The notes under the pieces are model-generated. The model was not told the origin of the DNA. It saw nothing but the letters and a program-made list of their open reading frames with translations, and searched no databases. A DNA stretch of 64,000 nucleotides, taken from positions 33,802 through 97,801 of the forward strand of contig CAZJVP010000076.1 of the NCBI GenBank assembly GCA_964549615.1. The letters run 5' to 3'. Source of the stretch: an uncultured Thermococci archaeon (GTDB lineage Archaea; CAYQAE01; CAYVLA01). Position 1 is the stretch's first letter, and each line of letters opens with the position of its first letter. Of this stretch, positions 1 through 64,000 are shown one piece after another. Both the position numbers and the translations under genes were made by a program.

Positions 1-123
1 GGGAGTCAGCGGAACCTCATGGGTGTCCGAGCCGCAGACCGGACAACTCCTACGCTCCAGGATGGGCAGGTTGCACTTCATGCACCAAGAGACTAGTATC
101 CTGCCATGGTAGATTGCCGGCAT
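1..123 (-). CDS. PAPS reductase family protein (Zn-ribbon N-terminus), 5' part only; runs off the window
   Basis: Not in the ORF track. Manual translation from ATG at 123 gives MPAIYHGRILVSWCMKCNLPILERRSCPVCGSDTHEVPLTP, matching the WCxxCNxP...CxxCG..TP N-terminus of archaeal PAPS-reductase/PUA proteins. Confidence 0.7.
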   Translation of the reverse strand, partial: MPAIYHGRILVSWCMKCNLPILERRSCPVCGSDTHEVPLTP

Positions 124-471
124 TCGAAGACGGTTTTCTGACCGCACCAGATAAATGGATGCGGCATTCTCCTAGGCGTGTCCAGGTGGGTTCGGCCGGC
201 TGCCTTGCCGTTGCACATCCGATCTCCCTGCAAGCGTTGCAAAGGAGGCCGATCAACGGGTGCAGCGCCCCCGAGCTTGCCGGCGCAACTGAGGCTGCTA
301 ACCATAGGCAGCGTAGAAGGCGCTGCGCATGCAGGCCGGGCGCGCCCGGGTCCTTGGCCATGTGTGGCGGTGCGAGGCGGCCTATCGCCTTGCCTATCCG
401 CATGGGAGCGGCTTTGCGATCGCTACACGACCAGGCGAGAGATATTAATTGCAGCTTCCTTCGTCTGGCCC

Positions 472-2415
472 GTGTCGATTGCCCGTGTCTTCGCCATCGC
501 CCTATTTGCTCTGACGCTAAGCGCCGCTGCATTGGTCGCTTGGATGCGTTGGAGGTGCAGAAGGCAGGTGAGAAGGGCGGTTCTCATCATCCTGCCCATC
601 CTGGCGCTGGGAGAGTTTTTTGCTCTGTACCCGATCCCGCTCCTCCCCCACAACCCCGCCGTGGCGGCCGAGGGACGGACCTATGGGCCTCGCCCTGGTT
701 TTCCGGTCGTCCTGGTCATGGGCGAGACGGCGGATGCTAAGACCTTCCGCCAAGCCGACTGGAGCGGCGCATGGGCCAACACGCTTGTACAGGAGATTTC
801 TGGTTGCTCCGTGATCTCCGTTTCCCGCGTGGACGACGATCTTCTCCAGGATACTAGCCTCTTGGTCTTGTCAAGAAGTGCGTCTGGTCAACTTGCTGGG
901 ACTCAAGTGGCGAGCCTGGAGAAGTGGGTCATGCGCGGCGGGTTGGCGATAGTGGAGCAGCAATCGAACACGCTGTCGAACCTGACGGGGGTGAGTGTGG
1001 CAGGGGTTGGAGAGGCGTGGTCGCCTGCGAGGGTGACCAAGGTGGCAGGAAGCGCCCAAGAGTGGGCGGACCTAACGCTGATGCCTCTCGTTACCTCCTG
1101 CATGACGTTGTCCAAGAGAGCCGATGATACGACCGTGGCGATGGAGATGGACGATCAGCCCGTCGTCCTGGTCAGACACATCGGTGAGGGAGCCGTTTGT
1201 ACATACCTCTTCGACGTGGGCCAACAATTGACGGCCCTGCAGCAGGGCGTCCCCTCCAAGGGATTCCGGGTGGTGGACAAGAGGGGCGCCGGCGGCATCG
1301 TCGATGCGCCGGATCTCATCTGCAGCTCCGGCCCGTTGGATTGCAGCATTCCTTTCGCCGATGTCTTGGAGAGATGGATGGTTGGATTGTTGGAGGACAT
1401 CCGGGCGATTCCGCGGATGTGGTACTATCCGTATGATTATGACGGAGCTGTGGCCATCACGCACGACGAGGACTGGTTCGGCGATGCATCGAGTTTTGTA
1501 ACCGAACACGAGAAGGCCAGTAACTACTCATCGACCTTCTTCATGATCGCGAGGGGTCCTCTGACCTCCCAAGGCCTTGACATCATGAGCGGCCTGGGAG
1601 CCGACATACAGATCCACTGGAACAGGGAGATGCTCAGATGGCGGGACAAAGCGGTGCGCAGATGGTTCGTGGTGTTCACTAGGGGCGATGGCAGCTTGAG
1701 GAAGCAGATCCGCGTACTGGAGGAGAAGCTTGGAGGCAAGGGCGAGGTGTCGCTGTGCAGAATTCACAGACTAAGCTGGGGAGGTCGGTACACTCGGCCA
1801 TACAGGATCATGGAAGCTGCGGGTGTGAAGCTCGACTCGACGTTGGGACCAGCTGGAAAGACCGGAAGGGGATACCTTTTCGGAACCGGCCTGCCGTTCC
1901 ATCCCATAGACACCAACGGCAAATTGTTCTCCTTGTTGGAGGTTCCCTTCCAGATCCAAGCGAGGTATTCCGGGGTAGATCGCTCCTACATCGGTGACTT
2001 GCTTCGAAACAGCAGCGTGCGCTACCACGAGATCATCACCGCTCTGTACCACCCATCCGACTTGGTCGAGGGCTCGCCGGTGACGGAGGACTGGTACGTT
2101 TTCCACGAGCTTGCACGGCAAGAGAACCACTGGATGATTACCCTTTCGGATCTGGTTGGATGGTGGACCGCAAGGCAAGCAGTGGAAATAGGCAACGTTA
2201 AGTGGAACGGCACCTCCCTCAGTTACGATTGCGCGGCCACGCTGGATCGGATGGCGATCATTGTGCCCCTCTCACACAACGGTCTTGCGATCTCGTCCAT
2301 CTTCGTGGATTCAGGGCCGGCCCAGGCAACGAGAACGATTTCGCTGCAGGGAAGGCAGTACGTGTTGGTTCGGATCGACCAGGGCAGGCATTTCATCTCC
2401 GTCGTCTACCGATGA
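472..2415 (+). CDS. Membrane-anchored polysaccharide deacetylase-like protein
   Basis: Two N-terminal hydrophobic helices, GATase-like middle region, YYPYDYDGAVAITHDED and later RIH / DSTLG / GTGLPF / LYHP motifs. Start set at GTG 472, ~25 nt after AT-rich GATATTAATT (ORF track opens at 178). Confidence 0.6.
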   Translation: MSIARVFAIALFALTLSAAALVAWMRWRCRRQVRRAVLIILPILALGEFFALYPIPLLPHNPAVAAEGRTYGPRPGFPVVLVMGETADAKTFRQADWSGAWANTLVQEISGCSVISVSRVDDDLLQDTSLLVLSRSASGQLAGTQVASLEKWVMRGGLAIVEQQSNTLSNLTGVSVAGVGEAWSPARVTKVAGSAQEWADLTLMPLVTSCMTLSKRADDTTVAMEMDDQPVVLVRHIGEGAVCTYLFDVGQQLTALQQGVPSKGFRVVDKRGAGGIVDAPDLICSSGPLDCSIPFADVLERWMVGLLEDIRAIPRMWYYPYDYDGAVAITHDEDWFGDASSFVTEHEKASNYSSTFFMIARGPLTSQGLDIMSGLGADIQIHWNREMLRWRDKAVRRWFVVFTRGDGSLRKQIRVLEEKLGGKGEVSLCRIHRLSWGGRYTRPYRIMEAAGVKLDSTLGPAGKTGRGYLFGTGLPFHPIDTNGKLFSLLEVPFQIQARYSGVDRSYIGDLLRNSSVRYHEIITALYHPSDLVEGSPVTEDWYVFHELARQENHWMITLSDLVGWWTARQAVEIGNVKWNGTSLSYDCAATLDRMAIIVPLSHNGLAISSIFVDSGPAQATRTISLQGRQYVLVRIDQGRHFISVVYR

Positions 2416-2643
2416 AGGTTAGCGCGGATCTCGATCTCCGGAACGTTTTCGGAATCCCGCCGACTGTGGCTCACGAGGCCCACGAATGGCCATGGCCGTC
2501 AACTGGCCCGTTCTTCGCGCTTCCGAGGATTGCCTTGCGCAGCTACGGCAAAGGCCATACCAAGAGACCCCCCGTTTGCACTGTGGCGCTCGCTCGGGCA
2601 AGCGGTGGTGGCCTTAGCCATAGCTGTAGCTGTAGCTACAGAT

Positions 2644-2655
2644 AACCTTTAAATC
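2644..2655 (+). promoter_or_regulatory. Putative TATA box of rps26e
   Basis: AACCTTTAAATC about 40 nt upstream of the ATG in a GC-rich background. Confidence 0.5.
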
Positions 2656-2690
2656 CAAACGGGTCCCAGCCGGCCCAATCAGTGACATGA

Positions 2691-2936
2691 ATGACGTCCC
2701 GGAAGTCGCGGCATAAGAAGTGGGGAAAGTACAAGAAGAGCGTGGGGCGCCAGAGAACCGTTTCCTGCGTTTTCTGCGGGCGCTCCGTGCCAAGGGGGAA
2801 GGCCACGCCCGTCGAGAGGGGTATGCGGTTGGGCGACCTAAGGTCTTTGGGCGTGAAGCGCGAGCAGGTAATGCTGCCGAGCTACAAGTACTATGCGTGC
2901 ATAAGCTGCGCCAAGCATCGGAAGCTGATCAAGTAG
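2691..2936 (+). CDS. rps26e: 30S ribosomal protein S26e
   Basis: Basic 81-aa protein with CxxCGRxVPRxKA and YACISCAKHR Zn motifs. Confidence 0.9.
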   Translation: MTSRKSRHKKWGKYKKSVGRQRTVSCVFCGRSVPRGKATPVERGMRLGDLRSLGVKREQVMLPSYKYYACISCAKHRKLIK

Positions 2937-3921
2937 CCTCTGCGGGGACTGGCTGCGCAGGTGCGGTGACTCCTGCGCACTTGGTGCACATGTTCTTCTC
3001 CTTTATGAAATGCTCCGGGCAGACGTAGAACCCGCAGGAGTTGCAGAACGTGCGGTGCCTGTCGCAGATGGGCTCCCTGCAAACCCTGCATCGGATCGTG
3101 ATGGCCACCGAGTCGCAGAACTTGCACCTCAGGGCTCCCTTCTTCCTCTGCTCCAAGACCCTGGCTCTCTCTTGTGGGTTCACGAGATTCAGCGATGTCG
3201 AGTGCACGACCTTTACTAGCCCGCTCGGGGCTGTGGCCGTGACCTTGAACTTGACTCCCAGCGCTTCAACCTCTTCGCCGACGCGCACGGACTGACCGAC
3301 GATGTCCTCCTTCGCGAACTTCCGGAGGAGCTCGCAGGCCTTGTAGCTCAGGAAGGTTTGGGGCTCAAGGACCACGACCTTCGCATCTTCCAGGTCGGAC
3401 GTAGTCTTTTTGGACGCGCTCGTCATCCTGACCCTGATCCTCTTCGCCTTCCCCTTGGCAGCGCATTCGATGCACGTGTAACTGGCCTCGTCGTAGCAGT
3501 TCTCGCAGATGAACTTGCCGCAGACCAAGCAGTGAGCATTCCCAAGTCCAACGCCGCATATGGGGCATGTCAGGCACTCCTCACAGTAGCCTGCAAGCGG
3601 GGCGTTGGGATGGGCGCACTTGTACCCAAATCTCCTTCCGCATTCGGGGCAGGTTTCCCGGCCGAACTCGACGCCGCATATCTCGCACTTTCCGCTGGCC
3701 AATCTCAGGCCGAGGCCTTTGCCCATGAAGTGGAGCAGCGCGAACAGTCCGCCCGAGACGGCACTCATGATGACGACCGCGAAGACCGTGTCGTTGAAGA
3801 CGCCCAGGAGCACGTAGAGCCTCCAGGCGATGCTGAGGCTCAGCACGAAGCCCACCAGGGCCAGGATGTTGCCCATGTAGCGGAAGACATCTGCGTAACC
3901 TGTTCTTCTCATGGTTGCCAA
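2929..3921 (-). CDS. 2-TM membrane protein with multiple B-box/AN1-like Zn fingers and a CDC48-Nc (beta-clam)-like domain
   Basis: Two N-terminal TM helices and many CxxC pairs flanking AKVVVLEP...IVGQSVRVGEEV...FKVTATAPSGLVKVVHSTSLNL. Confidence 0.7.
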   Translation of the reverse strand: MATMRRTGYADVFRYMGNILALVGFVLSLSIAWRLYVLLGVFNDTVFAVVIMSAVSGGLFALLHFMGKGLGLRLASGKCEICGVEFGRETCPECGRRFGYKCAHPNAPLAGYCEECLTCPICGVGLGNAHCLVCGKFICENCYDEASYTCIECAAKGKAKRIRVRMTSASKKTTSDLEDAKVVVLEPQTFLSYKACELLRKFAKEDIVGQSVRVGEEVEALGVKFKVTATAPSGLVKVVHSTSLNLVNPQERARVLEQRKKGALRCKFCDSVAITIRCRVCREPICDRHRTFCNSCGFYVCPEHFIKEKNMCTKCAGVTAPAQPVPAEAT

Positions 3922-3932
3922 GCGGGAACCTC

Positions 3933-4889
3933 CTAAGCTTCTATGGATACCTCCGTTGGCCTCATGACGCGAACTCTTCCGGGAGGATCGGTCTCCAGAA
4001 CCTTGAAAGGCATCTCGACGGCCTCTATGGCGTCCCCCGCTGCGAGTCTCTGGCCGATGAGCTCGTTCCTGACAAACCTGTTAAGGATCTTGATCATGGA
4101 TGCGCTTAGGTAGTGATCGCTCTTAAGGCGAACGGTCTTGGCGGGCTTGATGTCTGGCATCTGTATCTCCTCGTTCACGACCCCGCCGTCCCTCAGGTAT
4201 ATGATCAGGTCGGCCTCGGCCGTTATCTTCGGGTCGTGCGTGCTGACCAGAAGGGTCGAGTGCTGCTCCTCCTGGAGCTCCTTCATGAGAGCCACGATCT
4301 CGAGGCCGGTCTTGGCGTCCAGGTTCGCGGTGGGTTCGTCGGCCAGTATGAGCGGCGGATTGAAGACCAGCGCCCGCGCGATGCCAACCCTCTGCTGCTC
4401 GCCGCCCGAAAGCTCTATTGGCCTGTGGTGCATTCGGTCTTTGAGTCCCACCCGCGTCAGGACCTCAACCGCCCGCTTCCGCCTGTCTTCCTTGTCCACC
4501 CCCGCCATCTCCAGGGGCAGTTCAGTGTTCTCAAGCGCGGTGAGAAGCGGGACGAGATTCCAGGTTTGGTGGATGAACCCTATCGTCTCCTGCCTGAGGA
4601 TGTTGAGGAAGTCCCTGTCCCCCTTGGTGATGTTCAGCCCGCCGATGTAGACCTCCCCGCTCGTCGGCGAGTCGAGCCCGCTTATCATGTTCAGGAAGGT
4701 GGTTTTCCCTGATCCCGACGGCCCGATCATGACGGCGAAGGCCCCTCTCTCTATGCGGATGTTGACTCCCCTTAGGGCATGTACCTTAACCTCTCCTCCC
4801 GCGAGCTTGAAGGTCTTGGTGAGGTCCCGCGTGTCGACCATGAAGGGCCCGCGTATCTCTATGAGGTGCTTGCCGAGGTCAGTACTCAA
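3933..4889 (-). CDS. LolD/MacB-family ABC ATPase with C-terminal CDC48-Nc-like extension
   Basis: GPSGSGKT, LSGGEQQRVGIARAL, LADEPTANLD, STHD, followed by ~70 extra aa (AKTVRLK...LIGQRL..GD...FKVLETDPPGRVRVMRPTEVSI). Confidence 0.9.
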   Translation of the reverse strand: MSTDLGKHLIEIRGPFMVDTRDLTKTFKLAGGEVKVHALRGVNIRIERGAFAVMIGPSGSGKTTFLNMISGLDSPTSGEVYIGGLNITKGDRDFLNILRQETIGFIHQTWNLVPLLTALENTELPLEMAGVDKEDRRKRAVEVLTRVGLKDRMHHRPIELSGGEQQRVGIARALVFNPPLILADEPTANLDAKTGLEIVALMKELQEEQHSTLLVSTHDPKITAEADLIIYLRDGGVVNEEIQMPDIKPAKTVRLKSDHYLSASMIKILNRFVRNELIGQRLAAGDAIEAVEMPFKVLETDPPGRVRVMRPTEVSIEA

Positions 4890-6831
4890 GTCTAAACGCC
4901 TCCGCAGGAGCCATTCCCGACGCCCTTCGGGAGGGATACCAGGATGAGAGGTAGCTTATGCCGACGGCCAGGAATAGCCCGAGCCCCATCATGGACAGGA
5001 TCATGAGCCAGTTCAGACCCCGGAAGTTCCAGGTGAACAGGAACGGCAGCATCGCTGCGAAGAGTCCTATCAGAGCGCCTATCACCCCGCCTATGAAACC
5101 TATGATGCTCGCCTCGACCCTGAACATCCTCCGTATGTGCTTTGGCTCCCCGCCGATGGCGATCATCGCTCCGATCTCCCCCGTTCTCTCGAGTACAGCC
5201 GTTATCATCGTGTTGAAGGTTCCGAGGGCACCGATCGCGATCGCGACGAGCGCCAGCGCGGTCTGGTAGGCCTCGACCACCACCTCACCTCCTGCTATCT
5301 GGCTCTTGATGGCCTGAGAGGTTATCATGAGTTGGACGAACAGGCCTATGCCTATGGCAATGCCTATGGTCGCAAGCAACGACCGGGTGAACCTTCGCAG
5401 CAGGTTCCTCACGGCCAGGGAGGTGTATATCCTCTTGCGAAGGAACTTCATCTTCACCAGCTTCTTGTAGATGGGGTTCATGTATTTCGTGACTATGCTT
5501 TCGGACGCTGCCTCCAGCCCGTACCTCATGGCTGTCAGCGGGTCGTAGAGGGCGGCTCTGAAAGCAGGGACTATGGAGGCTATGAGGGCCAACCCGACGG
5601 CCAGCATCAGGGGAGCTGCTACCAGGGAAACGGTGAATCGAAGGGAGATGAGGGTCGGGTACAGGCGGCTGGCCATGAACGCGATGGAAACGCCCAGCGC
5701 CCCGCCGATCAAACCGAGGATGATAGCCTGGATCATGAAGATGCTCATTATCCTGAATATGGTTGCGCCGAAACTCCCCATGATGCCTATGTCGCGGACT
5801 CTCTCGTAGACTCGCGTGAACATCATGTTCATGATCACGACCGCGACCGCGATGAAGGAGATCACGATCGTGGTGGTGTGCGCGAGGCGGGTGCTCCCCA
5901 TGGTCCCTGCCCCTGTCGGCGTGATGAAGTACGGAGCAACCTCGGCCATCTTGCGTAGCGGCACGATCACGTTGTTAATGATGTCGATGCCGCTCACGCC
6001 CTCTTGGTAGCGCACGTATATGCGCGAGACGGTGTCCGGTTCCATCGCGAACAACCGCTCTGCGTCCTTGCGGTGTATGAGGATGGTGTTCCCTGACCAG
6101 GCTTCCTCTGGCCTACCCAGCCGGTCCAGCGCTGGGTCGTCCAGCGTCTTGAACAGGCCAACCACCCTCAACGTGATGGTGCCATGGGTCGCTCCGCCGG
6201 TGGTCCCGCGCTTGGCAATCATCCCGGGGCGCAAGGTTATGTTGTCCCCAACGCCTATGACCCCTATCCCGTACTTCTGGAACTGTTCATGGTAGTACTC
6301 GGCCATGTCCACGCCTATCAAACACTCGCCCGGCTGGCTTATGTACGAGCCGTCGGTCACGAAGTCTCTGAGCCCCCTGCCGTCATCCGTAACGACCTTC
6401 CTCCACCACGCGTCCTCGGATTCGGGATCGATGCCGAATATGCTCAGCGGCCTCCCACGCATTCTCCTCTCAAGTGCCGTGAGTTTTTGGGCCACGGATG
6501 TCCCATTCACATCAATGTAACCTCGAGGGTCCTCCGCGATGAACTCGGTTCGCGGGTTCACTATATCAACGCCCTTGAGATTTCTGATCTCATCAGCGCT
6601 GGAAATGGGGGTGTTAGGTTGCCGGAAGGAGTACAGGACCTTGGTGACGCTCTGCCGCTCGGCGGCGTACATCTGCAGATTCATGGCCGTCCCCACGGCG
6701 ATCTCGAAGTTCTCTGCGAGCGGAAGGATGCATAGGAATGCCGATATCGCAAGCGTGATGCTGGCGACGGTCACCGAGGTTATCAGGAGTCGACGTCTCA
6801 GGTCCCGGATCGCGATGGAGAAGGAGCCCAT
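4879..6831 (-). CDS. MacB/FtsX-family ABC permease (two FtsX domains)
   Basis: Start reset to ATG 6831 after GAGGTG SD. Extracytoplasmic MacB-like loop and two FtsX motifs (ERVRDIGIMGSFGA; ERTGEIGAMIAIGG). Confidence 0.9.
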   Translation of the reverse strand: MGSFSIAIRDLRRRLLITSVTVASITLAISAFLCILPLAENFEIAVGTAMNLQMYAAERQSVTKVLYSFRQPNTPISSADEIRNLKGVDIVNPRTEFIAEDPRGYIDVNGTSVAQKLTALERRMRGRPLSIFGIDPESEDAWWRKVVTDDGRGLRDFVTDGSYISQPGECLIGVDMAEYYHEQFQKYGIGVIGVGDNITLRPGMIAKRGTTGGATHGTITLRVVGLFKTLDDPALDRLGRPEEAWSGNTILIHRKDAERLFAMEPDTVSRIYVRYQEGVSGIDIINNVIVPLRKMAEVAPYFITPTGAGTMGSTRLAHTTTIVISFIAVAVVIMNMMFTRVYERVRDIGIMGSFGATIFRIMSIFMIQAIILGLIGGALGVSIAFMASRLYPTLISLRFTVSLVAAPLMLAVGLALIASIVPAFRAALYDPLTAMRYGLEAASESIVTKYMNPIYKKLVKMKFLRKRIYTSLAVRNLLRRFTRSLLATIGIAIGIGLFVQLMITSQAIKSQIAGGEVVVEAYQTALALVAIAIGALGTFNTMITAVLERTGEIGAMIAIGGEPKHIRRMFRVEASIIGFIGGVIGALIGLFAAMLPFLFTWNFRGLNWLMILSMMGLGLFLAVGISYLSSWYPSRRASGMAPAEAFRLEY

Positions 6832-7102
6832 GCATGCACCTCGGCGTTGCCGAAAAGGAGACGATCCAAACCCGCTCGAAAAACTCATATAAATGTTTTC
6901 GGCGCGTTGGAAGAGGCAGAATACGCCGTCTTGTGGCCCGATCGTTGACGTGGTGTCTTGGATCCGATATCTGCGTGCAAAGCTTCCTCCAAAGGCGCCG
7001 AAACCGATCCTGGTGAAGGGACTAGGGGTCGTTTTCCGAGGCACCGTCCGCAGGCGAACCCGCGCCTCTACATTTTTCTTGGGTTCCGCCCAAAGGAGGT
7101 CG

Positions 7103-7837
7103 ATGGCCTCCTTTGTCGTGACGGACATCGCATTCATGCCAAATGGGGTCGAGGGCCTACGTCTCTGGTCCAGAAAGCAGACCGCAATTTTGCCTCTAGA
7201 AAGAGGAAGGACGATCTCGTTCAGGGTTTCAGGCCAGCCCACGGCCAGCCGGCCGAAGGACCGATGCGCCCTCTGCGATGGGTCTCTGTGCCTGAAGGCA
7301 AGGATGGATTGCACGGTCCCCCATGTTTTGTACCTTGCCCTTTTCGGCCGGGCAGCCAAGATCGGCGTCACCAGGGAATCGAGATACGAAAAGAGAATTA
7401 GGGAGCAGGGAGCACCGTTTGCATGTGTCGTGGCCAGGTTCGAAGATGGCCTGGAGGCCCGCAGGGCGGAGAGGGCCTACTCGGCTTGGGAGGGCGTTAG
7501 GCTCTCTGTCAGGTTCGAGGACAAAGTTGGCGCGATCGGAAAGGTACCGGACGTGTTGGAGGCAAACCGGATAGTGAGGACTATCCCCCTTCCCGCCGTC
7601 CCGCAGCTGGAGGACATGAGGCACCTCTATCAGAACCCGGATCTTGACTCGATGGAGACTCCACTGATTCTTGACGGGGACGTGGTCAAGGGCAGGGTTG
7701 AGGACACGCGCGGTGAGGCGCTGTACTTCAGGCACCGGGACAACCTCTACGCGTACGATCTGAGGAGGACCCTGGGAAGGAGCCTTGGCCTCGGCGAACA
7801 CAAGGTGGAGGCGCAGATGACGCTGAGCAACTTCTGA
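7103..7837 (+). CDS. DUF2797-family protein
   Basis: ATG 7103 after AGGAGGT; HVLYLA..KIGVTR..R..EQGA motif. Confidence 0.75.
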   Translation: MASFVVTDIAFMPNGVEGLRLWSRKQTAILPLERGRTISFRVSGQPTASRPKDRCALCDGSLCLKARMDCTVPHVLYLALFGRAAKIGVTRESRYEKRIREQGAPFACVVARFEDGLEARRAERAYSAWEGVRLSVRFEDKVGAIGKVPDVLEANRIVRTIPLPAVPQLEDMRHLYQNPDLDSMETPLILDGDVVKGRVEDTRGEALYFRHRDNLYAYDLRRTLGRSLGLGEHKVEAQMTLSNF

Positions 7838-7842
7838 AGGGG

Positions 7843-8607
7843 TTGCCCATGGTTCCTCGCTTCAATATGCATGTGCATACTTGGCGATCATCATGCGCCA
7901 AGCCCGAGATGCTTCTGGAGTCGATCAACAGGAAGGCTCGGTCAGCCGGGCTGCGGTACGTAGGTCTGTCTGATCACATCGACGTTGCTGCGCATAACGA
8001 CCGTCCCACGCGGAATCGCGAGGATCTGTCGATGGGCTCGTGGGATGTCAATTTCCTGGTGGGTTGCGAGGCAACGGCTCTGTCTCCTAGCCGCGTGGCC
8101 GTTTTCGATGACGTGGCCCGTCGGCTGGACTACGTGATGGTCGCGGCAAACCACTACCACCTGGGGGTCGTGGAGAATCCTGCTCGCCGAGAAGCTTCTT
8201 CGTATGCCTCTCACTACCTGAGGATGCTCGAAGGGGTCCTAGGCTGGGGCTTGGCCGACATAGTTGCGCACCCATTTCTTCATTCAAAGATCGCCAGGGT
8301 ACTGAACCCCCTGGATGTCCTTGAGTGCTATGATTGGGATGAACTGGAAAGGATCTTGGTTGAGTCGGCGCAAAGGGGCCTTAGCTTTGAGTTGAGGCCC
8401 GGTTCGTTGAGCGCTGCGCCCGAGTTCTTCCGTGAGCTTGTTCGATTGTGCAGGGAAAGCGGGGTGAAGTTCAGCCTGGGCAGCGACGCCCACAGGCTTT
8501 GCGAAATCGGGTATCCACCCCATTTCGGCGACGAACTGGAATCGATCGGAGTGAGAAACAGCGATCTCATCGAGCCAGAACAGTTCCTGGTTTCTTCGCC
8601 CAGGTGA
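7843..8607 (+). CDS. PHP-domain phosphoesterase
   Basis: HVHT, SDH, AHP and GSDAH metal-binding motifs. Confidence 0.9.
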   Translation: MPMVPRFNMHVHTWRSSCAKPEMLLESINRKARSAGLRYVGLSDHIDVAAHNDRPTRNREDLSMGSWDVNFLVGCEATALSPSRVAVFDDVARRLDYVMVAANHYHLGVVENPARREASSYASHYLRMLEGVLGWGLADIVAHPFLHSKIARVLNPLDVLECYDWDELERILVESAQRGLSFELRPGSLSAAPEFFRELVRLCRESGVKFSLGSDAHRLCEIGYPPHFGDELESIGVRNSDLIEPEQFLVSSPR

Positions 8608-8719
8608 AAGAGCCCATCGCCCCCTGGGGCGTGACGCGGGAGAGCGACGAAATTGGCCTTCCCGCCCGCAGCCGGCTGCGCCATGGGCCATGGCCATGGC
8701 ATGAACCCTGAGCCTGAGC

Positions 8720-8734
8720 TCCGAGCCGCGAGCC
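8720..8734. repeat. Target-site duplication, left copy (TCCGAGCCGCGAGCC)
   Basis: Identical to 9777-9791; abuts the left TIR. Confidence 0.92.
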
Positions 8735-9776
8735 TGCGTTATCCGAAATTTATTTCCGCCCCCTGTTTGGGCCGGGTCGGTGGTCAAGCTAACCGACTCA
8801 AGGATTCGATGGATCATACGCCAGAAAGAGAAGGGAGAGATGACCGAGAAGAAGATCGCAGCTGTCTACGGCATCACCACAAGAAGACTACGACAACTAT
8901 GGACCCAGTACAGATCCACCGGACAGATGCCCACCCTATCCCAGCCAGGCAGGCCCACAACACCACGGGATCCCGGGGAAGAAGACCTGGTCCTGGAGGC
9001 GTACAAGAAGCACCACGTCTGCGCGGTTGTACTGGAACACCTCATCCAGAAGGATCACTCCACAAGGATTCCGCACAACCGGATCCACACAATCCTGATC
9101 AAACATGGCTACGCCAAGAAGACCCCCCGCAAACAGAGAAAGCGCAGATGGGTCAGATACGAGAGAAAGCACTCCATGTCGCTCTGGCATCTTGACTGGT
9201 TTGCCCTTGGCAAGATCGCTCCATCCCTAGGGAGGTGGCTTCTGGTCGTGCAGGACGATGCGTCCAGGAGGGTTATGGGGTTTGGCGTCTTTGACCAGCC
9301 CACCGCTGCGGGCAGCGTCAAGGTGCTTGAGGATGCTATAGGGATGCATGGTGACCCGGATTCCGTGATCACGGATAAGGGTACACAGTTCTACGCTGTT
9401 GAGAGTGATGGTAGAAAGAAGGGTTTCAACGAGTTCGAGCTCTTCCTCCAGGTGCACGGCATCAGCCATATCCTGGCTAGGACCAGTCATCCCCAGACCA
9501 ATGGCAAGATCGAGCGCTTCTTCCAGACCTTGGCAAGCCAGATGGATCACTACTCGTCTCTTGACGGTCTTGTTGAGTGGTATAATACTCGGAGGCCCCA
9601 TATGAGTCTGGGCATGGTCACACCTGAGGAGGCTTTCTGGCGCAGGCTGGGAGCTGAGAGGGTTCTCGGGAGGGCCAGCCATCTACTTTACCGGGAACTG
9701 GAACCTGCCGCGAAGTGACCTAGATGACCCACAAAAAGCACGCCCAGAAAAGAGGAAATAATTATGGGATAACACA
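8735..9776 (+). mobile_element. IS481-family insertion sequence, 1,042 bp
   Basis: Imperfect 23-bp TIRs: TGCGTTATCCGAAATTTATTTCC (8735-8757) and reverse complement of 9754-9776, TGTGTTATCCCATAATTATTTCC. Flanked by a perfect 15-bp direct repeat. Confidence 0.93.
8780..9718 (+). CDS. IS481-family DDE transposase
   Basis: N-terminal HTH; WHLDW, ITDKGTQF and NGKIERFFQT (DDE triad). Confidence 0.93.
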   Translation: MVKLTDSRIRWIIRQKEKGEMTEKKIAAVYGITTRRLRQLWTQYRSTGQMPTLSQPGRPTTPRDPGEEDLVLEAYKKHHVCAVVLEHLIQKDHSTRIPHNRIHTILIKHGYAKKTPRKQRKRRWVRYERKHSMSLWHLDWFALGKIAPSLGRWLLVVQDDASRRVMGFGVFDQPTAAGSVKVLEDAIGMHGDPDSVITDKGTQFYAVESDGRKKGFNEFELFLQVHGISHILARTSHPQTNGKIERFFQTLASQMDHYSSLDGLVEWYNTRRPHMSLGMVTPEEAFWRRLGAERVLGRASHLLYRELEPAAK

Positions 9777-9791
9777 TCCGAGCCGCGAGCC
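9777..9791. repeat. Target-site duplication, right copy
   Basis: Identical to 8720-8734; abuts the right TIR. Confidence 0.92.
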
Positions 9792-9806
9792 CGAAAGCTA
9801 TAATAG
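9792..9806 (+). promoter_or_regulatory. Putative BRE/TATA of the pyrG operon
   Basis: CGAAAGCTATAATAG directly after the TSD. Confidence 0.5.
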
Positions 9807-9898
9807 CACATGCTGACAACCTCGCGCATGCCGACCACCGAGCGCCTGCCGTTTGCCTCGCCACTCGTATTTGGGTCACCCAGCTTTCATTCACGGGG

Positions 9899-11569
9899 GT
9901 GGCTCCCGTGACCAAGTATGTCATCGTCACAGGGGGGGTCATGAGTGGATTGGGAAAGGGGATCACAGCGGCCTCCATAGGCAAGATGCTCCAGGCGCGC
10001 GGGTACACCGTCACCGCGATGAAAGCCGACGGTTACTTCAACTACGACGCCGGGACGCTCAGGCCTACGGAACACGGCGAGGTATGGGTCACACATGACG
10101 GCGGCGAGATAGACGAGGATTTCGGGCACTACGAGAGGTTCCTGGACATATCGTTGCCCAAGAACCACAACGTGACCTCCGGGCAAATCTACGGGCAGGT
10201 CATCCAGAACGAGAGGCAGGGCAAGTACCTGGGCACGACCGTCCAGTTCATCCCACACGTGACCGACGAGGTTAAGAGAAGGATCCGTGAGGTCGCGCTC
10301 AGCGAACAGGTCGACATCCTGATATTCGAGATCGGGGGGGTGGTGGGCGACTACGAGAATCTCCACTTCACGGAGGCGGTCCGCCAGATGCGGATGGAGG
10401 AAGGCCCGAGGTCCCTCGTTCACGTTCATGTCAGCTACGTCCCGATCCCCGAACACTTGGGAGAACCAAAGACGAAGCCGACCCAGCATTCCGTGTACAA
10501 GCTCCGGGAGCAAGGCATCCCGCCCGACTTCATAGTTTGCAGATCGAGCAGGATGATGGACGAGGTCAGGAGGAGCAAGATCTCGCTCTTCTGCGATGTC
10601 TACCCGCAGGACATAGTATCCAATCCGGACATGGAGTGCATATACGAGATACCCCTCATTCTTGAGGAACAGGGGCTCGGGGAAAGGCTCACGGAAAGGC
10701 TCGGCCTGAGATACAAGAAGCCGCGGCTGGAGGAGTGGGCCGCGATGGTTCAGCGGATGAAGAACCCCAAGACCTGGGTCCGGATCGCCTTGGTGGGGAA
10801 GTACGTGGACACGGGGTCTTACAGGCTTCCCGACTCCTACGTGTCGATAAACGAGGCGATAAAGCACGCCGCGGCCTGGCACGAGGCTGGCGCCAAGATA
10901 TCGTGGATCGACTCAAAGCAGTTTGAGACGGATCGGGATTCGCTCGGATGCCTTGACGCTCAAGACGGCATCATAATTCCCGGCGGCTTCGGGACGACGG
11001 GCGTTGAGGGCAAGATCAAGGCTGTGGAATATGCGAGGGTGAAGGGCATCCCCTTCCTCGGCATCTGCTTCGGATTCCAGTGCGCGGTCGTGGAGTACGC
11101 GCGTAACAAGATGGGCCTTGAGGGGGCAAACAGCACAGAGATCGATCCGGACACACCACATCCCGTCATCGACATCCTTCCGGAGCAGGAGAAGATCATC
11201 AGGGAAAGCAGGTACGGGGCAACGATGAGGCTGGGGGCATACCCTGCAAAGCTCACGCCAAAGACCAAGATCGCCCAGCTGTACGAGTCCCTGGGCAGGG
11301 TGGAAAAGGAGGGGCTGGTGTTCGAGCGGCATCGCCACAGGTATGAGGTGAGTCCAAGGTACTCCGAGATGATAGACGCCGCCGGCATGAGGTTCGTGGG
11401 AAAGTCCCCCGACGGGCTGCTCATGGAGTTCTTTGAGGTGGACTCTCACCCCTACTTCGTCGGAACCCAAGCGCACCCGGAGTTCCTCTCAAGGCCCCTG
11501 TCGCCCGCGCCGCTTTTCGTGGGCCTGATCGAGGCAGCTCTTAAGAGGGCCGGAGCGAGGACATCATGA
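9899..11569 (+). CDS. pyrG: CTP synthase
   Basis: TGGVMSGLGKGITAASIG, KTKPTQHSV, LGICFG, ERHRHRYE, QAHPEF. Confidence 0.98.
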   Translation: MAPVTKYVIVTGGVMSGLGKGITAASIGKMLQARGYTVTAMKADGYFNYDAGTLRPTEHGEVWVTHDGGEIDEDFGHYERFLDISLPKNHNVTSGQIYGQVIQNERQGKYLGTTVQFIPHVTDEVKRRIREVALSEQVDILIFEIGGVVGDYENLHFTEAVRQMRMEEGPRSLVHVHVSYVPIPEHLGEPKTKPTQHSVYKLREQGIPPDFIVCRSSRMMDEVRRSKISLFCDVYPQDIVSNPDMECIYEIPLILEEQGLGERLTERLGLRYKKPRLEEWAAMVQRMKNPKTWVRIALVGKYVDTGSYRLPDSYVSINEAIKHAAAWHEAGAKISWIDSKQFETDRDSLGCLDAQDGIIIPGGFGTTGVEGKIKAVEYARVKGIPFLGICFGFQCAVVEYARNKMGLEGANSTEIDPDTPHPVIDILPEQEKIIRESRYGATMRLGAYPAKLTPKTKIAQLYESLGRVEKEGLVFERHRHRYEVSPRYSEMIDAAGMRFVGKSPDGLLMEFFEVDSHPYFVGTQAHPEFLSRPLSPAPLFVGLIEAALKRAGARTS

Positions 11570-12522
11570 GCTCGTCGCCACGGGGCTTCCTTTTCCCGCA
11601 AGTGGACCCGATAGTCTCGGCCCAACAGCTCTCCATCTTTCTGGAGGTATCTGGCGAACCGAAGCCAGGGAATGTGACGAGGCGCAAGGCCTTTCCCGAG
11701 ATCTCTTACGACGATTTCGCCTTCGCTTCAGCCTCGATCCGAGACCCGCTGCGGCGTTCCTACAGGCGTGCAAGGAGCGCGGCCTGTGAGGGGAAGAGGC
11801 TCTGCGGGCTCTGGGGACGGGCGCTTCTTGAGTCCAGCAAGGAGTCCATGTTCGGGCTTTCGAACACGATATTCGGGACCCTGCTCGTCGAGATACCATT
11901 GGGAATTGGGGCAAGCGTCGCGAGGCCATGGGACAGCGTGGTGCGGAAGGCCGAAGAGGTCGTCCGAGCCTCGGACTGGACAGATTCGCTGGATTTCGTC
12001 AGATCGATCCGAGGTTGCGGCGTGGGCAACCTGTCCCACCCGGGCTTCGTGCGATCGGACGAGGCGCTGGATCTTGAGGACCCGGCAATTGAGGCCAAGA
12101 TAAGAAAAAGGAAGGTGAGCCTTGAACGCCTGCTCGCGCCCTCGGTCGGATACGACCTTCTAGCATCGGAGCTCGTTGGAGGCTTCCCCATCATCAGCAA
12201 GTACGCCCCTAAGTTCGTGGCATGGCTTCGCGAGTTCCAGGACCCGATCAAGGCGTCGGCTGCAACATACTGTTCGCTGCTAGCGGAATACCCCGACTCG
12301 CTGGTGGGCCGCAAGGCCGGAGCCGAAGTGGCAAAGCAGGTAATGGTACGCGCAGCAAGGGTGATGCGGTTCCCGCTCTTCTCGGCCAGATGGCTTAAGG
12401 GGATGGAGAGGCTGGATGCGGACCTGAGAAAGAGGGACCTGAACCCCGGAACGCTTGCCGACCTGACGGCCGCAAGCATCTTCCTCGCTCTCATTGGAGC
12501 CGTGCCTACTTCCGCTGTATGA
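11566..12522 (+). CDS. CitG-family (triphosphoribosyl-dephospho-CoA synthase-like) protein
   Basis: LEVSGEPKPGNVTR, NTIFG, PDSLVGRKAG, NPGTLADL. Confidence 0.85.
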   Translation: MSSSPRGFLFPQVDPIVSAQQLSIFLEVSGEPKPGNVTRRKAFPEISYDDFAFASASIRDPLRRSYRRARSAACEGKRLCGLWGRALLESSKESMFGLSNTIFGTLLVEIPLGIGASVARPWDSVVRKAEEVVRASDWTDSLDFVRSIRGCGVGNLSHPGFVRSDEALDLEDPAIEAKIRKRKVSLERLLAPSVGYDLLASELVGGFPIISKYAPKFVAWLREFQDPIKASAATYCSLLAEYPDSLVGRKAGAEVAKQVMVRAARVMRFPLFSARWLKGMERLDADLRKRDLNPGTLADLTAASIFLALIGAVPTSAV

Positions 12523-13201
12523 CTCGCGTCCCCGAGCTTGTCCCGACGATGACCAGATCAGCGACCTGACAAAAGATGCCGCTGTCGACTACTCCAGGTA
12601 TCGACCTTATGTCCGCCTCGAGCGCATCGGGGTCAGCGATCGGGCCAAAGTCGCAGTCCAGAATGAGGTTCCCGTTGTCCGTTCTGAATGGTCCCTTTCC
12701 TCCCTCGGCCATCCTGATCTTACATCTTCCGCCGAGGTCGGATATCTCGCGCGAAACCAAGGGAAGCGCGAAGGGGATGATTTCGACGGGAACCGGGCTC
12801 TTCTCTCCCAGCCGTCGCGAAAGCTTGGATTCATCGACCACTATCGCGACGAACTCGCTTGCCCTTGCGACGATCTTCTCCCTAACGTGCGCGCCGCCGC
12901 CCCCCTTTATGAGGTTGAGATCGGCGTCGACCTCGTCCGCGCCGTCGATATCCAGATCCAGTCTCGGGCGTTCCTCGAGGCCGATCAACGGGATGCCGAG
13001 CTCCTTGGCAAGGCTCTCGGTCGGGAGGGAGGTGGGAACCCCCGATACGCGAAGGCCTTCATTCTTGATTCTGTTGGAGAGCTCCTTCAAGAAATAGTGG
13101 ACGGTGGACCCCGTGCCGAGCCCAAGGGCCATTCCGTCCTTGACCAGCCGTGCCGCCTCCATCCCTGCGTTGCGCTTGGCGACCTCGGTATCGGACCTCA
13201 C
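12506..13201 (-). CDS. rpiA: Ribose-5-phosphate isomerase A
   Basis: GLGTGSTV, DGADEVD, LIKGGGGAHVREKIVA, TDNGNLILD. Confidence 0.97.
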   Translation of the reverse strand: MRSDTEVAKRNAGMEAARLVKDGMALGLGTGSTVHYFLKELSNRIKNEGLRVSGVPTSLPTESLAKELGIPLIGLEERPRLDLDIDGADEVDADLNLIKGGGGAHVREKIVARASEFVAIVVDESKLSRRLGEKSPVPVEIIPFALPLVSREISDLGGRCKIRMAEGGKGPFRTDNGNLILDCDFGPIADPDALEADIRSIPGVVDSGIFCQVADLVIVGTSSGTRVIQRK

Positions 13202-13276
13202 ATCCTGCCTCGGGCCGTTACCAACTGAAAATGGTTTTGCCTTCCATTTTTCCCGGCTAGGACTGCGAGGGCTGGG

Positions 13277-13642
13277 CTACTCTCCCCGTTTCAGTTTCTC
13301 GGATATCTCCATGCGCTTTCCCTTCCTGACGAAGGAGATCGTAGGCTCAAGCCCCTTGATCTTGCGTTCGATTGCCTTGACTATGATCCTGTCGATCTTG
13401 TATCTGATCCTCCTCTGGACCACAAGCGCTATGATGGTCTCCTCGATCTTCGCGGCGACCTCGGGGTCGGATGAGCGGACCTCCTTCAGGTAGGCTAGGC
13501 CGTCCGGTTGCATGACCTGGGACAGTATGCGCTCGATCTCCTGCCGCTCCCTCTGCTTCCTCTCATCGGCGAGCTTCTTCTCCTTGAGCATCCTCTGCAT
13601 TTCGCGCATCTTCCGACGGCGTATCTCCTCTATGTCCTCCAT
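13277..13642 (-). CDS. PDCD5/TFAR19-like DNA-binding protein
   Basis: EDIEEIRRRKMREMQ N-terminus and helical dsDNA-bind family pattern. Confidence 0.7.
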   Translation of the reverse strand: MEDIEEIRRRKMREMQRMLKEKKLADERKQRERQEIERILSQVMQPDGLAYLKEVRSSDPEVAAKIEETIIALVVQRRIRYKIDRIIVKAIERKIKGLEPTISFVRKGKRMEISEKLKRGE

Positions 13643-13648
13643 GCTCGA

Positions 13649-14833
13649 TCACACAAGTACCTTGCGGAGCTTCCACAGAAGCTTGGGCGAAGTGCTGGAC
13701 ATAGCCCTGATTATCCCAAGGGTGTTGAACTCAACGCCCGATACATTCTGGAAGGCCTTCGCTATGCTGTCCAGCTCCTCGTCCTTGAGCTCAAGATACA
13801 CGTCCTTCGCCTTTAGGAGTCTCCAGTGGTAGTTGCCGATCGCCTCGATCCAGCGTTCGTCGTAGAGGGCCAGCGATTTTCTGGAGAAGTCGCCGGTTTG
13901 CATGATCTCCCCTGCTGTCTTTCCCGCGATCTTTGCGCAGGTGACCGACGAGCCGATGCCTCCGCCCGTTATCGGGTTGACCTGCCTGGCCGCGTCGCCC
14001 ACGAGCATCACGTTGTCTGCCACGGCCGATCTCAGCGGCCCCGAGACCGGAACCCCGCCGGCCTTGACCTCGATTATTGCTCCATCTTTGAATCTGTGGG
14101 AAAGACTTGGGTGCTCGATGAACGCGTCAAGGTACTCCACCGCCGGCTTGCCGGCGATCTTCGGTATGACCGCCAGTCCGACGTTTGCACGGTCATCCCC
14201 CTTCGGAAAGATCCAGGCATACCCTCCCGGAGCATAACATCGTCCCACGAACATCTCTATCTCATCATGCACGTCGATGCCTACCATCTCGTACTCGATG
14301 CCGGACTCGATGTCGTTCGGACCCAGATGCGTGTCGATTCCCGCCCAACGGCCGACCTTCGACATGACTCCGTCAGCACCGATAACGATCTTTGCTCGGA
14401 TCTGTCTGGGCTCGCCGAACTCCTGGTACGAGACAACCGCCCTACTACCATCCCTCGAGAGCCCGGTGGCCTTACAGCAGAGCCTAAGGTCGGCGCCCGC
14501 ATCGACGGCGAGGCGGCCCAGGTGCTTGTCGAAGATCTTCCTCTCCAGCACATAACCGAAATCGAACCCCTTGACGTTCTGTCTAAGGTCAACCGTGATG
14601 CCGGAGGGGGAGATGAGCTTGACGTTCTCCACCCTCTTGGCAGTCCATGCGCCCTCGCCAAGGCCCAGCTCGTCCAAGACCTTGGAGGACACGCCCTCCG
14701 CACACTGGACCGGCTCCCCTATCTCGGCCCGTTTCTCAAGCAGGATCGTGTTGCACCCCGATTCGGCCGCGTACCGCGCCGCGGTGGAACCCGCGGGCCC
14801 AGCCCCGACGACTACGACGTCAGCCTCCTCCAA
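13649..14833 (-). CDS. Digeranylgeranylglycerophospholipid (geranylgeranyl) reductase
   Basis: VVVVGAGPAGS, CAEG, APGGYAWIFPKG, VGDAA, NPITGGGI. TTG start inferred from an upstream GGAGG-rich SD. Confidence 0.92.
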   Translation of the reverse strand: MEEADVVVVGAGPAGSTAARYAAESGCNTILLEKRAEIGEPVQCAEGVSSKVLDELGLGEGAWTAKRVENVKLISPSGITVDLRQNVKGFDFGYVLERKIFDKHLGRLAVDAGADLRLCCKATGLSRDGSRAVVSYQEFGEPRQIRAKIVIGADGVMSKVGRWAGIDTHLGPNDIESGIEYEMVGIDVHDEIEMFVGRCYAPGGYAWIFPKGDDRANVGLAVIPKIAGKPAVEYLDAFIEHPSLSHRFKDGAIIEVKAGGVPVSGPLRSAVADNVMLVGDAARQVNPITGGGIGSSVTCAKIAGKTAGEIMQTGDFSRKSLALYDERWIEAIGNYHWRLLKAKDVYLELKDEELDSIAKAFQNVSGVEFNTLGIIRAMSSTSPKLLWKLRKVLV

Positions 14834-15014
14834 CCTCAGCCTCCCTCCTCTTGGCGATAGCGCCCAGGGGGCAGGTCCTGACGCAAATGAAGCAGCTGTT
14901 GCACCTGGAGGCGTCATGAACGACATTGAACTCCGAGACGTCTATGGCGTCGCGTTCGCACACGGCTGCACAAGCGCCACACCTCAGGCACTTCTCCAGC
15001 TTGATCTCGATCAA
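14820..15014 (-). CDS. 2[4Fe-4S] ferredoxin
   Basis: CLRCGACAAVC and CNSCFICVRTCP; overlaps the GGR start. Confidence 0.9.
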   Translation of the reverse strand: MIEIKLEKCLRCGACAAVCERDAIDVSEFNVVHDASRCNSCFICVRTCPLGAIAKRREAEVGGG

Positions 15015-15118
15015 GCTCTCACTGGATCTAGGCGGCAACGCGTTTTATTAAATCATTTGTGGGCGGGTGCAACATCACCGGCTCCTGGACTGCAATGCAA
15101 AACTGGGGTTCTGGGTGA

Positions 15119-15286
15119 TCAGGCGTTCGCGGTCCTTGACGACTTCAGCATTCGCCGATATCTGCCGAACTTGTCCTGGGGGGAGAACTTGGGCGGATGA
15201 GGGGTGCAAGTCCTTCCCCCGCATCTTGCGCAGGTTGGCTGCAGGGTGTAGACCTTGCAGGCCTTGCACCGCTTCAGCTTCTTCAA
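15119..15286 (-). CDS. nop10: H/ACA RNP protein Nop10 (55 aa)
   Basis: Below the ORF-track cutoff. Manual translation MKKLKRCKACKVYTLQPTCARCGGRTCTPHPPKFSPQDKFGRYRRMLKSSRTANA; canonical position after aIF2a. Confidence 0.95.
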   Translation of the reverse strand: MKKLKRCKACKVYTLQPTCARCGGRTCTPHPPKFSPQDKFGRYRRMLKSSRTANA

Positions 15287-15292
15287 GAGTTC

Positions 15293-16090
15293 TCACTTGG
15301 AGGGCCGAGAGAACGCAAAGGTGTGGTCGAACTTCTTTAGGTAGGACTCCATCTGCGCGATCCTCTGCTGAAGGGTGCTCTCGGCAGTCTTGTAGTCATC
15401 CGCCTCGACGGTAACCCTGTACCTGGGAGGGCCGATTATCTGAACGGCTATCTTCGTCTCTTTTTCCCCGTCCGTGGGCTTGGCCAGCTCCTTCAAGGCC
15501 TCGCGGATCACTTCGACGCCGTTCGGCTCGAAACACTGGAGGGAGATGTATCCCTCGATTTCGACCTTGTGGAGCTCGATGGTGGAGACTATGATGGGGT
15601 AGAGAGCCTCGATCCAGTCCTTGGAGATCCCTCTCTTCTCCAGAACCTCCTTGCCCCCGGCAACGACTTCCTCGAAGGCTGAGTAAACGTCCGGGTACTC
15701 GGCGAGGAGCTTGTCCACGACCTCGGACTTGGCCTGCTCCGGGGTCTTGCCCAGCTTCTTGCTCGCCAGCTCAAGCAGCTTGAGGGATTTCTGCCTCTGC
15801 TTCCATTGTTGGACCTTGTATCGCTTCTGTTGCTCGGTCGTCCTCTTGAGGGACATGTCGATGTGCCGCTTGGCCACATCGACCCTCGTCACCTTGGCCA
15901 CGACCTTGCGGCCCTCTTTGAAGAAGTCCCTGATGTTCTTTACCCAGTTGGGCGATACCTCCGATATGTGGATGAATCCCTCCTTGTCGCCGTACTCGTC
16001 AAGCGTGAGGAAAGCCCCGAACTTCTCGACCTTCCTCACGGTGCACATCACGACCTCACCCTCCTTGGGCCACTCGCTATCGAAGGACAT
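15293..16090 (-). CDS. eif2a: Translation initiation factor aIF2 alpha
   Basis: S1 domain (EGFIHISEVS..WVKNIRD, HIDMSLKR), PPRYR; conserved operon position. Confidence 0.96.
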   Translation of the reverse strand: MSFDSEWPKEGEVVMCTVRKVEKFGAFLTLDEYGDKEGFIHISEVSPNWVKNIRDFFKEGRKVVAKVTRVDVAKRHIDMSLKRTTEQQKRYKVQQWKQRQKSLKLLELASKKLGKTPEQAKSEVVDKLLAEYPDVYSAFEEVVAGGKEVLEKRGISKDWIEALYPIIVSTIELHKVEIEGYISLQCFEPNGVEVIREALKELAKPTDGEKETKIAVQIIGPPRYRVTVEADDYKTAESTLQQRIAQMESYLKKFDHTFAFSRPSK

Positions 16091-16102
16091 GACCTCTCCC
16101 TC

Positions 16103-16309
16103 CTACTCGAGGACTTCGATTATGCTCGTGCTCACTTTGCCCTTGCCCGAGCGGGGAACCGCGAGCGTGTTCTCGCAGACCACGCACTTCACCAGGCTGG
16201 CCGGAGATCCGAATATCACCTGTTCGTTTCCGCAACTTGAGCACCGCACCCTGAGGAAGCGTGACTTGGGCAGCGGTATGTGCTTCCTTATCCTGTCGTC
16301 CATTCGCAT
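16103..16309 (-). CDS. rps27e: 30S ribosomal protein S27e
   Basis: [20 protein letters not shown]...CVVC...P.SGK. Confidence 0.96.
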
Positions 16310-16316
16310 TCCACCC

Positions 16317-16619
16317 TCAGTCAGTTAGCTCGAGTGCCCTCGCCCTGAACCCGGGCCTGGTCTGGGACTTCTTGCACACCGTGCATGTGAACCTCAGGTC
16401 GTGGCGCTTCGTGGGTTTCTCCCTCTTCTGCTTGGACTTTGGGAAACCGCGCGCTCCCCTCGTCTTGCCGGTGGGTTTGACCTTTCGCCTGAACCTGCGG
16501 TGTCCCTTTCTTAGCTCTCCCCTGGGTTTCTTGCGGGCTCGGGAGATCGAATGCTCCGTGTGCTTCTTGCAGGTCGGACAGTACATGCTTAGCGTCTTCG
16601 GCATCTTCAACCTACTCAC
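16317..16619 (-). CDS. rpl44e: 50S ribosomal protein L44e
   Basis: MPK...[11 protein letters not shown]...[14 protein letters not shown]. Confidence 0.96.
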
Positions 16620-17265
16620 CTGCGGGCCTAACCCTTTCTGCCACCTTCCTTCCGAGCAGGATCTCCGATACCTCGCCTGGCAATGCGACGATGTCCTCCC
16701 CTGCGAAGGGACCGTAGGTCTTGAGATCCCGAGCCACGAATGATGGGAACTCCCTTACGATCCTGAGGATCTCGTTGCGTTCCGGCCGGCGGGGCTTAGC
16801 AGCCTCCCTCGGCACGTCTCGGGCTTGGACGGGTTCCGTCTCCGCCGGGCGTACCGCGGGCATCTGCGCCGATTCGGGAATGCTCCCTACCGGGGAAGTT
16901 GCCCCCGGTAGTTCCCCTGAAGGTCTATAAAATCTTTTCTCATAAGACTCGATGACCTGTCTGAGGTCCTGTAAGAGTTTCCGCTCTGGCGCCGTCAGGC
17001 CGGTGGGGACGCGGCCTTCCGTGGCTTGGGCGGCGAGCTTGCTTACTCGAACCTGCATCATCTGCGTTAGGAAGGCCTTCAGCTTCTCCTTCTCGGCCAG
17101 CATCAACGATCTGCGTGGTTCATCTTGGCCCGAGCGTGCAATGGATTCCTCAACCAGCTCGATTGTTTTCGCTAGGTCCGCGAGAAAGCCCTCGGGCAGT
17201 TCCTGCAGATCGACCGAGAGCACCTCCCTCAGCCAGGCCTCCTTGGCCGCCTGATAGGTTATCAA
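16612..17265 (-). CDS. GINS subunit (Gins15/51 type)
   Basis: LQELPEGF A-domain; B-domain FVARDLKTYGPF..EDIVALP; lies between PCNA and L44e. Confidence 0.88.
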   Translation of the reverse strand: MITYQAAKEAWLREVLSVDLQELPEGFLADLAKTIELVEESIARSGQDEPRRSLMLAEKEKLKAFLTQMMQVRVSKLAAQATEGRVPTGLTAPERKLLQDLRQVIESYEKRFYRPSGELPGATSPVGSIPESAQMPAVRPAETEPVQARDVPREAAKPRRPERNEILRIVREFPSFVARDLKTYGPFAGEDIVALPGEVSEILLGRKVAERVRPAGE

Positions 17266-17320
17266 CGCTAGCCCGGTAGCTCGGCCCGTATAAAATATTA
17301 CCGCGAGGGCTCAGCCCAGC

Positions 17321-18067
17321 CTAGTCCTCGACCCGAGGTGCCAGGAGGAACGCCAGCCTTCCGCCCTCCAGAGGAACGGTCAATCTCAGAGGCAGGTCCT
17401 GGCCCCACTCCAGTTCAACGATGTCCGTGGCCTCCGCCGCCTTGAGCATGTTCTGGATGTAAGAGATGATGTATATCGCCCGGCACTCCTTCTTGACCTC
17501 CATGTGTGCTATGCCCTCGCTCTGCTTGTTCAGGCGGACGTTTACGCTCTCCACGTCGCTCTCCCCCTCCAGTCGCAGGAAGTCCGGCGTCGCCCTGAGC
17601 GTCACGTGGTCTCCTACGATTCCCACATCTTTCAGTGCCTCGGAGAGAACCCCGGCCTCCATCCGGACCGTGGCGGTGAAGGGGATCTGCGGGGTGGGCG
17701 CTGCGCTTTCGCCAAGGTCAAGAAGCGGAATGCTGAACGTGGTGACGGAAATGCCCTCGAACGTGAGGACGAACCTGTTGGTCTGCTCGTCCAGCGCCAT
17801 CCTGAGCCGGTCTCCGGGCCGCGCCCTTCGAAGCATCTTATTCATGTCCTCGAGGTTTAGGCCGATGTTCCTTGTCGCATCCACCTTGTAGGTCTCGAAG
17901 GACTCGGCGGCAAGCTCGAAGTCGACCATCGATATCCTTGCGGGATCCATCGAGTTGAACCTAACCTTGGCCGGACTCACGCAGAATATGCCCTCTTCGA
18001 TCAACGTGGAGATGGCATCGATGCATCTCTTCCAAACGGCAGCTTGAGACAGAGTCGCCTCGAACAT
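17321..18067 (-). CDS. pcn: DNA polymerase sliding clamp PCNA
   Basis: MFEA, SMDPARISMVD, C-terminal FLLAPRVE. Confidence 0.96.
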   Translation of the reverse strand: MFEATLSQAAVWKRCIDAISTLIEEGIFCVSPAKVRFNSMDPARISMVDFELAAESFETYKVDATRNIGLNLEDMNKMLRRARPGDRLRMALDEQTNRFVLTFEGISVTTFSIPLLDLGESAAPTPQIPFTATVRMEAGVLSEALKDVGIVGDHVTLRATPDFLRLEGESDVESVNVRLNKQSEGIAHMEVKKECRAIYIISYIQNMLKAAEATDIVELEWGQDLPLRLTVPLEGGRLAFLLAPRVED

Positions 18068-18091
18068 TCGCAACACCCTTGACGAAGAGAA

Positions 18092-18394
18092 TCAACCCAG
18101 CAGCTGTCTGACGCTCCTGTGCAGATCCAAGTCCAACTTGTCCATGTCCTGGATGATTTCCCCTTGCAGCACCGCCTCAGGATCCTTAAAAATCCTTCCG
18201 ATCACGCGCACGCGCTGGCCCTCTCTTATGGAGGAAAGCTTCTCCGGGTCGGCCATGACTTGTATCTGGCCCTCCCCATCGTCCAGGGTGAAGCATCCCT
18301 CCCGAAGCTCAAGCGCGGTGCCGAGTATGCGTACCATGACGTCTTGGTCCTTGATTTCTCGGATCCTCCTCTCGACCGCTGGCTGTCGTTTCAT
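18092..18394 (-). CDS. Single OB-fold protein, RPA3/RPA14-like
   Basis: KRQPAVERRIREI..VRILG..LDDGEG..VRVIGR..IIQDM..LDLDL pattern of archaeal RPA small subunit. Confidence 0.75.
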   Translation of the reverse strand: MKRQPAVERRIREIKDQDVMVRILGTALELREGCFTLDDGEGQIQVMADPEKLSSIREGQRVRVIGRIFKDPEAVLQGEIIQDMDKLDLDLHRSVRQLLG

Positions 18395-18480
18395 TCTCTC
18401 CAATATGGGTCTTGGAAGAGGCGATGGCGCTGGTTTATATCTATAACGGAGGCCGGCCGGGTCGGATCGCCGGGCATGAC

Positions 18481-19608
18481 CTAGAGGCACATCCCGATTC
18501 TCATGTTCTCCAACTCGCCCTCATCAACGGTGATTCCCAGCCCGGGGCGATCCGGGACGTCGACATGCGCGCCCTCGACCCTGATGCCATCCGCTAGGAG
18601 GGTCGACAAAAACTGCGGCCCGTTCGTGTCGACGGGCAGCGCCATCGGGAGCGTGGAGAAGACGTGCACAGACGCTGCTAGCCCCACGCCGGTCTCCGTC
18701 ATGCCGCTGCCCAGGACCTGGATGCCTGCCGACTCGGCGAGGGTGGCGATCTTCTGCGTCCCCAGTATCCCGGACTTGGCGATCTTCAGCACAACCATGT
18801 CGCCCGCATTCATCGTTATGACCCTCAACATGTCGTAATGGGTGAAGACCGACTCATCGACGGCGATGGGGATCGAGCTTATGGCTGATGTCCTCTGGAG
18901 GCCCAAGTAGTCGTAGGTTGGCACCGGCTGCTCGAGACAGACGATGTTCGCAAGGTCGCCTATGAGGGCCAGGAGCCGTCGCAAGGTCGAAGCGTCGTAC
19001 GCCTGGTTAGCATCTGCCCAGATCCGCGCCTTCCCCGCTGCTTCCGAGAGGCATCTCAGTCTATCCGCATCGAGATCCGGCTTGCCCGATATTTTGATCT
19101 TGAAGCAGGTGTACCCCTTCCTCCTTGCCGACCTTGCGCGCCTGGCAAGCGCCTCGACATCACCTGACACCATGTAGCACAGCTCAAGCTTGTCGGTGAG
19201 GCGGCCTCCCAAGATCCTGTGGAGAGGAAGGCCGGATTCCTTGCCGAGGATGTCGAAGAGCGCCTGCTCGACCGCGGATACTGCGAAAGGCTGGCTTGCG
19301 CTGACGGAAGGCGTAATCGAGGAATCGATCTTTGACCTGATCGACCTAACGGAGGAGCAGTCCTCGCGCAGGAGGATCGGCGCGATGTGGTTCTTGAGGG
19401 TCGAGCAGACAGTCTCCATCGTCTCGTAGCTCCAGGTGGGGTTTGGCCTTGACTCGCCCCAACCGGTCTCGCCGTCGGAGGTGGTGAGCTTCAGGTAGAC
19501 GTGCTGCCCAGGCTTGCCGGGCCCGCCCACGAATCCGCGCGAAAGGAGAAAGGGCTCGCGAAACGGTATCTCGACGGGGAAGATCTCGACGCTCGTGATC
19601 TTTGTCAT
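18481..19608 (-). CDS. Mandelate racemase/muconate lactonizing enzyme family (MLE subgroup)
   Basis: GWGE, FKIKI (KxK), DANQ, EQP, DES, LKIAKSG. Confidence 0.9.
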   Translation of the reverse strand: MTKITSVEIFPVEIPFREPFLLSRGFVGGPGKPGQHVYLKLTTSDGETGWGESRPNPTWSYETMETVCSTLKNHIAPILLREDCSSVRSIRSKIDSSITPSVSASQPFAVSAVEQALFDILGKESGLPLHRILGGRLTDKLELCYMVSGDVEALARRARSARRKGYTCFKIKISGKPDLDADRLRCLSEAAGKARIWADANQAYDASTLRRLLALIGDLANIVCLEQPVPTYDYLGLQRTSAISSIPIAVDESVFTHYDMLRVITMNAGDMVVLKIAKSGILGTQKIATLAESAGIQVLGSGMTETGVGLAASVHVFSTLPMALPVDTNGPQFLSTLLADGIRVEGAHVDVPDRPGLGITVDEGELENMRIGMCL

Positions 19609-19668
19609 GGGCCCTCTTGGATCGGAAGAGTTCTGAAAAGTATTTCCCGAGGTCGTCGTGGGAACGGA

Positions 19669-19686
19669 GGGAAAAAAGAAAGAGGA
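19669..19686 (-). terminator. T-rich putative terminator after the FG-GAP gene
   Basis: Minus strand reads CCTCTTTCTTTTTTCC shortly after the stop codon. Confidence 0.4.
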
Positions 19687-19699
19687 GATATGAGGGGTT

Positions 19700-21172
19700 C
19701 TACCGCGCGATCTTGCGGGTGGCTGCAAGGAGCCCGAATGCTGCTAGGGGCAGGATGGCGCCCTCGATTATGGGGATCACTGCCACGTTGCCCATGGTGT
19801 TGTAGCCTCTCGGCCAGATCATGTTGTTCGCGTTGTACGCCCCGCCCGCCGTGAAGCAGTAGACGACGGTATCCTCGGAGCAGACGAACGCCCACTCGAC
19901 CTTGCCGTCGCCATCGAAGTCTCCCATTATCTGCTTGACATCGCCCGGGCCCCACAACGGCGCACCGACCGTGGGGTCCACTGGTATGTTCGGGTTAACC
20001 CAGAGTTGGTCCCATGCGTACTCGATGCTACCCTTCGAGTCTATCGAGAAGATCAGCGTCGTCGCCCTGCCGCCGACAACGTCCATCTTTCCGTCGCCGG
20101 TGAAGTCACCGATCAGCGAGGTGAAGGCGATCGCTGGGGCCGTCCACTTCTTCTTTCCATTGTAGTCCAGACAGTAGAGGTGAAGGGCCAGACCTGTTGG
20201 TCCGATGCCCACGTCAGAGACGAAGACCTCAAGGAACCCATCGCCATCGATGTCCCCGATGGACGGGCTCTCCGAAGCCCAGCCCGTCATCGCGGCGGTG
20301 GGGTCCAGGCTGAAAGTCCATTTCTCGGTTCCAAAGAAAGTAAGGCAGTATAGCTTGAGCTCGTCTGGCACCATAACTAGGATCTCGTACTCGCCGTCCT
20401 TGTCGATGTCGCCAACCGCTGCGGTCGATTGCCCGGGCTTGTTGCCGAAATTGAAGCGCCATTTCTCAACCCCGGAGCTGGTCAAGCAGTAGATCATCTT
20501 TCCGTTCTGGCACGGGATCAGGATCTCAACCTCGCCGTCCTTGTCGACGTCCCATGCGGTGGGCCCACTGTTCGTGCCTTCAGCCATCTGGAACCTCCAC
20601 TTCTCGCGGCCGTCGTGGCTGAGGACGTAGAGCCAGCCAACGCCCCCTGTTGCGAAGATTACCTCCTTCTTGCCGTCACCATCGATGTCAAAGATCGTCG
20701 GGCTGTTGTCCGAGCCTGCCTCAGGGGTGAACTGCCACTTGAGCTGGGGCCTGCCCCCGATAACGTTGAAACAGTGCACCCAGTTGTTCCTGCCTATGGC
20801 GACAACCTCGAGCTTCCCGTCGCCGTCCAAGTCATCTATCGCCGGGACACACATTGGGTCGCCAGGAAGGTTGTCCTTGTCGGGCGGGGGATAGATCCAC
20901 TGGATCGCACCCGTCTTCCCGCTCAGGCAGACCAGCCTGTCGGTCATCTGCTGGAGGCCCTTTCTCCTGCAGAGGAGGATATCAACCGTTCCGTCGCCGT
21001 CGATGTCAGCGTAGTTCATCCCACCGAGAACGCTCTCGTACAGGCCCGTCTGGGCTGTCACGTTCGAAGCCCATTTTAGTGTGAGGCGCTTCTGCGCGTA
21101 TGCGCTTGTCGCTAGAGACACTGCGGCTAGAACCACAACTAGAGAGTACTTGAGGGCCGTTTTCACGCCCAC
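19700..21172 (-). CDS. Secreted FG-GAP/VCBS-repeat beta-propeller protein with C-terminal membrane anchor
   Basis: Signal peptide; about 8 DxDGDGxxE(D) repeats; hydrophobic C-terminus followed by RKIAR. Confidence 0.88.
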   Translation of the reverse strand: MGVKTALKYSLVVVLAAVSLATSAYAQKRLTLKWASNVTAQTGLYESVLGGMNYADIDGDGTVDILLCRRKGLQQMTDRLVCLSGKTGAIQWIYPPPDKDNLPGDPMCVPAIDDLDGDGKLEVVAIGRNNWVHCFNVIGGRPQLKWQFTPEAGSDNSPTIFDIDGDGKKEVIFATGGVGWLYVLSHDGREKWRFQMAEGTNSGPTAWDVDKDGEVEILIPCQNGKMIYCLTSSGVEKWRFNFGNKPGQSTAAVGDIDKDGEYEILVMVPDELKLYCLTFFGTEKWTFSLDPTAAMTGWASESPSIGDIDGDGFLEVFVSDVGIGPTGLALHLYCLDYNGKKKWTAPAIAFTSLIGDFTGDGKMDVVGGRATTLIFSIDSKGSIEYAWDQLWVNPNIPVDPTVGAPLWGPGDVKQIMGDFDGDGKVEWAFVCSEDTVVYCFTAGGAYNANNMIWPRGYNTMGNVAVIPIIEGAILPLAAFGLLAATRKIAR

Positions 21173-21293
21173 AAACCTCCGCGTTCTGCATGCCGTATGA
21201 AGATAAAAAGATTATGGCAACCAACCAACCAAGCAGGTGAGGCTGTTGCATTGGCTGGGGGTCGCGGCCTGCCGTTGACTACCTAGGCACCGG

Positions 21294-21725
21294 CTAGATC
21301 GCCGGGTCTTTGCGGGAGGCGGGGGGCTTGCCGGTCATCCTTGCCTCGAGGTTGCAAAAATAGGTATAGAGGCCTTCGATGTGGGAGATCTCGCCCATGG
21401 TGGCTTTCTGTATCCTCCTCCTGTATTCCAGGTCGGGCGCGATGCCCAGCGACCTAGCAGCCGCCTCGGCCGCGCGGGCGATCTCTCTGCCCTCGCGGTC
21501 GTAGTCCGTGAGGATGACCACCTTGCTGCAGATAGGCAGGAGTCCGAAGAGCGGCTTCGTGCTCGCCTGAATGATGGGGGCTCTGATGCCGAGCCTCCTA
21601 AGTGCGCTGGTATCCCTGGGCCCTTCGACCAGTATCGACGTATCCAGCGGCAGCGATCTTAGATCCTCAAGTATCTCGCAGAGGTCTTGGTAGATAGCTT
21701 CCTTGGGTTGCAACGGAAGGCTCAT
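21294..21725 (-). CDS. Stand-alone Toprim-domain protein (RNase M5/small primase-like)
   Basis: ILVEGPRD..ALRRLG and ILTDYDREG. Start uncertain. Confidence 0.85.
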   Translation of the reverse strand: MSLPLQPKEAIYQDLCEILEDLRSLPLDTSILVEGPRDTSALRRLGIRAPIIQASTKPLFGLLPICSKVVILTDYDREGREIARAAEAAARSLGIAPDLEYRRRIQKATMGEISHIEGLYTYFCNLEARMTGKPPASRKDPAI

Positions 21726-21777
21726 TGGGGGCCTAGGCATAAATTTGGTTTTCCCGGACTTTCGGAACGACCTTGCT

Positions 21778-22230
21778 TTACATGGCGGAATCCCGGCGTT
21801 CCGATCCAAGCTGGATCCTCCGGGTGGTTCCCGTCCTCGTCTCAGTCACCACTCCGCTTTCCATGAGCTGCTTCACCCGGCTGGCAACGATCCTCCTGGA
21901 TGCCTTGCCCCTTTCTTGTCTGATGTCCCGGGTGAGCTCGGAGATATTCCTCGGCCCTTTCCTCGCGAGAGATAGTATGATGTCCTTTGCGAGCTGGTCT
22001 TTGGAGATCCACGCGTCCTGGGTGGCCCTCCTGAAGCTTGAGATGTAGGAAAGGAGATGCGAGACCTCGTCGTAGAAGCGGATGCTTCCTCTGAAGAAGG
22101 CGAAGAGACCCCGCACCTCGTCCATCTGGGATTCTTGGGATGCAAGAAGGCTCTCGATCTTTTCGAGCCTGTCCTCTAGCCTGCCTAGCTGCTCTTCGAG
22201 CCTTCTGAGTCGCTGGTCACCTGAGGCCAC
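21778..22230 (-). CDS. Coiled-coil plus winged-HTH transcriptional regulator
   Basis: Heptad N-terminus; IILSLARKGPRNISELTR...SRRIVASRVKQLMESGVV. Confidence 0.75.
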   Translation of the reverse strand: MASGDQRLRRLEEQLGRLEDRLEKIESLLASQESQMDEVRGLFAFFRGSIRFYDEVSHLLSYISSFRRATQDAWISKDQLAKDIILSLARKGPRNISELTRDIRQERGKASRRIVASRVKQLMESGVVTETRTGTTRRIQLGSERRDSAM

Positions 22231-22474
22231 GGCCCCTCACGATCTCCCTCAGGTGAATCTGGCCGGATCTATAGGCTTTGGAAAGCTCCCTTACGGCCTG
22301 GGCCGGGAGATTCTCTTCGACGAGCGCGCGTCTGAAGGCCTTGGCGGAGGCCTCTCGCTGAGTGAGGTACAGCGCGCCCACCTTGCCTGCTTCAAGCGCC
22401 AGGCCCAGCGCAGCTCCTGCCAGGGAGGCTCCTCGGCGCAAGCGAGAAACGCTCGACATGCTGAAGCTCTTCAT
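22217..22474 (-). CDS. Small hypothetical protein
   Basis: Overlaps both neighbours; FRRALVEENLPAQAVRELSKAY motif. Confidence 0.6.
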   Translation of the reverse strand: MKSFSMSSVSRLRRGASLAGAALGLALEAGKVGALYLTQREASAKAFRRALVEENLPAQAVRELSKAYRSGQIHLREIVRGRGLR

Positions 22475-22728
22475 TCGTTCTTTCGTCCCAGTCCTTGGAA
22501 GATCTTCCTGAAGTCGATCACCAGCCCCTTGGACATCTCGAGGGCTTCCTTCTGCTCTATTCCGTTCTCGACCAACGTCTTGTAGAAGGTCGCAATCGAC
22601 TTGGCCATCGTCGCGGCGGTCTCCGGCGAGTAGACGGCGTCAATCAGGTCCTTAATCAGCCCTGGAACCTCGCTTCGCAGCGCCGAGAAGATCTCGGCGA
22701 TCTCCTGTGCGTCCTTCCTTTCGGTCAA
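22471..22728 (-). CDS. Small helical hypothetical protein
   Basis: GAGGAGAGAG SD; FYKTLVENGIEQKEALEM motif. Confidence 0.7.
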   Translation of the reverse strand: MTERKDAQEIAEIFSALRSEVPGLIKDLIDAVYSPETAATMAKSIATFYKTLVENGIEQKEALEMSKGLVIDFRKIFQGLGRKNE

Positions 22729-22854
22729 CTCTCTCTCCTCAATTCGTCGCTGGATCCGTTACAGCTGTGCACTTGATAAAACGTTGTTGGCCAGAAGTGG
22801 TCAGGCCGACCGCATTTGATGGCGCCGGGCTTCGAGGCGGGCCAAGGGCTCTCC

Positions 22855-23199
22855 CTAGCCGTAAGCGGCACTCTCGGTTTGATCCTTTGGCCCTGCCTGG
22901 ACCATCCTGGGACTGGGCATCGTTATCTCGCCGAACCGCGACTCGTACCTCTTCAGGTTCTCTGACATCGCATTGCAGAGCGCCTTGAAGTGTGCCGGCG
23001 TAAGCACTACCTCCGCGACAACGTCCTTGCTCTGGCTGATCCCTCCGCCCGGAGCCGGCTGGGTCATCCATGTATCGAAGAACGTTACCCTGAACTCCGT
23101 CGCCGAATGGTTGACCATGGCGTCGGTGGAAAACACGGCGTTCTTGTCCCTCTTGATGTTTGCTTGGAGCTTCTTTTCCTTGTCCACGTCGTGGCTCAA
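22855..23199 (-). CDS. DUF3467-like protein
   Basis: AVFST..VNHSATEFRVTF...VVAEVVLTPAHFKAL...ENLKRYESRFGEI. Start inferred. Confidence 0.8.
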   Translation of the reverse strand: MSHDVDKEKKLQANIKRDKNAVFSTDAMVNHSATEFRVTFFDTWMTQPAPGGGISQSKDVVAEVVLTPAHFKALCNAMSENLKRYESRFGEITMPSPRMVQAGPKDQTESAAYG

Positions 23200-23287
23200 A
23201 CCAACATCGCCCCAGACGGCGGTGGCCTTCTTGCTTATTAGTCTTTGGAGAGTCCCGTCCCGTCCCGAGCCGTCGGCCCGGGCGAGC

Positions 23288-23857
23288 CTAGATGACCGTG
23301 GTCTCTCCGCATTTCTGACAGACGACCTTGGATCCGCGGCTGACCTTTTTTGCCTGTTGCACATCGAGAATCCGATTGCCGCATCTGCAGACGTAGCCGG
23401 CTAGCCGCGCGGGGTTCCCGACGACTAGGGCATGCGGCGGAACGTCGCGGGTGATCACGGATCCAGCCCCAGCCATGGAGTATTCCCCAACGGTCACGCC
23501 GCAGATCACCGTGCAGTTGGCACCGATGGATGCGCCCCGCTTCACCAACGTCGGCACTATCACCCATTGCCGCGAAAAGGCCCTTGGGTACTTGTCGTTA
23601 GTGAAGACGACATGGGGCCCGATGAACACGTCGTCCTCAACGGTGACGCCCCTGAAGATCGATGCCCTGTTTTCGATCTTAACCCCGCTGCCGATGCGCA
23701 CATCGGCGTCCACGTAGGCGCACTTGCCCAGTATGCAGTTCCGCCCGATGACGGCACCCTCGCGCACCTGCGCGTGGTGCCAGATCTTGGTCCCCTCCCC
23801 GATCTTTGCCTTCTCGGATACGACGGCAGTCGGGTGGGCAAAATAGGGTTCACTCAA
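23288..23857 (-). CDS. Hexapeptide-repeat N-acyltransferase (WbpD-like) with Zn-ribbon tail
   Basis: HPTAVV..KIGEGTKIWH, VFTNDKYPR, VVGNPAR, CRCG...CQKCG. Confidence 0.9.
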   Translation of the reverse strand: MSEPYFAHPTAVVSEKAKIGEGTKIWHHAQVREGAVIGRNCILGKCAYVDADVRIGSGVKIENRASIFRGVTVEDDVFIGPHVVFTNDKYPRAFSRQWVIVPTLVKRGASIGANCTVICGVTVGEYSMAGAGSVITRDVPPHALVVGNPARLAGYVCRCGNRILDVQQAKKVSRGSKVVCQKCGETTVI

Positions 23858-24693
23858 GCCAAAGCCTCCCGAGAAGCGGCCTTGAAAGCTGCCTCAGCAT
23901 CCTCGCCCTGATGCACGATCCGTCTCAGCGCGCGAGCCAGCAAGGCCGGATACCTGTCCAAGAGGAGATTGCGACCGATGACAAGGCCGGAGCCCCCGTC
24001 GCAGATGGCATCGTGGCTGCGCTCCAGGAAGTCCTTGACGGACACCTTCTTTCCACCAAGCACGAGCACCCGGGCATTGACCGACCGTACGATATCCCGG
24101 AAGCTCCTCCGGCGCGATGACCTTGACCGCCCGTCCGGATACGGGATCTTCAAGGCCGGCACGGAGAAGTCGGCCGCCACTATTGCAGCATAGCGTATCC
24201 TATCCGGGCGGGAGTCGACCTTCAGCTTTCCGCCGACCCGGACGCAGTAAAGCGGCTCCAGGACGAGGGGTAGGTCCCATTTCTCACAGACCTCGCAGAT
24301 CTCGCCGCACATCTCAAGTTGGCGAGAGGTTTCCGGGCTCGTCGGATCGATCCTGAGCAAGAGCTTTGCCCCGTCCAGACCCCAGCGGACGGCCGTCTGA
24401 GGTCGTGCGACAAGCCTGTCGTCCCATTCGAATGCAGACTGGGAAAGCCCGGTGCGGTTGAGGGAAAGCAGTAGCGCCTTCCGAGGTAGTTCCTTGGGCC
24501 ATGAGGTTATCAGGTGGCGCATCGGCTCCTTGGTGGCGATCAGCCCATCTGCGAAGGGCAGGACGGAGAAGAGCGTCGAGGCTAAGCGCGAGAAGTCGGT
24601 CAGGCCTTCTTGGACGCCCCGCTGGCGATGGTCCGCGGCAACTATCAGCGTCCTGCCGTCGGTCCCGAAGATCCTAGACATGCGGTTGACCAT
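23854..24693 (-). CDS. Class I aldolase-like TIM barrel (Cgl0159-like)
   Basis: IVAADHRQRG, SLNRTGL..FEWDDR, GAKLLLRID, LKIPY, LGG, IGRN. Confidence 0.75.
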   Translation of the reverse strand: MVNRMSRIFGTDGRTLIVAADHRQRGVQEGLTDFSRLASTLFSVLPFADGLIATKEPMRHLITSWPKELPRKALLLSLNRTGLSQSAFEWDDRLVARPQTAVRWGLDGAKLLLRIDPTSPETSRQLEMCGEICEVCEKWDLPLVLEPLYCVRVGGKLKVDSRPDRIRYAAIVAADFSVPALKIPYPDGRSRSSRRRSFRDIVRSVNARVLVLGGKKVSVKDFLERSHDAICDGGSGLVIGRNLLLDRYPALLARALRRIVHQGEDAEAAFKAASREALA

Positions 24694-24738
24694 GCCCGCG
24701 CGATGGTCCCAGGGGTCCTCTGGCTCCTTCAGAATGGA

Positions 24739-26331
24739 TCACGTCTCAAGGTTTCTGGATTCTCCGTAGAGCTCGTAGAAGTCCGGATAGATCGTCGCCA
24801 TCTTCTCGTAGACGGCTTTGAAGAGCGCGTATCCCTTCCTGTAGACGGCTGCATTCCTTGGGTCCGGATTCACCGTTTGCTTCTTCGGCAGCCACGAGTG
24901 GATGGCTTCTGGCCTGACCTCCTTCACGCCCACGGCACCGATCAGCGCGTCCCCGTACGGCGTGCCTGGGAACTCGGCCATGAAATCAATGCTCGTCTCC
25001 AGCACGTCCGCTAGGATGGATCTCCAGACCGGGGACTTGCTCCCACCGTCCACGAGGAGGGTGGGTTTGTCGAGGGTAACGCCCGACTGGACGGCCTGCT
25101 CCACGTTCCACTTGTGAAGGTAAGCCGCCCCCTCCAGCACGGACCTGTAGATGGCTCCCGTGTCGTGAAGGTGTCTGAGGCCGAAGAAACCTCCGGTCGC
25201 AGCCGTGTTCCAGATCGGCGTTCTCTCGCCCATGAGGAAGGGATGGAAGATGATCCCAAGGCTGCCCGGTGGGACCTTTGCAGCCAACTCGTCGAGCTCC
25301 TTGGGCTTCAGGCGTCCGCCGAGGTTCGTCCGGAACCACGGATCGACCGCGCCGCCGGGGTAGGCACCGCCGCCAAAGGAGTAGATGAGGTCCCTTGATC
25401 TCACGGCGTGCGGGTAGTTGATCAGCCTCTTGGCGAAGGATGCCTTTGCAGGGTCCTGAAGGATGCCCCAGCACCAGCTGGTTCCAGTCATCAGGCCGTT
25501 GAACCCGGACTCCACGCCACCAGTGGCCACGAGCGAGACTGGCGCATCTATCCCGCTCGCCACAACCGGGGTCCCTGGACGGACGCCGATGGCCTTGGCA
25601 GCCTCCGGCAAGACCTCGCCGACGACCTCGTCCGAGGAAACCAGCTCGCCGAAGATCTCGGGGTGAAGGTCGATGTCCTTGAACTCGGCTGACACCCTCT
25701 TGCGAGCCGATCTCGTGAGCATGGATAGGACCTCCTCGGATATCTTGTACTTCCGTATGTCGAAGACCCCTGCGAAGTTGCCCATCGAGCAGTAGTCGGT
25801 GACGACCCTCCCGGTGAGCTTCTCGATGACGTAGCCATTCGGGGTGACGAGGTGCTTGGTCTTCTTGAAGAGACGCGGCTCGTTGACCATGAACCAGAAC
25901 ATCTTAGTGTAACCGTAGTAGGAGTGGATGGTGTAGTTCCCGGAGACCCCGCCGAACACCTCCTCGCCTATCTCCTCCCTGAGGATGTCGCACTCCCGGA
26001 AGGCCCTTTGGTCCAACCATATCATGCACGGCCTTATGGGCCTCATCTCCGCGTCGACCGGGATGCCCGATCCGCCGTAGAGCCCGGAGAAGCATACGGC
26101 GCCGATGTCCTTGGGGTCGAGGCGGGACTTCTTGATCGCTTGTGTGGATGTGGACTTGACGGCCTCCCACCATGGGTCTGGCCATTGCTCGGCCCCGTTT
26201 GGGTGCTCCTTTGGAACCGTGAATCCCGGCTTGTAGTCCACGGAGCTTTCAGCCACTATTCTGCCCGATCCAACATCGACGATGATGGTCTTTGTGCTCC
26301 CGGTGCCGATGTCACCCGCAAGGACGAACAT
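24739..26331 (-). CDS. FGGY-family carbohydrate kinase (xylulokinase-like)
   Basis: DIGTGSTK, WLDQRA, SGID, GTSW, PFLMGERTPIWN, VLEG, GGSKSPVW. Start reset to ATG 26331. Confidence 0.92.
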   Translation of the reverse strand: MFVLAGDIGTGSTKTIIVDVGSGRIVAESSVDYKPGFTVPKEHPNGAEQWPDPWWEAVKSTSTQAIKKSRLDPKDIGAVCFSGLYGGSGIPVDAEMRPIRPCMIWLDQRAFRECDILREEIGEEVFGGVSGNYTIHSYYGYTKMFWFMVNEPRLFKKTKHLVTPNGYVIEKLTGRVVTDYCSMGNFAGVFDIRKYKISEEVLSMLTRSARKRVSAEFKDIDLHPEIFGELVSSDEVVGEVLPEAAKAIGVRPGTPVVASGIDAPVSLVATGGVESGFNGLMTGTSWCWGILQDPAKASFAKRLINYPHAVRSRDLIYSFGGGAYPGGAVDPWFRTNLGGRLKPKELDELAAKVPPGSLGIIFHPFLMGERTPIWNTAATGGFFGLRHLHDTGAIYRSVLEGAAYLHKWNVEQAVQSGVTLDKPTLLVDGGSKSPVWRSILADVLETSIDFMAEFPGTPYGDALIGAVGVKEVRPEAIHSWLPKKQTVNPDPRNAAVYRKGYALFKAVYEKMATIYPDFYELYGESRNLET

Positions 26332-26670
26332 TTCGCACCCACCCGGCGGTAAGGACGTTTTGAACTCCAAAGACGGGATAAAAGTCTTTCTCGGTGCGTC
26401 TGGCAGCGTGGAAACTCCCTTCCGCGTGCACCGAGGTCCATCCGCCACCGTGCGGGCGATTATGTTTCGCTGGAGCTCCTTGCCCTCTGGCCGTTGCAGG
26501 CGGACCTTGGAGTTCAGCGCGGAGCCTTCGACGGCTGGCTGCGAGTCTCCCGGCGTTCAGGGGGACCTGCGTCCGGAGTCCCTCACGGCACGTGCAGCGC
26601 CCCATTCGCCCATCACGGACCAGGACAAGCTAAGAGTTAAGAGAAACTCCTGCAGGAGGCGGGGCGGTCG

Positions 26671-27468
26671 ATGGATTTGTCCTCCCAGATGGGAAAGGAG
26701 ATTCGCCTGTCCAAGTTCCTGGACCCGTCGGGCCGTGCGGCGATCGTTGTGAAGGCCGATCAGGGTCTTGCGCTGGGGCCAGTGCCCGGGTTGGAGGAAA
26801 TGGCGTCTGGCCTCGGGGCAATCGTCTCGGCCGGGGTCGACGCCGTCATCCTCAGCCCGGGCCAGGCTGCGAAGCAGGCCCATCTCTTCAAGGGAAGGCG
26901 GGCGCCCGCGCTCCTTGTTAGGTCAGACTGGTCAAACGTCGCAAGAACCCAGTCCTTCCCTCTGCCCTGGAAAAGGATGACCCACGTGGCGGTCGCTGGG
27001 GCAAAGCATGCCGCGTTCCTCGGAGCGCATGGGTTAGTTGCCAGCTTCTACGTCGGATACAAGGATGACGAGGATGAGGCGGACAACCTTCAGTCCGTCT
27101 CACAGCTGGCTGCCGAGTGCTTACAGTACGGCCTCCCGCTTCTGGTGGAGGCGCTGCCTCTTGGCGAGCGCATCACGGAGCAGAACTACCTTGACTCGCT
27201 CAAGATGGCCGGAAGGATGTCGCTCGAGGTCGGGGCGGACGGGATCATCGTGCCGTATGCAGGATCGGAGCGCTCGATGCGCGATGTTGTGGAAGCTGCC
27301 GGAGCCGCGCCGGTGCTTCTTTTGCTTTCTGGCGTGAAGGATGGAGAGGGGATCTCGGAGTCGGTGAGGGCCGGGGTCAAGGGGGTCGTGATCGAGGCCA
27401 CGGGGCTAGGGGAAGACGTAGGACCCTCGATCGCGGGCCTCTCGCGGCTTCTCGGCCGGGGTGGGTAG
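26671..27468 (+). CDS. DhnA-type class I aldolase paralog, apparently catalytically degenerate
   Basis: Strongly similar to the next gene (GKEIRLS, SPGQAA, FKGR..PA.LVR.DW.N) but has GADGIIVPY in place of GADAIKAPY. Confidence 0.8.
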   Translation: MDLSSQMGKEIRLSKFLDPSGRAAIVVKADQGLALGPVPGLEEMASGLGAIVSAGVDAVILSPGQAAKQAHLFKGRRAPALLVRSDWSNVARTQSFPLPWKRMTHVAVAGAKHAAFLGAHGLVASFYVGYKDDEDEADNLQSVSQLAAECLQYGLPLLVEALPLGERITEQNYLDSLKMAGRMSLEVGADGIIVPYAGSERSMRDVVEAAGAAPVLLLLSGVKDGEGISESVRAGVKGVVIEATGLGEDVGPSIAGLSRLLGRGG

Positions 27469-27470
27469 AC

Positions 27471-28703
27471 TTGATGACCGGTCCGGGGAAGGAGATACGG
27501 CTCAGCAGGATCATCGATCCCGGCGACGGCCGCGCGGTCGTGATCGCGGCTGACCATGGCTACATGCTGGGTCCCATAAGCGGGGTGGTGGATCTTGCGA
27601 AGACCATCGAGTCCGTTGCGGGAGGCGGCGCGGACGGCATACTGGTGAGCCCCGGCCAGGCGGCCCGGATAGGGTACCTGTTCAAAGGCAGGGATCGGCC
27701 AGCGATGCTTGTGAGAGCGGATTGGACTAACGCCTTCAGGACGAAGACCTACACCCTTCCGTCAAGGCACGTGCAGCACAGGTACATGACCTCGCCCAGC
27801 GAGGCACTTGCGTTGGGGGCAGACGCCATCGTGATATACTTCTTCGTCGGCTATGCGGATGACAGGGAGGAAGCCGAGCATGTGTCAAGGGTCGCCAGAT
27901 ATGCGAGGGAGTGCGAGGAGATCGGGCTCCCCCTGATAGTTGAGCCGATCCCGCTGGGCGAAAGGATAACCGGCGCCAACTACAATGAACTGGTTGGGAT
28001 ATCTATCAGGATGTCTGCTGAGATAGGGGCAGATGCCATAAAGGCACCCTACACGAACGATGTGGAGATGTACAGGGAGATCGTAAGATCGGCTGGGATT
28101 CCGATCCTTATCCTCGGAGGGGCCAAGTCCAAGACCCTGAGGGATGCCCTCGAGGTGGTGGAGGAGGCGCTGGAGTCGGGCGCCTGCGGTACAGTTTTCG
28201 GCCGGAACGTCGTGCAGGCCCCGGACCCTGGGGACATGGTGAGGAGGATATGCCAGGTCGTTCACGGTGGCAAGTCTGCGAGGGAGGTTACACGGCCGGT
28301 GGCCGTCGGGCCGATGAGGTTGAAGGTCTCTCGCCCGCAAGATTGCACGGGCTGTCGGATGTGCGAGATTGCGTGCAGCGCAGCGCATGGACCAGGGTAC
28401 GACCTGGAGTCGGCGAGGCTGATCGTGCGCGCAACCAGCGATGGCTTTAGGCCAACGGTGTGCACCCAGTGTCTGAAGTGCCTGGAGGCCTGTCCGAGCA
28501 AAGCTCTTTCCGTCGACGAGAGGCTGGGCTTCGTGGCTTTGGACGCCTCCAGATGCGACGGCTGCGGGCTGTGCGCCCAGGCCTGTCCGGTGGGAGTGAT
28601 CAGGATGCGGGAGGGCAGGCCGCTATTGTGCGACCTCTGCGGGGGCATTCCCGAGTGCGAAGAGTGGTGCCCGAGGCAGGTCCTCAGCTCGGCGGGTGGG
28701 TGA
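27471..28703 (+). CDS. DhnA-type class I aldolase fused to a 4x[4Fe-4S] electron-transfer domain
   Basis: AADHG, ADAIKAPY, ILGG, FGRN; C-terminal CTGCRMCEIAC, CTQCLKCLEACP, CDGCGLCAQACP, CDLCGGIPECEEWCP. Confidence 0.88.
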   Translation: MMTGPGKEIRLSRIIDPGDGRAVVIAADHGYMLGPISGVVDLAKTIESVAGGGADGILVSPGQAARIGYLFKGRDRPAMLVRADWTNAFRTKTYTLPSRHVQHRYMTSPSEALALGADAIVIYFFVGYADDREEAEHVSRVARYARECEEIGLPLIVEPIPLGERITGANYNELVGISIRMSAEIGADAIKAPYTNDVEMYREIVRSAGIPILILGGAKSKTLRDALEVVEEALESGACGTVFGRNVVQAPDPGDMVRRICQVVHGGKSAREVTRPVAVGPMRLKVSRPQDCTGCRMCEIACSAAHGPGYDLESARLIVRATSDGFRPTVCTQCLKCLEACPSKALSVDERLGFVALDASRCDGCGLCAQACPVGVIRMREGRPLLCDLCGGIPECEEWCPRQVLSSAGG

Positions 28704-30556
28704 TGGTTATGCCGAACGACTGGTATGGCTTCATGGGCCGGTTGCTTGAGGCCGACCTTTCGAAGGGATCGTTTTCCCAACGCGAACTGGATCCCAGGGT
28801 GACGCGGTTGCTGCTTGGAGGAAAAGGCCTGGGGGCCTACCTGCTGTACAATGGCCTGAAGCCCAAGACCGACCCGCTTTCGCCCGACAACATGATCCTC
28901 TTTCTGACCGGCCCGCTCACCGGGACGATCGCGCCCGGAAGCAATCGGTTCTGCGTCGTCACCAAGAGCCCCCACACGGGAACATTCCTGGACTCCCACT
29001 GTGGAGGTTCATTCGGACCGGCCTTGAAGTACGCTGGCTACGATGGCTTGATCGTCACCGGGAGGGCCGAGCAGCCATCCGTGTTGGTCGTTGACGGTGG
29101 CGGGCCGAGATTGATGCCCGCCGGCGAGCTTTGGGGGACGACCACAGCGGCGTGCCAAGACAAGCTTGACCGCCTGCTTGGGGAAGGATACGGAAAGGTC
29201 GTCATAGGTCCTGCGGGTGAGCGGCTCTCGACCATAGCCGGGGTCTACAGCGGGACGCGCGCGGCCGGGAGGGGCGGAGCGGGAGCCGTGATGGGATCCA
29301 AGAACCTCAAGGCCATCTGCGTGAGGGCTGGCTCTTACACCATACGTGTGGCCGATCCGGCCGAGATGAGGAGGGCGTGCTGGACGGCCCACCGCATGGT
29401 TCGAATGAGCGAGATCACGGTTCGTAGCCTGCCGATGGAGGGGACCTGCAACATACTGGAAACGGTGAACCAGGCGGGTGCCTTGCCAACTCGCAACTTT
29501 CAGACGGGCAGGTTTGAGTCGTCCGAGGCCTTGTCGGGCGCTAGATGGAGGGAGGAGGTGTGGATCCGCGACTCGGCCTGCTTCGGGTGCTCGATCGCGT
29601 GCAGCAAGATCTCCCGGATTCGGGAAGGGAGGTTCAGCGGCGATTCCACGGAGGGTCCTGACTACGAGACCGTCTGGGCCTTCGGGCCGCAGTGCGGAAA
29701 CTCCGACAAATCCTTGATAGTCCATTTGGAGAAGCTTTGCGACGACTACGGCATCGACACGATAAGCGCCGGGAACATCATCGGCTTCGTCATGGAGATG
29801 TACGAGCGGGGGATGATTCGGCCCGAGGAGATCGGCGGGATGAGGCCGTCCTGGGGCGATGCGGAGGCGATGGTGGGGATGGTCGAAGCCATGGGGAGGA
29901 TGGACGAGCTGGGCTCGATGCTTTCGAGGGGGGTAAAGAGGCTCAGCGAGGAACACCCGGGTTCGGGCGCCTTTGCGATGCACGTCAAGGGCCTCGAGTT
30001 GCCCGCCTATGCTCCGAGGGCATCCAAGGGCATGGCGCTTGCCTACGCCACGTCGGATCGGGGCGGATGCCACCTGAGGGGATACCCGGCAATGCAGGAG
30101 CTCTTGGGCATGCGGGGCGGGGCCGATCCCTTGGAGACCAAAGGCAAGGCACAGCTGGTCATCGACAGCCAGGACGAGATCGCGGTCGTCGATTCCTGCG
30201 ACATCTGCCTCTTCGGCACCTTCGGCTTCACCCTCAGGGAGATCTACCGGATGGTGAACGCGGCGACCGGGTACGGTTTTAGGAACGCAGCTGACCTCAA
30301 GGTGCTTGGGGAGCGGGTGTTCAACCTCACCAGGCTCTTCAATCAGAGGGAGGGCTTCGCCCGGAAGGATGACACGCTGCCGAAGCGGTGCTTGGAGGAG
30401 CCGATGCCGGACGGTCCGGGGAGGGGGCACGTCGTGGAACTCGACGTCATGCTGAACGAGTACTATTCGATCAGGGGCTGGGACGAGAACGGGATTCCGA
30501 CGAGAGCGACGATCGAGCGTCTAGGGCTGGGTCCCATCGTCGACGGGGACTTGTGA
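28703..30556 (+). CDS. Tungsten-containing aldehyde:ferredoxin oxidoreductase family protein
   Basis: GRGGAGAVMGSKNLKAI, CFGCSIAC, DDYGIDTI, HVKGLELPAY, RGGCHL. TGATG overlap with the upstream stop. Confidence 0.95.
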   Translation: MVMPNDWYGFMGRLLEADLSKGSFSQRELDPRVTRLLLGGKGLGAYLLYNGLKPKTDPLSPDNMILFLTGPLTGTIAPGSNRFCVVTKSPHTGTFLDSHCGGSFGPALKYAGYDGLIVTGRAEQPSVLVVDGGGPRLMPAGELWGTTTAACQDKLDRLLGEGYGKVVIGPAGERLSTIAGVYSGTRAAGRGGAGAVMGSKNLKAICVRAGSYTIRVADPAEMRRACWTAHRMVRMSEITVRSLPMEGTCNILETVNQAGALPTRNFQTGRFESSEALSGARWREEVWIRDSACFGCSIACSKISRIREGRFSGDSTEGPDYETVWAFGPQCGNSDKSLIVHLEKLCDDYGIDTISAGNIIGFVMEMYERGMIRPEEIGGMRPSWGDAEAMVGMVEAMGRMDELGSMLSRGVKRLSEEHPGSGAFAMHVKGLELPAYAPRASKGMALAYATSDRGGCHLRGYPAMQELLGMRGGADPLETKGKAQLVIDSQDEIAVVDSCDICLFGTFGFTLREIYRMVNAATGYGFRNAADLKVLGERVFNLTRLFNQREGFARKDDTLPKRCLEEPMPDGPGRGHVVELDVMLNEYYSIRGWDENGIPTRATIERLGLGPIVDGDL

Positions 30557-30679
30557 GACGGGTGCCTGTCCGGCGCCAACGACGGTCCAGGGAATCGAAG
30601 AAATCTTTCTGCCGGCCGGTCTGCGCGGCAGGTTCAGCAAAATTCTGCCAGAAATGCCCAAAATGAAGGCCGATTGTGG

Positions 30680-30694
30680 GAAAAATTTAAATAG
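30680..30694 (+). promoter_or_regulatory. BRE/TATA upstream of the KaiC-like gene
   Basis: GAAAAATTTAAATAG. Confidence 0.6.
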
Positions 30695-30789
30695 AGGCGA
30701 TTTTTATTCGAAAGACGGAGTCCTAATTTGAAACATCGGGAAGAGCTGCCCGATGTCCTACAAGCCGATCCGGATTGGAAGGTTGATGG

Positions 30790-31500
30790 TTGATGGCGAA
30801 GGCTTCTGAGAGGTTGGAAACGGGCGTCGAGGGTCTGGACGCGCTCTTGTCCGGGGGATACCCTGACCATTCGACGATTTTGGTGAGCGGGTACCCAGGC
30901 ACGGGGAAGACGCTCCTTGGCAGCCACTTTTTGGATGCTGGCATGAGAAAGGGATCCGCGGGCATCTACGTGAGCTTTGAGGCCTCCAAATCCGAGTTCT
31001 TCGAACAGAGCGCAAAGTTCGGTTTTCGCTTTGAGGAAATGGAGGAGAAGGGCCTTTTCAAATGCCTCATGGCAATCCCCCACAGGTTCTTCGTCTCCCC
31101 CAGTACCTTTGATATCCAGAACACGGTCCAGGGCATAGAGGAGGCGAAGGCCGCGGTGAACGCCGAACGCCTCGTCATAGACTCGATCTCAGCCCTCATG
31201 GTGCTGTTCGAGACGGCCTACCAGGCAAGGAAGAGCCTATATATACTGAACTCGAGGCTGAAGGAGATGGGAATGACCTCGATATTCATATCGGAGGCCG
31301 GGCCGCGAAGCGAGTTCAGCAATTTTGGAGTCGAGGAATACATAGCCGACGGGGTCATCCATCTGTCGTTGGAGGAGGTTCAGGAGAGGAAGTTCCAGAG
31401 ATTCCTCCGCGTCGTGAAGATGAGGCGCACCGCGCACAAGATGGAGAAGTATCCCATCCAGATAGGCTCGAGGGGCTTGGAGGTCCTGGTGAAGGAGTAG
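30790..31500 (+). CDS. Single-domain KaiC/RAD55-family ATPase
   Basis: TGVEGLD.LL.GG, GYPGTGKT, LVIDSI, EEYIADGVI, VVKMRRT.H. Confidence 0.92.
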   Translation: MMAKASERLETGVEGLDALLSGGYPDHSTILVSGYPGTGKTLLGSHFLDAGMRKGSAGIYVSFEASKSEFFEQSAKFGFRFEEMEEKGLFKCLMAIPHRFFVSPSTFDIQNTVQGIEEAKAAVNAERLVIDSISALMVLFETAYQARKSLYILNSRLKEMGMTSIFISEAGPRSEFSNFGVEEYIADGVIHLSLEEVQERKFQRFLRVVKMRRTAHKMEKYPIQIGSRGLEVLVKE

Positions 31501-31708
31501 TTGCCGGGCGCGTAGCCACGTGGTCTTCTTCACACAAAACAGTGCTACTCATTGGGCCTTCGTACAATCCGGCATCCTTCTATTGCGGGATTTCTTCATC
31601 GTTGTTGCGAACATAACATATTTATAGTAGCATTATGCGAATTCCTTGACACGATCAACGAATTTCGCGGCCGAGCCCGATGGCGCGGCCGTGCTCGGAG
31701 GATCGTCC

Positions 31709-32188
31709 TTGTACCAATTGGATGAGATCGACCTCAAGATCATCCAGAAGCTGCAGGAGGACGCCAAGACCCCTTTCACCAAGATCGGAAAGGAGCTCCA
31801 AATCCCGGATACGACGGTCCACTTCAGGGTCAAGAAACTGATCGAGAACGAGATCATAAGGAAGTTCACCGTGCTCGTTAACCATGAGAAGCTCGGGTAC
31901 ACCGTAAGGGCCCTCCTCAGGATCGAGATCGAGAAGTACCTCCTCGACATGTTCACCCAGGCAAAGGTCGATGAGGTCGTACAGGAGCTCTCCAAGGTGC
32001 GGAGCGGTGAGCTGATCGCCCGGTGCGAGAGCAAGAACGAGATCATAGCGATAGTCTCGACGCGGAACTCGGGCGAGCTCATCAACCTGATGGAGACGCT
32101 CAGGAAGAAGGAGGGCATCAGGGACCTCGACGTCTCGGTCATCGACAAGGTCTATGAGGGAGGGACGGGCACCTCCCCCGTGATCTAG
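31709..32188 (+). CDS. Lrp/AsnC-family transcriptional regulator
   Basis: LDEIDLKIIQKLQEDAKTPF...TVHFRVKKL...KLGY. TTG start after GGAGGA. Confidence 0.92.
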   Translation: MYQLDEIDLKIIQKLQEDAKTPFTKIGKELQIPDTTVHFRVKKLIENEIIRKFTVLVNHEKLGYTVRALLRIEIEKYLLDMFTQAKVDEVVQELSKVRSGELIARCESKNEIIAIVSTRNSGELINLMETLRKKEGIRDLDVSVIDKVYEGGTGTSPVI

Positions 32189-32433
32189 GGGCTGGTTTTC
32201 CGAAAGCGGATCGTCCTGCCGCCGTTGCGACCTGCCTAGATTCCTTGCCAAAGGTGCAATCTCTTTGGACCTAACTGAAACCTTGGTATCCTTCCTCGGT
32301 GGCCGTCGTCCCATTCCAGCCCACGTTTTCGCTGGGAAAAGTTCAGTAATATTGCAGAGAATTCAGCGTCAACGGAGTATCTTGATAAGAATTTAAGCGG
32401 GCGCACATAGACTGTGGTCCAGGCGGTTCCCAG

Positions 32434-33825
32434 ATGTCGGTTCTCATCCCCGACGAGATCCCAGAAGTTCTCAAGAAGACCAAGGGATACTCGCTCCTAG
32501 TCAAGGGAGGACCCGGCATAGGGAAATCGACCCTCGCACTCACGCTAATGGTGGAGAAGGCGAACGTGAACGGCTTCTACGTCTCGACCAGGGTGAAGCC
32601 CGACAAACTGTACGAACAGTTTCCTTGGGCACGAAAGTACGTCAAGGCGGACAACATAATCGATGCTACCGAGCTTCTGTCCGGCATTCGCTCGGAGGGA
32701 TCGGCCCTCGACTCGGGTGAGTCGGCCGGCGATTTCCAGTTCCTCAAGGACATCAAGACCAAGGTCGAGGGCCTGAAAGACCCCACCGTAATAATAGACA
32801 CATGGGATGCCGTCCATGCCTCGCTTGGGGATCGGGCAGTGGAGACGGAGAAACAGCTCACCGACTGGCCTCGCCAGAAGAACCTGACCCTAGTCCTTGT
32901 CAGCGAGTTCATGGACACCAGGGTGCTTGAGTTCCTTGTCGACGGCGTCGTGACGCTTTCCGACTCTGAAATCGACGGCAGGAGGGTGAGGGAGGTCAGG
33001 CTCGACAAGCTTCGGGAGTGCGAGATCAAGAACCTGAAGTACGTCTACACGCTCAAGAACGGGATATTTCGAAGGTTTCCGCCGCTGCGGATCAAGCCGC
33101 CCGACGAGCCAAAGCCTTGGATCCCATTCTCGGACGAGAAATGTCCGTTCTACAGCGGGGCTCCAGAGCTGGATGAGGCAGTTGGAGAGAGCTTGAAGGG
33201 CGGATGCATCATGATCGAGATCTGCAACAACGTTCCCTACGAGTGGGCCAACCTCCTGATCCGTCCCTTCGTGCTCAACTTCATCGCGAAGGACAGAGGG
33301 GTCATAATGGTGCCGCCCAGCGAGCTAGCCCCCGAGCAGATCAGGCGTGATCTGACCAAGTACATCCCAGAGAAGAAGTTCGAGACCTACGTCACCATAT
33401 TTGCCGATAGCCTGAACGAAAACTCCCTGCCCTACGTCCTGAACAACTGGGGCAAGTCCGAGGAGGAGGACGAGAAGATCTGGCTCCAGGTCGAGGAGCA
33501 AAAGAGGAGCGAGAGCTGGGGGCATCTGCTTCGGGTAATGAATGCCGACCGCCTCGAGCAAACCCTTGGCGTCCCGAGGACCGTCCGCAAGTGCGCCCAG
33601 GCAATATCCAGGGGCAAGCTTGGCGGCGATTTGACCATCATCACGCTCAGGCCGACGATGGATGCGACCAGGCAGCTGAGGAACATGTCCGACCTCTACC
33701 TGAAGATGATCGAGCGTTTCGGTGCGTGCTATGTCTACGGCGAGATGCCAAGGACCGGCCTTTACAACGTTGCCGCGGACAACTCCCGCGGCTTTCCGGT
33801 CCCAGAACTAACGCCGGTGGTCTAG
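32434..33825 (+). CDS. GvpD-like P-loop ATPase (RecA/KaiC superfamily, degenerate second domain)
   Basis: LLVKGGPGIGKSTL, YVSTRV, IIDTWDA, FLVDGVV, LDKLR; C-terminal GFP...LTPVV. Confidence 0.8.
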   Translation: MSVLIPDEIPEVLKKTKGYSLLVKGGPGIGKSTLALTLMVEKANVNGFYVSTRVKPDKLYEQFPWARKYVKADNIIDATELLSGIRSEGSALDSGESAGDFQFLKDIKTKVEGLKDPTVIIDTWDAVHASLGDRAVETEKQLTDWPRQKNLTLVLVSEFMDTRVLEFLVDGVVTLSDSEIDGRRVREVRLDKLRECEIKNLKYVYTLKNGIFRRFPPLRIKPPDEPKPWIPFSDEKCPFYSGAPELDEAVGESLKGGCIMIEICNNVPYEWANLLIRPFVLNFIAKDRGVIMVPPSELAPEQIRRDLTKYIPEKKFETYVTIFADSLNENSLPYVLNNWGKSEEEDEKIWLQVEEQKRSESWGHLLRVMNADRLEQTLGVPRTVRKCAQAISRGKLGGDLTIITLRPTMDATRQLRNMSDLYLKMIERFGACYVYGEMPRTGLYNVAADNSRGFPVPELTPVV

Positions 33826-33900
33826 GGGGTGTTGATGCTGATCGCTAGCTTTGACACAGGAAGATGATGAAGATGACGGACGGAATAGCTACCGAAACAG

Positions 33901-34743
33901 GTGGTGAACTTGGAACAGGCAAATGAAGTTGGCCCAGGTCCGGAGAGCCGTCCGGCAAAGGCGATTGCCGTGGTCTCCGGAAAAGGAGGAACGGGAAAGA
34001 CGATCGTGGCGGCCAACATCGGAACCGCCTTGGCCATGATGGGCAGAAAGGTGGTGGTCGTGGACGGGGACCTTGGCATGGGCGACCTCGGCCTCTACCT
34101 GGGGTTGGAGAAGAGCCCCGTGACCTTGCACGAGGTGCTGGCGGGGGAAGCTTCCATAGACCAGGCCATCTACGAAGGGCCGGCTGGGTGTAAGATCGTG
34201 CCGAGCGGACTATCCCTCAGCGGGTACGCACGCGCCAACCCGGATAGGTTGCGAGACGTGGTCAAAGAGCTGTCCGGCAGGTTCGAGTTTGTGATCTTGG
34301 ACTGCGGCCCGGGGCTTTCCAAGGAAAACACGATACCGCTTGCCTTGGTTGACGAGGTCATGCTCGTCGTGAACCCGGACCTGATCTGCCTAGCCGATGC
34401 CCTGAGGGTTAGGATGATGTGCGACGCGATCGGGGCACGGGTGGGCGGGGTCGTGGTGAACAGAGCTGGAATGAGCAAGGCCGAGCTTGCCCCGCGTGAG
34501 GTAGGTTCGATGCTGGGGCTCGATGTGCTTGCGGTCATTCCCGAGGATGATGAGATAAGGAAATCTGCAAGCCTCAAGGTTCCGCTGGTGATGAAGAAGA
34601 AGGAAAGCCCAGCGGCCGCGGCACATTTCAGTCTTGCCCAGAGAATCGCGGGCAGGCCGGGCGAGAAAGCACCGCGGCAGGAGGCGGCGGCGCCGAACGA
34701 GCAGAAGAAGGGCTCCCGTCGCTTCTCGATCTTCGGCAAGTGA
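33901..34743 (+). CDS. minD: Archaeal MinD-family ATPase
   Basis: SGKGGTGKT deviant Walker A, DGDLGMGDL, LDCGPGL, C-terminal amphipathic RRFSIFGK. Confidence 0.88.
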   Translation: MVNLEQANEVGPGPESRPAKAIAVVSGKGGTGKTIVAANIGTALAMMGRKVVVVDGDLGMGDLGLYLGLEKSPVTLHEVLAGEASIDQAIYEGPAGCKIVPSGLSLSGYARANPDRLRDVVKELSGRFEFVILDCGPGLSKENTIPLALVDEVMLVVNPDLICLADALRVRMMCDAIGARVGGVVVNRAGMSKAELAPREVGSMLGLDVLAVIPEDDEIRKSASLKVPLVMKKKESPAAAAHFSLAQRIAGRPGEKAPRQEAAAPNEQKKGSRRFSIFGK

Positions 34744-35420
34744 GAGTGGCTGCTACGCCGAGGCCTTCGACCAGGAAGATAGCGAGCCGCTACGACAAGT
34801 GGTCGCGCTTCTATGACCTGGCAGACACCATCGGCCCCCTTGGGAGGCAGGAGAGAAAATGGAGGGCAAGGGTGGCCGAGAGAGTGCGGGACATGGAAGG
34901 TTGGGCGCTGGATGCGGGTTGCGGGACGTGCAGGATGGCCGAGGAGCTTCAACGGGTCTGCTTCAAGGGCAGGTTGCTTGCGGTGGATGCATCTAGGAAG
35001 ATGGTAAAGAGGGCCCAGAGGAAGGTGGGCGTCCTCGGTTTGAGGGGTTTGGTCGTGCTAGGAGATGTGAGCAGGCTGCCGCTGAGACCGGGTTGCCTGG
35101 ACGCGGTCATCTGCACGTTCTCGATCACGACCGTGGCCAAGCCCCAGGATGCTATCTGGGAATTCGAGCGAGCTCTCCGAGCGGGTGGAAGGCTGATCCT
35201 TCTAGACAGCGAGGCACCGTCGGGGATGCTTGCTAGGCTGCTTTACCACATGCTCGTGCCGCTTTCGAGATTCTTCTGCCACACGTACATCGACCGCGAC
35301 ATCTCAGGCCTGCTGCAGGCTGCTGGGGGCCTCGGGAGGGAGTTCAAGGCCACCTTCCTCGGAGGTATGGTCTGTCTTTACGAACACAAAAAGAGGGCGG
35401 ACCCCGGAATCCATGAGTGA
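34740..35420 (+). CDS. Class I SAM-dependent methyltransferase (UbiE-like)
   Basis: LDAGCGT, AVDAS, GDVSRLP, RALRAGGRL. Confidence 0.88.
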   Translation: MRVAATPRPSTRKIASRYDKWSRFYDLADTIGPLGRQERKWRARVAERVRDMEGWALDAGCGTCRMAEELQRVCFKGRLLAVDASRKMVKRAQRKVGVLGLRGLVVLGDVSRLPLRPGCLDAVICTFSITTVAKPQDAIWEFERALRAGGRLILLDSEAPSGMLARLLYHMLVPLSRFFCHTYIDRDISGLLQAAGGLGREFKATFLGGMVCLYEHKKRADPGIHE

Positions 35421-35480
35421 AAGGATTGCACACATAGGAAGGGCTATGCTTAGAAACTGCAACATTCGGAAGCGTTTTGA

Positions 35481-35498
35481 GAAATATATTTATAATAA
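35481..35498 (+). promoter_or_regulatory. BRE/TATA upstream of the surface protein/pilus operon
   Basis: GAAATATATTTATAATAA. Confidence 0.55.
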
Positions 35499-35553
35499 TT
35501 GAACCCAGCCTCAACAGCCAACGCTATTATTGCCGAAACCGGATGGAGACGAG

Positions 35554-38500
35554 ATGAACCTGAGGTCCGCATTCGCGCTCGTCGGAATCGCGTTCAATCT
35601 GTCTGCCCTGCTCGCCGGTTTGCCGATCCTCGGGACCCTCGCTCAGCAGGACGACGTCTATCCCCCCACGATCAACCTCATAACCAGATTCCCGGTCATC
35701 ACTTTTGAAGGCGTTAAGGTCACGATAGAGGCGGACATAATCGACTCCAGCGGCGTCCAATCCGCGACGATCGCCTATCGGGTCGACGGAACGGATTACC
35801 TGGCCCCCATGGTTCTCAAGGCGAACTACAGGTACGAGTGGACCTACCTGAACAACGACATCGGCTCCAGGTCGGAGTTAGTCGTGCTCATCCTCAACAT
35901 CACCGCGGTTGACGTATACTCAAACAAGGGGACCCAGACCTACGTTAACACGACCATCACCGTTCTGAAGGAGGACGCGGAGGGGCCGGAGATACAGCTC
36001 GAAGCGATGCCCCTCTACACCGAGAGCGAGGATCACCTGATAATAAGGGCCTCAGTGACCGATCCAAGCGATGTAGGGTCCGTAGTCCTATACTACGACA
36101 AGGCCGGCATGTGGTTTGAGAGGACCATGACGTACAACCCGGACAACGAGCTGTACGAGGCAATCATCGGCCCATTCGAGACCGACACCGCGGTGCGCTA
36201 TTACGTGAACGCAACCGATGCCTCAAAGAATCGCAACGAGGCATCGACCCTCCAGGCCGACAATGGGACGATGCGTTCTTTTGTCATCTCCTACAGAATG
36301 AGGTTCGAGGGAGGCGTGGATGACTCGAACTACCTGCAGGTGGAACAGCTTCACCGTTACAGGATGACGAAGTCGAGGGACACCATAACCTACGCCGGCT
36401 ATGTGTTCAACCTGGAGCTAAGCGACTCGGGGCTCCTCACCGGTCAGGTATCCCTAAACTCGAGCGGCAAGACCGTCGTTCTAAAGAGCCTGTCGCTTGT
36501 CGAGAAAAACAACGAACTCATCACAGATATGCAGACCAAGGACGGCATAGCCTACGACTTCAACCTGAAGTATCTCTCATACCGCCCCGAGGGCCCGTAT
36601 GCCGAGATCGAGATCAACCCAAGGCAGCGGCTCGTTTTCGAGGGCTACACGATCTACACCTACATCAAGAAGGTGACCGCAGGTGACTGGACTTTCATCG
36701 GCCAAGACGGGGGAAAGTGGCAGGTGAACGTGACCGCGTCCTTGGGCTACTCCAGCGTCACCCGAACGTTCACAGCCCGCAACCAGTTCAAGGAGTTCTT
36801 CGTCGGCGGAAGGAGGGATGTCCAGATCATCTACCTCGGAGAGGAACTAGTTCCGGGAGATCTGATAAGGTATCGTGCCCGCCTCCGGGTCTACAAGTTC
36901 CAGCAGCCCATCTTCGACGTGAAGAACGATGTGCCGACGGGCAGTCCGTCCGGCTTGTCGCCTGGGCAGATCATCTACAACGTCTACGCGGGGGACATCC
37001 TAGTCCAGAAGGTCATCGCGCAGAACCTCGCGGGATCCAGGGCCTATGACATCAACATCCAGGTCACCAACATCACCGGATACGGTTTGGCCGTGAGCCC
37101 GGGGGAACTCACCGCATCCCTCGGTCCAGTTTACAGGGAGAAGACCGTGGGAAACAAGACGGTAAGATACTACCTGACCTACGGCACGCTGACCAGATCA
37201 TTCAACCTCGCGTTCCCCAGGAACGTGCAAGTCCGGGAATCTGCAAGATTTGACGTGCTTCTGACCTATCGGGACGCCCATGCAGAGTCCCACCAGATCC
37301 GGATCCCCGTCCAGTTCCTGATCTACCCATCGCCCCCCGTCCTTCGGGTGACAAAGGGACTGTCGAGGGAGGAGCTTCCCATCGGCCACCCCGCGGCGGC
37401 ATGGATAGAGATAGAAAACACTGGTGGATCCCCCGCGCTCAACGTGACCGTCATTGACAACACCCCGCCCAACCTGATATCCGACTTTGAGACTTGGCGG
37501 GGCGAGATCAAACCCGGCTCCTCCAACAAGGTGTATCTGATGTACTCCCTCAAGGCCACCACGATCACGGTCCCCGGGAGGACGTCATACGGCTTCGTGA
37601 CCGTCGATTGGAAGGGCGTTTGCTACAAGGCCGGCGTGCGCAACGACGCCTATACGCTCTCCACTGACGACTTCTTCTTCACCGCCCTGGGCCCCCATCT
37701 GGCGTTCATACAGTTCACGGCCGATAGACCAATAGTGGATCAGGGTGGCCAGCAGATGATCTTCATCAACCTGGGCGAGAAGGTCACCGTGACGGCCACC
37801 GTCAAGAACGACGGCAATAGAATTGCAAAGAACATGTCCTTGAGCTTCCCGGGCTTCGTGATCGAAAGCACGAACTTCCCGACCGGGACCGACCTTGAGG
37901 ATGGCATGTATGTACAGTTCAGCGCGACCATCGTGGCGGCGAGCGAGGGCACATACCCGTTCCAGGCCATGGTCACCCATTACGACGAGAACCCAGTCCT
38001 TGGCAACGTGTACCGGGCGCTCTCGCACCTCATAATGGCCCAGACCTACCGCTCACCGGTCATGGTGCAGTTCATAGACCCCCCTAGGCAGATATCAGCC
38101 GGGGAGACCGAGACCATCAGCCTTTCCATCAGAAACATCGGCAACAGCCCGGTTGAGAACGCGCGCGTCCTGCTCAGCCTCAGCAGGGGGCTGGAGCTGG
38201 TCTACGGGACGTATCTCATCTGGGAGGGGCGGCTGGGTCCAAACCAAAATGAGCTCAAGACCATCCAGATCAAAGGAAAGGAGTTCGGTCCGAACAAGAT
38301 AGTTGCAACAGCGTCTGGCCGGGACATCCCGGACGTGGACTACGAGCTTCCCGTCGAAGTCCTATCTCCCCATATAGAGATACTGAGAACCATTGACTGC
38401 GAGTACCTGTTGGCAAGGCCCGACTACTGGCCCAGGAGCTCCGAGATCGCAAGCAGGGTCACCCTCACGCTGAGGAACGTTGGAAACGATCTCGCCCTGA

Positions 38501-41500
38501 GGGTCGTCGTCAAGGAACGATTGCCGGCCGGGCTGATCACGTTCGAGAACCTGACCCTTGGCTCCGATCTGATCGTGTGGGGCGAGATGGGGGACATATC
38601 CCTGGCCCCCAACGAGTCGATTGCCCTTCAGTACCCGGTCTGGGCGCGAAACCCCGGGCACTACTTCTACGCGCCGGCCGTGGTCACGTACACCAACCCA
38701 ATCCACACCCGGTACGAATCAACATCCAATACCTTGGATGTCTGGGCCCTCTCCAGCAGGCCGTTCCTGGTGGACGATGGCCCGGTGCTTGTGCTGGGCT
38801 CGGACGGCGCGCCGCTGTCGGGCCCGGTTTCGTACAACGATACGGTGACATTCGTGGTCAAGATCAAGAACATAGGCAACCAGAACGCAACCGCCCTCCA
38901 GATGGGCCAATGGCTCGGCGAGGGCGTCCCCGATATCAAGTGCATAGTCCTCAACCAGGTGTATGTTAGGGAGGCACTGGAAAGTGGGATCCGGCCCGAG
39001 TCGGTCCTGTCGCTCCCGATCAAGGTCCTGGTTCTGGAGGATGTGCCATCGGTAGCCTCCTTTGCGCTCAGGTTTCCTTTGAGCTACAGGGACTCCCAAG
39101 GAAGGTCTTATGCGAGCGTCTTTTCCTCCCAGCTTGAGGTAAGGCCAACACAGGTAGGTGTCTCGTTCAAGAAGTCCTTCGTGCGTTCCTATGTTGGACC
39201 GGGCGAACGGCCGCAGTTGCGCATCGAGATCACAAACGTCGGGGACACCGATCTGAGTTCGGTCCGGGCCATCGTCGAGGTTCCCGGTGGCCTGTCGATT
39301 GCAAGCTCGCCCGTGCTGGACTTACTGAGGGAGTCCGAGAAGGCTACGATCGTTGTGGAGTTCCAGGCCGTGAGCCTTCCCCCCGGAGAGGTCTACGTCT
39401 CGTTCAGAGGATTCGTAGCGTCTGTGGAGTACATGTGCTTCCGGGGCAGGAGGTCCACGCCTGAGGATGGCATATTCTTGGATCTTTCGGTTGTCAGACC
39501 CTACATCGAGGTCACAAGGTCGGCAACCTCTCAGGTGCTTCTGGCCAGGAGCGAGGAGTGGCCGTTCTCGCCCTTGATCCACGAGAACGTGACGCTAACG
39601 CTCAGAAACACGGCCGAGATCGAGGCCAGGGGGGTCACGGTGACCGAGAACATTCCTGATGGGCTGTACACCCTCCAATCGCTCGGGACGAGCCAGATAG
39701 TCTGGGGAAAGGACGGCAAGCTGAACCTTGGGAAGGGCGAGACGGTGAGCTTCACATACCCAGTCTGGTCCTTCGCTGAGGCGACATCCAACTTCGAACC
39801 GGCCGTGGTCACATACTCTGATCCGGCCGGCCACAGGTTCCAGTCCTACTCGACGGGAGTCGAGAAGCTCGTGAGCGTGGCTAACAGGCCGTACATCGTC
39901 TGGGAGGGCGGGATCGTCCAGGATCCAGCCGGGTCCGTGACGTACAACGACACCCTGGAGCTGCGCATGTCCGTGAGGAACGTTGGCAACAGCAGGTCCA
40001 CGGGCCTTGTTCTCACCGGTTGGACCGACGGGAAACCCTCCCACCCTGGATGGGAGCTCTTGAACTCAGGCGAGCTTAGCAAGCTGCTCTCCAACGGCAT
40101 TGCTCCGGGTTCGGTCTTGGAATTCGCGCTCAGGTTGAGAGTACTGAAAGACGTCAGAAGGCCGGAGGAGGCCAAGCTCCCCCTGGAGCTTTGGTACGGC
40201 GATGAGATGTCAAGGACCTACTCAAGGGAGGCGGTGGCCGAGGTTCTCGTCCGGCCGCCCGCGATCTCGATCTCGGCTGGCCTAGTCAACGGCCGCTTCG
40301 TCGTGATGCCCCGACAGCCTGGCTTCCTGAATCTGAGCGTCTCCAACGCCGGCGACACCGACCTCACGAACGTGGCGTTCAGGGTGGAGTGTCCGGACGG
40401 CGTCTCGGTGGCCTCGGCGGACAACCTGGATGTTCTGGCCGAAGGTGGATCCCGCGACATGTCCATAGTCTTCGGAGGCATCGAGCTCGGAGAGAAGATC
40501 GGAAGGAACTACGACAAGATCAACGTCAGCATATCATACGCCGACTTCAGGGGGGAGCAGCACACGATGAAGATCGGGGTTTTCAACCTGACCGTGAAGA
40601 GGCCGATGCTAACCGTCAGGACGTTTGAAGCAAGGTCCAAGACCAGGCTCGGCGGAAAGTACGGGTTCTCGCTCGTTCTGGGCAACGACGGCACGTTCGA
40701 GGCGAGCAGCCTACGGATACTGCTGGGCGATATGGTCACTTGGCTGGGCGACATCGCGGTGGCGGGAGGGATCCTGGACGGCGACCGGGTGATGGTCACC
40801 GAGAACCTGTCCGCGCTGAACGAGCTCCAAGTCCAGGTCAAGGGAAAGGTCCAACAGAAGGGTCGCTTCGTATTCTCGCCGGTTGCGATCTACAGCGACG
40901 CAGCGGGAAACGAGTATAGGTTGGAGTTGGAGGCGGTCCAGGTCAGAATCGGGGAGAAGATCTTCAAGACGATCCTGCCGTTCCTTCTATGGGCCGCGGC
41001 CGGCGCTGCCATCGTGGGCATCTACTATTACGAGACCAGGATAGCCGAGAAGATAAAGGGCCACCAGCTCGGATCGCTCGCCAACTCGGTGATCACCCAC
41101 GTCGACGCAACACGGACGGTGCCGCCGCTCATACCTTTCAGGAAGAAGAAGCTGAGCCTGGCCGAGTTCGCCTACCTCTTGTCGCTGTACCTTGCCAAGG
41201 TCAAGGCGACCAATCCCAAGAGGGCGGACAGGACCACCTTCATAATAACGCATCCGCAGTCCCGTCTGGTGCCTGGACAGGAGTTCAAGAACCTGGCTGT
41301 GGTGAGGGACGCCTACCTTCTGCTCGCCGACATGATCCAGAATAGGGTCAAGAGCTCGCAGACCGTACCCCCGACCTTCCTGGTGCAGGGCTTCAAATTC
41401 GGCCTCTCGGATGTCGTCTACATGCTCTCGTTGGCGGTCTCCCGCGCCAGGTCCGACGGACAGTTGCCGAAAAGCGTAACGATTCCGGCATCGACTCGGA

Positions 41501-41688
41501 TCTCCGCGGTCGAGAAGGTGGCAAAGGAGGCGCCAGCACCCGAGGAGGTGCCGAAGGCCCAAGCTGCATTGGCAGAGGCGCCGGCGCCCGAGGCAGGGGA
41601 TGACGCCTTCTCGCTGGGACGCGGGTCGAAGGCCAAGGATGAAGAATCAAAGGATCGCGAAAAGGAGTTGCAAGGAGGTAAGAAGTGA
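35554..41688 (+). CDS. Large multi-Ig-domain surface/S-layer-like protein (CARDB/DUF11-like repeats), with TM helix and C-terminal pseudomurein-binding-like repeats
   Basis: Signal peptide; more than 10 repeats of the type xTxxxxNxGxxxAxxV; TM ILPFLLWAAAGAAIVGIYYY; PMBR-like tail. Confidence 0.8.
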   Translation: MNLRSAFALVGIAFNLSALLAGLPILGTLAQQDDVYPPTINLITRFPVITFEGVKVTIEADIIDSSGVQSATIAYRVDGTDYLAPMVLKANYRYEWTYLNNDIGSRSELVVLILNITAVDVYSNKGTQTYVNTTITVLKEDAEGPEIQLEAMPLYTESEDHLIIRASVTDPSDVGSVVLYYDKAGMWFERTMTYNPDNELYEAIIGPFETDTAVRYYVNATDASKNRNEASTLQADNGTMRSFVISYRMRFEGGVDDSNYLQVEQLHRYRMTKSRDTITYAGYVFNLELSDSGLLTGQVSLNSSGKTVVLKSLSLVEKNNELITDMQTKDGIAYDFNLKYLSYRPEGPYAEIEINPRQRLVFEGYTIYTYIKKVTAGDWTFIGQDGGKWQVNVTASLGYSSVTRTFTARNQFKEFFVGGRRDVQIIYLGEELVPGDLIRYRARLRVYKFQQPIFDVKNDVPTGSPSGLSPGQIIYNVYAGDILVQKVIAQNLAGSRAYDINIQVTNITGYGLAVSPGELTASLGPVYREKTVGNKTVRYYLTYGTLTRSFNLAFPRNVQVRESARFDVLLTYRDAHAESHQIRIPVQFLIYPSPPVLRVTKGLSREELPIGHPAAAWIEIENTGGSPALNVTVIDNTPPNLISDFETWRGEIKPGSSNKVYLMYSLKATTITVPGRTSYGFVTVDWKGVCYKAGVRNDAYTLSTDDFFFTALGPHLAFIQFTADRPIVDQGGQQMIFINLGEKVTVTATVKNDGNRIAKNMSLSFPGFVIESTNFPTGTDLEDGMYVQFSATIVAASEGTYPFQAMVTHYDENPVLGNVYRALSHLIMAQTYRSPVMVQFIDPPRQISAGETETISLSIRNIGNSPVENARVLLSLSRGLELVYGTYLIWEGRLGPNQNELKTIQIKGKEFGPNKIVATASGRDIPDVDYELPVEVLSPHIEILRTIDCEYLLARPDYWPRSSEIASRVTLTLRNVGNDLALRVVVKERLPAGLITFENLTLGSDLIVWGEMGDISLAPNESIALQYPVWARNPGHYFYAPAVVTYTNPIHTRYESTSNTLDVWALSSRPFLVDDGPVLVLGSDGAPLSGPVSYNDTVTFVVKIKNIGNQNATALQMGQWLGEGVPDIKCIVLNQVYVREALESGIRPESVLSLPIKVLVLEDVPSVASFALRFPLSYRDSQGRSYASVFSSQLEVRPTQVGVSFKKSFVRSYVGPGERPQLRIEITNVGDTDLSSVRAIVEVPGGLSIASSPVLDLLRESEKATIVVEFQAVSLPPGEVYVSFRGFVASVEYMCFRGRRSTPEDGIFLDLSVVRPYIEVTRSATSQVLLARSEEWPFSPLIHENVTLTLRNTAEIEARGVTVTENIPDGLYTLQSLGTSQIVWGKDGKLNLGKGETVSFTYPVWSFAEATSNFEPAVVTYSDPAGHRFQSYSTGVEKLVSVANRPYIVWEGGIVQDPAGSVTYNDTLELRMSVRNVGNSRSTGLVLTGWTDGKPSHPGWELLNSGELSKLLSNGIAPGSVLEFALRLRVLKDVRRPEEAKLPLELWYGDEMSRTYSREAVAEVLVRPPAISISAGLVNGRFVVMPRQPGFLNLSVSNAGDTDLTNVAFRVECPDGVSVASADNLDVLAEGGSRDMSIVFGGIELGEKIGRNYDKINVSISYADFRGEQHTMKIGVFNLTVKRPMLTVRTFEARSKTRLGGKYGFSLVLGNDGTFEASSLRILLGDMVTWLGDIAVAGGILDGDRVMVTENLSALNELQVQVKGKVQQKGRFVFSPVAIYSDAAGNEYRLELEAVQVRIGEKIFKTILPFLLWAAAGAAIVGIYYYETRIAEKIKGHQLGSLANSVITHVDATRTVPPLIPFRKKKLSLAEFAYLLSLYLAKVKATNPKRADRTTFIITHPQSRLVPGQEFKNLAVVRDAYLLLADMIQNRVKSSQTVPPTFLVQGFKFGLSDVVYMLSLAVSRARSDGQLPKSVTIPASTRISAVEKVAKEAPAPEEVPKAQAALAEAPAPEAGDDAFSLGRGSKAKDEESKDREKELQGGKK

Positions 41689-42011
41689 TGGAGGAACCGG
41701 TCAGCCGCGAGGTCCAGTTGCTGATCTCGAAGATAGATAGCCTGATAGCTGTCTTCGAGCAGGTGTCCACCGTCGAGGATCAGGAGGAAGAGGCCGAGGG
41801 GAGCTATGTGAAGGAGCTCCTCGAGGTCACCAAGCGCCTCGGCGAGGAGGTGGGCAAGGGTCTCCAGCAGCTGAACGCGAAGCTGGACGAGATGGTATCG
41901 CTTCTGGACAACCTCCCGGCCAGGATGCCCAAGTTCGGCGCGGCCCTGGCCGAGGAGGGACCGGAGGACATACTGGGCCAGACGGATCTTGCGGCGGAAC
42001 AGGAAGGCTGA
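41685..42011 (+). CDS. Acidic coiled-coil hypothetical protein
   Basis: GGAGG SD; GTGA overlap with the upstream stop; heptad pattern. Confidence 0.7.
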   Translation: MMEEPVSREVQLLISKIDSLIAVFEQVSTVEDQEEEAEGSYVKELLEVTKRLGEEVGKGLQQLNAKLDEMVSLLDNLPARMPKFGAALAEEGPEDILGQTDLAAEQEG

Positions 42012-42069
42012 GCTTGCGCGATAGCTCTCGCAAAGGCGAGTTCGGTATGCCCGGTTAGGGTGAGGCGGA

Positions 42070-44088
42070 ATGGAAAGAAGTAGCGCTAGGAAAGTGAATG
42101 TGAAGTTCCTCAGGAAGATGAGGAGGGCCCTGGGGACGCTGCCGGAGGCGGGTACCCCGGAGGACATCGAGAGGAAGGCGTTCCTGAGGTACGTCCCCGC
42201 GGCGGCCCGCAGGCGGTTGGAGATGAAGGCCTCCAAGCCAGCTGTGGATGACGAGGCCTTGGGGCTCTTCAAGAAGCTTGGGGTCAAGGAGCCCCAGGAG
42301 GAGGTTGATCAGTCCGCACGGTCGCTGCTCGACCTAGCGACGATGCCGACCCAGGAGTTCGCGAAGATTGCGGACGAAGACTTGAAGGTCGAATCGCTGG
42401 ATGATGCCTCGGTTAGAAAGAGCCTTGGAATAACGGTCGCAGAGCAGGGCCCCTTGAAGTTCCTCTCGGCCGAGGCTGTGGCCGGCGCCCACCTGGAGAC
42501 GGAGATACCGCAGGAGTTCCTATCCATCCCCACGCAGTGGAAGGACAGCACCCTTCCGGGGATCCACAAGGAGTACTGGCTTCAGAACCCGTTCTCAAGG
42601 GCTGTGATACGCTGGGACGATGAGAACAAGGAAGCCATCTACTACGTCGTCGAGCCCGATCTTGATGAGAAGGAGGCGATGATCCTCGCCAGGATAAAGG
42701 AGATCGTCCAGGAGGAGATCGAGTCGGACTTCTACTCGCTCAGCGAGCTGGGGAAGGCGAAGTCCTACTTCGACGAGAAGATCCAGGAGATCCTGGACGA
42801 GCTCAGGATCTCCACCGACAAGGCCCAGCGGGAGAAGTTCGCCTACTATCTGAAGAGGGACATGCTTGGGCTGGGCAAGATAGAGCCCTTCTTCCACGAC
42901 TCGGCCATCGAGGACATAAGCTGCGACGGCGTGTCCATCCCGGTCTATATCTACCACAACAAGCACGGCTCGCTTAAGACGAGCGTGGTATACAACAGCT
43001 CAAAGGAGCTTGACGATGCCATACTGAGGATCGCCCAGAAATGCGAGATGGACATCTCGGTTGCCGAACCGGTCTTGGACGGCCGCTTGCCTGACGGCAG
43101 CAGGGTGAACGCCACATTCGGCTCCGAGGTGACGATGCACGGGGGCACGTTTACCATACGAAGGTTCAGGGAGGAACCTCTCACCCCGGTGCACATGGCG
43201 GAGTGGAACACCTGCTCCCCCACCATGCTGGCACTGATCTGGATGGCGCTGCAGCACAAGTACACGGGGTCGATCCTGGTATCCGGCGCTACAGCCTCGG
43301 GCAAGACCTCGATGCTCAACGCGATCGCGATGTTCATACCTCCCGAGTCCAAGGTCGTCACCATCGAGGACACGCAGGAGCTTCAGATACCCATAAAGCA
43401 CTGGCTTCCCGCCGTCGCGAGGCCCGGGTTCGGCCCGGCTGATTCGACCGGCAGGAGGAGGGGCGAGGTGTCCATGTTCGACCTCCTGAAGGCTGCCCTG
43501 AGGCAGAGGCCGGACTACATGGTCGTGGGAGAGGTCCGAGGTGAGGAGGCGTACGTGATGTTCCAGGGGATGGCCACCGGCCACCCAGCCCTGGGCACGA
43601 TCCACGCCGACTCCGTGACATCCCTGCTTCACAGGCTTGTGACCCGGCCCATAAACCTGCCTCCGAGCCTCCTATCCCACTTGAACGCGCTCATGATACA
43701 GGGCGTGATAGTGAGCGGGGGTAGAAAGCTCAGGAGAACCTTGAACCTGTCGGAGATGGTCACGGTCGATCCCAAGACGGAAACCCCGGTGACCAGACAG
43801 CTGTTCAGATGGAACCCGAAGACCGACACCCACGAGTTCGTGGCGCGGGAGAGCACGCTGATCAGCAAGATCGCGTTCATCCGAGGGATCGACGAGAAGG
43901 AGGTCTGGGACGAGATAACGCGCAGGGCCCTTTTCATCGACTGGATGAGGCAGGAGAAGATCTTCGACTTCAAGAAGGTCAGCGAGCTGATAGCCGAGTA
44001 CTATAAGTCCCCGGACCTCGCCTTGGAGAGGGTGTTTAGATCAAAGAGGAAGAAGAGGGGGGAGGAATCTGTACCCGAGGGAGCCTGA
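42070..44088 (+). CDS. Type II/IV secretion (pilus assembly) ATPase, ArlI/PilB/VirB11 family
   Basis: IEDISCDG, LPDGSRV, FTIRRF, GATASGKT, TIEDTQEL, ALRQRPDY.VVGEVRG, ATGH..TIHA. Confidence 0.95.
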   Translation: MERSSARKVNVKFLRKMRRALGTLPEAGTPEDIERKAFLRYVPAAARRRLEMKASKPAVDDEALGLFKKLGVKEPQEEVDQSARSLLDLATMPTQEFAKIADEDLKVESLDDASVRKSLGITVAEQGPLKFLSAEAVAGAHLETEIPQEFLSIPTQWKDSTLPGIHKEYWLQNPFSRAVIRWDDENKEAIYYVVEPDLDEKEAMILARIKEIVQEEIESDFYSLSELGKAKSYFDEKIQEILDELRISTDKAQREKFAYYLKRDMLGLGKIEPFFHDSAIEDISCDGVSIPVYIYHNKHGSLKTSVVYNSSKELDDAILRIAQKCEMDISVAEPVLDGRLPDGSRVNATFGSEVTMHGGTFTIRRFREEPLTPVHMAEWNTCSPTMLALIWMALQHKYTGSILVSGATASGKTSMLNAIAMFIPPESKVVTIEDTQELQIPIKHWLPAVARPGFGPADSTGRRRGEVSMFDLLKAALRQRPDYMVVGEVRGEEAYVMFQGMATGHPALGTIHADSVTSLLHRLVTRPINLPPSLLSHLNALMIQGVIVSGGRKLRRTLNLSEMVTVDPKTETPVTRQLFRWNPKTDTHEFVARESTLISKIAFIRGIDEKEVWDEITRRALFIDWMRQEKIFDFKKVSELIAEYYKSPDLALERVFRSKRKKRGEESVPEGA

Positions 44089-44998
44089 AGAAGCCGAGCA
44101 GTCAGCCAAGAAGCCGAAGAAGCCCGAATACAGGGCCAAGAGAGGATTTCTCGCGAACTACTGCAAGTACGCCCACAGGTTGATCGGGGGATTCGTTGAC
44201 CCCAGGATGGGATGGCTGCCGAACTTCGCCACCTCGCTCAGGCAGGCCGGCCTTCCCATCAATGTAGGCGCATACGCCAGCGCGGTGGTCCTGACCATGA
44301 TCATCGCATTCGGCGTGAGCTTCGGAGTCCTTCTGGTCCTGGGCCTGATCCTCAGGGTGCCGTTCATCGCCGTCCTCTCGATCATCTCGATCCCGGTTGT
44401 GTTCGGCGCGTTCTTCATGTACCCGAGCTACAGGGCCTCGACCAGGAAGGCGAACATCGATGAGAACCTTCCCTTCGCGGTTTCGGCGATGGCCACGATG
44501 GCCGGTTCCGGTGCGAACACCCTGGACATGTTCAGGACGATCGCGGAGGGAAACAGGTATGGCGAGATGTCCCGGGAGGCCCTTAAGATAGTGTCGGACG
44601 TGGAGAACCTGGGCTACACGATCAAGTCGGCCCTCGAGAGGGCGATTGAGAGGACGCCGTCGGCCAAGCTCAGGGCGCTCTTCTACAAGATGATAACGAC
44701 CATGACGTCCGGCGGGGATCTGAAGAGCCTGTTGATGTTGCAGTCCGAGAAGGTCATCGACGACAGCAGGAGGGACCAGGAGGCCGCGATAGAGACCCTC
44801 GGCATGGTCTCAGAGGCCTACACCGTGATCCTCATACTCGGGCCGATCCTGGCGCTCGTCATGAGCGTGATAATGATGCTGCTCCTGCCAACCATGGAGA
44901 CGATGATGAAGATGCTGCAGTACGCCCTGCTGTTGCTGGTACCGGTGGGGTACGTGGTCTTCATGGTCATGACCAGCGCGGTGAAGCCGAATCTGTAG
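44069..44998 (+). CDS. Type II secretion system F / TadC-ArlJ-like platform protein
   Basis: IDENLPFA, YGEMS.E, ALE....RTPS..L; multiple TM helices. Start extended to in-frame CTG 44069 after GGGGGAGG (ORF track starts at 44180). Confidence 0.88.
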   Translation: MYPREPEEAEQSAKKPKKPEYRAKRGFLANYCKYAHRLIGGFVDPRMGWLPNFATSLRQAGLPINVGAYASAVVLTMIIAFGVSFGVLLVLGLILRVPFIAVLSIISIPVVFGAFFMYPSYRASTRKANIDENLPFAVSAMATMAGSGANTLDMFRTIAEGNRYGEMSREALKIVSDVENLGYTIKSALERAIERTPSAKLRALFYKMITTMTSGGDLKSLLMLQSEKVIDDSRRDQEAAIETLGMVSEAYTVILILGPILALVMSVIMMLLLPTMETMMKMLQYALLLLVPVGYVVFMVMTSAVKPNL

Positions 44999-45009
44999 GG
45001 GGTGAGCGA

Positions 45010-45975
45010 ATGTCGGTGGAGGTAAAGCCCATTGTTTTCAAGAGGTCCCGGGGGCTGCTCAGGGATTCCCTGACGTACATTCACCTCGGCCTCTCCAGCC
45101 TTGCGCTGATCGGTTTCATAGGGCTATTGGCCCTTTTCATCCTCTCCCCCAACGGGCGGCTTGCCAGCTCGATGCCCGGCTTCGTGAGGGTCGCTTCCAC
45201 GAAGTACTACATTGAGGTCTTGCTTGCCCTATTCTTTTTGGTCATCGGCCCCTATGTCTGGAATCGAAACAGGGCATTCAACAGGCTCATGGACATGGAG
45301 GCGCGGTTCCCGGAGTGGCTGATCGACGTTGCAGAGGCGAAGGAGGCCGGCATGACGATGGCCCAGGCGGTCTACTCCACCGCGAGCTCAAACTACTCGG
45401 CGCTCACCAAGGAGGTTCGAAGGATGGCCACCGAGATATCGTGGGGTAGATCGTTCGAACGGGTCCTTTCCGACTTCGCGGTCAGGTCGAAGAGCAAGTT
45501 CATCGCCTCGACGATATACACCATCATTGCCGCAAGCAGGGCCGGAGGTGAGATAACGACCACCATAAGGTCGGCGGCCGAGGCGGCTGAGAAACGGCAG
45601 ATGATAAGGAAGGAACAATCCGCCGGGATGAAGCAGTACGTCTACATGTCCTACTTCTCCTTCATGATATTCGTGGGGGTCGTCTACATTGTGTACTCAA
45701 GCTTCCTGAAGGAGCTCGGAGGTCTGCAGTTCAGCTTCTCCATGACCTCCGCCAGCCAGGCGGGCGCGGAGCTCTCAGCTGCCGAGAAGGCCGCAAAGCT
45801 CGCGCACTATAGGTTCGTCATCAAGGTCCTCATGATCGAGTCCGCGGTCGGCGGAGGGCTGTACGCGGGGGTGCTGGAGAAGGGATCCGCATATGCGGGC
45901 CTGAAGCACGCCCTGCTTCTCCTGGCGCTAACGTACGCCGGCCTTTTCGTCACCTTCGGCGGTTCGATCATCTAG
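45010..45975 (+). CDS. Second T2SS-F / TadC-like platform protein
   Basis: E..FPEWL.DVAE..EAGMT, Y.ALTKEV..M..EISWG.SF, AGG, GLKH. Confidence 0.9.
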   Translation: MSVEVKPIVFKRSRGLLRDSLTYIHLGLSSLALIGFIGLLALFILSPNGRLASSMPGFVRVASTKYYIEVLLALFFLVIGPYVWNRNRAFNRLMDMEARFPEWLIDVAEAKEAGMTMAQAVYSTASSNYSALTKEVRRMATEISWGRSFERVLSDFAVRSKSKFIASTIYTIIAASRAGGEITTTIRSAAEAAEKRQMIRKEQSAGMKQYVYMSYFSFMIFVGVVYIVYSSFLKELGGLQFSFSMTSASQAGAELSAAEKAAKLAHYRFVIKVLMIESAVGGGLYAGVLEKGSAYAGLKHALLLLALTYAGLFVTFGGSII

Positions 45976-45988
45976 GGGGAGGGTCGCC

Positions 45989-48526
45989 TTGGGAGACACC
46001 GAGATAAGATTGTCCGCAATGCCGGAGAAAATGATCAACGACGGCAACTGCAAGAGCAAGATAGTACTGGAGGTCCTCGAGAAGGGCAAGCCGGCCTCAA
46101 AGGTCTGGCTTTTCGTTGCAACCACCCTGGGCGAGCTGTATGGACTGGGAGAGTCGGAGCTTGAGAGGACTGAGCATGACGATCTTGTAATGCTCAAGAT
46201 CAGGACCGATGAAAAGGGAACTGCCAGCCTGGGCCTCAAGCTTCCGGCAAAGGTCGTCGGGGCGGGCCACGTCGCCGCGGCGAAGAAGAAGGGCGAGGTC
46301 TCCGCTGCCCTGAACAAGGCAGCCGCGGGAAAGATTGAGGCCAAGAGGGCGGACGGCGTGGGGCTGTGCAAGGTCTCCCTGGAGGCCGGGAAACCCGAGA
46401 AGATCCTCCTAGAGGCGGACCGATCCGAGGTGGTGGCCGACGGGAGCACAACGGCCACGGTCTCGGCGCTCGTTACCGATGCCTACGGGAACCCGATAAG
46501 GGGCCAGGAGGTGTCCTTCGAATCCGATCTCGGCAGCCTTGATCCGGACAGGGTAAACTGCATGACGGATGAGGAGGGCCGGGCCACCACGACAATATCG
46601 TCCCAGAGGGTAGGCCTGGCGAGGGTGAGGTGTAGCAACCGGTACAGAAGCTGGATCAACGATGTGGCGCCGGATCTGGCGAAGAAGGAAAAGGGTTTCC
46701 TGGGGCTGCTCAAGGAAAGAAGCCCGCCCGCTCTGGGTAGCCTTCCGAGGCAGAAGGAGGTTCTCACCGCCGAGGCCGCAATAAGGTTCGTGGCATCCAG
46801 GCCCTCCAACATCATTCTTGCGACGGATCGTCCAACCCTTCCGGCTGACGGAAGGTCTGAGGCCTGCATCACCGCAGAGGTGAAGGATGAGTATGGTAAT
46901 CCCGTCGAGGCGGAGGGGGTGTTGTTCGAGACCGACTTGGGCGAGGTCCGTCCGACGGGGCAGGTGGCGACGGGGCCGGATGGCAAGGCAAGCGCATATG
47001 TGAAGTCGACAAAGGTCGGTCCAGCCTCGGTTAGAGCTAGAACCGCAGGCCCGGAGGCCTTGCTGTCGGCGGTCGAGGTCGTCTTCGAGGCGGCATCCCC
47101 AGCTAGGATGGACCTTCAAACCAGCCTCGAGAGGGTCGTGGCTGATGGCAGGAGCGAATGCCTGCTGGTCGCCACCGTCGTGGACGAGGCCGGAAACCCC
47201 GTCCCCGGAAGGACGGTCAACTTCCAAACCGACCTTGGGACCATTCAGAACGGTGGGGCTGCGACGACGGATAAGGACGGGAAGGCCGAGGCCCGCCTGG
47301 TTTCGCGCGTCGCCGGAAAGGCACACGTCAAGGCCGCCTGCGGCGACCTGAGCTCAAGCCTCGAGGTCGAATTCGTGCCGGGCAAGCCGGCCTCTTTTGC
47401 GATATCCCTGAACCCCACCATGGAGCAGGGGTGGAAGGAAAGGATCCCGGCGCAGCACATCGAGCGCCTCGGGCAGGCCCTGAAGCACCTGGAGGAGAGG
47501 AAGTTCTCCGAGGCGATCAGGATACTCGAGGCGGAGCAGACCCAGATGGAGGCGACCTCAAACTATTCCGCGCTCTGCGATCTGGCCTACGCATACCAGC
47601 AGGCGGGGCGCAAAGCCGAGGCCGAGAGGCTGTACAACTACCTGCTCCAAAGCAACGGCCGCAGGAAGGAGATCCGGGTGAAGGCGGGCGAGCTTGAGGA
47701 AGCGTTCGGGATCGTTCTGCCGGAGGCCGACGGAAGGAAGGAGGCGGCGTCGAAGGAGTTCATGGAGCTGGACCCGCGCGACTACCTGATCAACGTCGTG
47801 GTCACCGACGACCAGGGCAACCCGATCCCGGATGTTGAGGTGCATTTCGCTGCGAACTTCGGTTGGGTGCCGGAGGAGTTCAGGAGGGGGCGCACAAATG
47901 CCGCGGGTGCGGCAAGCTCGCTTGTGACGACCTTCGCCCCATTGGGCTCATCGGAGGTTGAGTTCGCATGGGTCAACCTGGGCCTGATGAAGGAAAACGC
48001 GCTGGACTACGCGGGAGCCCAGCGATGTTACAGGTCCGCCATCCAAGCAATTCCGGGCTCGACCCGGGCGCTTGAATGCCTCGCATCGGTGCTTGTCAAG
48101 ACCGGTGATGTCGAGGGGGCAAAGAAGTGCTACTACAACCTGGGCAGGGCGTGGTCGGCCAAAGGCCAGCCTGCCAAAGCCATCGAGTACTTCGGCAAGG
48201 CGATAGAGCTTGACCCAAGGTACGCGAAGGCCCTTGCAGGATACGGGGCGGCATGCCTCAGGCTTGGGGAAACCGAGAGGGCCCGGAGGTACCTTGAAGA
48301 GAGCATCAAGATCGACAGATCGCTCAAAGCGCCGCTCGCAAACCTTGGCCTGCTGTACTACCTGGTCGGGAAGTTCGACAAGGCGATCGAGATGAACAAG
48401 AGGGCCCTCAAACTTGAGCCGAACTTCAAGCCGGCCTTGATCAACCTCCAACAGATACACATGGCGAACGGCGAGAGGGAGAAGGCAAACGAGTACCTGG
48501 CAAGGATCAGAAGCTTGGGAGGCTGA
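45989..48526 (+). CDS. Invasin-type Ig (Big_1) repeat plus TPR protein
   Basis: Repeats of ADGxxxxxxxAxVxDxxGNPV...F.TDLG...TDxxGxA; TPRs such as YYNLG..A..YF.KAIELDP.YA.A. Confidence 0.85.
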   Translation: MGDTEIRLSAMPEKMINDGNCKSKIVLEVLEKGKPASKVWLFVATTLGELYGLGESELERTEHDDLVMLKIRTDEKGTASLGLKLPAKVVGAGHVAAAKKKGEVSAALNKAAAGKIEAKRADGVGLCKVSLEAGKPEKILLEADRSEVVADGSTTATVSALVTDAYGNPIRGQEVSFESDLGSLDPDRVNCMTDEEGRATTTISSQRVGLARVRCSNRYRSWINDVAPDLAKKEKGFLGLLKERSPPALGSLPRQKEVLTAEAAIRFVASRPSNIILATDRPTLPADGRSEACITAEVKDEYGNPVEAEGVLFETDLGEVRPTGQVATGPDGKASAYVKSTKVGPASVRARTAGPEALLSAVEVVFEAASPARMDLQTSLERVVADGRSECLLVATVVDEAGNPVPGRTVNFQTDLGTIQNGGAATTDKDGKAEARLVSRVAGKAHVKAACGDLSSSLEVEFVPGKPASFAISLNPTMEQGWKERIPAQHIERLGQALKHLEERKFSEAIRILEAEQTQMEATSNYSALCDLAYAYQQAGRKAEAERLYNYLLQSNGRRKEIRVKAGELEEAFGIVLPEADGRKEAASKEFMELDPRDYLINVVVTDDQGNPIPDVEVHFAANFGWVPEEFRRGRTNAAGAASSLVTTFAPLGSSEVEFAWVNLGLMKENALDYAGAQRCYRSAIQAIPGSTRALECLASVLVKTGDVEGAKKCYYNLGRAWSAKGQPAKAIEYFGKAIELDPRYAKALAGYGAACLRLGETERARRYLEESIKIDRSLKAPLANLGLLYYLVGKFDKAIEMNKRALKLEPNFKPALINLQQIHMANGEREKANEYLARIRSLGG

Positions 48527-48530
48527 TCGG

Positions 48531-49124
48531 TTGTCGACCGACGTGATGGAGCCGGCCGGCGAGAACGACCTTTGCCGGCTCGTCAGCGTTTTTTCGACCG
48601 CGACGAGGCAGAGGATCATCAAGCTCCTTGCGTCGGGCGGCTCGTATACCTTCACCGAGATCCTAAACCACCTCAGGACGTTTGACCCCAGCGTGAGGTC
48701 CAACAACCTCAGCTACCACCTGAAAGAGCTGGGCGACCTGATAGAGCAGGACGAGAAGGCGGAGTACAGGATCACGGCGAAGGGCCTGTACGTCAAGGAG
48801 GTCCTGGACGACCTCGAGGCGACCACGGCGGTTGCCAACCAGCCGGCCCCGGAAGCCCCCAGGCCTGGGACCGGCATCGAGAAGGTCGTCATTGGGGGCA
48901 TGCTCGTGAAGCTTTCCCCGGCTAGCTTCTTGAGGATGGCTAGGGAGTCCGGGAAGCTCGTCATACACAGCAAGATCGGAGCGTTCCGGCCGAAGGAGAT
49001 CTACATCACCTGCATAGACGGCATCAGCTACTACTGCAAGAGCAAGAAGCTGCTTGAGGGACTGGAGAGGGTGAGCGAGGCGACCAGGATAGAGATTCCC
49101 ACGAACATGATCGTGGACATCTAG
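48531..49124 (+). CDS. Winged-HTH (ArsR-like) protein with unknown C-terminal domain
   Basis: RQRIIKLL...TFTEI...NLSYHLKELGDLI...YRIT.KG. Confidence 0.8.
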   Translation: MSTDVMEPAGENDLCRLVSVFSTATRQRIIKLLASGGSYTFTEILNHLRTFDPSVRSNNLSYHLKELGDLIEQDEKAEYRITAKGLYVKEVLDDLEATTAVANQPAPEAPRPGTGIEKVVIGGMLVKLSPASFLRMARESGKLVIHSKIGAFRPKEIYITCIDGISYYCKSKKLLEGLERVSEATRIEIPTNMIVDI

Positions 49125-49219
49125 TCGAAGTTTCTTGACCCAGCTACTTACGGTTCTTGACCGAGCTTGTCAAGGAAGGCTGACGCGATAAGATTTGAGC
49201 AACGGGTCCTGAATATTAT

Positions 49220-49236
49220 GCGAAACCTTTATATTT
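49220..49236 (+). promoter_or_regulatory. BRE/TATA of the pilin gene
   Basis: GCGAAACCTTTATATTT. Confidence 0.6.
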
Positions 49237-49346
49237 TCTGCTGCAAATAGGCATCTGCGCCAAAAATAGTGCGTCCGAAAAGCACTCGAATATCGGCTCA
49301 ATGCCAATGCTTTTGTGGTCGACAAGTTTGCGGGAGGTGAGAAAGG

Positions 49347-49799
49347 ATGTTTAGTGAGAAGCGCGCAATCACGCCTGTCATAGCGACTCTCTTGCTGATC
49401 GCCATCACGGTTGCAGCGGTTGCAGGGTTCTACATCTTCTACAACAACTTCATCAGGCAGCAGAATGTGGGGAGTAGGCAGCCATCCGTTGTCATCCTGG
49501 GTCCCAGCACCGGATCTACGGGCGATGCGGTCACGGTCTCCATCAAGAATACCGGAAACGTGGACATCCCTAGCATCACGGTGCGACACAACACTGCGGC
49601 CTTGGGTACATGGACTACCGCATTGAGTTTCCCAGCGGTCAATGCTACCAGCCCCCTCAGACCGAACCAAGTGATCACAGCCACAGGCACGTTGAATGCT
49701 CCGTCGACCTCGGCCCCGCCACGCTGGGAGGTGCAGGTGACGGCTAGCACGGCCGGCGGAAGCAGCGTAATGGACGTTCTGGTGATCAAGCGGGAGTAA
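49347..49799 (+). CDS. Archaeal type IV pilin (class III signal peptide), probable major pilin
   Basis: MFSEKRA|ITPVIATLLLIAITVAAVAGFY; Ig-like domain with IKNTG; GGAGGTGA SD; own promoter. Confidence 0.93.
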   Translation: MFSEKRAITPVIATLLLIAITVAAVAGFYIFYNNFIRQQNVGSRQPSVVILGPSTGSTGDAVTVSIKNTGNVDIPSITVRHNTAALGTWTTALSFPAVNATSPLRPNQVITATGTLNAPSTSAPPRWEVQVTASTAGGSSVMDVLVIKRE

Positions 49800-50125
49800 G
49801 GCCCATGAACCACTCTCTCCTTGGGAATGCAGTCCAGGGACCCGACTGTTTCGCTGGTGTGCGATCGATGGTCGCTTCCCCGGCTTGCATTCTTTTTTCC
49901 CGTTTCTTCGTTTTCGGCATCACATTTGTCACGACATTGTTGGGGTTAGGATTTGAGCCGGCATCTGGGGCTGTCTCGTATTCTCGCCCATATGAGCAGT
50001 GTTCGAGGTCTTCGTGTTGGTCCACGGCTGGATAGCGGGGGGGTCAGTGGAGGAGGGCGGCGTTTGAGCTCCCTCCGTTCTCAAGCAAGACAAGTGGTGG
50101 ACGAGTTCCGTGGTAGTTGAGGTGA

Positions 50126-50361
50126 TTAGCCGAGGCCCGAGCAAAGACGATCTAGGCCTAGGCGAAAAATGTAGTATAGCGATAGACAACTCATGATCGC
50201 CCAGATGTTGCATACCGCGGCAAAGGCCATGGACAGGTTCACGGCGAGCAGGGCTGCAGAGCCGCCTTGAGAAGCGCTCCGGACCGGCACAGCGTGATGA
50301 GGATAAAGGTGATGAGGCACGAGTGGAGGGCCTTGTAGGCGACGAAGAGAACTGATCCCAT
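50126..50361 (-). pseudogene. Possible frameshifted remnant of a small membrane protein
   Basis: MGSVLFVAYKALHSCLITFILITLCRSGALLKAA continues in another frame as AALLAVNLSMAFAAVCNIWAIM. Confidence 0.3.
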
Positions 50362-50478
50362 CCGGGCGAGTTCCTGACAGGGGGGCCCGGACTTTGTGAA
50401 AACCTGATACGTGAGTAAGTTTTGCGCGAATTTTCGCGCTGGCAGCCGAAAAAGTAGAAAAAGGCACAATTAGAGTCT

Positions 50479-51390
50479 TTGGTTGTGCGGGTTCTTGACC
50501 TAGAAAATGTCAGGAAGAGATACGGCAGATTCGTTGCACTGGACGGCGTCACCATTCAGGTTGAGGCTTGTCGGTGCTTCGGACTGATCGGTCCAAACGG
50601 CGCCGGCAAGTCCACCCTTGTTAGGATTGCCGCGGGCATACTGACCAACTACGAGGGCCGGGTTCGTGTGTTCGGTCTGGACATGAGGAGGGAGGCCGGC
50701 GAGGCGAAGAAGAGGATCGGATACCTGCCGGAGGAACCGAGCCTATATCCCAGGCCGACGGCGCGGGATCTTCTGAAGTACTTTGCTCGGCTCTACGGCT
50801 GCCAGGCGACTGAAGAGAGGATCGATGCTGTGCTGTCTTTCGTTGGCCTGCGGGACAGGGCGGATGATAGGGTTGGGAACTTCTCCAAGGGCATGAGGCA
50901 ACGGCTTGCGATAGCAAGGGCGTTGGTGCATGAGCCTGACCTACTCATGCTTGACGAGCCCACGATGGGCCTGGACCCGGCCACGGCAGACCGCATAAGG
51001 AGCTTCATGCTGGCCGAGAGGGAGGAAGGTAAAACCATCCTTCTTTGCACCCACTATATGGACGAGGCCGAGGCCCTGTGCGACAGGGTCGGGGTCATTG
51101 ACGGGGGCAAGCTTGTCGCCTCGGGCACGGTCAGCGAGATAAAGCGACTGTGCGGGCCGGAATCAAACAGGCTCGAGGTCCTGCTGGAGAACCCCAGCCT
51201 GAACGAGGCCCAACTTTCGGTTTTCAAGTCCTACCGGATGATCCCCAATGGGATAACCGGGGAGGCCGATATGGATGAGGCCTATCGTGCGCTGCGGCCG
51301 AACGGCGTGATCTCGATCCGTCAAGTCATGCCGAGCCTCAAGGAGTGCTTCATCATGCTCACGAAGAGGGATGGGATTGAGGCCGAATGA
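50479..51390 (+). CDS. ABC-2-type exporter ATPase (NatA/DrrA-like)
   Basis: GPNGAGKST, FSKGMRQRL, LDEPTMGLDP, THYMDEAE.LCDR. Confidence 0.95.
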   Translation: MVVRVLDLENVRKRYGRFVALDGVTIQVEACRCFGLIGPNGAGKSTLVRIAAGILTNYEGRVRVFGLDMRREAGEAKKRIGYLPEEPSLYPRPTARDLLKYFARLYGCQATEERIDAVLSFVGLRDRADDRVGNFSKGMRQRLAIARALVHEPDLLMLDEPTMGLDPATADRIRSFMLAEREEGKTILLCTHYMDEAEALCDRVGVIDGGKLVASGTVSEIKRLCGPESNRLEVLLENPSLNEAQLSVFKSYRMIPNGITGEADMDEAYRALRPNGVISIRQVMPSLKECFIMLTKRDGIEAE

Positions 51391-53170
51391 CGACGGCCTC
51401 CTCGCCGTCGTAGAATTCGAGACCGCCGCCACGCTTGCCGACCGAAGGTATTTGGTTGCGCTACTCCTGCAGACCCTCATGTTGGCCATCATGGTCCCCA
51501 TGCTCGTCGAGTATGCACGCGACGTCAGCCAGGGAATGGATGTTCTTTCGTCAAGGGCCGAGGGTTTTGCCCCGATCGGAGTATGGGGAGAAGGGGGCTC
51601 GCTTCTTGAGACCATGTTGCACGAGGAGAAAAGGCTCAAGCTGGAGCATGTCGGGTCGGAGGCTGAGGCCTGGGCAGGCCTTGAGTCAGGCAGGTTCTGC
51701 TTGATAGTCGGGATTACGAGCGTGCCCGAGATGACGATTCGCTACGTGGTAAACCACCGGGATCCACGCTCGGCCTCGGCAAGGGCGATCCTAGAGCTGG
51801 TTTTTGCGTCGTACCAGAGGACGAAGCAAAGGACTCTTCTCCAAGAGGTTGCTGCCCAAGCTCCAGCGGGGGACTGGAATCTGTCCCAGAACGGGGTCGG
51901 ATCGCTCGTCGACTCCTACCTCCGGCCGATCAGGTTGAAGGTCTCAAGCATCCAGGCCGCTTCCACCCTGCCCAGCGACCTTGGAGACCGGCTGAACTCG
52001 ACCGCGTCCCTGGCTCAAGGTTTCGGCAGCCCTGAGGGGAAAACCAGTGCCGACTCAGGTTCCGATGGTGGGCAGTTTTTCTCGCTGGTCTTGCTGTCAT
52101 TTGGGCTGTTCTTCCCGCTTCTCTCTAGCTCGGGCATCCTGATCGAGTCGGTGATCAGCGAGAAGGAACGCCGCACCGTGGAGGCCCTCCTCGCGGCTCC
52201 AAGCCGACCAAGAAACTTCCTGATCGGCAAGTTCGTTTCAGGCTTTCTCCTCTCATCTCTTCAGGTTCTTGCCCTGCTGTTCCTTCTTGCATGCTTGATG
52301 AGGATCCTGAACATACCCGCAGTCGCCGGCTGCATCCTGATTATCTCCTTCATGGTCCTCTCCGCCGCGACGCTCGTTTCGACCTTGTGCATGGGATCAA
52401 AGGAGGTCAATCTGGCCGCAACAATCCTGTACGTCGTAGCCTTCGTATTGCTTCTGGGCCCCCTGATCTTGCCAGGCTCGTTGGCATGGATCAGTCCCTT
52501 CACGCCGTTGGTGAGGCTTGCGGCCGGGGGGCAAGTGGACCCAGCTAGCGCTGCGGCGCCGCTTCTAGGGTCACTGGTCATTTCGGCAGTTCTGCTCTTC
52601 GTTTCCGATTCGATCTTCGGAAGGGAGGAGTTCTTGTTCGGCCCCAGGCCGTCATTCAGGGAACTGCTCAGATCCTGGGTGGAGGGAAGGACGCGCGGCT
52701 TCGGGTCCCAGGCCCTGTGGGTCGCCGGTATGGCGGCATTCGCCACGGTTCCTGCGATGATCTTCCCAAGCCTTTTCCTGCTGCCATCCGTTGCCTTCTT
52801 CGGCCGCTTCGGGTTCTTCATCGCCCTTGTCTTTGCCGCGTTCGTCGAGGAGTACTTCAAACCGTATGGCGTGTACGTTCTCTCGCCCAAACTTGCTGCC
52901 GGGAGGTTGGTTGCTTTTGGGGCGCTGTCAGGTTTGTCGTTTTCCTGCGTTGAGAACGTGCTCTTCACGTTCGCCCTCCTCGGCACCGGCGCTCTCACCG
53001 GGCCTCTGGTCCTAGCACGTTACTGTCTCGCCCCGCTTGTCCACGTCGGGCTAAGCATCCTTGTCGTTCTGGGACACTCCAAGGGCCGCGGCACCAAGAT
53101 ATTGGCCCTCACGGCCGCCTCGTTCGCCCATGCCTCGTACAACCTCCTGGCCCTGCTCGTGGTGACCTAG
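51371..53170 (+). CDS. ABC-2 permease (NatB-like) fused to a PrsW-family intramembrane protease
   Basis: SEKERRTVEALLAAP...GK; C-terminal AFVEEYFKP, GLSFSCVEN, LVH, HASYN. Confidence 0.85.
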   Translation: MGLRPNDDGLLAVVEFETAATLADRRYLVALLLQTLMLAIMVPMLVEYARDVSQGMDVLSSRAEGFAPIGVWGEGGSLLETMLHEEKRLKLEHVGSEAEAWAGLESGRFCLIVGITSVPEMTIRYVVNHRDPRSASARAILELVFASYQRTKQRTLLQEVAAQAPAGDWNLSQNGVGSLVDSYLRPIRLKVSSIQAASTLPSDLGDRLNSTASLAQGFGSPEGKTSADSGSDGGQFFSLVLLSFGLFFPLLSSSGILIESVISEKERRTVEALLAAPSRPRNFLIGKFVSGFLLSSLQVLALLFLLACLMRILNIPAVAGCILIISFMVLSAATLVSTLCMGSKEVNLAATILYVVAFVLLLGPLILPGSLAWISPFTPLVRLAAGGQVDPASAAAPLLGSLVISAVLLFVSDSIFGREEFLFGPRPSFRELLRSWVEGRTRGFGSQALWVAGMAAFATVPAMIFPSLFLLPSVAFFGRFGFFIALVFAAFVEEYFKPYGVYVLSPKLAAGRLVAFGALSGLSFSCVENVLFTFALLGTGALTGPLVLARYCLAPLVHVGLSILVVLGHSKGRGTKILALTAASFAHASYNLLALLVVT

Positions 53171-54340
53171 TTGGATGCTCAAGTCGTCCGTGCCATCGCT
53201 TCCAAGGAGCTTGCCGACATCCTTTCCCAGAGGGTCTACTGGCTCGCTTTCGCGCTGGAGCTCATAGTGGTTCTGGGGATCATCCTTCTCGGGGTCGCCT
53301 TTGCCAGCTTGGCCAACCCTGACAAGACTGCCTACAACCTGCCCGCCTTGGGGCTCCAACTGGGCTTGCTCGAATCGAGCCGTTCGCCCTCCGGCCAGAT
53401 CATACTGGACTGCTTGGTGGGCGAGAGGATAGAGCTCCGGCCATTGAGCGATCTTGACGCGGCCAGGAGAGAGGTGGAAAGCGACAGGCTAATGGGAGCG
53501 ATCGTGATAGGCGAGGAGAACCGCTCCGACCAGACCATCCCGGTTCTGCTCCTTACCGATCCCTCTAAACCCTACGAGAGCGTGGTGAGGGCCAGGGTGG
53601 AGAACGCAGTGGAGGAGGCGAATGAGAGGCTGTCCTCCCTCCGGGTGGCGTCCCTTGGCCTGGAGGGAGCAGCGTCCCTTTCGGTCTCCGCCTCCTTTGT
53701 GGGCAGGTCCAGCCTGCCGATGTCCTCGCCCGACTTCGTCGAGGCCATGTACCTCATGATCGTTCCCCTGGTCCTCATCCTGCCCATCCTGCTCTCGGCG
53801 AACATAACGTCGGACTCCATAGTGGGGGAGAAGGAGGCCGGAACCTTGGGGATATTGATGGCCTCCCCGGTCTCCAGGTTCGACATTATCCTGGGAAAAG
53901 TCCTTCCCGTGTTGGGCTTGGCGAATCTGCAGCTTGTCGCCTGGATCTTCCTGCTGGAGAACAACCTTCTCGGCAGGATCACGATATTCAACAAGGGGCC
54001 CCTCCTCCTTCTCCTCAACCTAGGCGGGCTATGTTTCATTGGGGCAACGGTTGTGGTGTCCGCGAAATCCGAGTCCTCAAAGGAGAGCAACCTCTACCTG
54101 ACGCTTCTTGTAATCGCGCTCATCTTTCCCCTGCTTTTGGGCCTCCCCGACCTCGGGCCTGCGACGCGGATCGTTGATGACCTCTTGCTCGTGAGGCTCA
54201 TCGCGAATGCGGCGGCCTCCCCGCGGCTGCCGCTTGGGGAGCTGGCAGGGGATCTCTGCGTGCTGGGCGGGGCGGCCTTGGTGGTCCTTGGGGCGTGCGT
54301 TCTTTCCATCAAGGGCCTTGAGCCGCCCCCGAGCAGGTGA
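53171..54340 (+). CDS. ABC-2 permease (NatB-like)
   Basis: IASKEL, SIVGEKEAGTL.ILMASPVSR.DIILGK. Confidence 0.9.
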   Translation: MDAQVVRAIASKELADILSQRVYWLAFALELIVVLGIILLGVAFASLANPDKTAYNLPALGLQLGLLESSRSPSGQIILDCLVGERIELRPLSDLDAARREVESDRLMGAIVIGEENRSDQTIPVLLLTDPSKPYESVVRARVENAVEEANERLSSLRVASLGLEGAASLSVSASFVGRSSLPMSSPDFVEAMYLMIVPLVLILPILLSANITSDSIVGEKEAGTLGILMASPVSRFDIILGKVLPVLGLANLQLVAWIFLLENNLLGRITIFNKGPLLLLLNLGGLCFIGATVVVSAKSESSKESNLYLTLLVIALIFPLLLGLPDLGPATRIVDDLLLVRLIANAAASPRLPLGELAGDLCVLGGAALVVLGACVLSIKGLEPPPSR

Positions 54341-54456
54341 GAATCAATTGAATGGTTCCCATTGCCAGTCAGGGTGGAGTTTTGGCTTGGGACCGCACCT
54401 CGGTATTTATTATTGCGGGCGGGTTCGCGGACTACGGTAGTTAGTTCAATTATGCT

Positions 54457-54473
54457 GAATAATATTTAAATAG
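54457..54473 (+). promoter_or_regulatory. BRE/TATA of the pilin-like operon
   Basis: GAATAATATTTAAATAG. Confidence 0.6.
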
Positions 54474-54524
54474 CGGAAACCAAGCTAGAACTATTCACAC
54501 AGACCGGGGCAGCGGGGTCGCTAC

Positions 54525-55652
54525 TTGGGATATGGTCGTCTCCTTCAGAGGTTCCGGCAGGACCAGCGGGCGTTGGAGATGGACTACATGCTTTCCCTCG
54601 TCGTCTTCATACTGTCCCTCGCCTTCACCTTCCTCATCCTCACACAGTACATGGATCTTAAGGCCGTGGAGGTGGGGGAGGTCAACCGCAAGCTTGCCTG
54701 CTTGAGGCTCGTGGATGACCTCACGGGCTCGCCCGGCTGGATCGGCGGCAGGACGGACTGGGAAGCCTGGGTTTCACTGCTGGATTTGCAGGAAAAGGTG
54801 AACGACGAAAGCCTATCACTCGGTCTGCGCAGGAACGACCGTTTCTTCGGATTCGACATCATCGTCCCGGCGGCCTCCGATCCGGTGATGCAGACCGCGG
54901 GGCAGGACTCCATCCTGAGCGTGGTGGAAGCGCTGAAAAAGGAGGGGGCGGCCGTCGTGGAGGCCGGCGGCGTCTGCCAGGCGGTGTTTCTTGTAGATAC
55001 CTTGAGCCAGAATGGCTCGATAGTCTTCCCGGGATCGGTCGACAACGCGACCACGCACATCGGAACCTTCTTCGCGGGAGGGGAGCTGACCATCCTGGTC
55101 TCCGATACCAGGGCGGATGGAGCGCTTCGCTACGACACGATCCTCGTGGGCAACACAACGCTGAGGGAGGGGGAGCAATTCACCGCTGGGGGCAGGGACT
55201 TCCAGGTCAGGACGATCGACCAGGAGAGGGTCCTCCTCTCAGGGTACGTCGTTGACGGATTCATACTGCCGAATCTGGACCTGCACTTCCACGACCTAGC
55301 CGTCCGGATGCTCTCCTCAGCCGGGGTTAGGTACAGCTACTGTCAACGGTTCGTAAGCGCAGGTTCAAGCGTCGAGTACGCCCTGTTCTGCAGGAGCAAG
55401 GACAAGTTCGTTGGAGATCTCATCGAGCTGAGCACGCGAAAGATCGAGGCGCTGCGGGACTTCGTTCCCTACGGGATAGCGAAGGCCCTTCTTGGGCTTC
55501 AGTACGACTTCAACCTCAGGCTTACGCGGGATCGTGATGGGGCCGTCCTCCTCGACTATGGGGAGCTTGTGCCGGTCTCCGACACTGCAAGGGCCGAGAG
55601 GCAGGTTGGCCTTGACGGCGAGCCATGCACCCTGGTGGTCAACGTATGGTAG
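54525..55652 (+). CDS. Pilin-like protein (putative class III signal peptide)
   Basis: DQRA|LEMDYMLSLVVFIL.., L...PG..W motif, C-terminal ERQV...TLVVNVW typical of archaeal minor-pilin-like families. Confidence 0.6.
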   Translation: MGYGRLLQRFRQDQRALEMDYMLSLVVFILSLAFTFLILTQYMDLKAVEVGEVNRKLACLRLVDDLTGSPGWIGGRTDWEAWVSLLDLQEKVNDESLSLGLRRNDRFFGFDIIVPAASDPVMQTAGQDSILSVVEALKKEGAAVVEAGGVCQAVFLVDTLSQNGSIVFPGSVDNATTHIGTFFAGGELTILVSDTRADGALRYDTILVGNTTLREGEQFTAGGRDFQVRTIDQERVLLSGYVVDGFILPNLDLHFHDLAVRMLSSAGVRYSYCQRFVSAGSSVEYALFCRSKDKFVGDLIELSTRKIEALRDFVPYGIAKALLGLQYDFNLRLTRDRDGAVLLDYGELVPVSDTARAERQVGLDGEPCTLVVNVW

Positions 55653-55662
55653 GTGGGGATAG

Positions 55663-58059
55663 TTGATCCGAACCTATGAGGCCGGCATCGCGGTGTTGAT
55701 CGTGCTCATCGCCCTCATCCAGTTCGTGGTGCTATCGGCAGGGAGACTGGGCGAGCAGTGGGACAGCACGGAGTTGGATGTTGAGGTGAAGAAGGCCCTG
55801 CAGGACTTCCAGGTATCCGGCTCCTCGGAGGCCTTCAAGAGGTACTCCAAGATAAGGGACCCGGATCTCCTCCGCATGCCGCAGAGCGAGAGCGTTGGGT
55901 ACAGGCTCCTCATAAACGGCGAGCCCGTGGACAAGACCGTGCCCCCCGAGGGCGTGGAGGTGGCTGCGACCGACGCCAAGATCTTCCACCTCTCCAGGGA
56001 CGCGATGAGGCTTGTGCCTTCGCTTCGGGCCCGGCTGCTCAGGAGCGACTATGTCCAGACTGCCGGCCGGACCATGGACTATGACAGCGTGGACGAACTC
56101 GGCGAACTGATACTAAGCATCATGTGGGACCAGGAGTCGGAGGACATCCTCAAGTCTAGGATCGGCACCCTGATGGACAACCAGAACGCCGACGGCGGCT
56201 GGGGGTTCGTGAAGGGGGAGGAGAGCGATACCCTGTGCACGAGCATGAGCATTAGGGCGCTGTCCGCATGGATCAAGAGGCGGGGAGGCGACCCCCTCTC
56301 GAACGCGACCGTCTCAAGGGGCATCTCGTGGCTTAAGAAGGGCGTGCACGCCGACGGGGGGTACGGCAGCAAGGAAAGGATCGAATCCTCGGTGGATATG
56401 ACCGCGCATGCGCTTTTGGCCTTCATGGCTGCCGGCGTCGGCCAGGGCGATCCCTGCGTTGTCGCTGCCCGGGACTTCCTTCTCAGGCTACAACGCCCCG
56501 ACGGGGGATTCCCCTTGGGTCGCAAGGGGGCAAGCCAGGTGTCGCCCACCGCCGTTGCGGTCGAGGCTTTGATGGCCGCGGGCGCCTCGCAGGACGCGGT
56601 CGAGCGGGGCCTGGCATACCTGGCCGGGGAGATGATAACCGACGGGAACTACACGATGAAGTTCGTCCCGGTCGGGGGCGATGGAACCTACGACGTGTAC
56701 CTCTACACTGGCTACGTGGTGGACTGCGAGCCCCGGGGGCACGAGTTCTGGGGGGAGTCCGCTGATGATTCGGCCGTGTTCATCTACGACGTCTACGGCG
56801 ATAGATCCAACATGACCGTTGTACTCAGGATCGACAGAAGCATGCTTGAGCCCCCGGAGAACAAGCAGAAGGTCGCGCTGGCTTTGAGCCACAACGAGAC
56901 CCCGGACACGACCGACTGGTGGATCCTCAACTCCGGCAACCCCCACACCTCGGGGCAGGGCAGGCCCATCGACAGCCCACAGTTCCTGCAGGAGGTCCGC
57001 GGCGCCTACCTTTACCTGACCATTACCGACCTTCAGGTGCCGCTGGAATACGACTTCTTCAGCGACGCAAGCGGCGACTGGCTGATAGCCATCGTGGGCG
57101 ACGGGCCCCATCCCATCAAGGACAACCCGGGGAGGGGATACCTCATCGGGTACTGGAGCCCCTGGATGAAAGCGTTCCAGTTCAGCAACATCCTCGCCTG
57201 GAGGGCGTGGAGCCCAAGGATCAACCGGGTCTGCCTGGATGTCGACTGCGACTTTGAGTTTGACGACATGCGCCTAACCATCGGCGACTCGCTCACGATC
57301 AACGGGCGGCAATGGATCCTGGGCATGCAGCAGACCGAGGACGAGGTCAACCTGACCTTCTACCAGCCCGAGCTTGGCCTTTCAAGGTCGTACTACCCGC
57401 TGAAGTACAATCTCTCCACCATTCCCAGGGCCGCCTCCGGCATGTACCACTTCGGGGTGATATCGGTCGTCAACAAGCCGTCGTTCAGCAGGGACTACAA
57501 GGTGGTCCTCCGGGATTCGGTGGAGGCGGGAGTCTACGACGAGGCGTACATCTGGAACGGCACGACGTGGAACCTATTCCGACAGGGCTCGATATGGAAC
57601 GAGAGCGGCACCCTATGGTTGGTGGGGATCGAGGACGACTTCCTAACCCTGACGAGGAGGATCCCGGTCATCTCCACAGGGGTTTCCGGCTCCTGGACGA
57701 CCAGCCTGGTGGCCGAGGGGGACTTCCTCAAGGTTGACGTCTCCCGCCAGGGCCCCAAGGAGGTCTGGATGGGGCTCTTCTACGATTCATCCGAGGTGGA
57801 CAGGGTCGTATTCGACGATTCCCGGTCGGTGCCCTTCAGGCAGGATTTCGGGGTGTGGGGCGGGCTTCGCGAGACGAGCAAGGTGTACCATGCAATGGCT
57901 ATAGCCGAAGGCTGGCTCGCCGACCCGGCCTCGGTCAGGAGCCTGCACACCATTGCCGACCTCTGCCAACAGGCGATCAAGTTCAGGAAGGAGTATAACT
58001 CGGTCATCGAGGATAAGCTGAGCGTGGAGGCTTGGTTTAAGTCCCAAGGAGGGGGCTAG
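55663..58059 (+). CDS. Pilin-like protein with inserted prenyltransferase/squalene-cyclase (QW) repeat domain
   Basis: N-terminal TYEAGIAVLIVLIAL; QNADGGWG, HADGGYG and LQRPDGGF repeats; C-terminal LSVEAW. Confidence 0.7.
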   Translation: MIRTYEAGIAVLIVLIALIQFVVLSAGRLGEQWDSTELDVEVKKALQDFQVSGSSEAFKRYSKIRDPDLLRMPQSESVGYRLLINGEPVDKTVPPEGVEVAATDAKIFHLSRDAMRLVPSLRARLLRSDYVQTAGRTMDYDSVDELGELILSIMWDQESEDILKSRIGTLMDNQNADGGWGFVKGEESDTLCTSMSIRALSAWIKRRGGDPLSNATVSRGISWLKKGVHADGGYGSKERIESSVDMTAHALLAFMAAGVGQGDPCVVAARDFLLRLQRPDGGFPLGRKGASQVSPTAVAVEALMAAGASQDAVERGLAYLAGEMITDGNYTMKFVPVGGDGTYDVYLYTGYVVDCEPRGHEFWGESADDSAVFIYDVYGDRSNMTVVLRIDRSMLEPPENKQKVALALSHNETPDTTDWWILNSGNPHTSGQGRPIDSPQFLQEVRGAYLYLTITDLQVPLEYDFFSDASGDWLIAIVGDGPHPIKDNPGRGYLIGYWSPWMKAFQFSNILAWRAWSPRINRVCLDVDCDFEFDDMRLTIGDSLTINGRQWILGMQQTEDEVNLTFYQPELGLSRSYYPLKYNLSTIPRAASGMYHFGVISVVNKPSFSRDYKVVLRDSVEAGVYDEAYIWNGTTWNLFRQGSIWNESGTLWLVGIEDDFLTLTRRIPVISTGVSGSWTTSLVAEGDFLKVDVSRQGPKEVWMGLFYDSSEVDRVVFDDSRSVPFRQDFGVWGGLRETSKVYHAMAIAEGWLADPASVRSLHTIADLCQQAIKFRKEYNSVIEDKLSVEAWFKSQGGG

Positions 58060-61000
58060 GTGAGAAATACGGGTTCGCTGGCGAGGGAGAGAAGGGGGGC
58101 GATCTACCTCTTCTCGGTGGTCTTGGTATCCGTGATGCTGGTGATCTTGGTTGCGGCCCTGGTTGCCATAGAGAAGACGGCATCGGGCAACATCCTCAAC
58201 GTGGAGGAGGAGCTTTCCTACTTCCAGCTTGAGTGCGTGAAGGCCCTCGAGAACAAGGTCTACTCGGTCATGGCGCTTGATCCCAGCGGTGCAACCCTCC
58301 AGGCGGAGCTTGACAGAACGATCTCCAAGCTCCGGGAACAGGCCGAGGAGCGGGGCATGTGGCAGAACATCACCTACACCTTGGACTTCAGGCCTACAAG
58401 CCTGGATCTCAGCCCGTGCAGGGTCAGCTTCGATGTGACGACCAAGTCGCAGGGGCAGACGGCATACGACAAAAAGGAGCTGTTCCTGACGGATGCCTTC
58501 GTGCACGGGGACTACCTGTACCTGGAGAACGCGAGGCTACAGCTCAGATTCAAGGTCCGTCCCGGAAGCGACGAGACGGAAGGATACATCGAGGGCGGCG
58601 CAGCCTACATCGGCTCCGACGTCATCCTGGCCACGGGCCTCTCCGACTACCTGAACATCTCCTCCTGGACGAACGCGACATCGGTCTACCATTACACTAT
58701 GACGCAGTATCCGGGCCTTGTCACGCTCAGCCTCAGAAACGAGACAAGCAGGGTGAGCCTGACAAAGTTCATCTACGTCAAGCTCGACGAGGTGCAGCTG
58801 CAGATGAACGTGGAGCCCAAGGTCAGCATGGAATACGGGCTTTCCTACGGCATCGGGCTGACATCCAACATAAACGGGCCCGCCCACGACAAGTTCCGCA
58901 TAGATGATCTCGCGGGCGGGGCTCTCAATCCCTCCACGTCCTGGGCCAACGCAACGCTTGCGAACTCGACCTTCGCTGTCCAGAAGCAGAACTCATGGAT
59001 CGTGACCTACGACGACGATGCCGAGCCCTATGCCCTCGCCCTGATCCTGGACGATGCACAGGCGGTGCGTTTCCCCTCGGCGCAGCCTGACGACTGCATC
59101 ATGTTTGCCCCGGTTCGGAAGGGCAGGTTCGTGGTCAACGGCATACTGCGTGCGTACTCGTCCTACTCAGACGCCGTTGAGGGGATGCGGGAGCTCAAGA
59201 AGCTCGGGAAGCCACCCTCAGGTAGGACCAACTACCTTGAGCCCCTCGTCCTCGCGCTGAGGGCGAAAGACCTAGTCTTCGACCCGCCCGCGCCCATAGC
59301 CGGGCGGCGCGTCGGCTTCTACGCCTGGGTGGAGAACTACGGCACCAAGGATGCCCATGACGTCGTTGTCCACTTCTACGACGGCAAACCGCTTCCGGAC
59401 AGGAGCAACCTCCTCGGAGCCGCCAACATCTCCACCCTGCTGAACGGAAGGACCCAGGTCGCCTCCACGACCTGGACGTTCTCCAAGCCGGGCGTTCACG
59501 AGATCTACGCCGTGGTGGACCCCGACCTACTGCTCCCGGAGGATCCAACGGACAACGTGAAACACGTCCCCCTCAAGATCAACCCCCAGGACAACCCCAA
59601 CGATGACACCGAGATGGTGGCGCTCCACACAACCTATCAGACCCTCACCGCCGGGGAGACCGTCGAGGTTTTGGGCCTGGTACACAACAAAGGCAACAGG
59701 GACGAGTCCAACGTGGTGGTCAGGCTTGCGGTCGTGGACAAGGCAAACGTATCGCGGAACATAAGCTCGGTCGTCGTGCCCGACATTCCGCTCGGGTACT
59801 ATCTCCCCGTCTCGATAAGCTTCGTCTATATGGATGGGGACGAGCGGGTAAGGATGTCGGTCGATCCGGTTGAGAACGAGACCGACCTTTCCAACAACGC
59901 CAGGGAGGCGTACATCACGGCGGCTGGAGTCCTGATCGTCGCCGACGACAACGTTGGCCCGAAGGATGGGGTGAGGGGAAGCACATCCCTTGGGGAGTTC
60001 CTGGCGGCCCTTGATGATCCGAAGAGGTACCACGTCACGGTTTGGTCGGAGGAGGACAGGGGGGATCCCCCGCTCGAGGTCCTGCTGTTCTTCGACGCGG
60101 TGGCATGGACCTGCGGGGACTACGACGGCCACGACGCTGAGACCAACGATGCCCGGACTCTCGTACAGTTCATAGAGGCCGGGGGCCACCTTGTGCTCGA
60201 GGGCGAGGACATAGCCTACAGGCATCACCAGAACGTCTCGGGCCCCCCTGACAACTTCCTCTGGAACGTGACCAAGTGCTACATAGCCGCCTATTACGAC
60301 CCGGGCCTTGCGAGGATGGTGCCGTTTGATGATGTGGAGCTTGATGGGGCGGGCGCCAAGTTGGTTCCGCAGATCAACCTTTACCCGACCCACCCCGTGA
60401 TGACGAACCTTCCCATCTACATCCCGTCCAACTATACCGCCCCCTATCCTGACGCGATCCTGCCGATCAACGCCACACAGCTTGCGGTCTATGAATCGCC
60501 GGACCCCAACTTCCTGGTGCTCGAGGATGACCTTCGGAGCGGCCAGTTTAACTGGGCGTGGGCCCCCTCCGTCGTGTCCAGCCCTGTGCTGTCTGGGGGC
60601 GCGGGATTCAGGAGCACCGGGAACAACAACTTCGCCTACACGTTCCCGTACACGGTCGGGGAGGGCGCGAGCCAGTATAGGTTCATAGACCTTTGGTTTT
60701 ACTTCATGGATTCGGACGCCGACATCCTCCTTCAGGTGAAGGACCAGTCAGGATCCTGGGAGCACAGGTGGGGTTGGGATGTGCAGTCAAGCTACAACGG
60801 CTACTCCTGGGCCCGGAAGGGGACCACCCTCAACTGTCCCTGGGGAAGGTGGCTTCACTACCGCCTGGACCTGGTCACAGATCTGGGGATCGCCCCCGGC
60901 ACGCGCATAACTGGCCTCGCCTTCTCGGCGAACGACGGAGACGTGTGCTTCGACCACATCCGCTTTGCCAGGAAGGACTCGTGGAAGACCTCCATGGTGG

Positions 61001-64000
61001 CCTACGAGGATGCGGATACCGGCTCAAAGATGGCTTACATGGCATACCCGGTCTCGGCGGTGGAGAACCGCAGCCGCAAGATCTTGATTAGAAACGCGAT
61101 AGACTGGGTCAGCGGCAGGAACCTCAACAGGGCGCCGCTGGTCACCGTCACCGCGCCGTCGGGCGCCGAGAAATGGAGGGGAACACAGAACATAACCTGG
61201 TCGGCCGCGGACCTTGACGGCGATCCGCTGTCGATCGATATCTACTACTCGCGCAACGGCGGGATCACCTGGGTCGATCTTGCCAGGGGCCTGAGCAACA
61301 CGGGCGTGTGGGCCTGGGACACGACCACCGTCCAGGACGGGCTCTACGTCGTCAAGGTGGTTGCCGACGACTCAATGGTGTCCGCGCAGGACGACTCCCC
61401 AAGCTTCGAAATCGACAACATCAACGAACCGCCGACAGTTACCGTGACGAGGCCTAACGTGAGGATGAGGCTGTCGGGGACCGAGCAGATACTCTGGACG
61501 GCGAGCGACCCCGACGGCGACCCGCTTACTTACGACATAGAATGGTGGGACGGGTCCACCTGGCGTACGATCGTGACGGGATACGTCCCGCCCTCGCCGT
61601 CGAATCCCAGTTATGATTGGAACACGAGGACGGTGCCCGACGGCATAAACTACCTGGTAAAGGTCCGCGCCACCGACGGTGTGAACTGGGCGGAGGATGT
61701 CTCCGACCAGCCCTTCAGCGTTGAGAACGACAACCAGCCCCCCACGGTTAGGGTTGTTGATCCCAACGGAGGCGAGGTCTGGAGCGGGAACCACACGATC
61801 ACATGGGTGATGACCGATGCAGACGGATCCGAGGGCGGCGCGCCCATGGGCGACCCGTACAGGGATCGTCTCACCGCCATCGTTGACTACAACAGCACCG
61901 ACGCCATCTTCAACGGCAGCTACTCCCCCGACTCGCAAGGCTTCTTTAGGACTTGGCTGCTCGCAGGGGCATACTCGGGCAACAACATCGATGTCGACTA
62001 CCTCGGCGGCGAATCGACGGCGCTCCCCTGGGCCGGCAAGAAGGATAATGGAAAGACTTGGTGGAAGAACTTCGATGCCGACACCCGCATCGATCTATAC
62101 TCCCTTCTTGACCCGAAAACAACCGTCACGGGCTATGCTTTTGCCTACGTCTACAACCCGGTGGAGAGGGACCTGAAGATGAAGGTGGGATCCGACGACG
62201 GGATAAAGGTCTACATCAACGGCGTGATGGTCCACAAAAACCCGATCTCTAGGTCGGCCGCGCCTGACCAGGACACAAAAACTGTACATCTCAACCAGGG
62301 CTGGAACAGGGTTTTGGTGAAGGTCACCCAGGGAAGCGGTGCATGGGCGTTCTACTTCAGGTTCACGGATCTTTCAGACAACCCAGTGACCGACCTGGGA
62401 ATCGCCCTTGACAGGCCGAACAGCTACGACACCGGCAAGCCATACGCGACCGGCGCAAGGCTCGGCTCCACCGTGGACGTGTCCAACCTCGCATGGAACA
62501 CCGGCACGGTGCCCAACGGCAACTACACAGTCACGGTCACCGTCGACGACGGCAGGGGAGGCATCGTCTCTGATTCCTCCGACTCCCTATTCGAGATCCA
62601 GAACAACCGCAACCCGATCGTGAAGGTGATCTATCCCAACGGCCAGGAGATACTCTTCGGCAACGTCACCGTCGTCTGGAATGCCACCGATCCCGACGGG
62701 GACCCCATGACCTTCAAGATCTATTACAAGCGAGGCGCAGGCAGCTGGAACCTCATAACCACCATAACAAACTCCACATGGAGATGGTATCTGTGGGACG
62801 TCAGCCAACTGCCCGATTCACCCCCAGAATACTACGTCAAGGTCGAGGCCTATGACGGGCGCGGCGGGGTGGGCTGGGACGTCTCAGACGATGGATGGTA
62901 CCTCAACAATGCGGAAGGAGAGTACGGCCCAGGCGGCCCCGGCAACTACACCGGCTACGGCAGCGGCGGCCAGATAGGCGGCCCGGGTGTACCGCCTGGT
63001 GGTGGCGGCGGTGGTGGCGGCGGCGGTGGAAGCAATTACGACCCGTCCGACAGGAAGTCCCTCGTGATGCTGCTAGCCCCCCTGGGCGGGGAAGAGTGGA
63101 AGGGCACCAAGACCGTGAGCTGGATCCACGCGAACTTCGGGGCAGGGCTCAAGTTCGATGTGCTGGTGAGCAAGGATTCGGGCTCAACCTGGCAAACCCT
63201 GGCAAGCGGCATAACGGGCACGACCTACAGCTGGGACACCAAGAACTTCCCGGGCCATGCGGACTCCAACAACTACAGGATCATGGTGCGAGGTTATGAC
63301 GACGAGGGCAACGAAGATACCGACTCATCCAACAACTTCAGGGTCTACAACAACGTCTTGCCAACCGTGAGGGTTACCAGCCCCAACGGCGGCGAGTGGC
63401 TGAAGGGCGTTTGGACCATCACTTGGACGGGCAGCGACTCCGACGGCGACGGGGACAACGATCCGAGCACCCCGTACTCGCTGAAGTACGACGTGTACTA
63501 CTCCGACAACTCAGGCTCAACCTGGAAGCTGCTGGCAAGCGACATAACGACGACGAGCCTTGACTGGGATACCACCACGGTCGCGGATGGAAGCAAGTAC
63601 CGGATAAGGGTTGTCGCGAAGGACGGCAACATCAAGGGCGAAACCGTCTACGACAACTCGGACGCGGACTTCAACGTCAACAACAAGAACGATCCCCCAT
63701 CTGCAACCCTCACCTCGCCAAACGGCGGGGAGAAGCTTAAGGACACCATCGCGATCAAGTGGACAGCGAGCGACCCTGACGCGGATCCCCTGACCTTCTC
63801 GCTGTACTACAGCGACGACCTAGGTGCAACCTGGCAGCTCATTCAGGGAGGGTTCACTGCGAGCTCGCCGTACACCTACAACTGGGACTCCAACTCCGTC
63901 CCGGACGGCACCCAGTACATGGTCAAGGTGGTGGCGGACGACGGGGTCTATCAGGCAAGCGATGCCTCCAACTCGATCTTCACGATCGACAACACCGACC
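58060..64000 (+). CDS. Giant pilin-like adhesin (>1,980 aa, truncated by the window end): CARDB domains, GATase-like domain, CBM-like and PA14-like inserts, at least 7 Ig-like PNGGE repeats
   Basis: Absent from the ORF track because it has no stop in the window. GTG 58060 directly follows the upstream stop; RERRG|AIYLFSVVLVSVMLVILVAAL; frame open at all points spot-checked to the end. Confidence 0.85.
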   Translation, partial: MRNTGSLARERRGAIYLFSVVLVSVMLVILVAALVAIEKTASGNILNVEEELSYFQLECVKALENKVYSVMALDPSGATLQAELDRTISKLREQAEERGMWQNITYTLDFRPTSLDLSPCRVSFDVTTKSQGQTAYDKKELFLTDAFVHGDYLYLENARLQLRFKVRPGSDETEGYIEGGAAYIGSDVILATGLSDYLNISSWTNATSVYHYTMTQYPGLVTLSLRNETSRVSLTKFIYVKLDEVQLQMNVEPKVSMEYGLSYGIGLTSNINGPAHDKFRIDDLAGGALNPSTSWANATLANSTFAVQKQNSWIVTYDDDAEPYALALILDDAQAVRFPSAQPDDCIMFAPVRKGRFVVNGILRAYSSYSDAVEGMRELKKLGKPPSGRTNYLEPLVLALRAKDLVFDPPAPIAGRRVGFYAWVENYGTKDAHDVVVHFYDGKPLPDRSNLLGAANISTLLNGRTQVASTTWTFSKPGVHEIYAVVDPDLLLPEDPTDNVKHVPLKINPQDNPNDDTEMVALHTTYQTLTAGETVEVLGLVHNKGNRDESNVVVRLAVVDKANVSRNISSVVVPDIPLGYYLPVSISFVYMDGDERVRMSVDPVENETDLSNNAREAYITAAGVLIVADDNVGPKDGVRGSTSLGEFLAALDDPKRYHVTVWSEEDRGDPPLEVLLFFDAVAWTCGDYDGHDAETNDARTLVQFIEAGGHLVLEGEDIAYRHHQNVSGPPDNFLWNVTKCYIAAYYDPGLARMVPFDDVELDGAGAKLVPQINLYPTHPVMTNLPIYIPSNYTAPYPDAILPINATQLAVYESPDPNFLVLEDDLRSGQFNWAWAPSVVSSPVLSGGAGFRSTGNNNFAYTFPYTVGEGASQYRFIDLWFYFMDSDADILLQVKDQSGSWEHRWGWDVQSSYNGYSWARKGTTLNCPWGRWLHYRLDLVTDLGIAPGTRITGLAFSANDGDVCFDHIRFARKDSWKTSMVAYEDADTGSKMAYMAYPVSAVENRSRKILIRNAIDWVSGRNLNRAPLVTVTAPSGAEKWRGTQNITWSAADLDGDPLSIDIYYSRNGGITWVDLARGLSNTGVWAWDTTTVQDGLYVVKVVADDSMVSAQDDSPSFEIDNINEPPTVTVTRPNVRMRLSGTEQILWTASDPDGDPLTYDIEWWDGSTWRTIVTGYVPPSPSNPSYDWNTRTVPDGINYLVKVRATDGVNWAEDVSDQPFSVENDNQPPTVRVVDPNGGEVWSGNHTITWVMTDADGSEGGAPMGDPYRDRLTAIVDYNSTDAIFNGSYSPDSQGFFRTWLLAGAYSGNNIDVDYLGGESTALPWAGKKDNGKTWWKNFDADTRIDLYSLLDPKTTVTGYAFAYVYNPVERDLKMKVGSDDGIKVYINGVMVHKNPISRSAAPDQDTKTVHLNQGWNRVLVKVTQGSGAWAFYFRFTDLSDNPVTDLGIALDRPNSYDTGKPYATGARLGSTVDVSNLAWNTGTVPNGNYTVTVTVDDGRGGIVSDSSDSLFEIQNNRNPIVKVIYPNGQEILFGNVTVVWNATDPDGDPMTFKIYYKRGAGSWNLITTITNSTWRWYLWDVSQLPDSPPEYYVKVEAYDGRGGVGWDVSDDGWYLNNAEGEYGPGGPGNYTGYGSGGQIGGPGVPPGGGGGGGGGGGSNYDPSDRKSLVMLLAPLGGEEWKGTKTVSWIHANFGAGLKFDVLVSKDSGSTWQTLASGITGTTYSWDTKNFPGHADSNNYRIMVRGYDDEGNEDTDSSNNFRVYNNVLPTVRVTSPNGGEWLKGVWTITWTGSDSDGDGDNDPSTPYSLKYDVYYSDNSGSTWKLLASDITTTSLDWDTTTVADGSKYRIRVVAKDGNIKGETVYDNSDADFNVNNKNDPPSATLTSPNGGEKLKDTIAIKWTASDPDADPLTFSLYYSDDLGATWQLIQGGFTASSPYTYNWDSNSVPDGTQYMVKVVADDGVYQASDASNSIFTIDNTD
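62998..63030 (+). repeat. (GGY)n poly-glycine linker
   Basis: GGT/GGC run encoding about 11 consecutive Gly. Confidence 0.85.

Follow-up and report, generated by a model that had tools for sequence, protein, structure and literature searches.

Beta-clam domains on an ABC ATPase and on a neighbouring membrane zinc-finger protein in a type VII-like operon of an uncultured Thermococci archaeon

Among the closest described relatives of the locus reported here are the type VII ABC systems MacB, LolCDE, FtsEX and BceAB. In common with them it has a LolD/MacB/FtsE-like ATPase that keeps all the catalytic motifs, and an FtsX-fold permease whose extracytoplasmic domain lies between the transmembrane (TM) helices TM1 and TM2. 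LolC together with LolE, or BceB, provides two FtsX modules for two ATPases, and the permease found here recalls this arrangement. It differs from those of the type VII systems, however, in that its duplication is fused and asymmetric and has a single large domain outside. We know of no type VII counterpart for the other two features of the locus, a beta-clam domain at the C-terminus of the ATPase and an additional subunit, here called Z, and none was found. In MalK, MetN and ModC a domain following the NBD contributes contacts to the dimer underneath the ATPase and can receive regulators, and on this likeness the C-terminal regulatory domains of these proteins are the nearest functional analogy. 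Those domains, however, are TOBE/OB- or ACT-like and sit on importers rather than on type VII systems, and MalK, MetN and ModC are not known to have a membrane-anchored partner with a copy of the same domain, whereas here Z carries one.

Beta-clams themselves are found in quite different settings. In the N-domains of Cdc48/p97/VAT, NSF/Sec18, PEX1/Pex6 and UFD1, the Nc subdomain (CDC48_2) shares its fold and detectable homology with the domains described here, but in Cdc48-type N-domains Nc packs on Nn, whereas at this locus there is no Nn and no AAA+ module and the two beta-clams are predicted to pair with each other. In the AMA ATPases the N-domain is a solitary beta-clam joined to an AAA+ ring. 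The N-terminal domain of PH1500 (PDB 2jv2, 2m3x, 4uzr) is, as here, a beta-clam without the double-psi barrel, and it superimposes on that of the ATPase with a VIA Z-score of 7.8 and an rmsd of 1.7 over 65 residues. In PH1500, however, it is joined to a beta-propeller-forming domain, whereas here it follows an ABC NBD in one protein and lies inside a membrane zinc-finger protein in the other. An earlier note on this DNA knew of no described ABC ATPase fused to a beta-clam, and no description of such a fusion, or of the arrangement with a second copy on the neighbouring zinc-finger membrane protein, was found in the literature searched.

The locus comes from an uncultured Thermococci archaeon (GCA_964549615.1 CAZJVP010000076.1:33802-97801), and all positions refer to the window, the whole stretch of 64,000 nucleotides that was analysed. 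The three genes lie on the minus strand with the permease first. Since the ATPase gene overlaps the permease stop and Z begins 11-20 nt past the ATPase stop, they form a tight operon, and the coordinates given for it in the earlier note hold (Table 1). The ATPase has 318 aa if read from a TTG, which gives an 11-nt overlap, or 302 aa from ATG 4841, and Z may start at 3921 or at ATG 3912.

Table 1. Features of the permease-ATPase-Z operon in window positions
Feature	Position	Strand	Basis
Possible archaeal TATA box, TTTATAT, ~56 nt upstream of ATG 6831	6887..6893	-	read from sequence
Permease, single chain, two FtsX modules, 8 predicted TM helices	4879..6831	-	Pfam, hydropathy
Permease extracytoplasmic domain, ~280 aa, residues 39-319, between TM1 and TM2 of FtsX module 1	5875..6717	-	hydropathy
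ABC ATPase, LolD/MacB/FtsE type; NBD at residues ~1-224 (from ATG 4841)	3933..4889	-	Pfam, motifs
ATPase C-terminal beta-clam (CDC48_2-like), residues 225-302	3936..4169	-	profiles, AF2 model, structure matches
Z, membrane zinc-finger protein, 327 aa from ATG 3912, 26 Cys	2929..3921	-	sequence, alignment, model
Z N-terminal TM helical hairpin, helices 4-36 and 41-65, 4-residue turn	3718..3903	-	hydropathy, model
Z zinc cluster 1, residues 76-150, 15 Cys	3463..3687	-	alignment
Z beta-clam, residues ~172-248	3169..3399	-	BLASTP against ATPase, predicted structure matches
Z zinc cluster 2, residues 263-312, 10 Cys and 2 His	2977..3126	-	alignment

The permease matches FtsX (PF02687) in two stretches with 91.9 bits against a cut-off of 25.5 (E 3.9e-26), as well as the MacB (1e-20) and ADOP duplicated permease (5.7e-17) models; the match to MacB_PCD is weak (23.8 bits, under the cut-off of 27; E 6.4e-5). 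Hydropathy places its TM helices at residues 20-38, 320-338, 361-379, 403-421, 481-499, 517-535, 570-588 and 608-626, so that the first module comprises TM 20-38, the outside domain and TM 320-421, whereas the second has only a 17-aa loop at the corresponding place. The ATPase matches ABC_tran with 110.9 bits (E 9.4e-32), and its Walker A, Q-loop, LSGGEQQR signature, Walker B with E169, and H202 are invariant among 19 homologues. It reaches none of the NCBIfam equivalog cut-offs, those for LolD (210.6 against 307.75), MacB (211.1 against 966) and FtsE (189.1 against 264.85) included.

The C-terminal extension of this LolD/MacB-like ATPase, found where the earlier note had seen it, directly follows the NBD, and the similar segment that the note had pointed to in Z directly follows a zinc cluster. 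BLASTP aligns the two without gaps over 71 aa at 32% identity (E 1e-11); by sequence they are homologous, far beyond chance. The consensus of 15 copies, AKxVxLx...IxGxxVxxGD...FxVxxTxPxGxVxVxxxT, agrees with the motif proposed before. When scanned directly against CDC48_2 (PF02933), both stay under the cut-off of 22.4 (ATPase 17.2 bits, Z 16.3 bits). A profile of the 15 copies (A1), which included no CDC48 sequence, matched 32 proteins at E<=0.001 among 1.84 billion representatives. Four of these were CDC48 N-domain fragments, which score above the Pfam cut-off for both CDC48_N and CDC48_2 and were aligned exactly on their Nc part (E 2.6e-7 to 3.0e-4), and the same part was matched in the CDC48 ORFs of two genomes (G004, 2e-6; G000, 0.0048). 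In hhalign, A1 matched a CDC48 N-domain alignment at 97.7% (E 1.5e-12) across 80 columns of its Nc part, a value that carries a selection bias in that the alignment includes proteins found by A1. Among PDB sequences the top match of A1 was PH1500-N (E 0.027, or 1.3e-4 with the family profile A2), followed by some unrelated chains (E 0.2-0.6) and then by p97-N (E 0.77-1).

Predicted structures, which stood in for solved ones in all the fold matches, point to the same family. With the AF2 model of the ATPase beta-clam (pLDDT 92.3), the Foldseek matches listed were nearly all N-domains of p97, CDC48 or VAT, with one PEX1 N-domain, at a probability of 1.00 (best E 2.3e-4; TMq 0.63-0.74). In VIA the best 18 rows were all of the Nc type (MSMEG_0858, Sec18, PEX1, NSF, UFD1, CDC48A, PH1500, VAT, Pex6 and DEPDC5/SEA), with Z-scores of 11.1-6.5, the next row being at 3.6. 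A model of the Z beta-clam, from an alignment without CDC48 rows (A6), matched the same domains, among them the MSMEG_0858 N-domain with a Z-score of 10.9 and an rmsd of 2.0 over 71 residues. By profile and predicted fold, both segments are beta-clams of the CDC48 Nc/PH1500-N type, as the earlier note had supposed. No TOBE/OB fold was among the Foldseek and VIA rows listed for the ATPase extension, and at E<=0.1 neither ATPase nor Z matched CDC48_N (PF02359), indicating that the double-psi barrel is lacking. In the genome PF02359 had only two matches, both in full-length CDC48 ORFs (754 and 812 aa).

Apart from its beta-clam, Z consists of a TM hairpin and Cys-rich zinc clusters, and the positive charges flanking the hairpin suggest that the remainder of the protein is cytoplasmic. 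In cluster 1, 12 Cys are invariant and 2 nearly so among 15 homologues of both paralogue types, and cluster 2 is confined to type-1 Z proteins, the paralogous type-2 proteins being without it. No Pfam zinc-finger family matched Z above cut-off (DZR reached 18.3 bits against 27.3). The B-box/AN1-like character that the earlier note gave its fingers is no more than putative, since neither B-box nor AN1 matched Z at E<=0.1; its paralogues gave weak matches to Prok-RING_2 (E 0.008-0.024) and an ANCHR-like B-box (E 0.032). The best PDB sequence match of the zinc region was a LIM domain at E 1.9e-4, a value obtained with a profile that is itself Cys-rich.

The three genes are kept together, as a comparison of neighbourhoods among genomes of the phylum shows. 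All five genomes of the phylum hold two paralogous operons each, the order permease-ATPase-Z is the same in 10/10, and only these three genes are common to all of them. The earlier note had said that a TOBE/OB or other known ABC accessory fold, or a trio not conserved together, would refute its proposal, and neither was encountered in the structure matches listed and the operons compared. Besides these operons there are three diverged single-chain fusions of ATPase and Z (711, 708 and 772 aa; 49-60% identical), laid out as NBD, beta-clam, TM hairpin, zinc, beta-clam, zinc and TM, and having 4-5 TM helices of their own. One fusion locus was read (L048). Nearby are genes for a tyrosine integrase and for an AAA_25 ATPase. 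Neither the 4 kb upstream nor the 6 kb downstream contains an FtsX permease, so that the ATPase-Z module may at times do without one.

The earlier note had also held that the beta-clams couple the ATPase to its zinc-finger partner, and in silico this is supported by the fusions, by complex prediction and by covariation at the interface. ATPase and Z were predicted as a complex with a score of 0.65, the best of three controls being 0.00; at least 67% of the contacts agreed between runs, with a partner pLDDT of at least 76. The score expresses model confidence. Of 80 solved complexes 58 attained this mark, as did 2 of 110 pairs that were mismatched, counts that hold only roughly here because custom alignments were used. 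In the predicted interface, residues 243-256 and 275-277 of the ATPase face 186-199 and 218-220 of Z, which are equivalent positions (a helix and a strand) in the two domains at an offset of 57 residues, and the first zinc finger of Z also contacts residues 69-82 of the ATPase core. In type 1 of family f1 the residues in contact at ATPase-256 and Z-195 are F/L, and both type 2 of f1 and type 1 of f2 have D/K there. Type 2 of f2, with E252/K256 in the ATPase and L195/G199 in Z, has no complementary pair, which leaves two or three events as the basis of the covariation.

Since the two beta-clams are paralogues, the predicted heterodimer may reflect an ancestral homodimer mode. It is conceivable that the ATPase beta-clams self-pair under the NBD dimer, as MalK, MetN and ModC do with their C-terminal regulatory domains, and that Z self-pairs as well and joins the transporter, if at all, via its TM hairpin or zinc fingers. 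An interface at identical positions in both domains is what an inherited homodimer surface would give, close cousins of the true partner also pass the complex-prediction scoring, and E252/K256 in the ATPase of type 2 f2 would suit a self-pair. However, in two of the four groups Lys/Arg occupies both Z-195 and Z-199, and a Z homodimer with Lys at both positions would, on the model, set like charges together; in these same two groups residue 256 of the cognate ATPase is Asp, and each fusion chain holds one copy of each beta-clam. We consider this alternative somewhat unlikely; the models indicate that the two domains probably dock ATPase and Z together, and they look like a dimerisation pair, not polypeptide-binding sites.

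We therefore propose, with about an even chance of being right, that the operon encodes a type VII ABC machine of the MacB/LolCDE/FtsEX class onto which a previously undescribed extra subunit, Z, is bolted by a beta-clam pair. The single-chain, pseudo-dimeric FtsX permease would take two copies of the LolD-like ATPase, each ending in a lone beta-clam without a double-psi barrel. Z would be held in the membrane by its helical hairpin, with the Cys-rich zinc module and the beta-clam facing the cytoplasm, and the same helix face and adjoining strand of each beta-clam would form a pseudo-two-fold heterodimer, making Z a cytoplasmic accessory subunit of the ATPase. As to the physiological role of Z and of the machine, we infer that Z may serve in regulation or coupling, as a subunit that holds back or senses the ATPase dimer as it opens and closes and for which the zinc/cysteine module might provide an input, and that mechanical work would be done by the extracytoplasmic domain, as in other type VII systems.

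The earlier note had favoured another role, in which the beta-clams bind clients or cofactors as in Cdc48, VAT and the AMA ATPases, and the machine, with Z as its adaptor, would extract, export or quality-control proteins of the membrane or envelope. By their entry titles, the Nc-type domains of p97, NSF, PEX1 and UFD1 belong to adaptor- or substrate-binding N-domains, LolCDE extracts lipoproteins, and the zinc module of Z weakly resembles protein-binding fingers of the LIM/PHD/RING type. The known Cdc48-type binding sites, however, mostly need the cleft between Nn and Nc, and here Nn is absent; in the predicted complex the exposed, hydrophobic face of the helix serves the beta-clam pair, and no substrate candidate was conserved beside the operon in the five genomes, so that this role, proposed by analogy, seems unlikely. 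A signalling output, with Z as a membrane-tethered cytoplasmic effector that perhaps binds nucleic acid or a regulator and whose state follows the ATP cycle, like BceS on BceAB, would suit the hairpin with its 4-residue outside turn and putatively all-cytoplasmic domains, since BceS-type intramembrane-sensing partners have a similar two-TM topology, and the permease is of the FtsX type as in BceB. We think this quite unlikely, as Pfam and further family-model scans found no kinase, receiver or DNA-binding family in Z, and no regulator gene is conserved beside the operon in the five genomes.

The fused forms allow for a more radical view, that ATPase and Z are the functional core and the FtsX permease a lineage-specific addition. 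The core would then be half-transporter-like with the TM helices of Z, or be a conflict or defence module of a mobile element. The TM helices of the fused forms and the surroundings of L048 would fit, but each of the 10 operons in the five genomes includes a permease, with translational coupling, PADLOC gave generic ABC and LolE_TM matches only and none for Z, and L048 is a single locus; we regard this view as highly improbable. A further reading, also very unlikely, starts from the single-chain fusions, one of which lies beside an integrase with no permease near it. The ATPase-beta-clam and Z would form an autonomous ATP-driven membrane module that seizes proteins of the cytoplasm or membrane by means of its Cdc48-type adaptor-binding domain and of a RING/LIM-like scaffold of membrane zinc fingers. 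Such a module would be either a new kind of conflict system or, in archaea, an ABC-powered equivalent of the arrangement of Cdc48, adaptor and membrane E3 in ERAD.

In the proposed machine the permease has 650 aa when read from ATG 6831, and a further possible ATG lies at 6888. Since the possible TATA box overlaps the latter, ATG 6831 would be favoured as the start, and in the orthologue of another genome (G002) the ORF begins at the 650-aa position.

The permease, the LolD/MacB-like ABC ATPase and the membrane zinc-finger protein Z are encoded by three closely packed genes on the minus strand (window 2929-6893; see table). The permease has eight TM helices by hydropathy and, in addition to FtsX, gives a weak Pfam match to the MacB periplasmic core domain. 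The outside stretch from TM1 to TM2 has about 280 residues, against only 17 at the corresponding place in the second module, which makes the protein a fused, asymmetric double FtsX. With the TTG as start, the ATPase gene extends 11 nt into the end of the permease gene. The catalytic motifs of the ATPase are invariant across 19 homologues and its best NCBIfam matches are LolD, MacB, DevA and FtsE, each under its equivalog cut-off; by these cut-offs it does not qualify as a LolD, MacB or FtsE equivalog. The transporter belongs to the type VII ABC class and works like it. Divergent from the operon lie a DUF2797 gene and a PHP-domain gene (window 6893-8607), whose synteny with it is restricted to family f1, and they therefore probably have no relation to the transporter system. 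Further out, flanked by the PHP gene and a CTP-synthase-like gene, is an ORF that on reading its sequence looks like an IS-type transposase or integrase. At the other end an S26e-like gene runs towards Z, and the final 8 nt of the Z gene are common to both.

Features of the operon, its flanks and the related loci (window positions unless a locus or protein is named)
Feature	Position	Strand	Remarks
Permease	4879-6831	-	650 aa from ATG 6831; FtsX in two stretches, 3.9e-26 (Pfam)
ABC ATPase	3933-4889	-	start TTG or ATG 4841; residues numbered from the ATG
Z	2929-3921	-	327 aa, 26 cysteines
Z, hydrophobic helices	residues 4-36 and 41-65		two, N-terminal (model)
Z, first cluster	residues 76-150		15 Cys
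Z, globular domain	residues ~172-248		beta-clam, then a helix
Z, second cluster	residues 263-312		10 Cys + 2 His
TTTATAT	6887-6893		could be the promoter of the operon
S26e-like gene	2691-2936	+	ribosomal protein-like, 81 aa; Pfam E 8.6e-5, under cut-off
DUF2797 gene	6893-7837	+	
PHP-domain gene	7843-8607	+	
Transposase/integrase look-alike	8780-9718	+	312 aa
CTP-synthase-like gene	9899-11569		
Type-2 operon, own genome	L033:2358-7932		G000:C104; also L011
Orphan type-2 Z	L042:3435-4274		G003:C55; 279 aa
Small Cys-rich ORF	L042:4347-4880		divergent from orphan Z
CDC48 homologue, two ORFs	L043:2625-4817		G004:C11; 348 + 351 aa; AT-rich
Fused ATPase-Z gene	L048:4036-6183		P0018
Tyrosine integrase	L048:2230-3150		
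CDC48_N-only ORF	L048:10488-10973		161 aa
AAA_25 ATPase	L048:11140-12150		

Past its NBD the ATPase carries 78 further residues (225-302), which align without gaps to Z residues 176-246 at 32% identity (BLASTP, E 1e-11). The earlier note had pointed to such paired similar segments and read them, from a shared motif, as beta-clams like the Nc subdomain of CDC48. The similarity is borne out by this alignment, the motif equals the consensus of fifteen copies from the own and related genomes, and the profile searches and predicted folds described here agree with the beta-clam assignment; the structural reading holds up unusually well. In direct scans nothing named the segments beyond sub-threshold CDC48_2 in Pfam (17.2 bits for the ATPase and 16.3 for Z, cut-off 22.4) and CDC48 TIGR01243 in NCBIfam (E 0.0067). 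A1, a profile of 15 ABC-ATPase and Z copies that contains no CDC48 sequences, matched 32 proteins at E<=0.001 in a search of 1.84 billion representatives, CDC48 itself among them. Twenty-five were fetched, P0002 was known before, and the long, multi-stretch P0019, P0020, P0030, P0031, P0034 and P0039 were left out. Four of the 25 are N-terminal CDC48 fragments matched exactly on the second subdomain, with CDC48_N and CDC48_2 both above the Pfam cut-off, and three solitary proteins among the matches pass CDC48_2 as well. A1 also matches the Nc part of the CDC48 ORFs of the own genome (E 0.0048) and of genome G004 (E 2e-6). In hhalign it aligned over 80 columns with the Nc part of a CDC48 N-domain alignment (97.7% probability, E 1.5e-12), values to be read with the caveat that the CDC48 rows had themselves been found by A1. 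Against PDB sequences PH1500-N came first (E 0.027), followed by a few unrelated chains (E 0.2-0.6) and then p97 N-domains (E 0.77-1). One CDC48 homologue of G004 appears as two consecutive ORFs; the gene may be split or disrupted there, or else the contig does not belong to the bin.

The predicted folds point the same way. With the AlphaFold2 model of the ATPase segment (pLDDT 92.3, pTM 0.78), nearly all the Foldseek rows listed were p97/CDC48/VAT N-domains and one was the PEX1 N-domain (best E 2.3e-4; TMq 0.63-0.74). VIA, a structural search independent of Foldseek, placed Nc-type domains in all of the top 18 of the 50 rows listed, after which the Z-score dropped to 3.6. Its top match was MSMEG_0858 (Z-score 11.1, rmsd 2.6 over 75), and the others included PH1500-N (Z-score 7.8, rmsd 1.7 over 65), Sec18, PEX1, NSF, UFD1, CDC48A, VAT, Pex6 and DEPDC5/SEA. 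Residues 168-248 of the Z model (pLDDT 78.4), made from an alignment without CDC48 rows, had the same structural matches. Thus, by profile and predicted fold, both segments are beta-clams. Neither the Foldseek rows nor the 50 VIA rows listed contained TOBE/OB or any other accessory fold known from ABC proteins. In Cdc48-type N-domains a double-psi barrel comes before the beta-clam. Neither copy here has one, so the added domain is not itself such an N-domain, and the closest known form is the solitary beta-clam of PH1500. A separate barrel completing the beta-clams in trans was also considered, but the own genome has none: its two CDC48_N matches both lie in full-length CDC48 ORFs. By profile and predicted fold, though not by Pfam cut-off, the domain can be assigned to the CDC48_2/beta-clam superfamily.

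The GTDB phylum comprises five species genomes here, and the domain was found in all five, each with two paralogous operons, type 1 (that of the window) and type 2. The three genes that the earlier note had singled out keep the order permease, ATPase with beta-clam, Z with beta-clam in 10/10 operons, and they are the only genes common to all loci. Type-2 Z lacks the second Cys cluster and has a Gly-rich N-terminus (GGFGGFGG). Behind the type-2 operon of the four family-f1 genomes comes a gene for a conserved membrane protein (~425 aa) without a match in Pfam or PADLOC. G003 also has a third Z paralogue, an orphan of type 2 with no ATPase or permease next to it. Over all 61 genomes, Z as query gave matches in nine at E<=0.001; outside the phylum these were limited to short zinc-finger stretches in 4 of 56 archaeal genomes (E 1.8e-4 to 9.3e-4). 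In the protein databases the family is represented by a few small metagenomic clusters without a name; it is rare and confined to uncultured archaea, so its immediate reach is modest. A full-text literature search, which did not extend to supplements, returned neither an ABC ATPase with a CDC48_2/beta-clam domain nor the Z partner.

That the ATPase and Z work together is supported by three natural fusions (711, 708 and 772 aa, 49-60% identical over the non-NBD part), each of which has in a single chain the order NBD, beta-clam, TM hairpin, Cys cluster, beta-clam, Cys cluster and 2-3 TM helices. Furthermore, complex prediction with the ATPase and Z residues 70-327 scored 0.65, against 0.00 for the best of three controls. 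That mark was reached by 58/80 solved complexes and 2/110 mismatched pairs, counts that are only a rough guide here since custom alignments were used. With contact agreement between runs of at least 67% and partner pLDDT of at least 76, the prediction supports binding. On the ATPase side the confident contacts fall at 243-256 and 275-277, on the Z side at 186-199 and 218-220; at an offset of 57 residues the two beta-clams thus use the same helix face and strand and form a pseudo-two-fold pair. A second predicted patch places ATPase 69-82 against the first zinc finger (Z 79-83). These findings suggest that the beta-clam is able to act as a self-pairing module, and the predicted interface is concrete and easily testable with recombinant domains.

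Separate ATPase-ATPase and Z-Z homodimers in place of the heterodimer appear rather unlikely, and the residues at the interface bear on them. Positions ATPase-256 and Z-195, which are predicted to touch, are occupied by F/L in type 1 of family f1 and by D/K in type 1 of f2 and type 2 of f1. The Z proteins of the D/K groups carry Lys/Arg at 195 as well as at 199, where a clash would be expected in a Z self-pair. The fourth group, with E252 and K256 in the ATPase and L195 and G199 in Z, is either uninformative or favours an ATPase self-pair. The covariation is suggestive of the ATPase-Z interface, with few independent events behind it.

Type VII ABC systems (MacB, LolCDE, FtsEX, BceAB) have been studied as mechanotransmission machines, and the partners we know of are either kinases or proteins that act outside the membrane. 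The results support a model in which such a machine here acquired a cytoplasmic accessory subunit, Z, which would be held in the membrane by its TM hairpin and on the ATPase by the beta-clam pair; as a whole, we consider the chances of this model to be about even. Since the beta-clam is attached straight to the C-terminal end of the NBD, it would have to shift relative to the membrane-anchored Z whenever the NBD dimer closes or opens, and Z could therefore restrain the ATPase cycle or report on it. An input by zinc or redox state, or a surface for binding, may be provided by the invariant Cys clusters. We are less confident of this regulatory role than of the docking. A machine that binds or extracts clients, as the earlier note envisaged, seems to us improbable, and a BceS-like signalling output somewhat more so. 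If the docking of Z is true, a zinc-finger subunit bolted to the ATPase via a homologous domain pair would be a new control or readout of a type VII motor.

The zinc clusters matched no assignable zinc-finger type in the searches made. With the whole Z model the VIA rows were taken up by the beta-clam and generic helical hairpins, so that this search covered those parts of Z, and the ESM Atlas gave no usable match. The PADLOC defence library had nothing for Z or for the fourth gene of the type-2 operon, and returned generic ABC-ATPase and LolE_TM matches only.

In the single fusion locus read, L048 (12 kb), the fused gene has a tyrosine integrase and an AAA_25 ATPase nearby and no FtsX permease within reach. 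This neighbourhood, which may be a mobile element, would fit an ATPase-Z module that works autonomously, a reading we consider very improbable. The locus also has a CDC48_N-only ORF ~4 kb from the fused gene.

For the evolution of the Cdc48-type N-domain, the ABC ATPase, the membrane zinc-finger protein and proteins with VWA or Usp domains are further contexts of a lone beta-clam. In the metagenomic proteins P0035 and P0041 an N-terminal beta-clam found by A1 (CDC48_2 at E 1.4e-4 and 1.2e-3) precedes a VWA domain, and their cluster members are named Thermoplasmatota VWA proteins. P0029 and P0037 combine a universal stress protein (Usp) domain with a beta-clam-like segment behind it at the C-terminus (A1 E 7.8e-6 and 1.2e-4; CDC48_2 sub-threshold).

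Follow-up and report, generated by a model that had tools for sequence, protein, structure and literature searches.

A conserved three-gene unit predicted to couple an aldolase fused to an iron-sulphur subunit with a tungsten-type aldehyde oxidoreductase

Three consecutive genes, here called A, B and AOR, were identified in a 64,000-nucleotide stretch of DNA from an uncultured Thermococci archaeon (the window). Together they probably split a sugar phosphate and oxidise the aldehyde that is released. Our best reading, which we regard as reasonably probable, is a three-protein module in which ketose-phosphate cleavage is coupled to ferredoxin-linked aldehyde oxidation.

In the proposed mechanism a ketose phosphate would be made by a neighbouring kinase, of the FGGY family here and of the PfkB or other families elsewhere. 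Protein B would join an N-terminal Schiff-base (class I, DhnA-type) aldolase domain to an electron-transfer small subunit with four clusters. In the predicted direction, Lys190 of the aldolase domain would split the ketose phosphate, giving an aldehyde and a DHAP-like phosphorylated ketone of three carbons. AOR would be the pterin-containing large subunit of a tungsten-type aldehyde:ferredoxin oxidoreductase, with tungsten expected rather than molybdenum; held on the Fe-S domain of B in a putative physical complex, it would oxidise the aldehyde to the acid. Two electrons would then pass from AOR's own cluster through the four clusters of B to ferredoxin. Protein A may pair with the barrel of B as a non-catalytic structural partner in the oligomer. 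The substrates are likely to be lineage-specific ketose 1-phosphates giving glyceraldehyde, glycolaldehyde or lactaldehyde, and the aldehyde might be channelled.

Organisation and inheritance of the genes

A preliminary description of this DNA had seen two genes between positions 26671 and 30556. The interval holds three, A, B (the fusion) and AOR, as its first part is a separate open reading frame with its own TAG stop and in a different frame. The features of the locus are listed in the table.

Table. Features of the locus, in coordinates of the window
Feature	Position	Strand	Basis
Gene A, DhnA-like pseudo-aldolase (predicted), 265 aa	26671..27468	+	ORF and translation; PF01791, E 9e-19
Gene B, fusion protein, 409 aa	27474..28703	+	Aldolase domain, then AOR-type small-subunit Fe-S domain
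Gene B, aldolase domain, residues 1-275	27474..28298	+	PDB sequence matches, Foldseek
Gene B, Fe-S domain, residues ~286-409	28329..28700	+	Four Cys motifs in translation
AOR-family large subunit, 617 aa	28703..30556	+	AFOR_N and AFOR_C
Intergenic region, 222 nt, divergent, between FGGY kinase gene and gene A	26449..26670	.	Sequence
FGGY-family sugar kinase, divergently transcribed	24739..26448	-	Pfam FGGY_N and FGGY_C
Third DhnA-family gene (Cgl0159-like)	23854..24693	-	Lysine, GGKK and GRN motifs

The stop codon of A is separated by 5 nt from the start of B, which is ATG 27474 or TTG 27471. The TGATG overlap noted earlier between the fused gene and the AOR-family gene was found again: the stop codon of B (28701-28703) has one base in common with the ATG of AOR, for which GTG 28700 is an alternative start. 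The intergenic region upstream of A is presumed to be the promoter region of both divergent operons, and a scan for bacterial-type promoters, which does not cover archaeal ones, gave nothing there. No match to the locus turned up in any RNA run.

Besides the window, the full-length fusion is present at 36 loci (including the identical L097 and L119, and not counting the window or two duplicates) from Bathyarchaeia, Hadarchaeota-labelled archaea, Sigynarchaeum, Chloroflexota, Bacteroidota/Ignavibacteriota, KSB1-type bacteria and metagenomes. Where 700 nt or more of upstream DNA is available (29 loci), gene A lies directly upstream of B in 28, the 29th (L003) carrying A after AOR, and AOR lies directly downstream of B in all 31 loci with at least 900 nt of downstream DNA. 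A phylogeny of AORs, proposed earlier as a check, was built from 15 fusion-linked AORs, 42 AORs next to free Fe-S subunits and the four other AORs of this genome; the fusion-linked sequences form one dedicated clade (SH-aLRT 99). A and B together form one clade apart from the four other DhnA paralogs of the genome (support 99), A alone forms one clade (support 99), and the sister clades of A and B have parallel branching orders. A, B and AOR thus strictly co-occur and are co-inherited in archaea and bacteria.

The two aldolase-like barrels

Residues 23-249 of B match the DeoC/DhnA-type aldolase family PF01791 (E 7e-34). The best-matching structures by sequence are MJ0400 (2qjg, E 1e-43), the T. 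tenax fructose-1,6-bisphosphate (FBP) aldolase (1ojx, 2.5e-25) and E. coli LsrF (3e-19). The predicted structure of B (pLDDT 87.2, pTM 0.80) has the same TIM-barrel fold, with Foldseek TM scores of 0.89, 0.85 and 0.80 (3gkf), respectively. Asp27-His28-Gly29, Glu157, Lys190 (codon 28041-28043), GGAK 215-218 and GRN 243-245 are present; as in the family, B thereby keeps the Schiff-base lysine, the DHG-motif aspartate and the GG...GRN phosphate site. In all three enzymes the lysine at the Schiff-base position, on the 'GAD-x-x-K' strand, aligns with Lys190. The domain had been described as intact, which holds for Lys190, Asp27, His28, GGAK and GRN but not for the catalytic tyrosine of T. tenax FBP aldolase and MJ0400 ('wsYprg', 'mmYprg'; 'YPRG'), which is Ile159 in B and I, V, L or M in 37/37 fused copies. 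The absence of this canonical residue had been overlooked. LsrF likewise lacks the tyrosine. The chemistry of B may not be that of textbook aldol cleavage.

B differs from the described DhnA enzymes in its Fe-S fusion and in scoring under all curated NCBIfam cut-offs, namely 141 against 430 for FBP aldolase Ia, 175 against 299 for ADH synthase and 107 against 297 for LsrF, as well as 202 against 241 for a subfamily model. Two canonical MJ0400-like aldolases, both with the tyrosine and the lysine, are encoded elsewhere in the genome, so B is not the housekeeping aldolase.

The model of A is a confident TIM barrel (pLDDT 85.2, pTM 0.87). In the alignment to MJ0400, Ile193 occupies the Schiff-base position, and A has lost DHG, GGxK and GRN. 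Judged from its residues, A is a catalytically dead sister paralog of the B aldolase domain that has kept the fold only, and it would not be an enzyme of the DhnA type at all. Both proteins carry an extra conserved loop, 'RxDW(T/M)NxxR...LP', and A keeps the signature 'RxDW(S/T)N', which is common only to A and B. This conserved third component had also escaped the preliminary description.

DhnA-type aldolases are oligomers. The aldolase-like barrels could serve mainly to assemble small/large-subunit units into a larger electron-conducting particle, with AOR acting on free cellular aldehydes and aldol catalysis being secondary or vestigial. A is conserved as a dead enzyme (Schiff-base lysine in 0 of the 32 real copies examined), and the A/B loop is conserved independently of catalysis. 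Two fused B copies (L090 and L091), each the second B copy of its genome, carry Glu in place of the lysine and Thr in place of Glu157 and still belong to intact A-B-AOR units; they suggest that the barrel of B may have a use beyond Schiff-base catalysis. Solved relatives (8c0z; 9mqx, PMC12318220) are reported to form nanowire-like chains of small and large subunits. Against this stand the conservation of Lys190 in 35/37 B copies and of Asp27 and His28, GG and Arg244 of the phosphate site in 37/37, which a pure scaffold would not be expected to show across archaea and bacteria, and the nearby sugar kinases and isomerases, which fit a catalytic role. We consider an assembly function of this kind unlikely.

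The oxidoreductase and its sugar-linked setting

AOR has both domains of its family (AFOR_N PF02730, E 3.9e-69; AFOR_C PF01314, E 8.4e-134) and matches Pyrococcus AOR (1aor) with 482 bits, as well as 9g7j, 9mqx_D and 8c0z_A. Aligned to 1aor, it has retained the CxxCxxxC...C cluster ligands as well as the residues corresponding to Thr243, Glu313, Tyr427 and His448, the catalytic residues listed for PfAOR (PMC13328260); the aligned motifs are 'CfgCsiaC', 'gpdyEtvw', 'lelpaYapr', 'rggCHlrg', 'dscdiClfg' and 'megTcnil'. Because the nearest relative is the broad-specificity Pyrococcus AOR, the clade does not point to a particular aldehyde. A search of this genome for the tungstate-binding protein WtpA (TIGR03730) gave no match, a result that does not decide the metal.

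In a glycolytic variant, B would be an FBP aldolase and AOR would oxidise glyceraldehyde 3-phosphate (GAP), giving a ferredoxin-linked aldolase-GAP unit. CbGOR of Caldicellulosiruptor bescii, a known two-subunit Class II tungsten enzyme, oxidises GAP in glycolysis (PMC13328260), and B has a kept phosphate site and a likeness to archaeal FBP aldolase. However, the archaeal GAPOR model matches AOR over 80 residues only, with 54 bits against a cut-off of 1300, and AOR is far closer to Pyrococcus AOR than to that model; the low FBP aldolase score of B and its missing tyrosine also speak against such a unit, to which we give a small chance.

The genomic context was scanned in 20 loci, and the neighbours counted include many that are up to 7 kb away and not clearly in the same operon. 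The setting is sugar-linked, with kinases, isomerases and glycosidases at module loci, which supports the earlier proposal of a link to sugar cleavage. FGGY kinases occur near the module in the window and in L011, L002, L013 and L095, and a PfkB kinase in L101, where the module is flanked by a GH38 mannosidase and a lyxose/mannose-isomerase-like gene. Xylose-isomerase-like TIM barrels were found in 10/20 loci; other neighbours are an alpha-galactosidase (L007), and GHL10 and G6PD with 6PGL (L006). Neighbourhoods vary from lineage to lineage, without one conserved feeder pathway.

In the window the neighbours are a kinase, an aldolase, an acetyltransferase and KaiC-like proteins. The FGGY kinase is xylulokinase-like (TIGR01312 XylB, 264 bits, below the cut-off of 380), its true start may lie further in, and it may supply the sugar phosphate. 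The third DhnA gene falls outside the A+B clade; with the lysine ('PALKIPYP'), GGKK and GRN kept, it is probably an active aldolase of the kinase operon. L011 has the same arrangement, with 72% identity for the kinase and 61% for this aldolase.

The module might also run in reverse, AOR using reduced ferredoxin to convert a carboxylic acid into an aldehyde and B condensing it with a DHAP-type donor to an unusual sugar phosphate, for instance in ADH-synthase-like chemistry for archaeal aromatic amino-acid synthesis. The nearest characterised relative of B by sequence and structure is the ADH synthase MJ0400, the top NCBIfam match is PRK07226, and AORs are reported to be able to reduce acids with low-potential donors (PMC9295118). 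However, the genome already has its two MJ0400-like genes, B falls under the ADH-synthase cut-offs, and the module occurs beside glycosidases and sugar kinases in Chloroflexota and Bacteroidota-type bacteria. A biosynthetic direction therefore appears very unlikely.

The fused Fe-S domain and its known counterparts

The cysteines of the B Fe-S domain are arranged in four motifs (C291/294/297/301, C330/333/336/340, C361/364/367/371 and C386/389/395/399), and these 16 residues are, by their number and pattern, enough for four predicted [4Fe-4S] clusters. In 19 sequences 15/16 are invariant, C333 being misaligned in two rows with an insert. The best PDB matches are 6x6u_B/6x1o_B (6x6u_B, E 3.7e-21), 8c0z_C (9.7e-17), 9mqx_E and 4z3w_E, the small subunits of WOR5, AorABC, the A. 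mobile WOR and BamBC. The claims of the preliminary description that the domain is of the type used as small subunit by AOR-family enzymes, and that it is fused in frame to the aldolase, are both borne out.

Domain architectures, a check suggested earlier, showed both domains in proteins of ~400-440 aa in 118 of the 120 best database clusters; only P0018, truncated (334 aa), and P0071, frameshifted (281 aa, with a scrambled tail), depart from this. B-type matches lie in open frames of 379-500 aa in 22/22 cases in 401 genomes of one phylum and in 19/19 cases in 167 genomes of another. For the junction, a single contig of run X1, 25,363 letters long, covers 26600-30600 gap-free and differs at 1 letter; it agrees with the fusion but is not independent support, as X1 may be the source sample. 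That the fusion is an artefact or singleton (a lost stop or mis-assembly, with relatives encoding separate proteins) would fit the two shorter entries and the stand-alone B-type aldolases of 264-282 aa, which form separate clusters (P0126, P0129, P0130), but it is refuted by these comparative data, the loci in several phyla and the invariant cysteines, and its probability is negligible.

Class II tungsten oxidoreductases consist of WorL and WorS, as in P. furiosus WOR5/ASOR and C. bescii GOR (PMC13328260). The module has the same AOR-family large subunit adjoining a small subunit with four [4Fe-4S] motifs, and its Fe-S domain is closest to WOR5-S (6x6u, 6x1o). In contrast to those two enzymes, the small subunit here forms part of a larger protein that begins with a class I aldolase domain of ~275 aa, and A, the gene of a putatively dead aldolase paralog, is a constant third member; by score, WOR5 (247 bits) is a more distant match to the large subunit than Pyrococcus AOR. 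Neither an FAD/NAD subunit (Class III) nor WorABC (Class IV) adjoins the module in the window or the 20 scanned loci, and BfuABC-type genes are absent beside it in the same neighbourhoods. The Tat signal or membrane anchor on WorS that marks Class V is absent from B, which starts with the aldolase domain and not with a signal peptide.

Likeness extends to AorABC of Aromatoleum aromaticum (8c0z; large subunit 407 bits, small subunit E 1e-16) and WorABCSL of Acetomicrobium mobile (9mqx, PMC12318220; 467 bits and E 1.7e-15). The small subunits of both carry electrons from the pterin site via strings of Fe-S clusters, and both systems form filaments and include additional FAD/NAD or bifurcating subunits; none of these subunits is encoded near the present module, where aldolase-like barrels are found instead.

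The preliminary description had called the module undescribed, and no description of an aldolase-fused AOR module was found in the literature searched; in PMC13328260, aldolase has 0 mentions in the main text and two supplement files. Placed from its sequence, with carrier and metal predicted, the module is a Class II tungsten oxidoreductase with an aldolase fusion.

Gene structure and catalytic residues

Three open reading frames were found on the forward strand between 26671 and 30556 (table below). The preliminary description had taken this interval as an aldolase fused to an Fe-S subunit and translationally coupled to an AOR-family gene. The fusion (gene B, one ORF with aldolase and 4Fe-4S Pfam domains) and the coupling through a TGATG overlap are both real, but the first 800 bases form a separate gene (gene A), which had not been distinguished. 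Pfam assigns a DeoC/LacD aldolase domain to gene A (9e-19) and to residues 23-249 of gene B (7e-34), many 4Fe-4S models to about residues 285-405 of B, and AFOR_N plus AFOR_C to the third gene, here called AOR.

Positions of the A-B-AOR genes and of other features in the window
Feature	Position	Strand	Remarks
rve-type integrase	8780-9718		upstream of CTP synthase
MR/MLE enzyme and FG-GAP protein	18481-21172	-	adjoining genes
Gene A	26671-27468	+	265 aa; own TAG stop; frame differs from that of gene B
Gene B	ATG 27474 to TGA 28701-28703	+	409 aa; begins 5 nt after gene A
AOR gene	ATG 28703 to 30556	+	617 aa; one base in common with the stop of gene B (TGATG)
KaiC-like ATPase	30790-31500		downstream of AOR
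KaiC/GvpD-like protein	32434-33825		downstream of AOR
Surface/pilus-like locus	35530-48526
PilB/T2SSE-type ATPase	42070-44088		in the pilus-like locus
Two T2SSF-type membrane proteins	44180-45975		in the pilus-like locus
798-aa protein	55663-58059		downstream of an ABC-2 transporter set

The N-terminal 275 residues of B form a class I, DhnA-type barrel, closest by sequence to the ADH synthase MJ0400 (2qjg, E 1e-43), followed by T. tenax FBP aldolase (2.5e-25) and LsrF (3e-19). The AlphaFold model of B is of good confidence, both per residue and in overall fold, and superposes on MJ0400 with a TM score of 0.89. Lys190 aligns with the Schiff-base lysine, and Asp27-His28-Gly29, GGAK and GRN are present. 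Ile159 occupies the Tyr position of 'wsYprg'/'mmYprg', a tyrosine that LsrF likewise lacks, and B does not reach the curated cut-off of any named subfamily. The C-terminal part (about 125 residues) contains 16 Cys in four motifs; its best solved relatives are small subunits of AOR-family enzymes, namely WOR5-S (6x6u_B, 3.7e-21), AorA (8c0z_C, 9.7e-17), 9mqx_E and BamC (4z3w_E).

Residues were tallied over 37 B rows and 33 'A' rows, one of the latter being removed as the third aldolase (a further DhnA-family gene) of locus L011, which left 32. Asp27, His28, GG and Arg244 occur in all 37 B copies and Lys190 in 35. Both exceptions (L090 in genome G014 and L091 in G012) belong to a second copy of the module, in two genomes of the class of locus L002; they carry Glu for Lys190 ('GADFLEIPYT') and Thr for Glu157, keep Asp-His, GGxK and GRQ, and lie in an intact A-B-AOR unit. 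These two B proteins may have taken on a new function or be non-catalytic. In A, aligned with MJ0400, Ile193 stands at the lysine position, DHG reads DQG and neither GGxK nor GRN remains, while the model is a confidently predicted TIM barrel, high in both local and global score; the lysine is found in none of the 32 A copies. On its residues, gene A is predicted to be a dead paralog of the aldolase. An explanation in which the barrels serve mainly as structure would suit A and the two exceptional B copies, and would leave Lys190 of the other 35 to be accounted for; we regard it as improbable.

The AOR itself is nearest to Pyrococcus AOR (1aor, 482 bits), then to 9g7j, 9mqx_D and 8c0z_A, with lower scores against FOR, WOR5 and BamB. 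The cluster cysteines are kept, as are residues aligning with Thr243, Glu313, Tyr427 and His448, the catalytic residues listed in section 5 of PMC13328260.

Neighbourhoods and proposed reaction

An FGGY kinase, XylB-like at 264 bits against a cut-off of 380, is divergent from A in the window and is accompanied by the lysine-bearing third aldolase and a hexapeptide acetyltransferase. The layout is the same in L011, the closest relative (B 73% identical; Hadarchaeota label). A context scan of 20 other loci found xylose-isomerase-like TIM barrels within 7 kb in 10 of them and FGGY kinases in L002 and L095, with another in L013 by tblastn. L101 has the order GH38 mannosidase, PfkB kinase, A, B, AOR, lyxose-isomerase-like, DUF4432; an alpha-galactosidase lies directly upstream in L007, and L006 has GHL10, G6PD and 6PGL. 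Five Chloroflexota-type loci (L009, L015, L016, L018, L098) share the fixed order LarA-like, A, B, AOR, TauE/SafE permease. The feeder genes vary by lineage around a constant A-B-AOR core.

We consider it fairly probable that the B barrel would cleave a kinase-made ketose phosphate via Lys190, that AOR, bound to the Fe-S domain of B in the manner of WOR5 and AorAB, would oxidise the aldehyde, that electrons would exit through the four clusters to ferredoxin, and that A would act as the structural partner of the B barrel. A tentative and on balance doubtful elaboration makes A, B and AOR one particle, an 'oxidative carbon-carbon lyase' that releases no free aldehyde. Such a particle would be a ring in which live and dead aldolase barrels are mixed, with several Fe-S arms, each bearing one AOR; it would convert a ketose 1-phosphate to triose phosphate, carboxylic acid and reduced ferredoxin, pulling an otherwise unfavourable aldol cleavage forward.

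Two canonical MJ0400-like aldolases and four other AORs are encoded elsewhere in the genome, and the module is therefore not the housekeeping aldolase. An FBP/GAP glycolytic special case would fit the T. tenax FBP aldolase as a near relative of B; we hold this case to be quite unlikely. Operation in the reverse, biosynthetic direction would fit the ADH synthase MJ0400 as the closest match to B, and is very unlikely. A sulfo-sugar as the substrate was also considered and not adopted, since the hints are lineage-specific and weak: the TauE/SafE exporter directly after AOR in the five Chloroflexota-type loci, a sulfatase in L019, Ldh_2 in L092, and a fold likeness to the sulfofructose-phosphate aldolase YihT (TM 0.62).

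Other genes were recorded near the modules. UPF0261 and PEP-hydrolase-like pairs, creatininase-like and GFO/IDH/MocA genes surround the Chloroflexota-type modules. In the window, the enolase-superfamily (MR/MLE) enzyme adjoins an FG-GAP beta-propeller protein with weak carrageenase/rhamnogalacturonan-lyase-like matches, and the pair may represent another sugar-acid route near the module. Directly downstream of AOR are the two KaiC-type genes, the ATPase being 84% identical in L011 at the same position. The pilus-like locus encodes a 2052-aa protein whose repeats are of the DUF11, CARDB and NPCBM-associated types, and an 845-aa protein with Big_1 and TPR. The rve-type integrase is probably from an insertion sequence, and the 798-aa protein has weak squalene-hopene-cyclase repeat matches. 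A bacterial promoter/terminator scan, whose models do not cover archaeal promoters, gave nothing useful, and a WtpA search of this genome gave no match, a result that says nothing on the metal.

Distribution and phylogeny

In the junction check with reads proposed in the preliminary description, one contig of run X1, which may be the source sample, covers the stretch gapless; runs X2 and X3 gave short contig pieces, none of which bridges the domain junction cleanly. Among RNA runs, none is listed as containing the locus. The concern that the fusion is an artefact or a singleton did not hold, as 118 of the best 120 clusters in a search of 5.8 billion proteins are about 400-440 aa with both domains, the other two being a truncated and a frameshifted entry; the chance of an artefact is negligible. 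Source names among the matches listed include Bathyarchaeia, Brockarchaeota, Thermoproteota, Loki-, Sigyn- and Promethearchaeota, KSB1 and Calditrichaeota. In a 50%-identity library, five representatives are full-length fusions, besides fragments, and the ESM Atlas contains two fused clusters (96 and 87 members; a lead only), in which the few members of known phylum are mostly Chloroflexota.

Every full-length fused B was tallied from genome contigs, two genome sets and metagenome contigs. This gave 36 loci, not counting the window and the duplicates L081 (= L019) and L084 (= L002); L097 is identical to L119, so 35 are distinct. An apparent A-B fusion in L097/L119 was rejected, the long ORF being a mere upstream extension of B's frame. 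Where 700 nt or more of sequence precedes B (29 loci), the aldolase paralog is directly upstream in 28; in the remaining one, L003 (Sigynarchaeum), it follows AOR. AOR is directly downstream of B in all 31 loci with at least 900 nt downstream. Within the window's phylum the fusion occurs in 4 of 5 species genomes sampled, compared to 20 of 401 sampled genomes for the phylum of L002 and 18 of 167 for that of L004, in both of which every fusion lies within an open frame of 379-500 aa.

For the AOR phylogeny, likewise proposed earlier, 61 rows were used: the window, the four other AORs of its genome and 56 from the loci. Seven of 63 tblastn stretches, the fusion-linked L001 among them, contained a stop and were dropped. 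The 15 fusion-linked AORs form one clade (SH-aLRT 99), apart from 42 AORs adjoining free Fe-S subunits, and its sister is the AOR on contig C88 of the window's own genome. Neither this AOR nor those on C67 and C72 have an Fe-S neighbour; the one on C74 (22549-25037) has a stand-alone 206-aa Fe-S neighbour, the plain two-subunit form.

In the barrel tree (96 rows), A and B group together (99), to the exclusion of the third aldolase and of the four further DhnA paralogs in the genome, with all A copies in one clade (99). Parallel groupings appear in A and B: a Hadarchaeota-labelled pair, Bathyarchaeia, Bacteroidota/KSB1 and Chloroflexota. Both share the loop 'SPGQA...(L/I)xRxDW(T/M/S)NxxR...LP', which is absent from canonical paralogs. 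The Fe-S domain tree is built on too few columns; two changes of the fused label are needed on it, a result compatible with one origin as well as with more. Four database proteins (P0126, P0129, P0130, P0131) are stand-alone B-type aldolases of 264-282 aa in which both the lysine and the signature loop are present; the clusters of P0126, P0129 and P0130 are consistently 280-282 aa long. P0126 and P0129 branch off basally in the A+B clade, perhaps representing the state before fusion, and P0130 branches within the bacterial fused forms. A metagenome scan with P0126 gave no match closer than 53% identity, and searches of the 401 and 167 genomes yielded fused forms and no stand-alone B-type aldolase.

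Relation to known enzymes and significance

The module is a widely conserved variant of the two-subunit tungsten-type aldehyde oxidoreductases. By sequence it falls formally into Class II (WorL+WorS) of the scheme laid out in PMC13328260 (2026), every sequence-readable feature of the class having been found. The variant is apparently undescribed so far. The word 'aldolase' is absent from the main text of that paper and from two of its supplement files; the parts of PMC11291895 covered discuss many Asgard AORs and no aldolase, and full-text literature searches for the combination of aldolase and AOR returned nothing relevant. According to the abstract of PMC13328260, a physiological role is defined for only 5 of 92 clades of tungsten oxidoreductases.

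In this module a domain expected to produce an aldehyde has become fused to the electron-transfer subunit of the AOR itself, and this arrangement, together with the dead paralog, has been kept across archaeal and bacterial phyla. These phyla dominate anoxic sediments and hot springs. To our knowledge, nobody can name the aldehyde that most AORs meet in the cell, and the fusion gives a directly testable substrate hypothesis for this one. The proposed function is plausible; the module would be a candidate ferredoxin-generating step in sugar fermentation by uncultured Bathyarchaeia, Chloroflexota and relatives, and would illustrate how nature can recruit a pseudo-enzyme to work alongside its active counterpart. 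If the single-particle reading were true, this would be the first case in which a gene fusion identifies where an AOR-clade tungsten enzyme obtains its physiological aldehyde, and it would define a ferredoxin-yielding branch of sugar fermentation common to Bathyarchaeia, Asgard relatives, Chloroflexota and KSB1-type bacteria.
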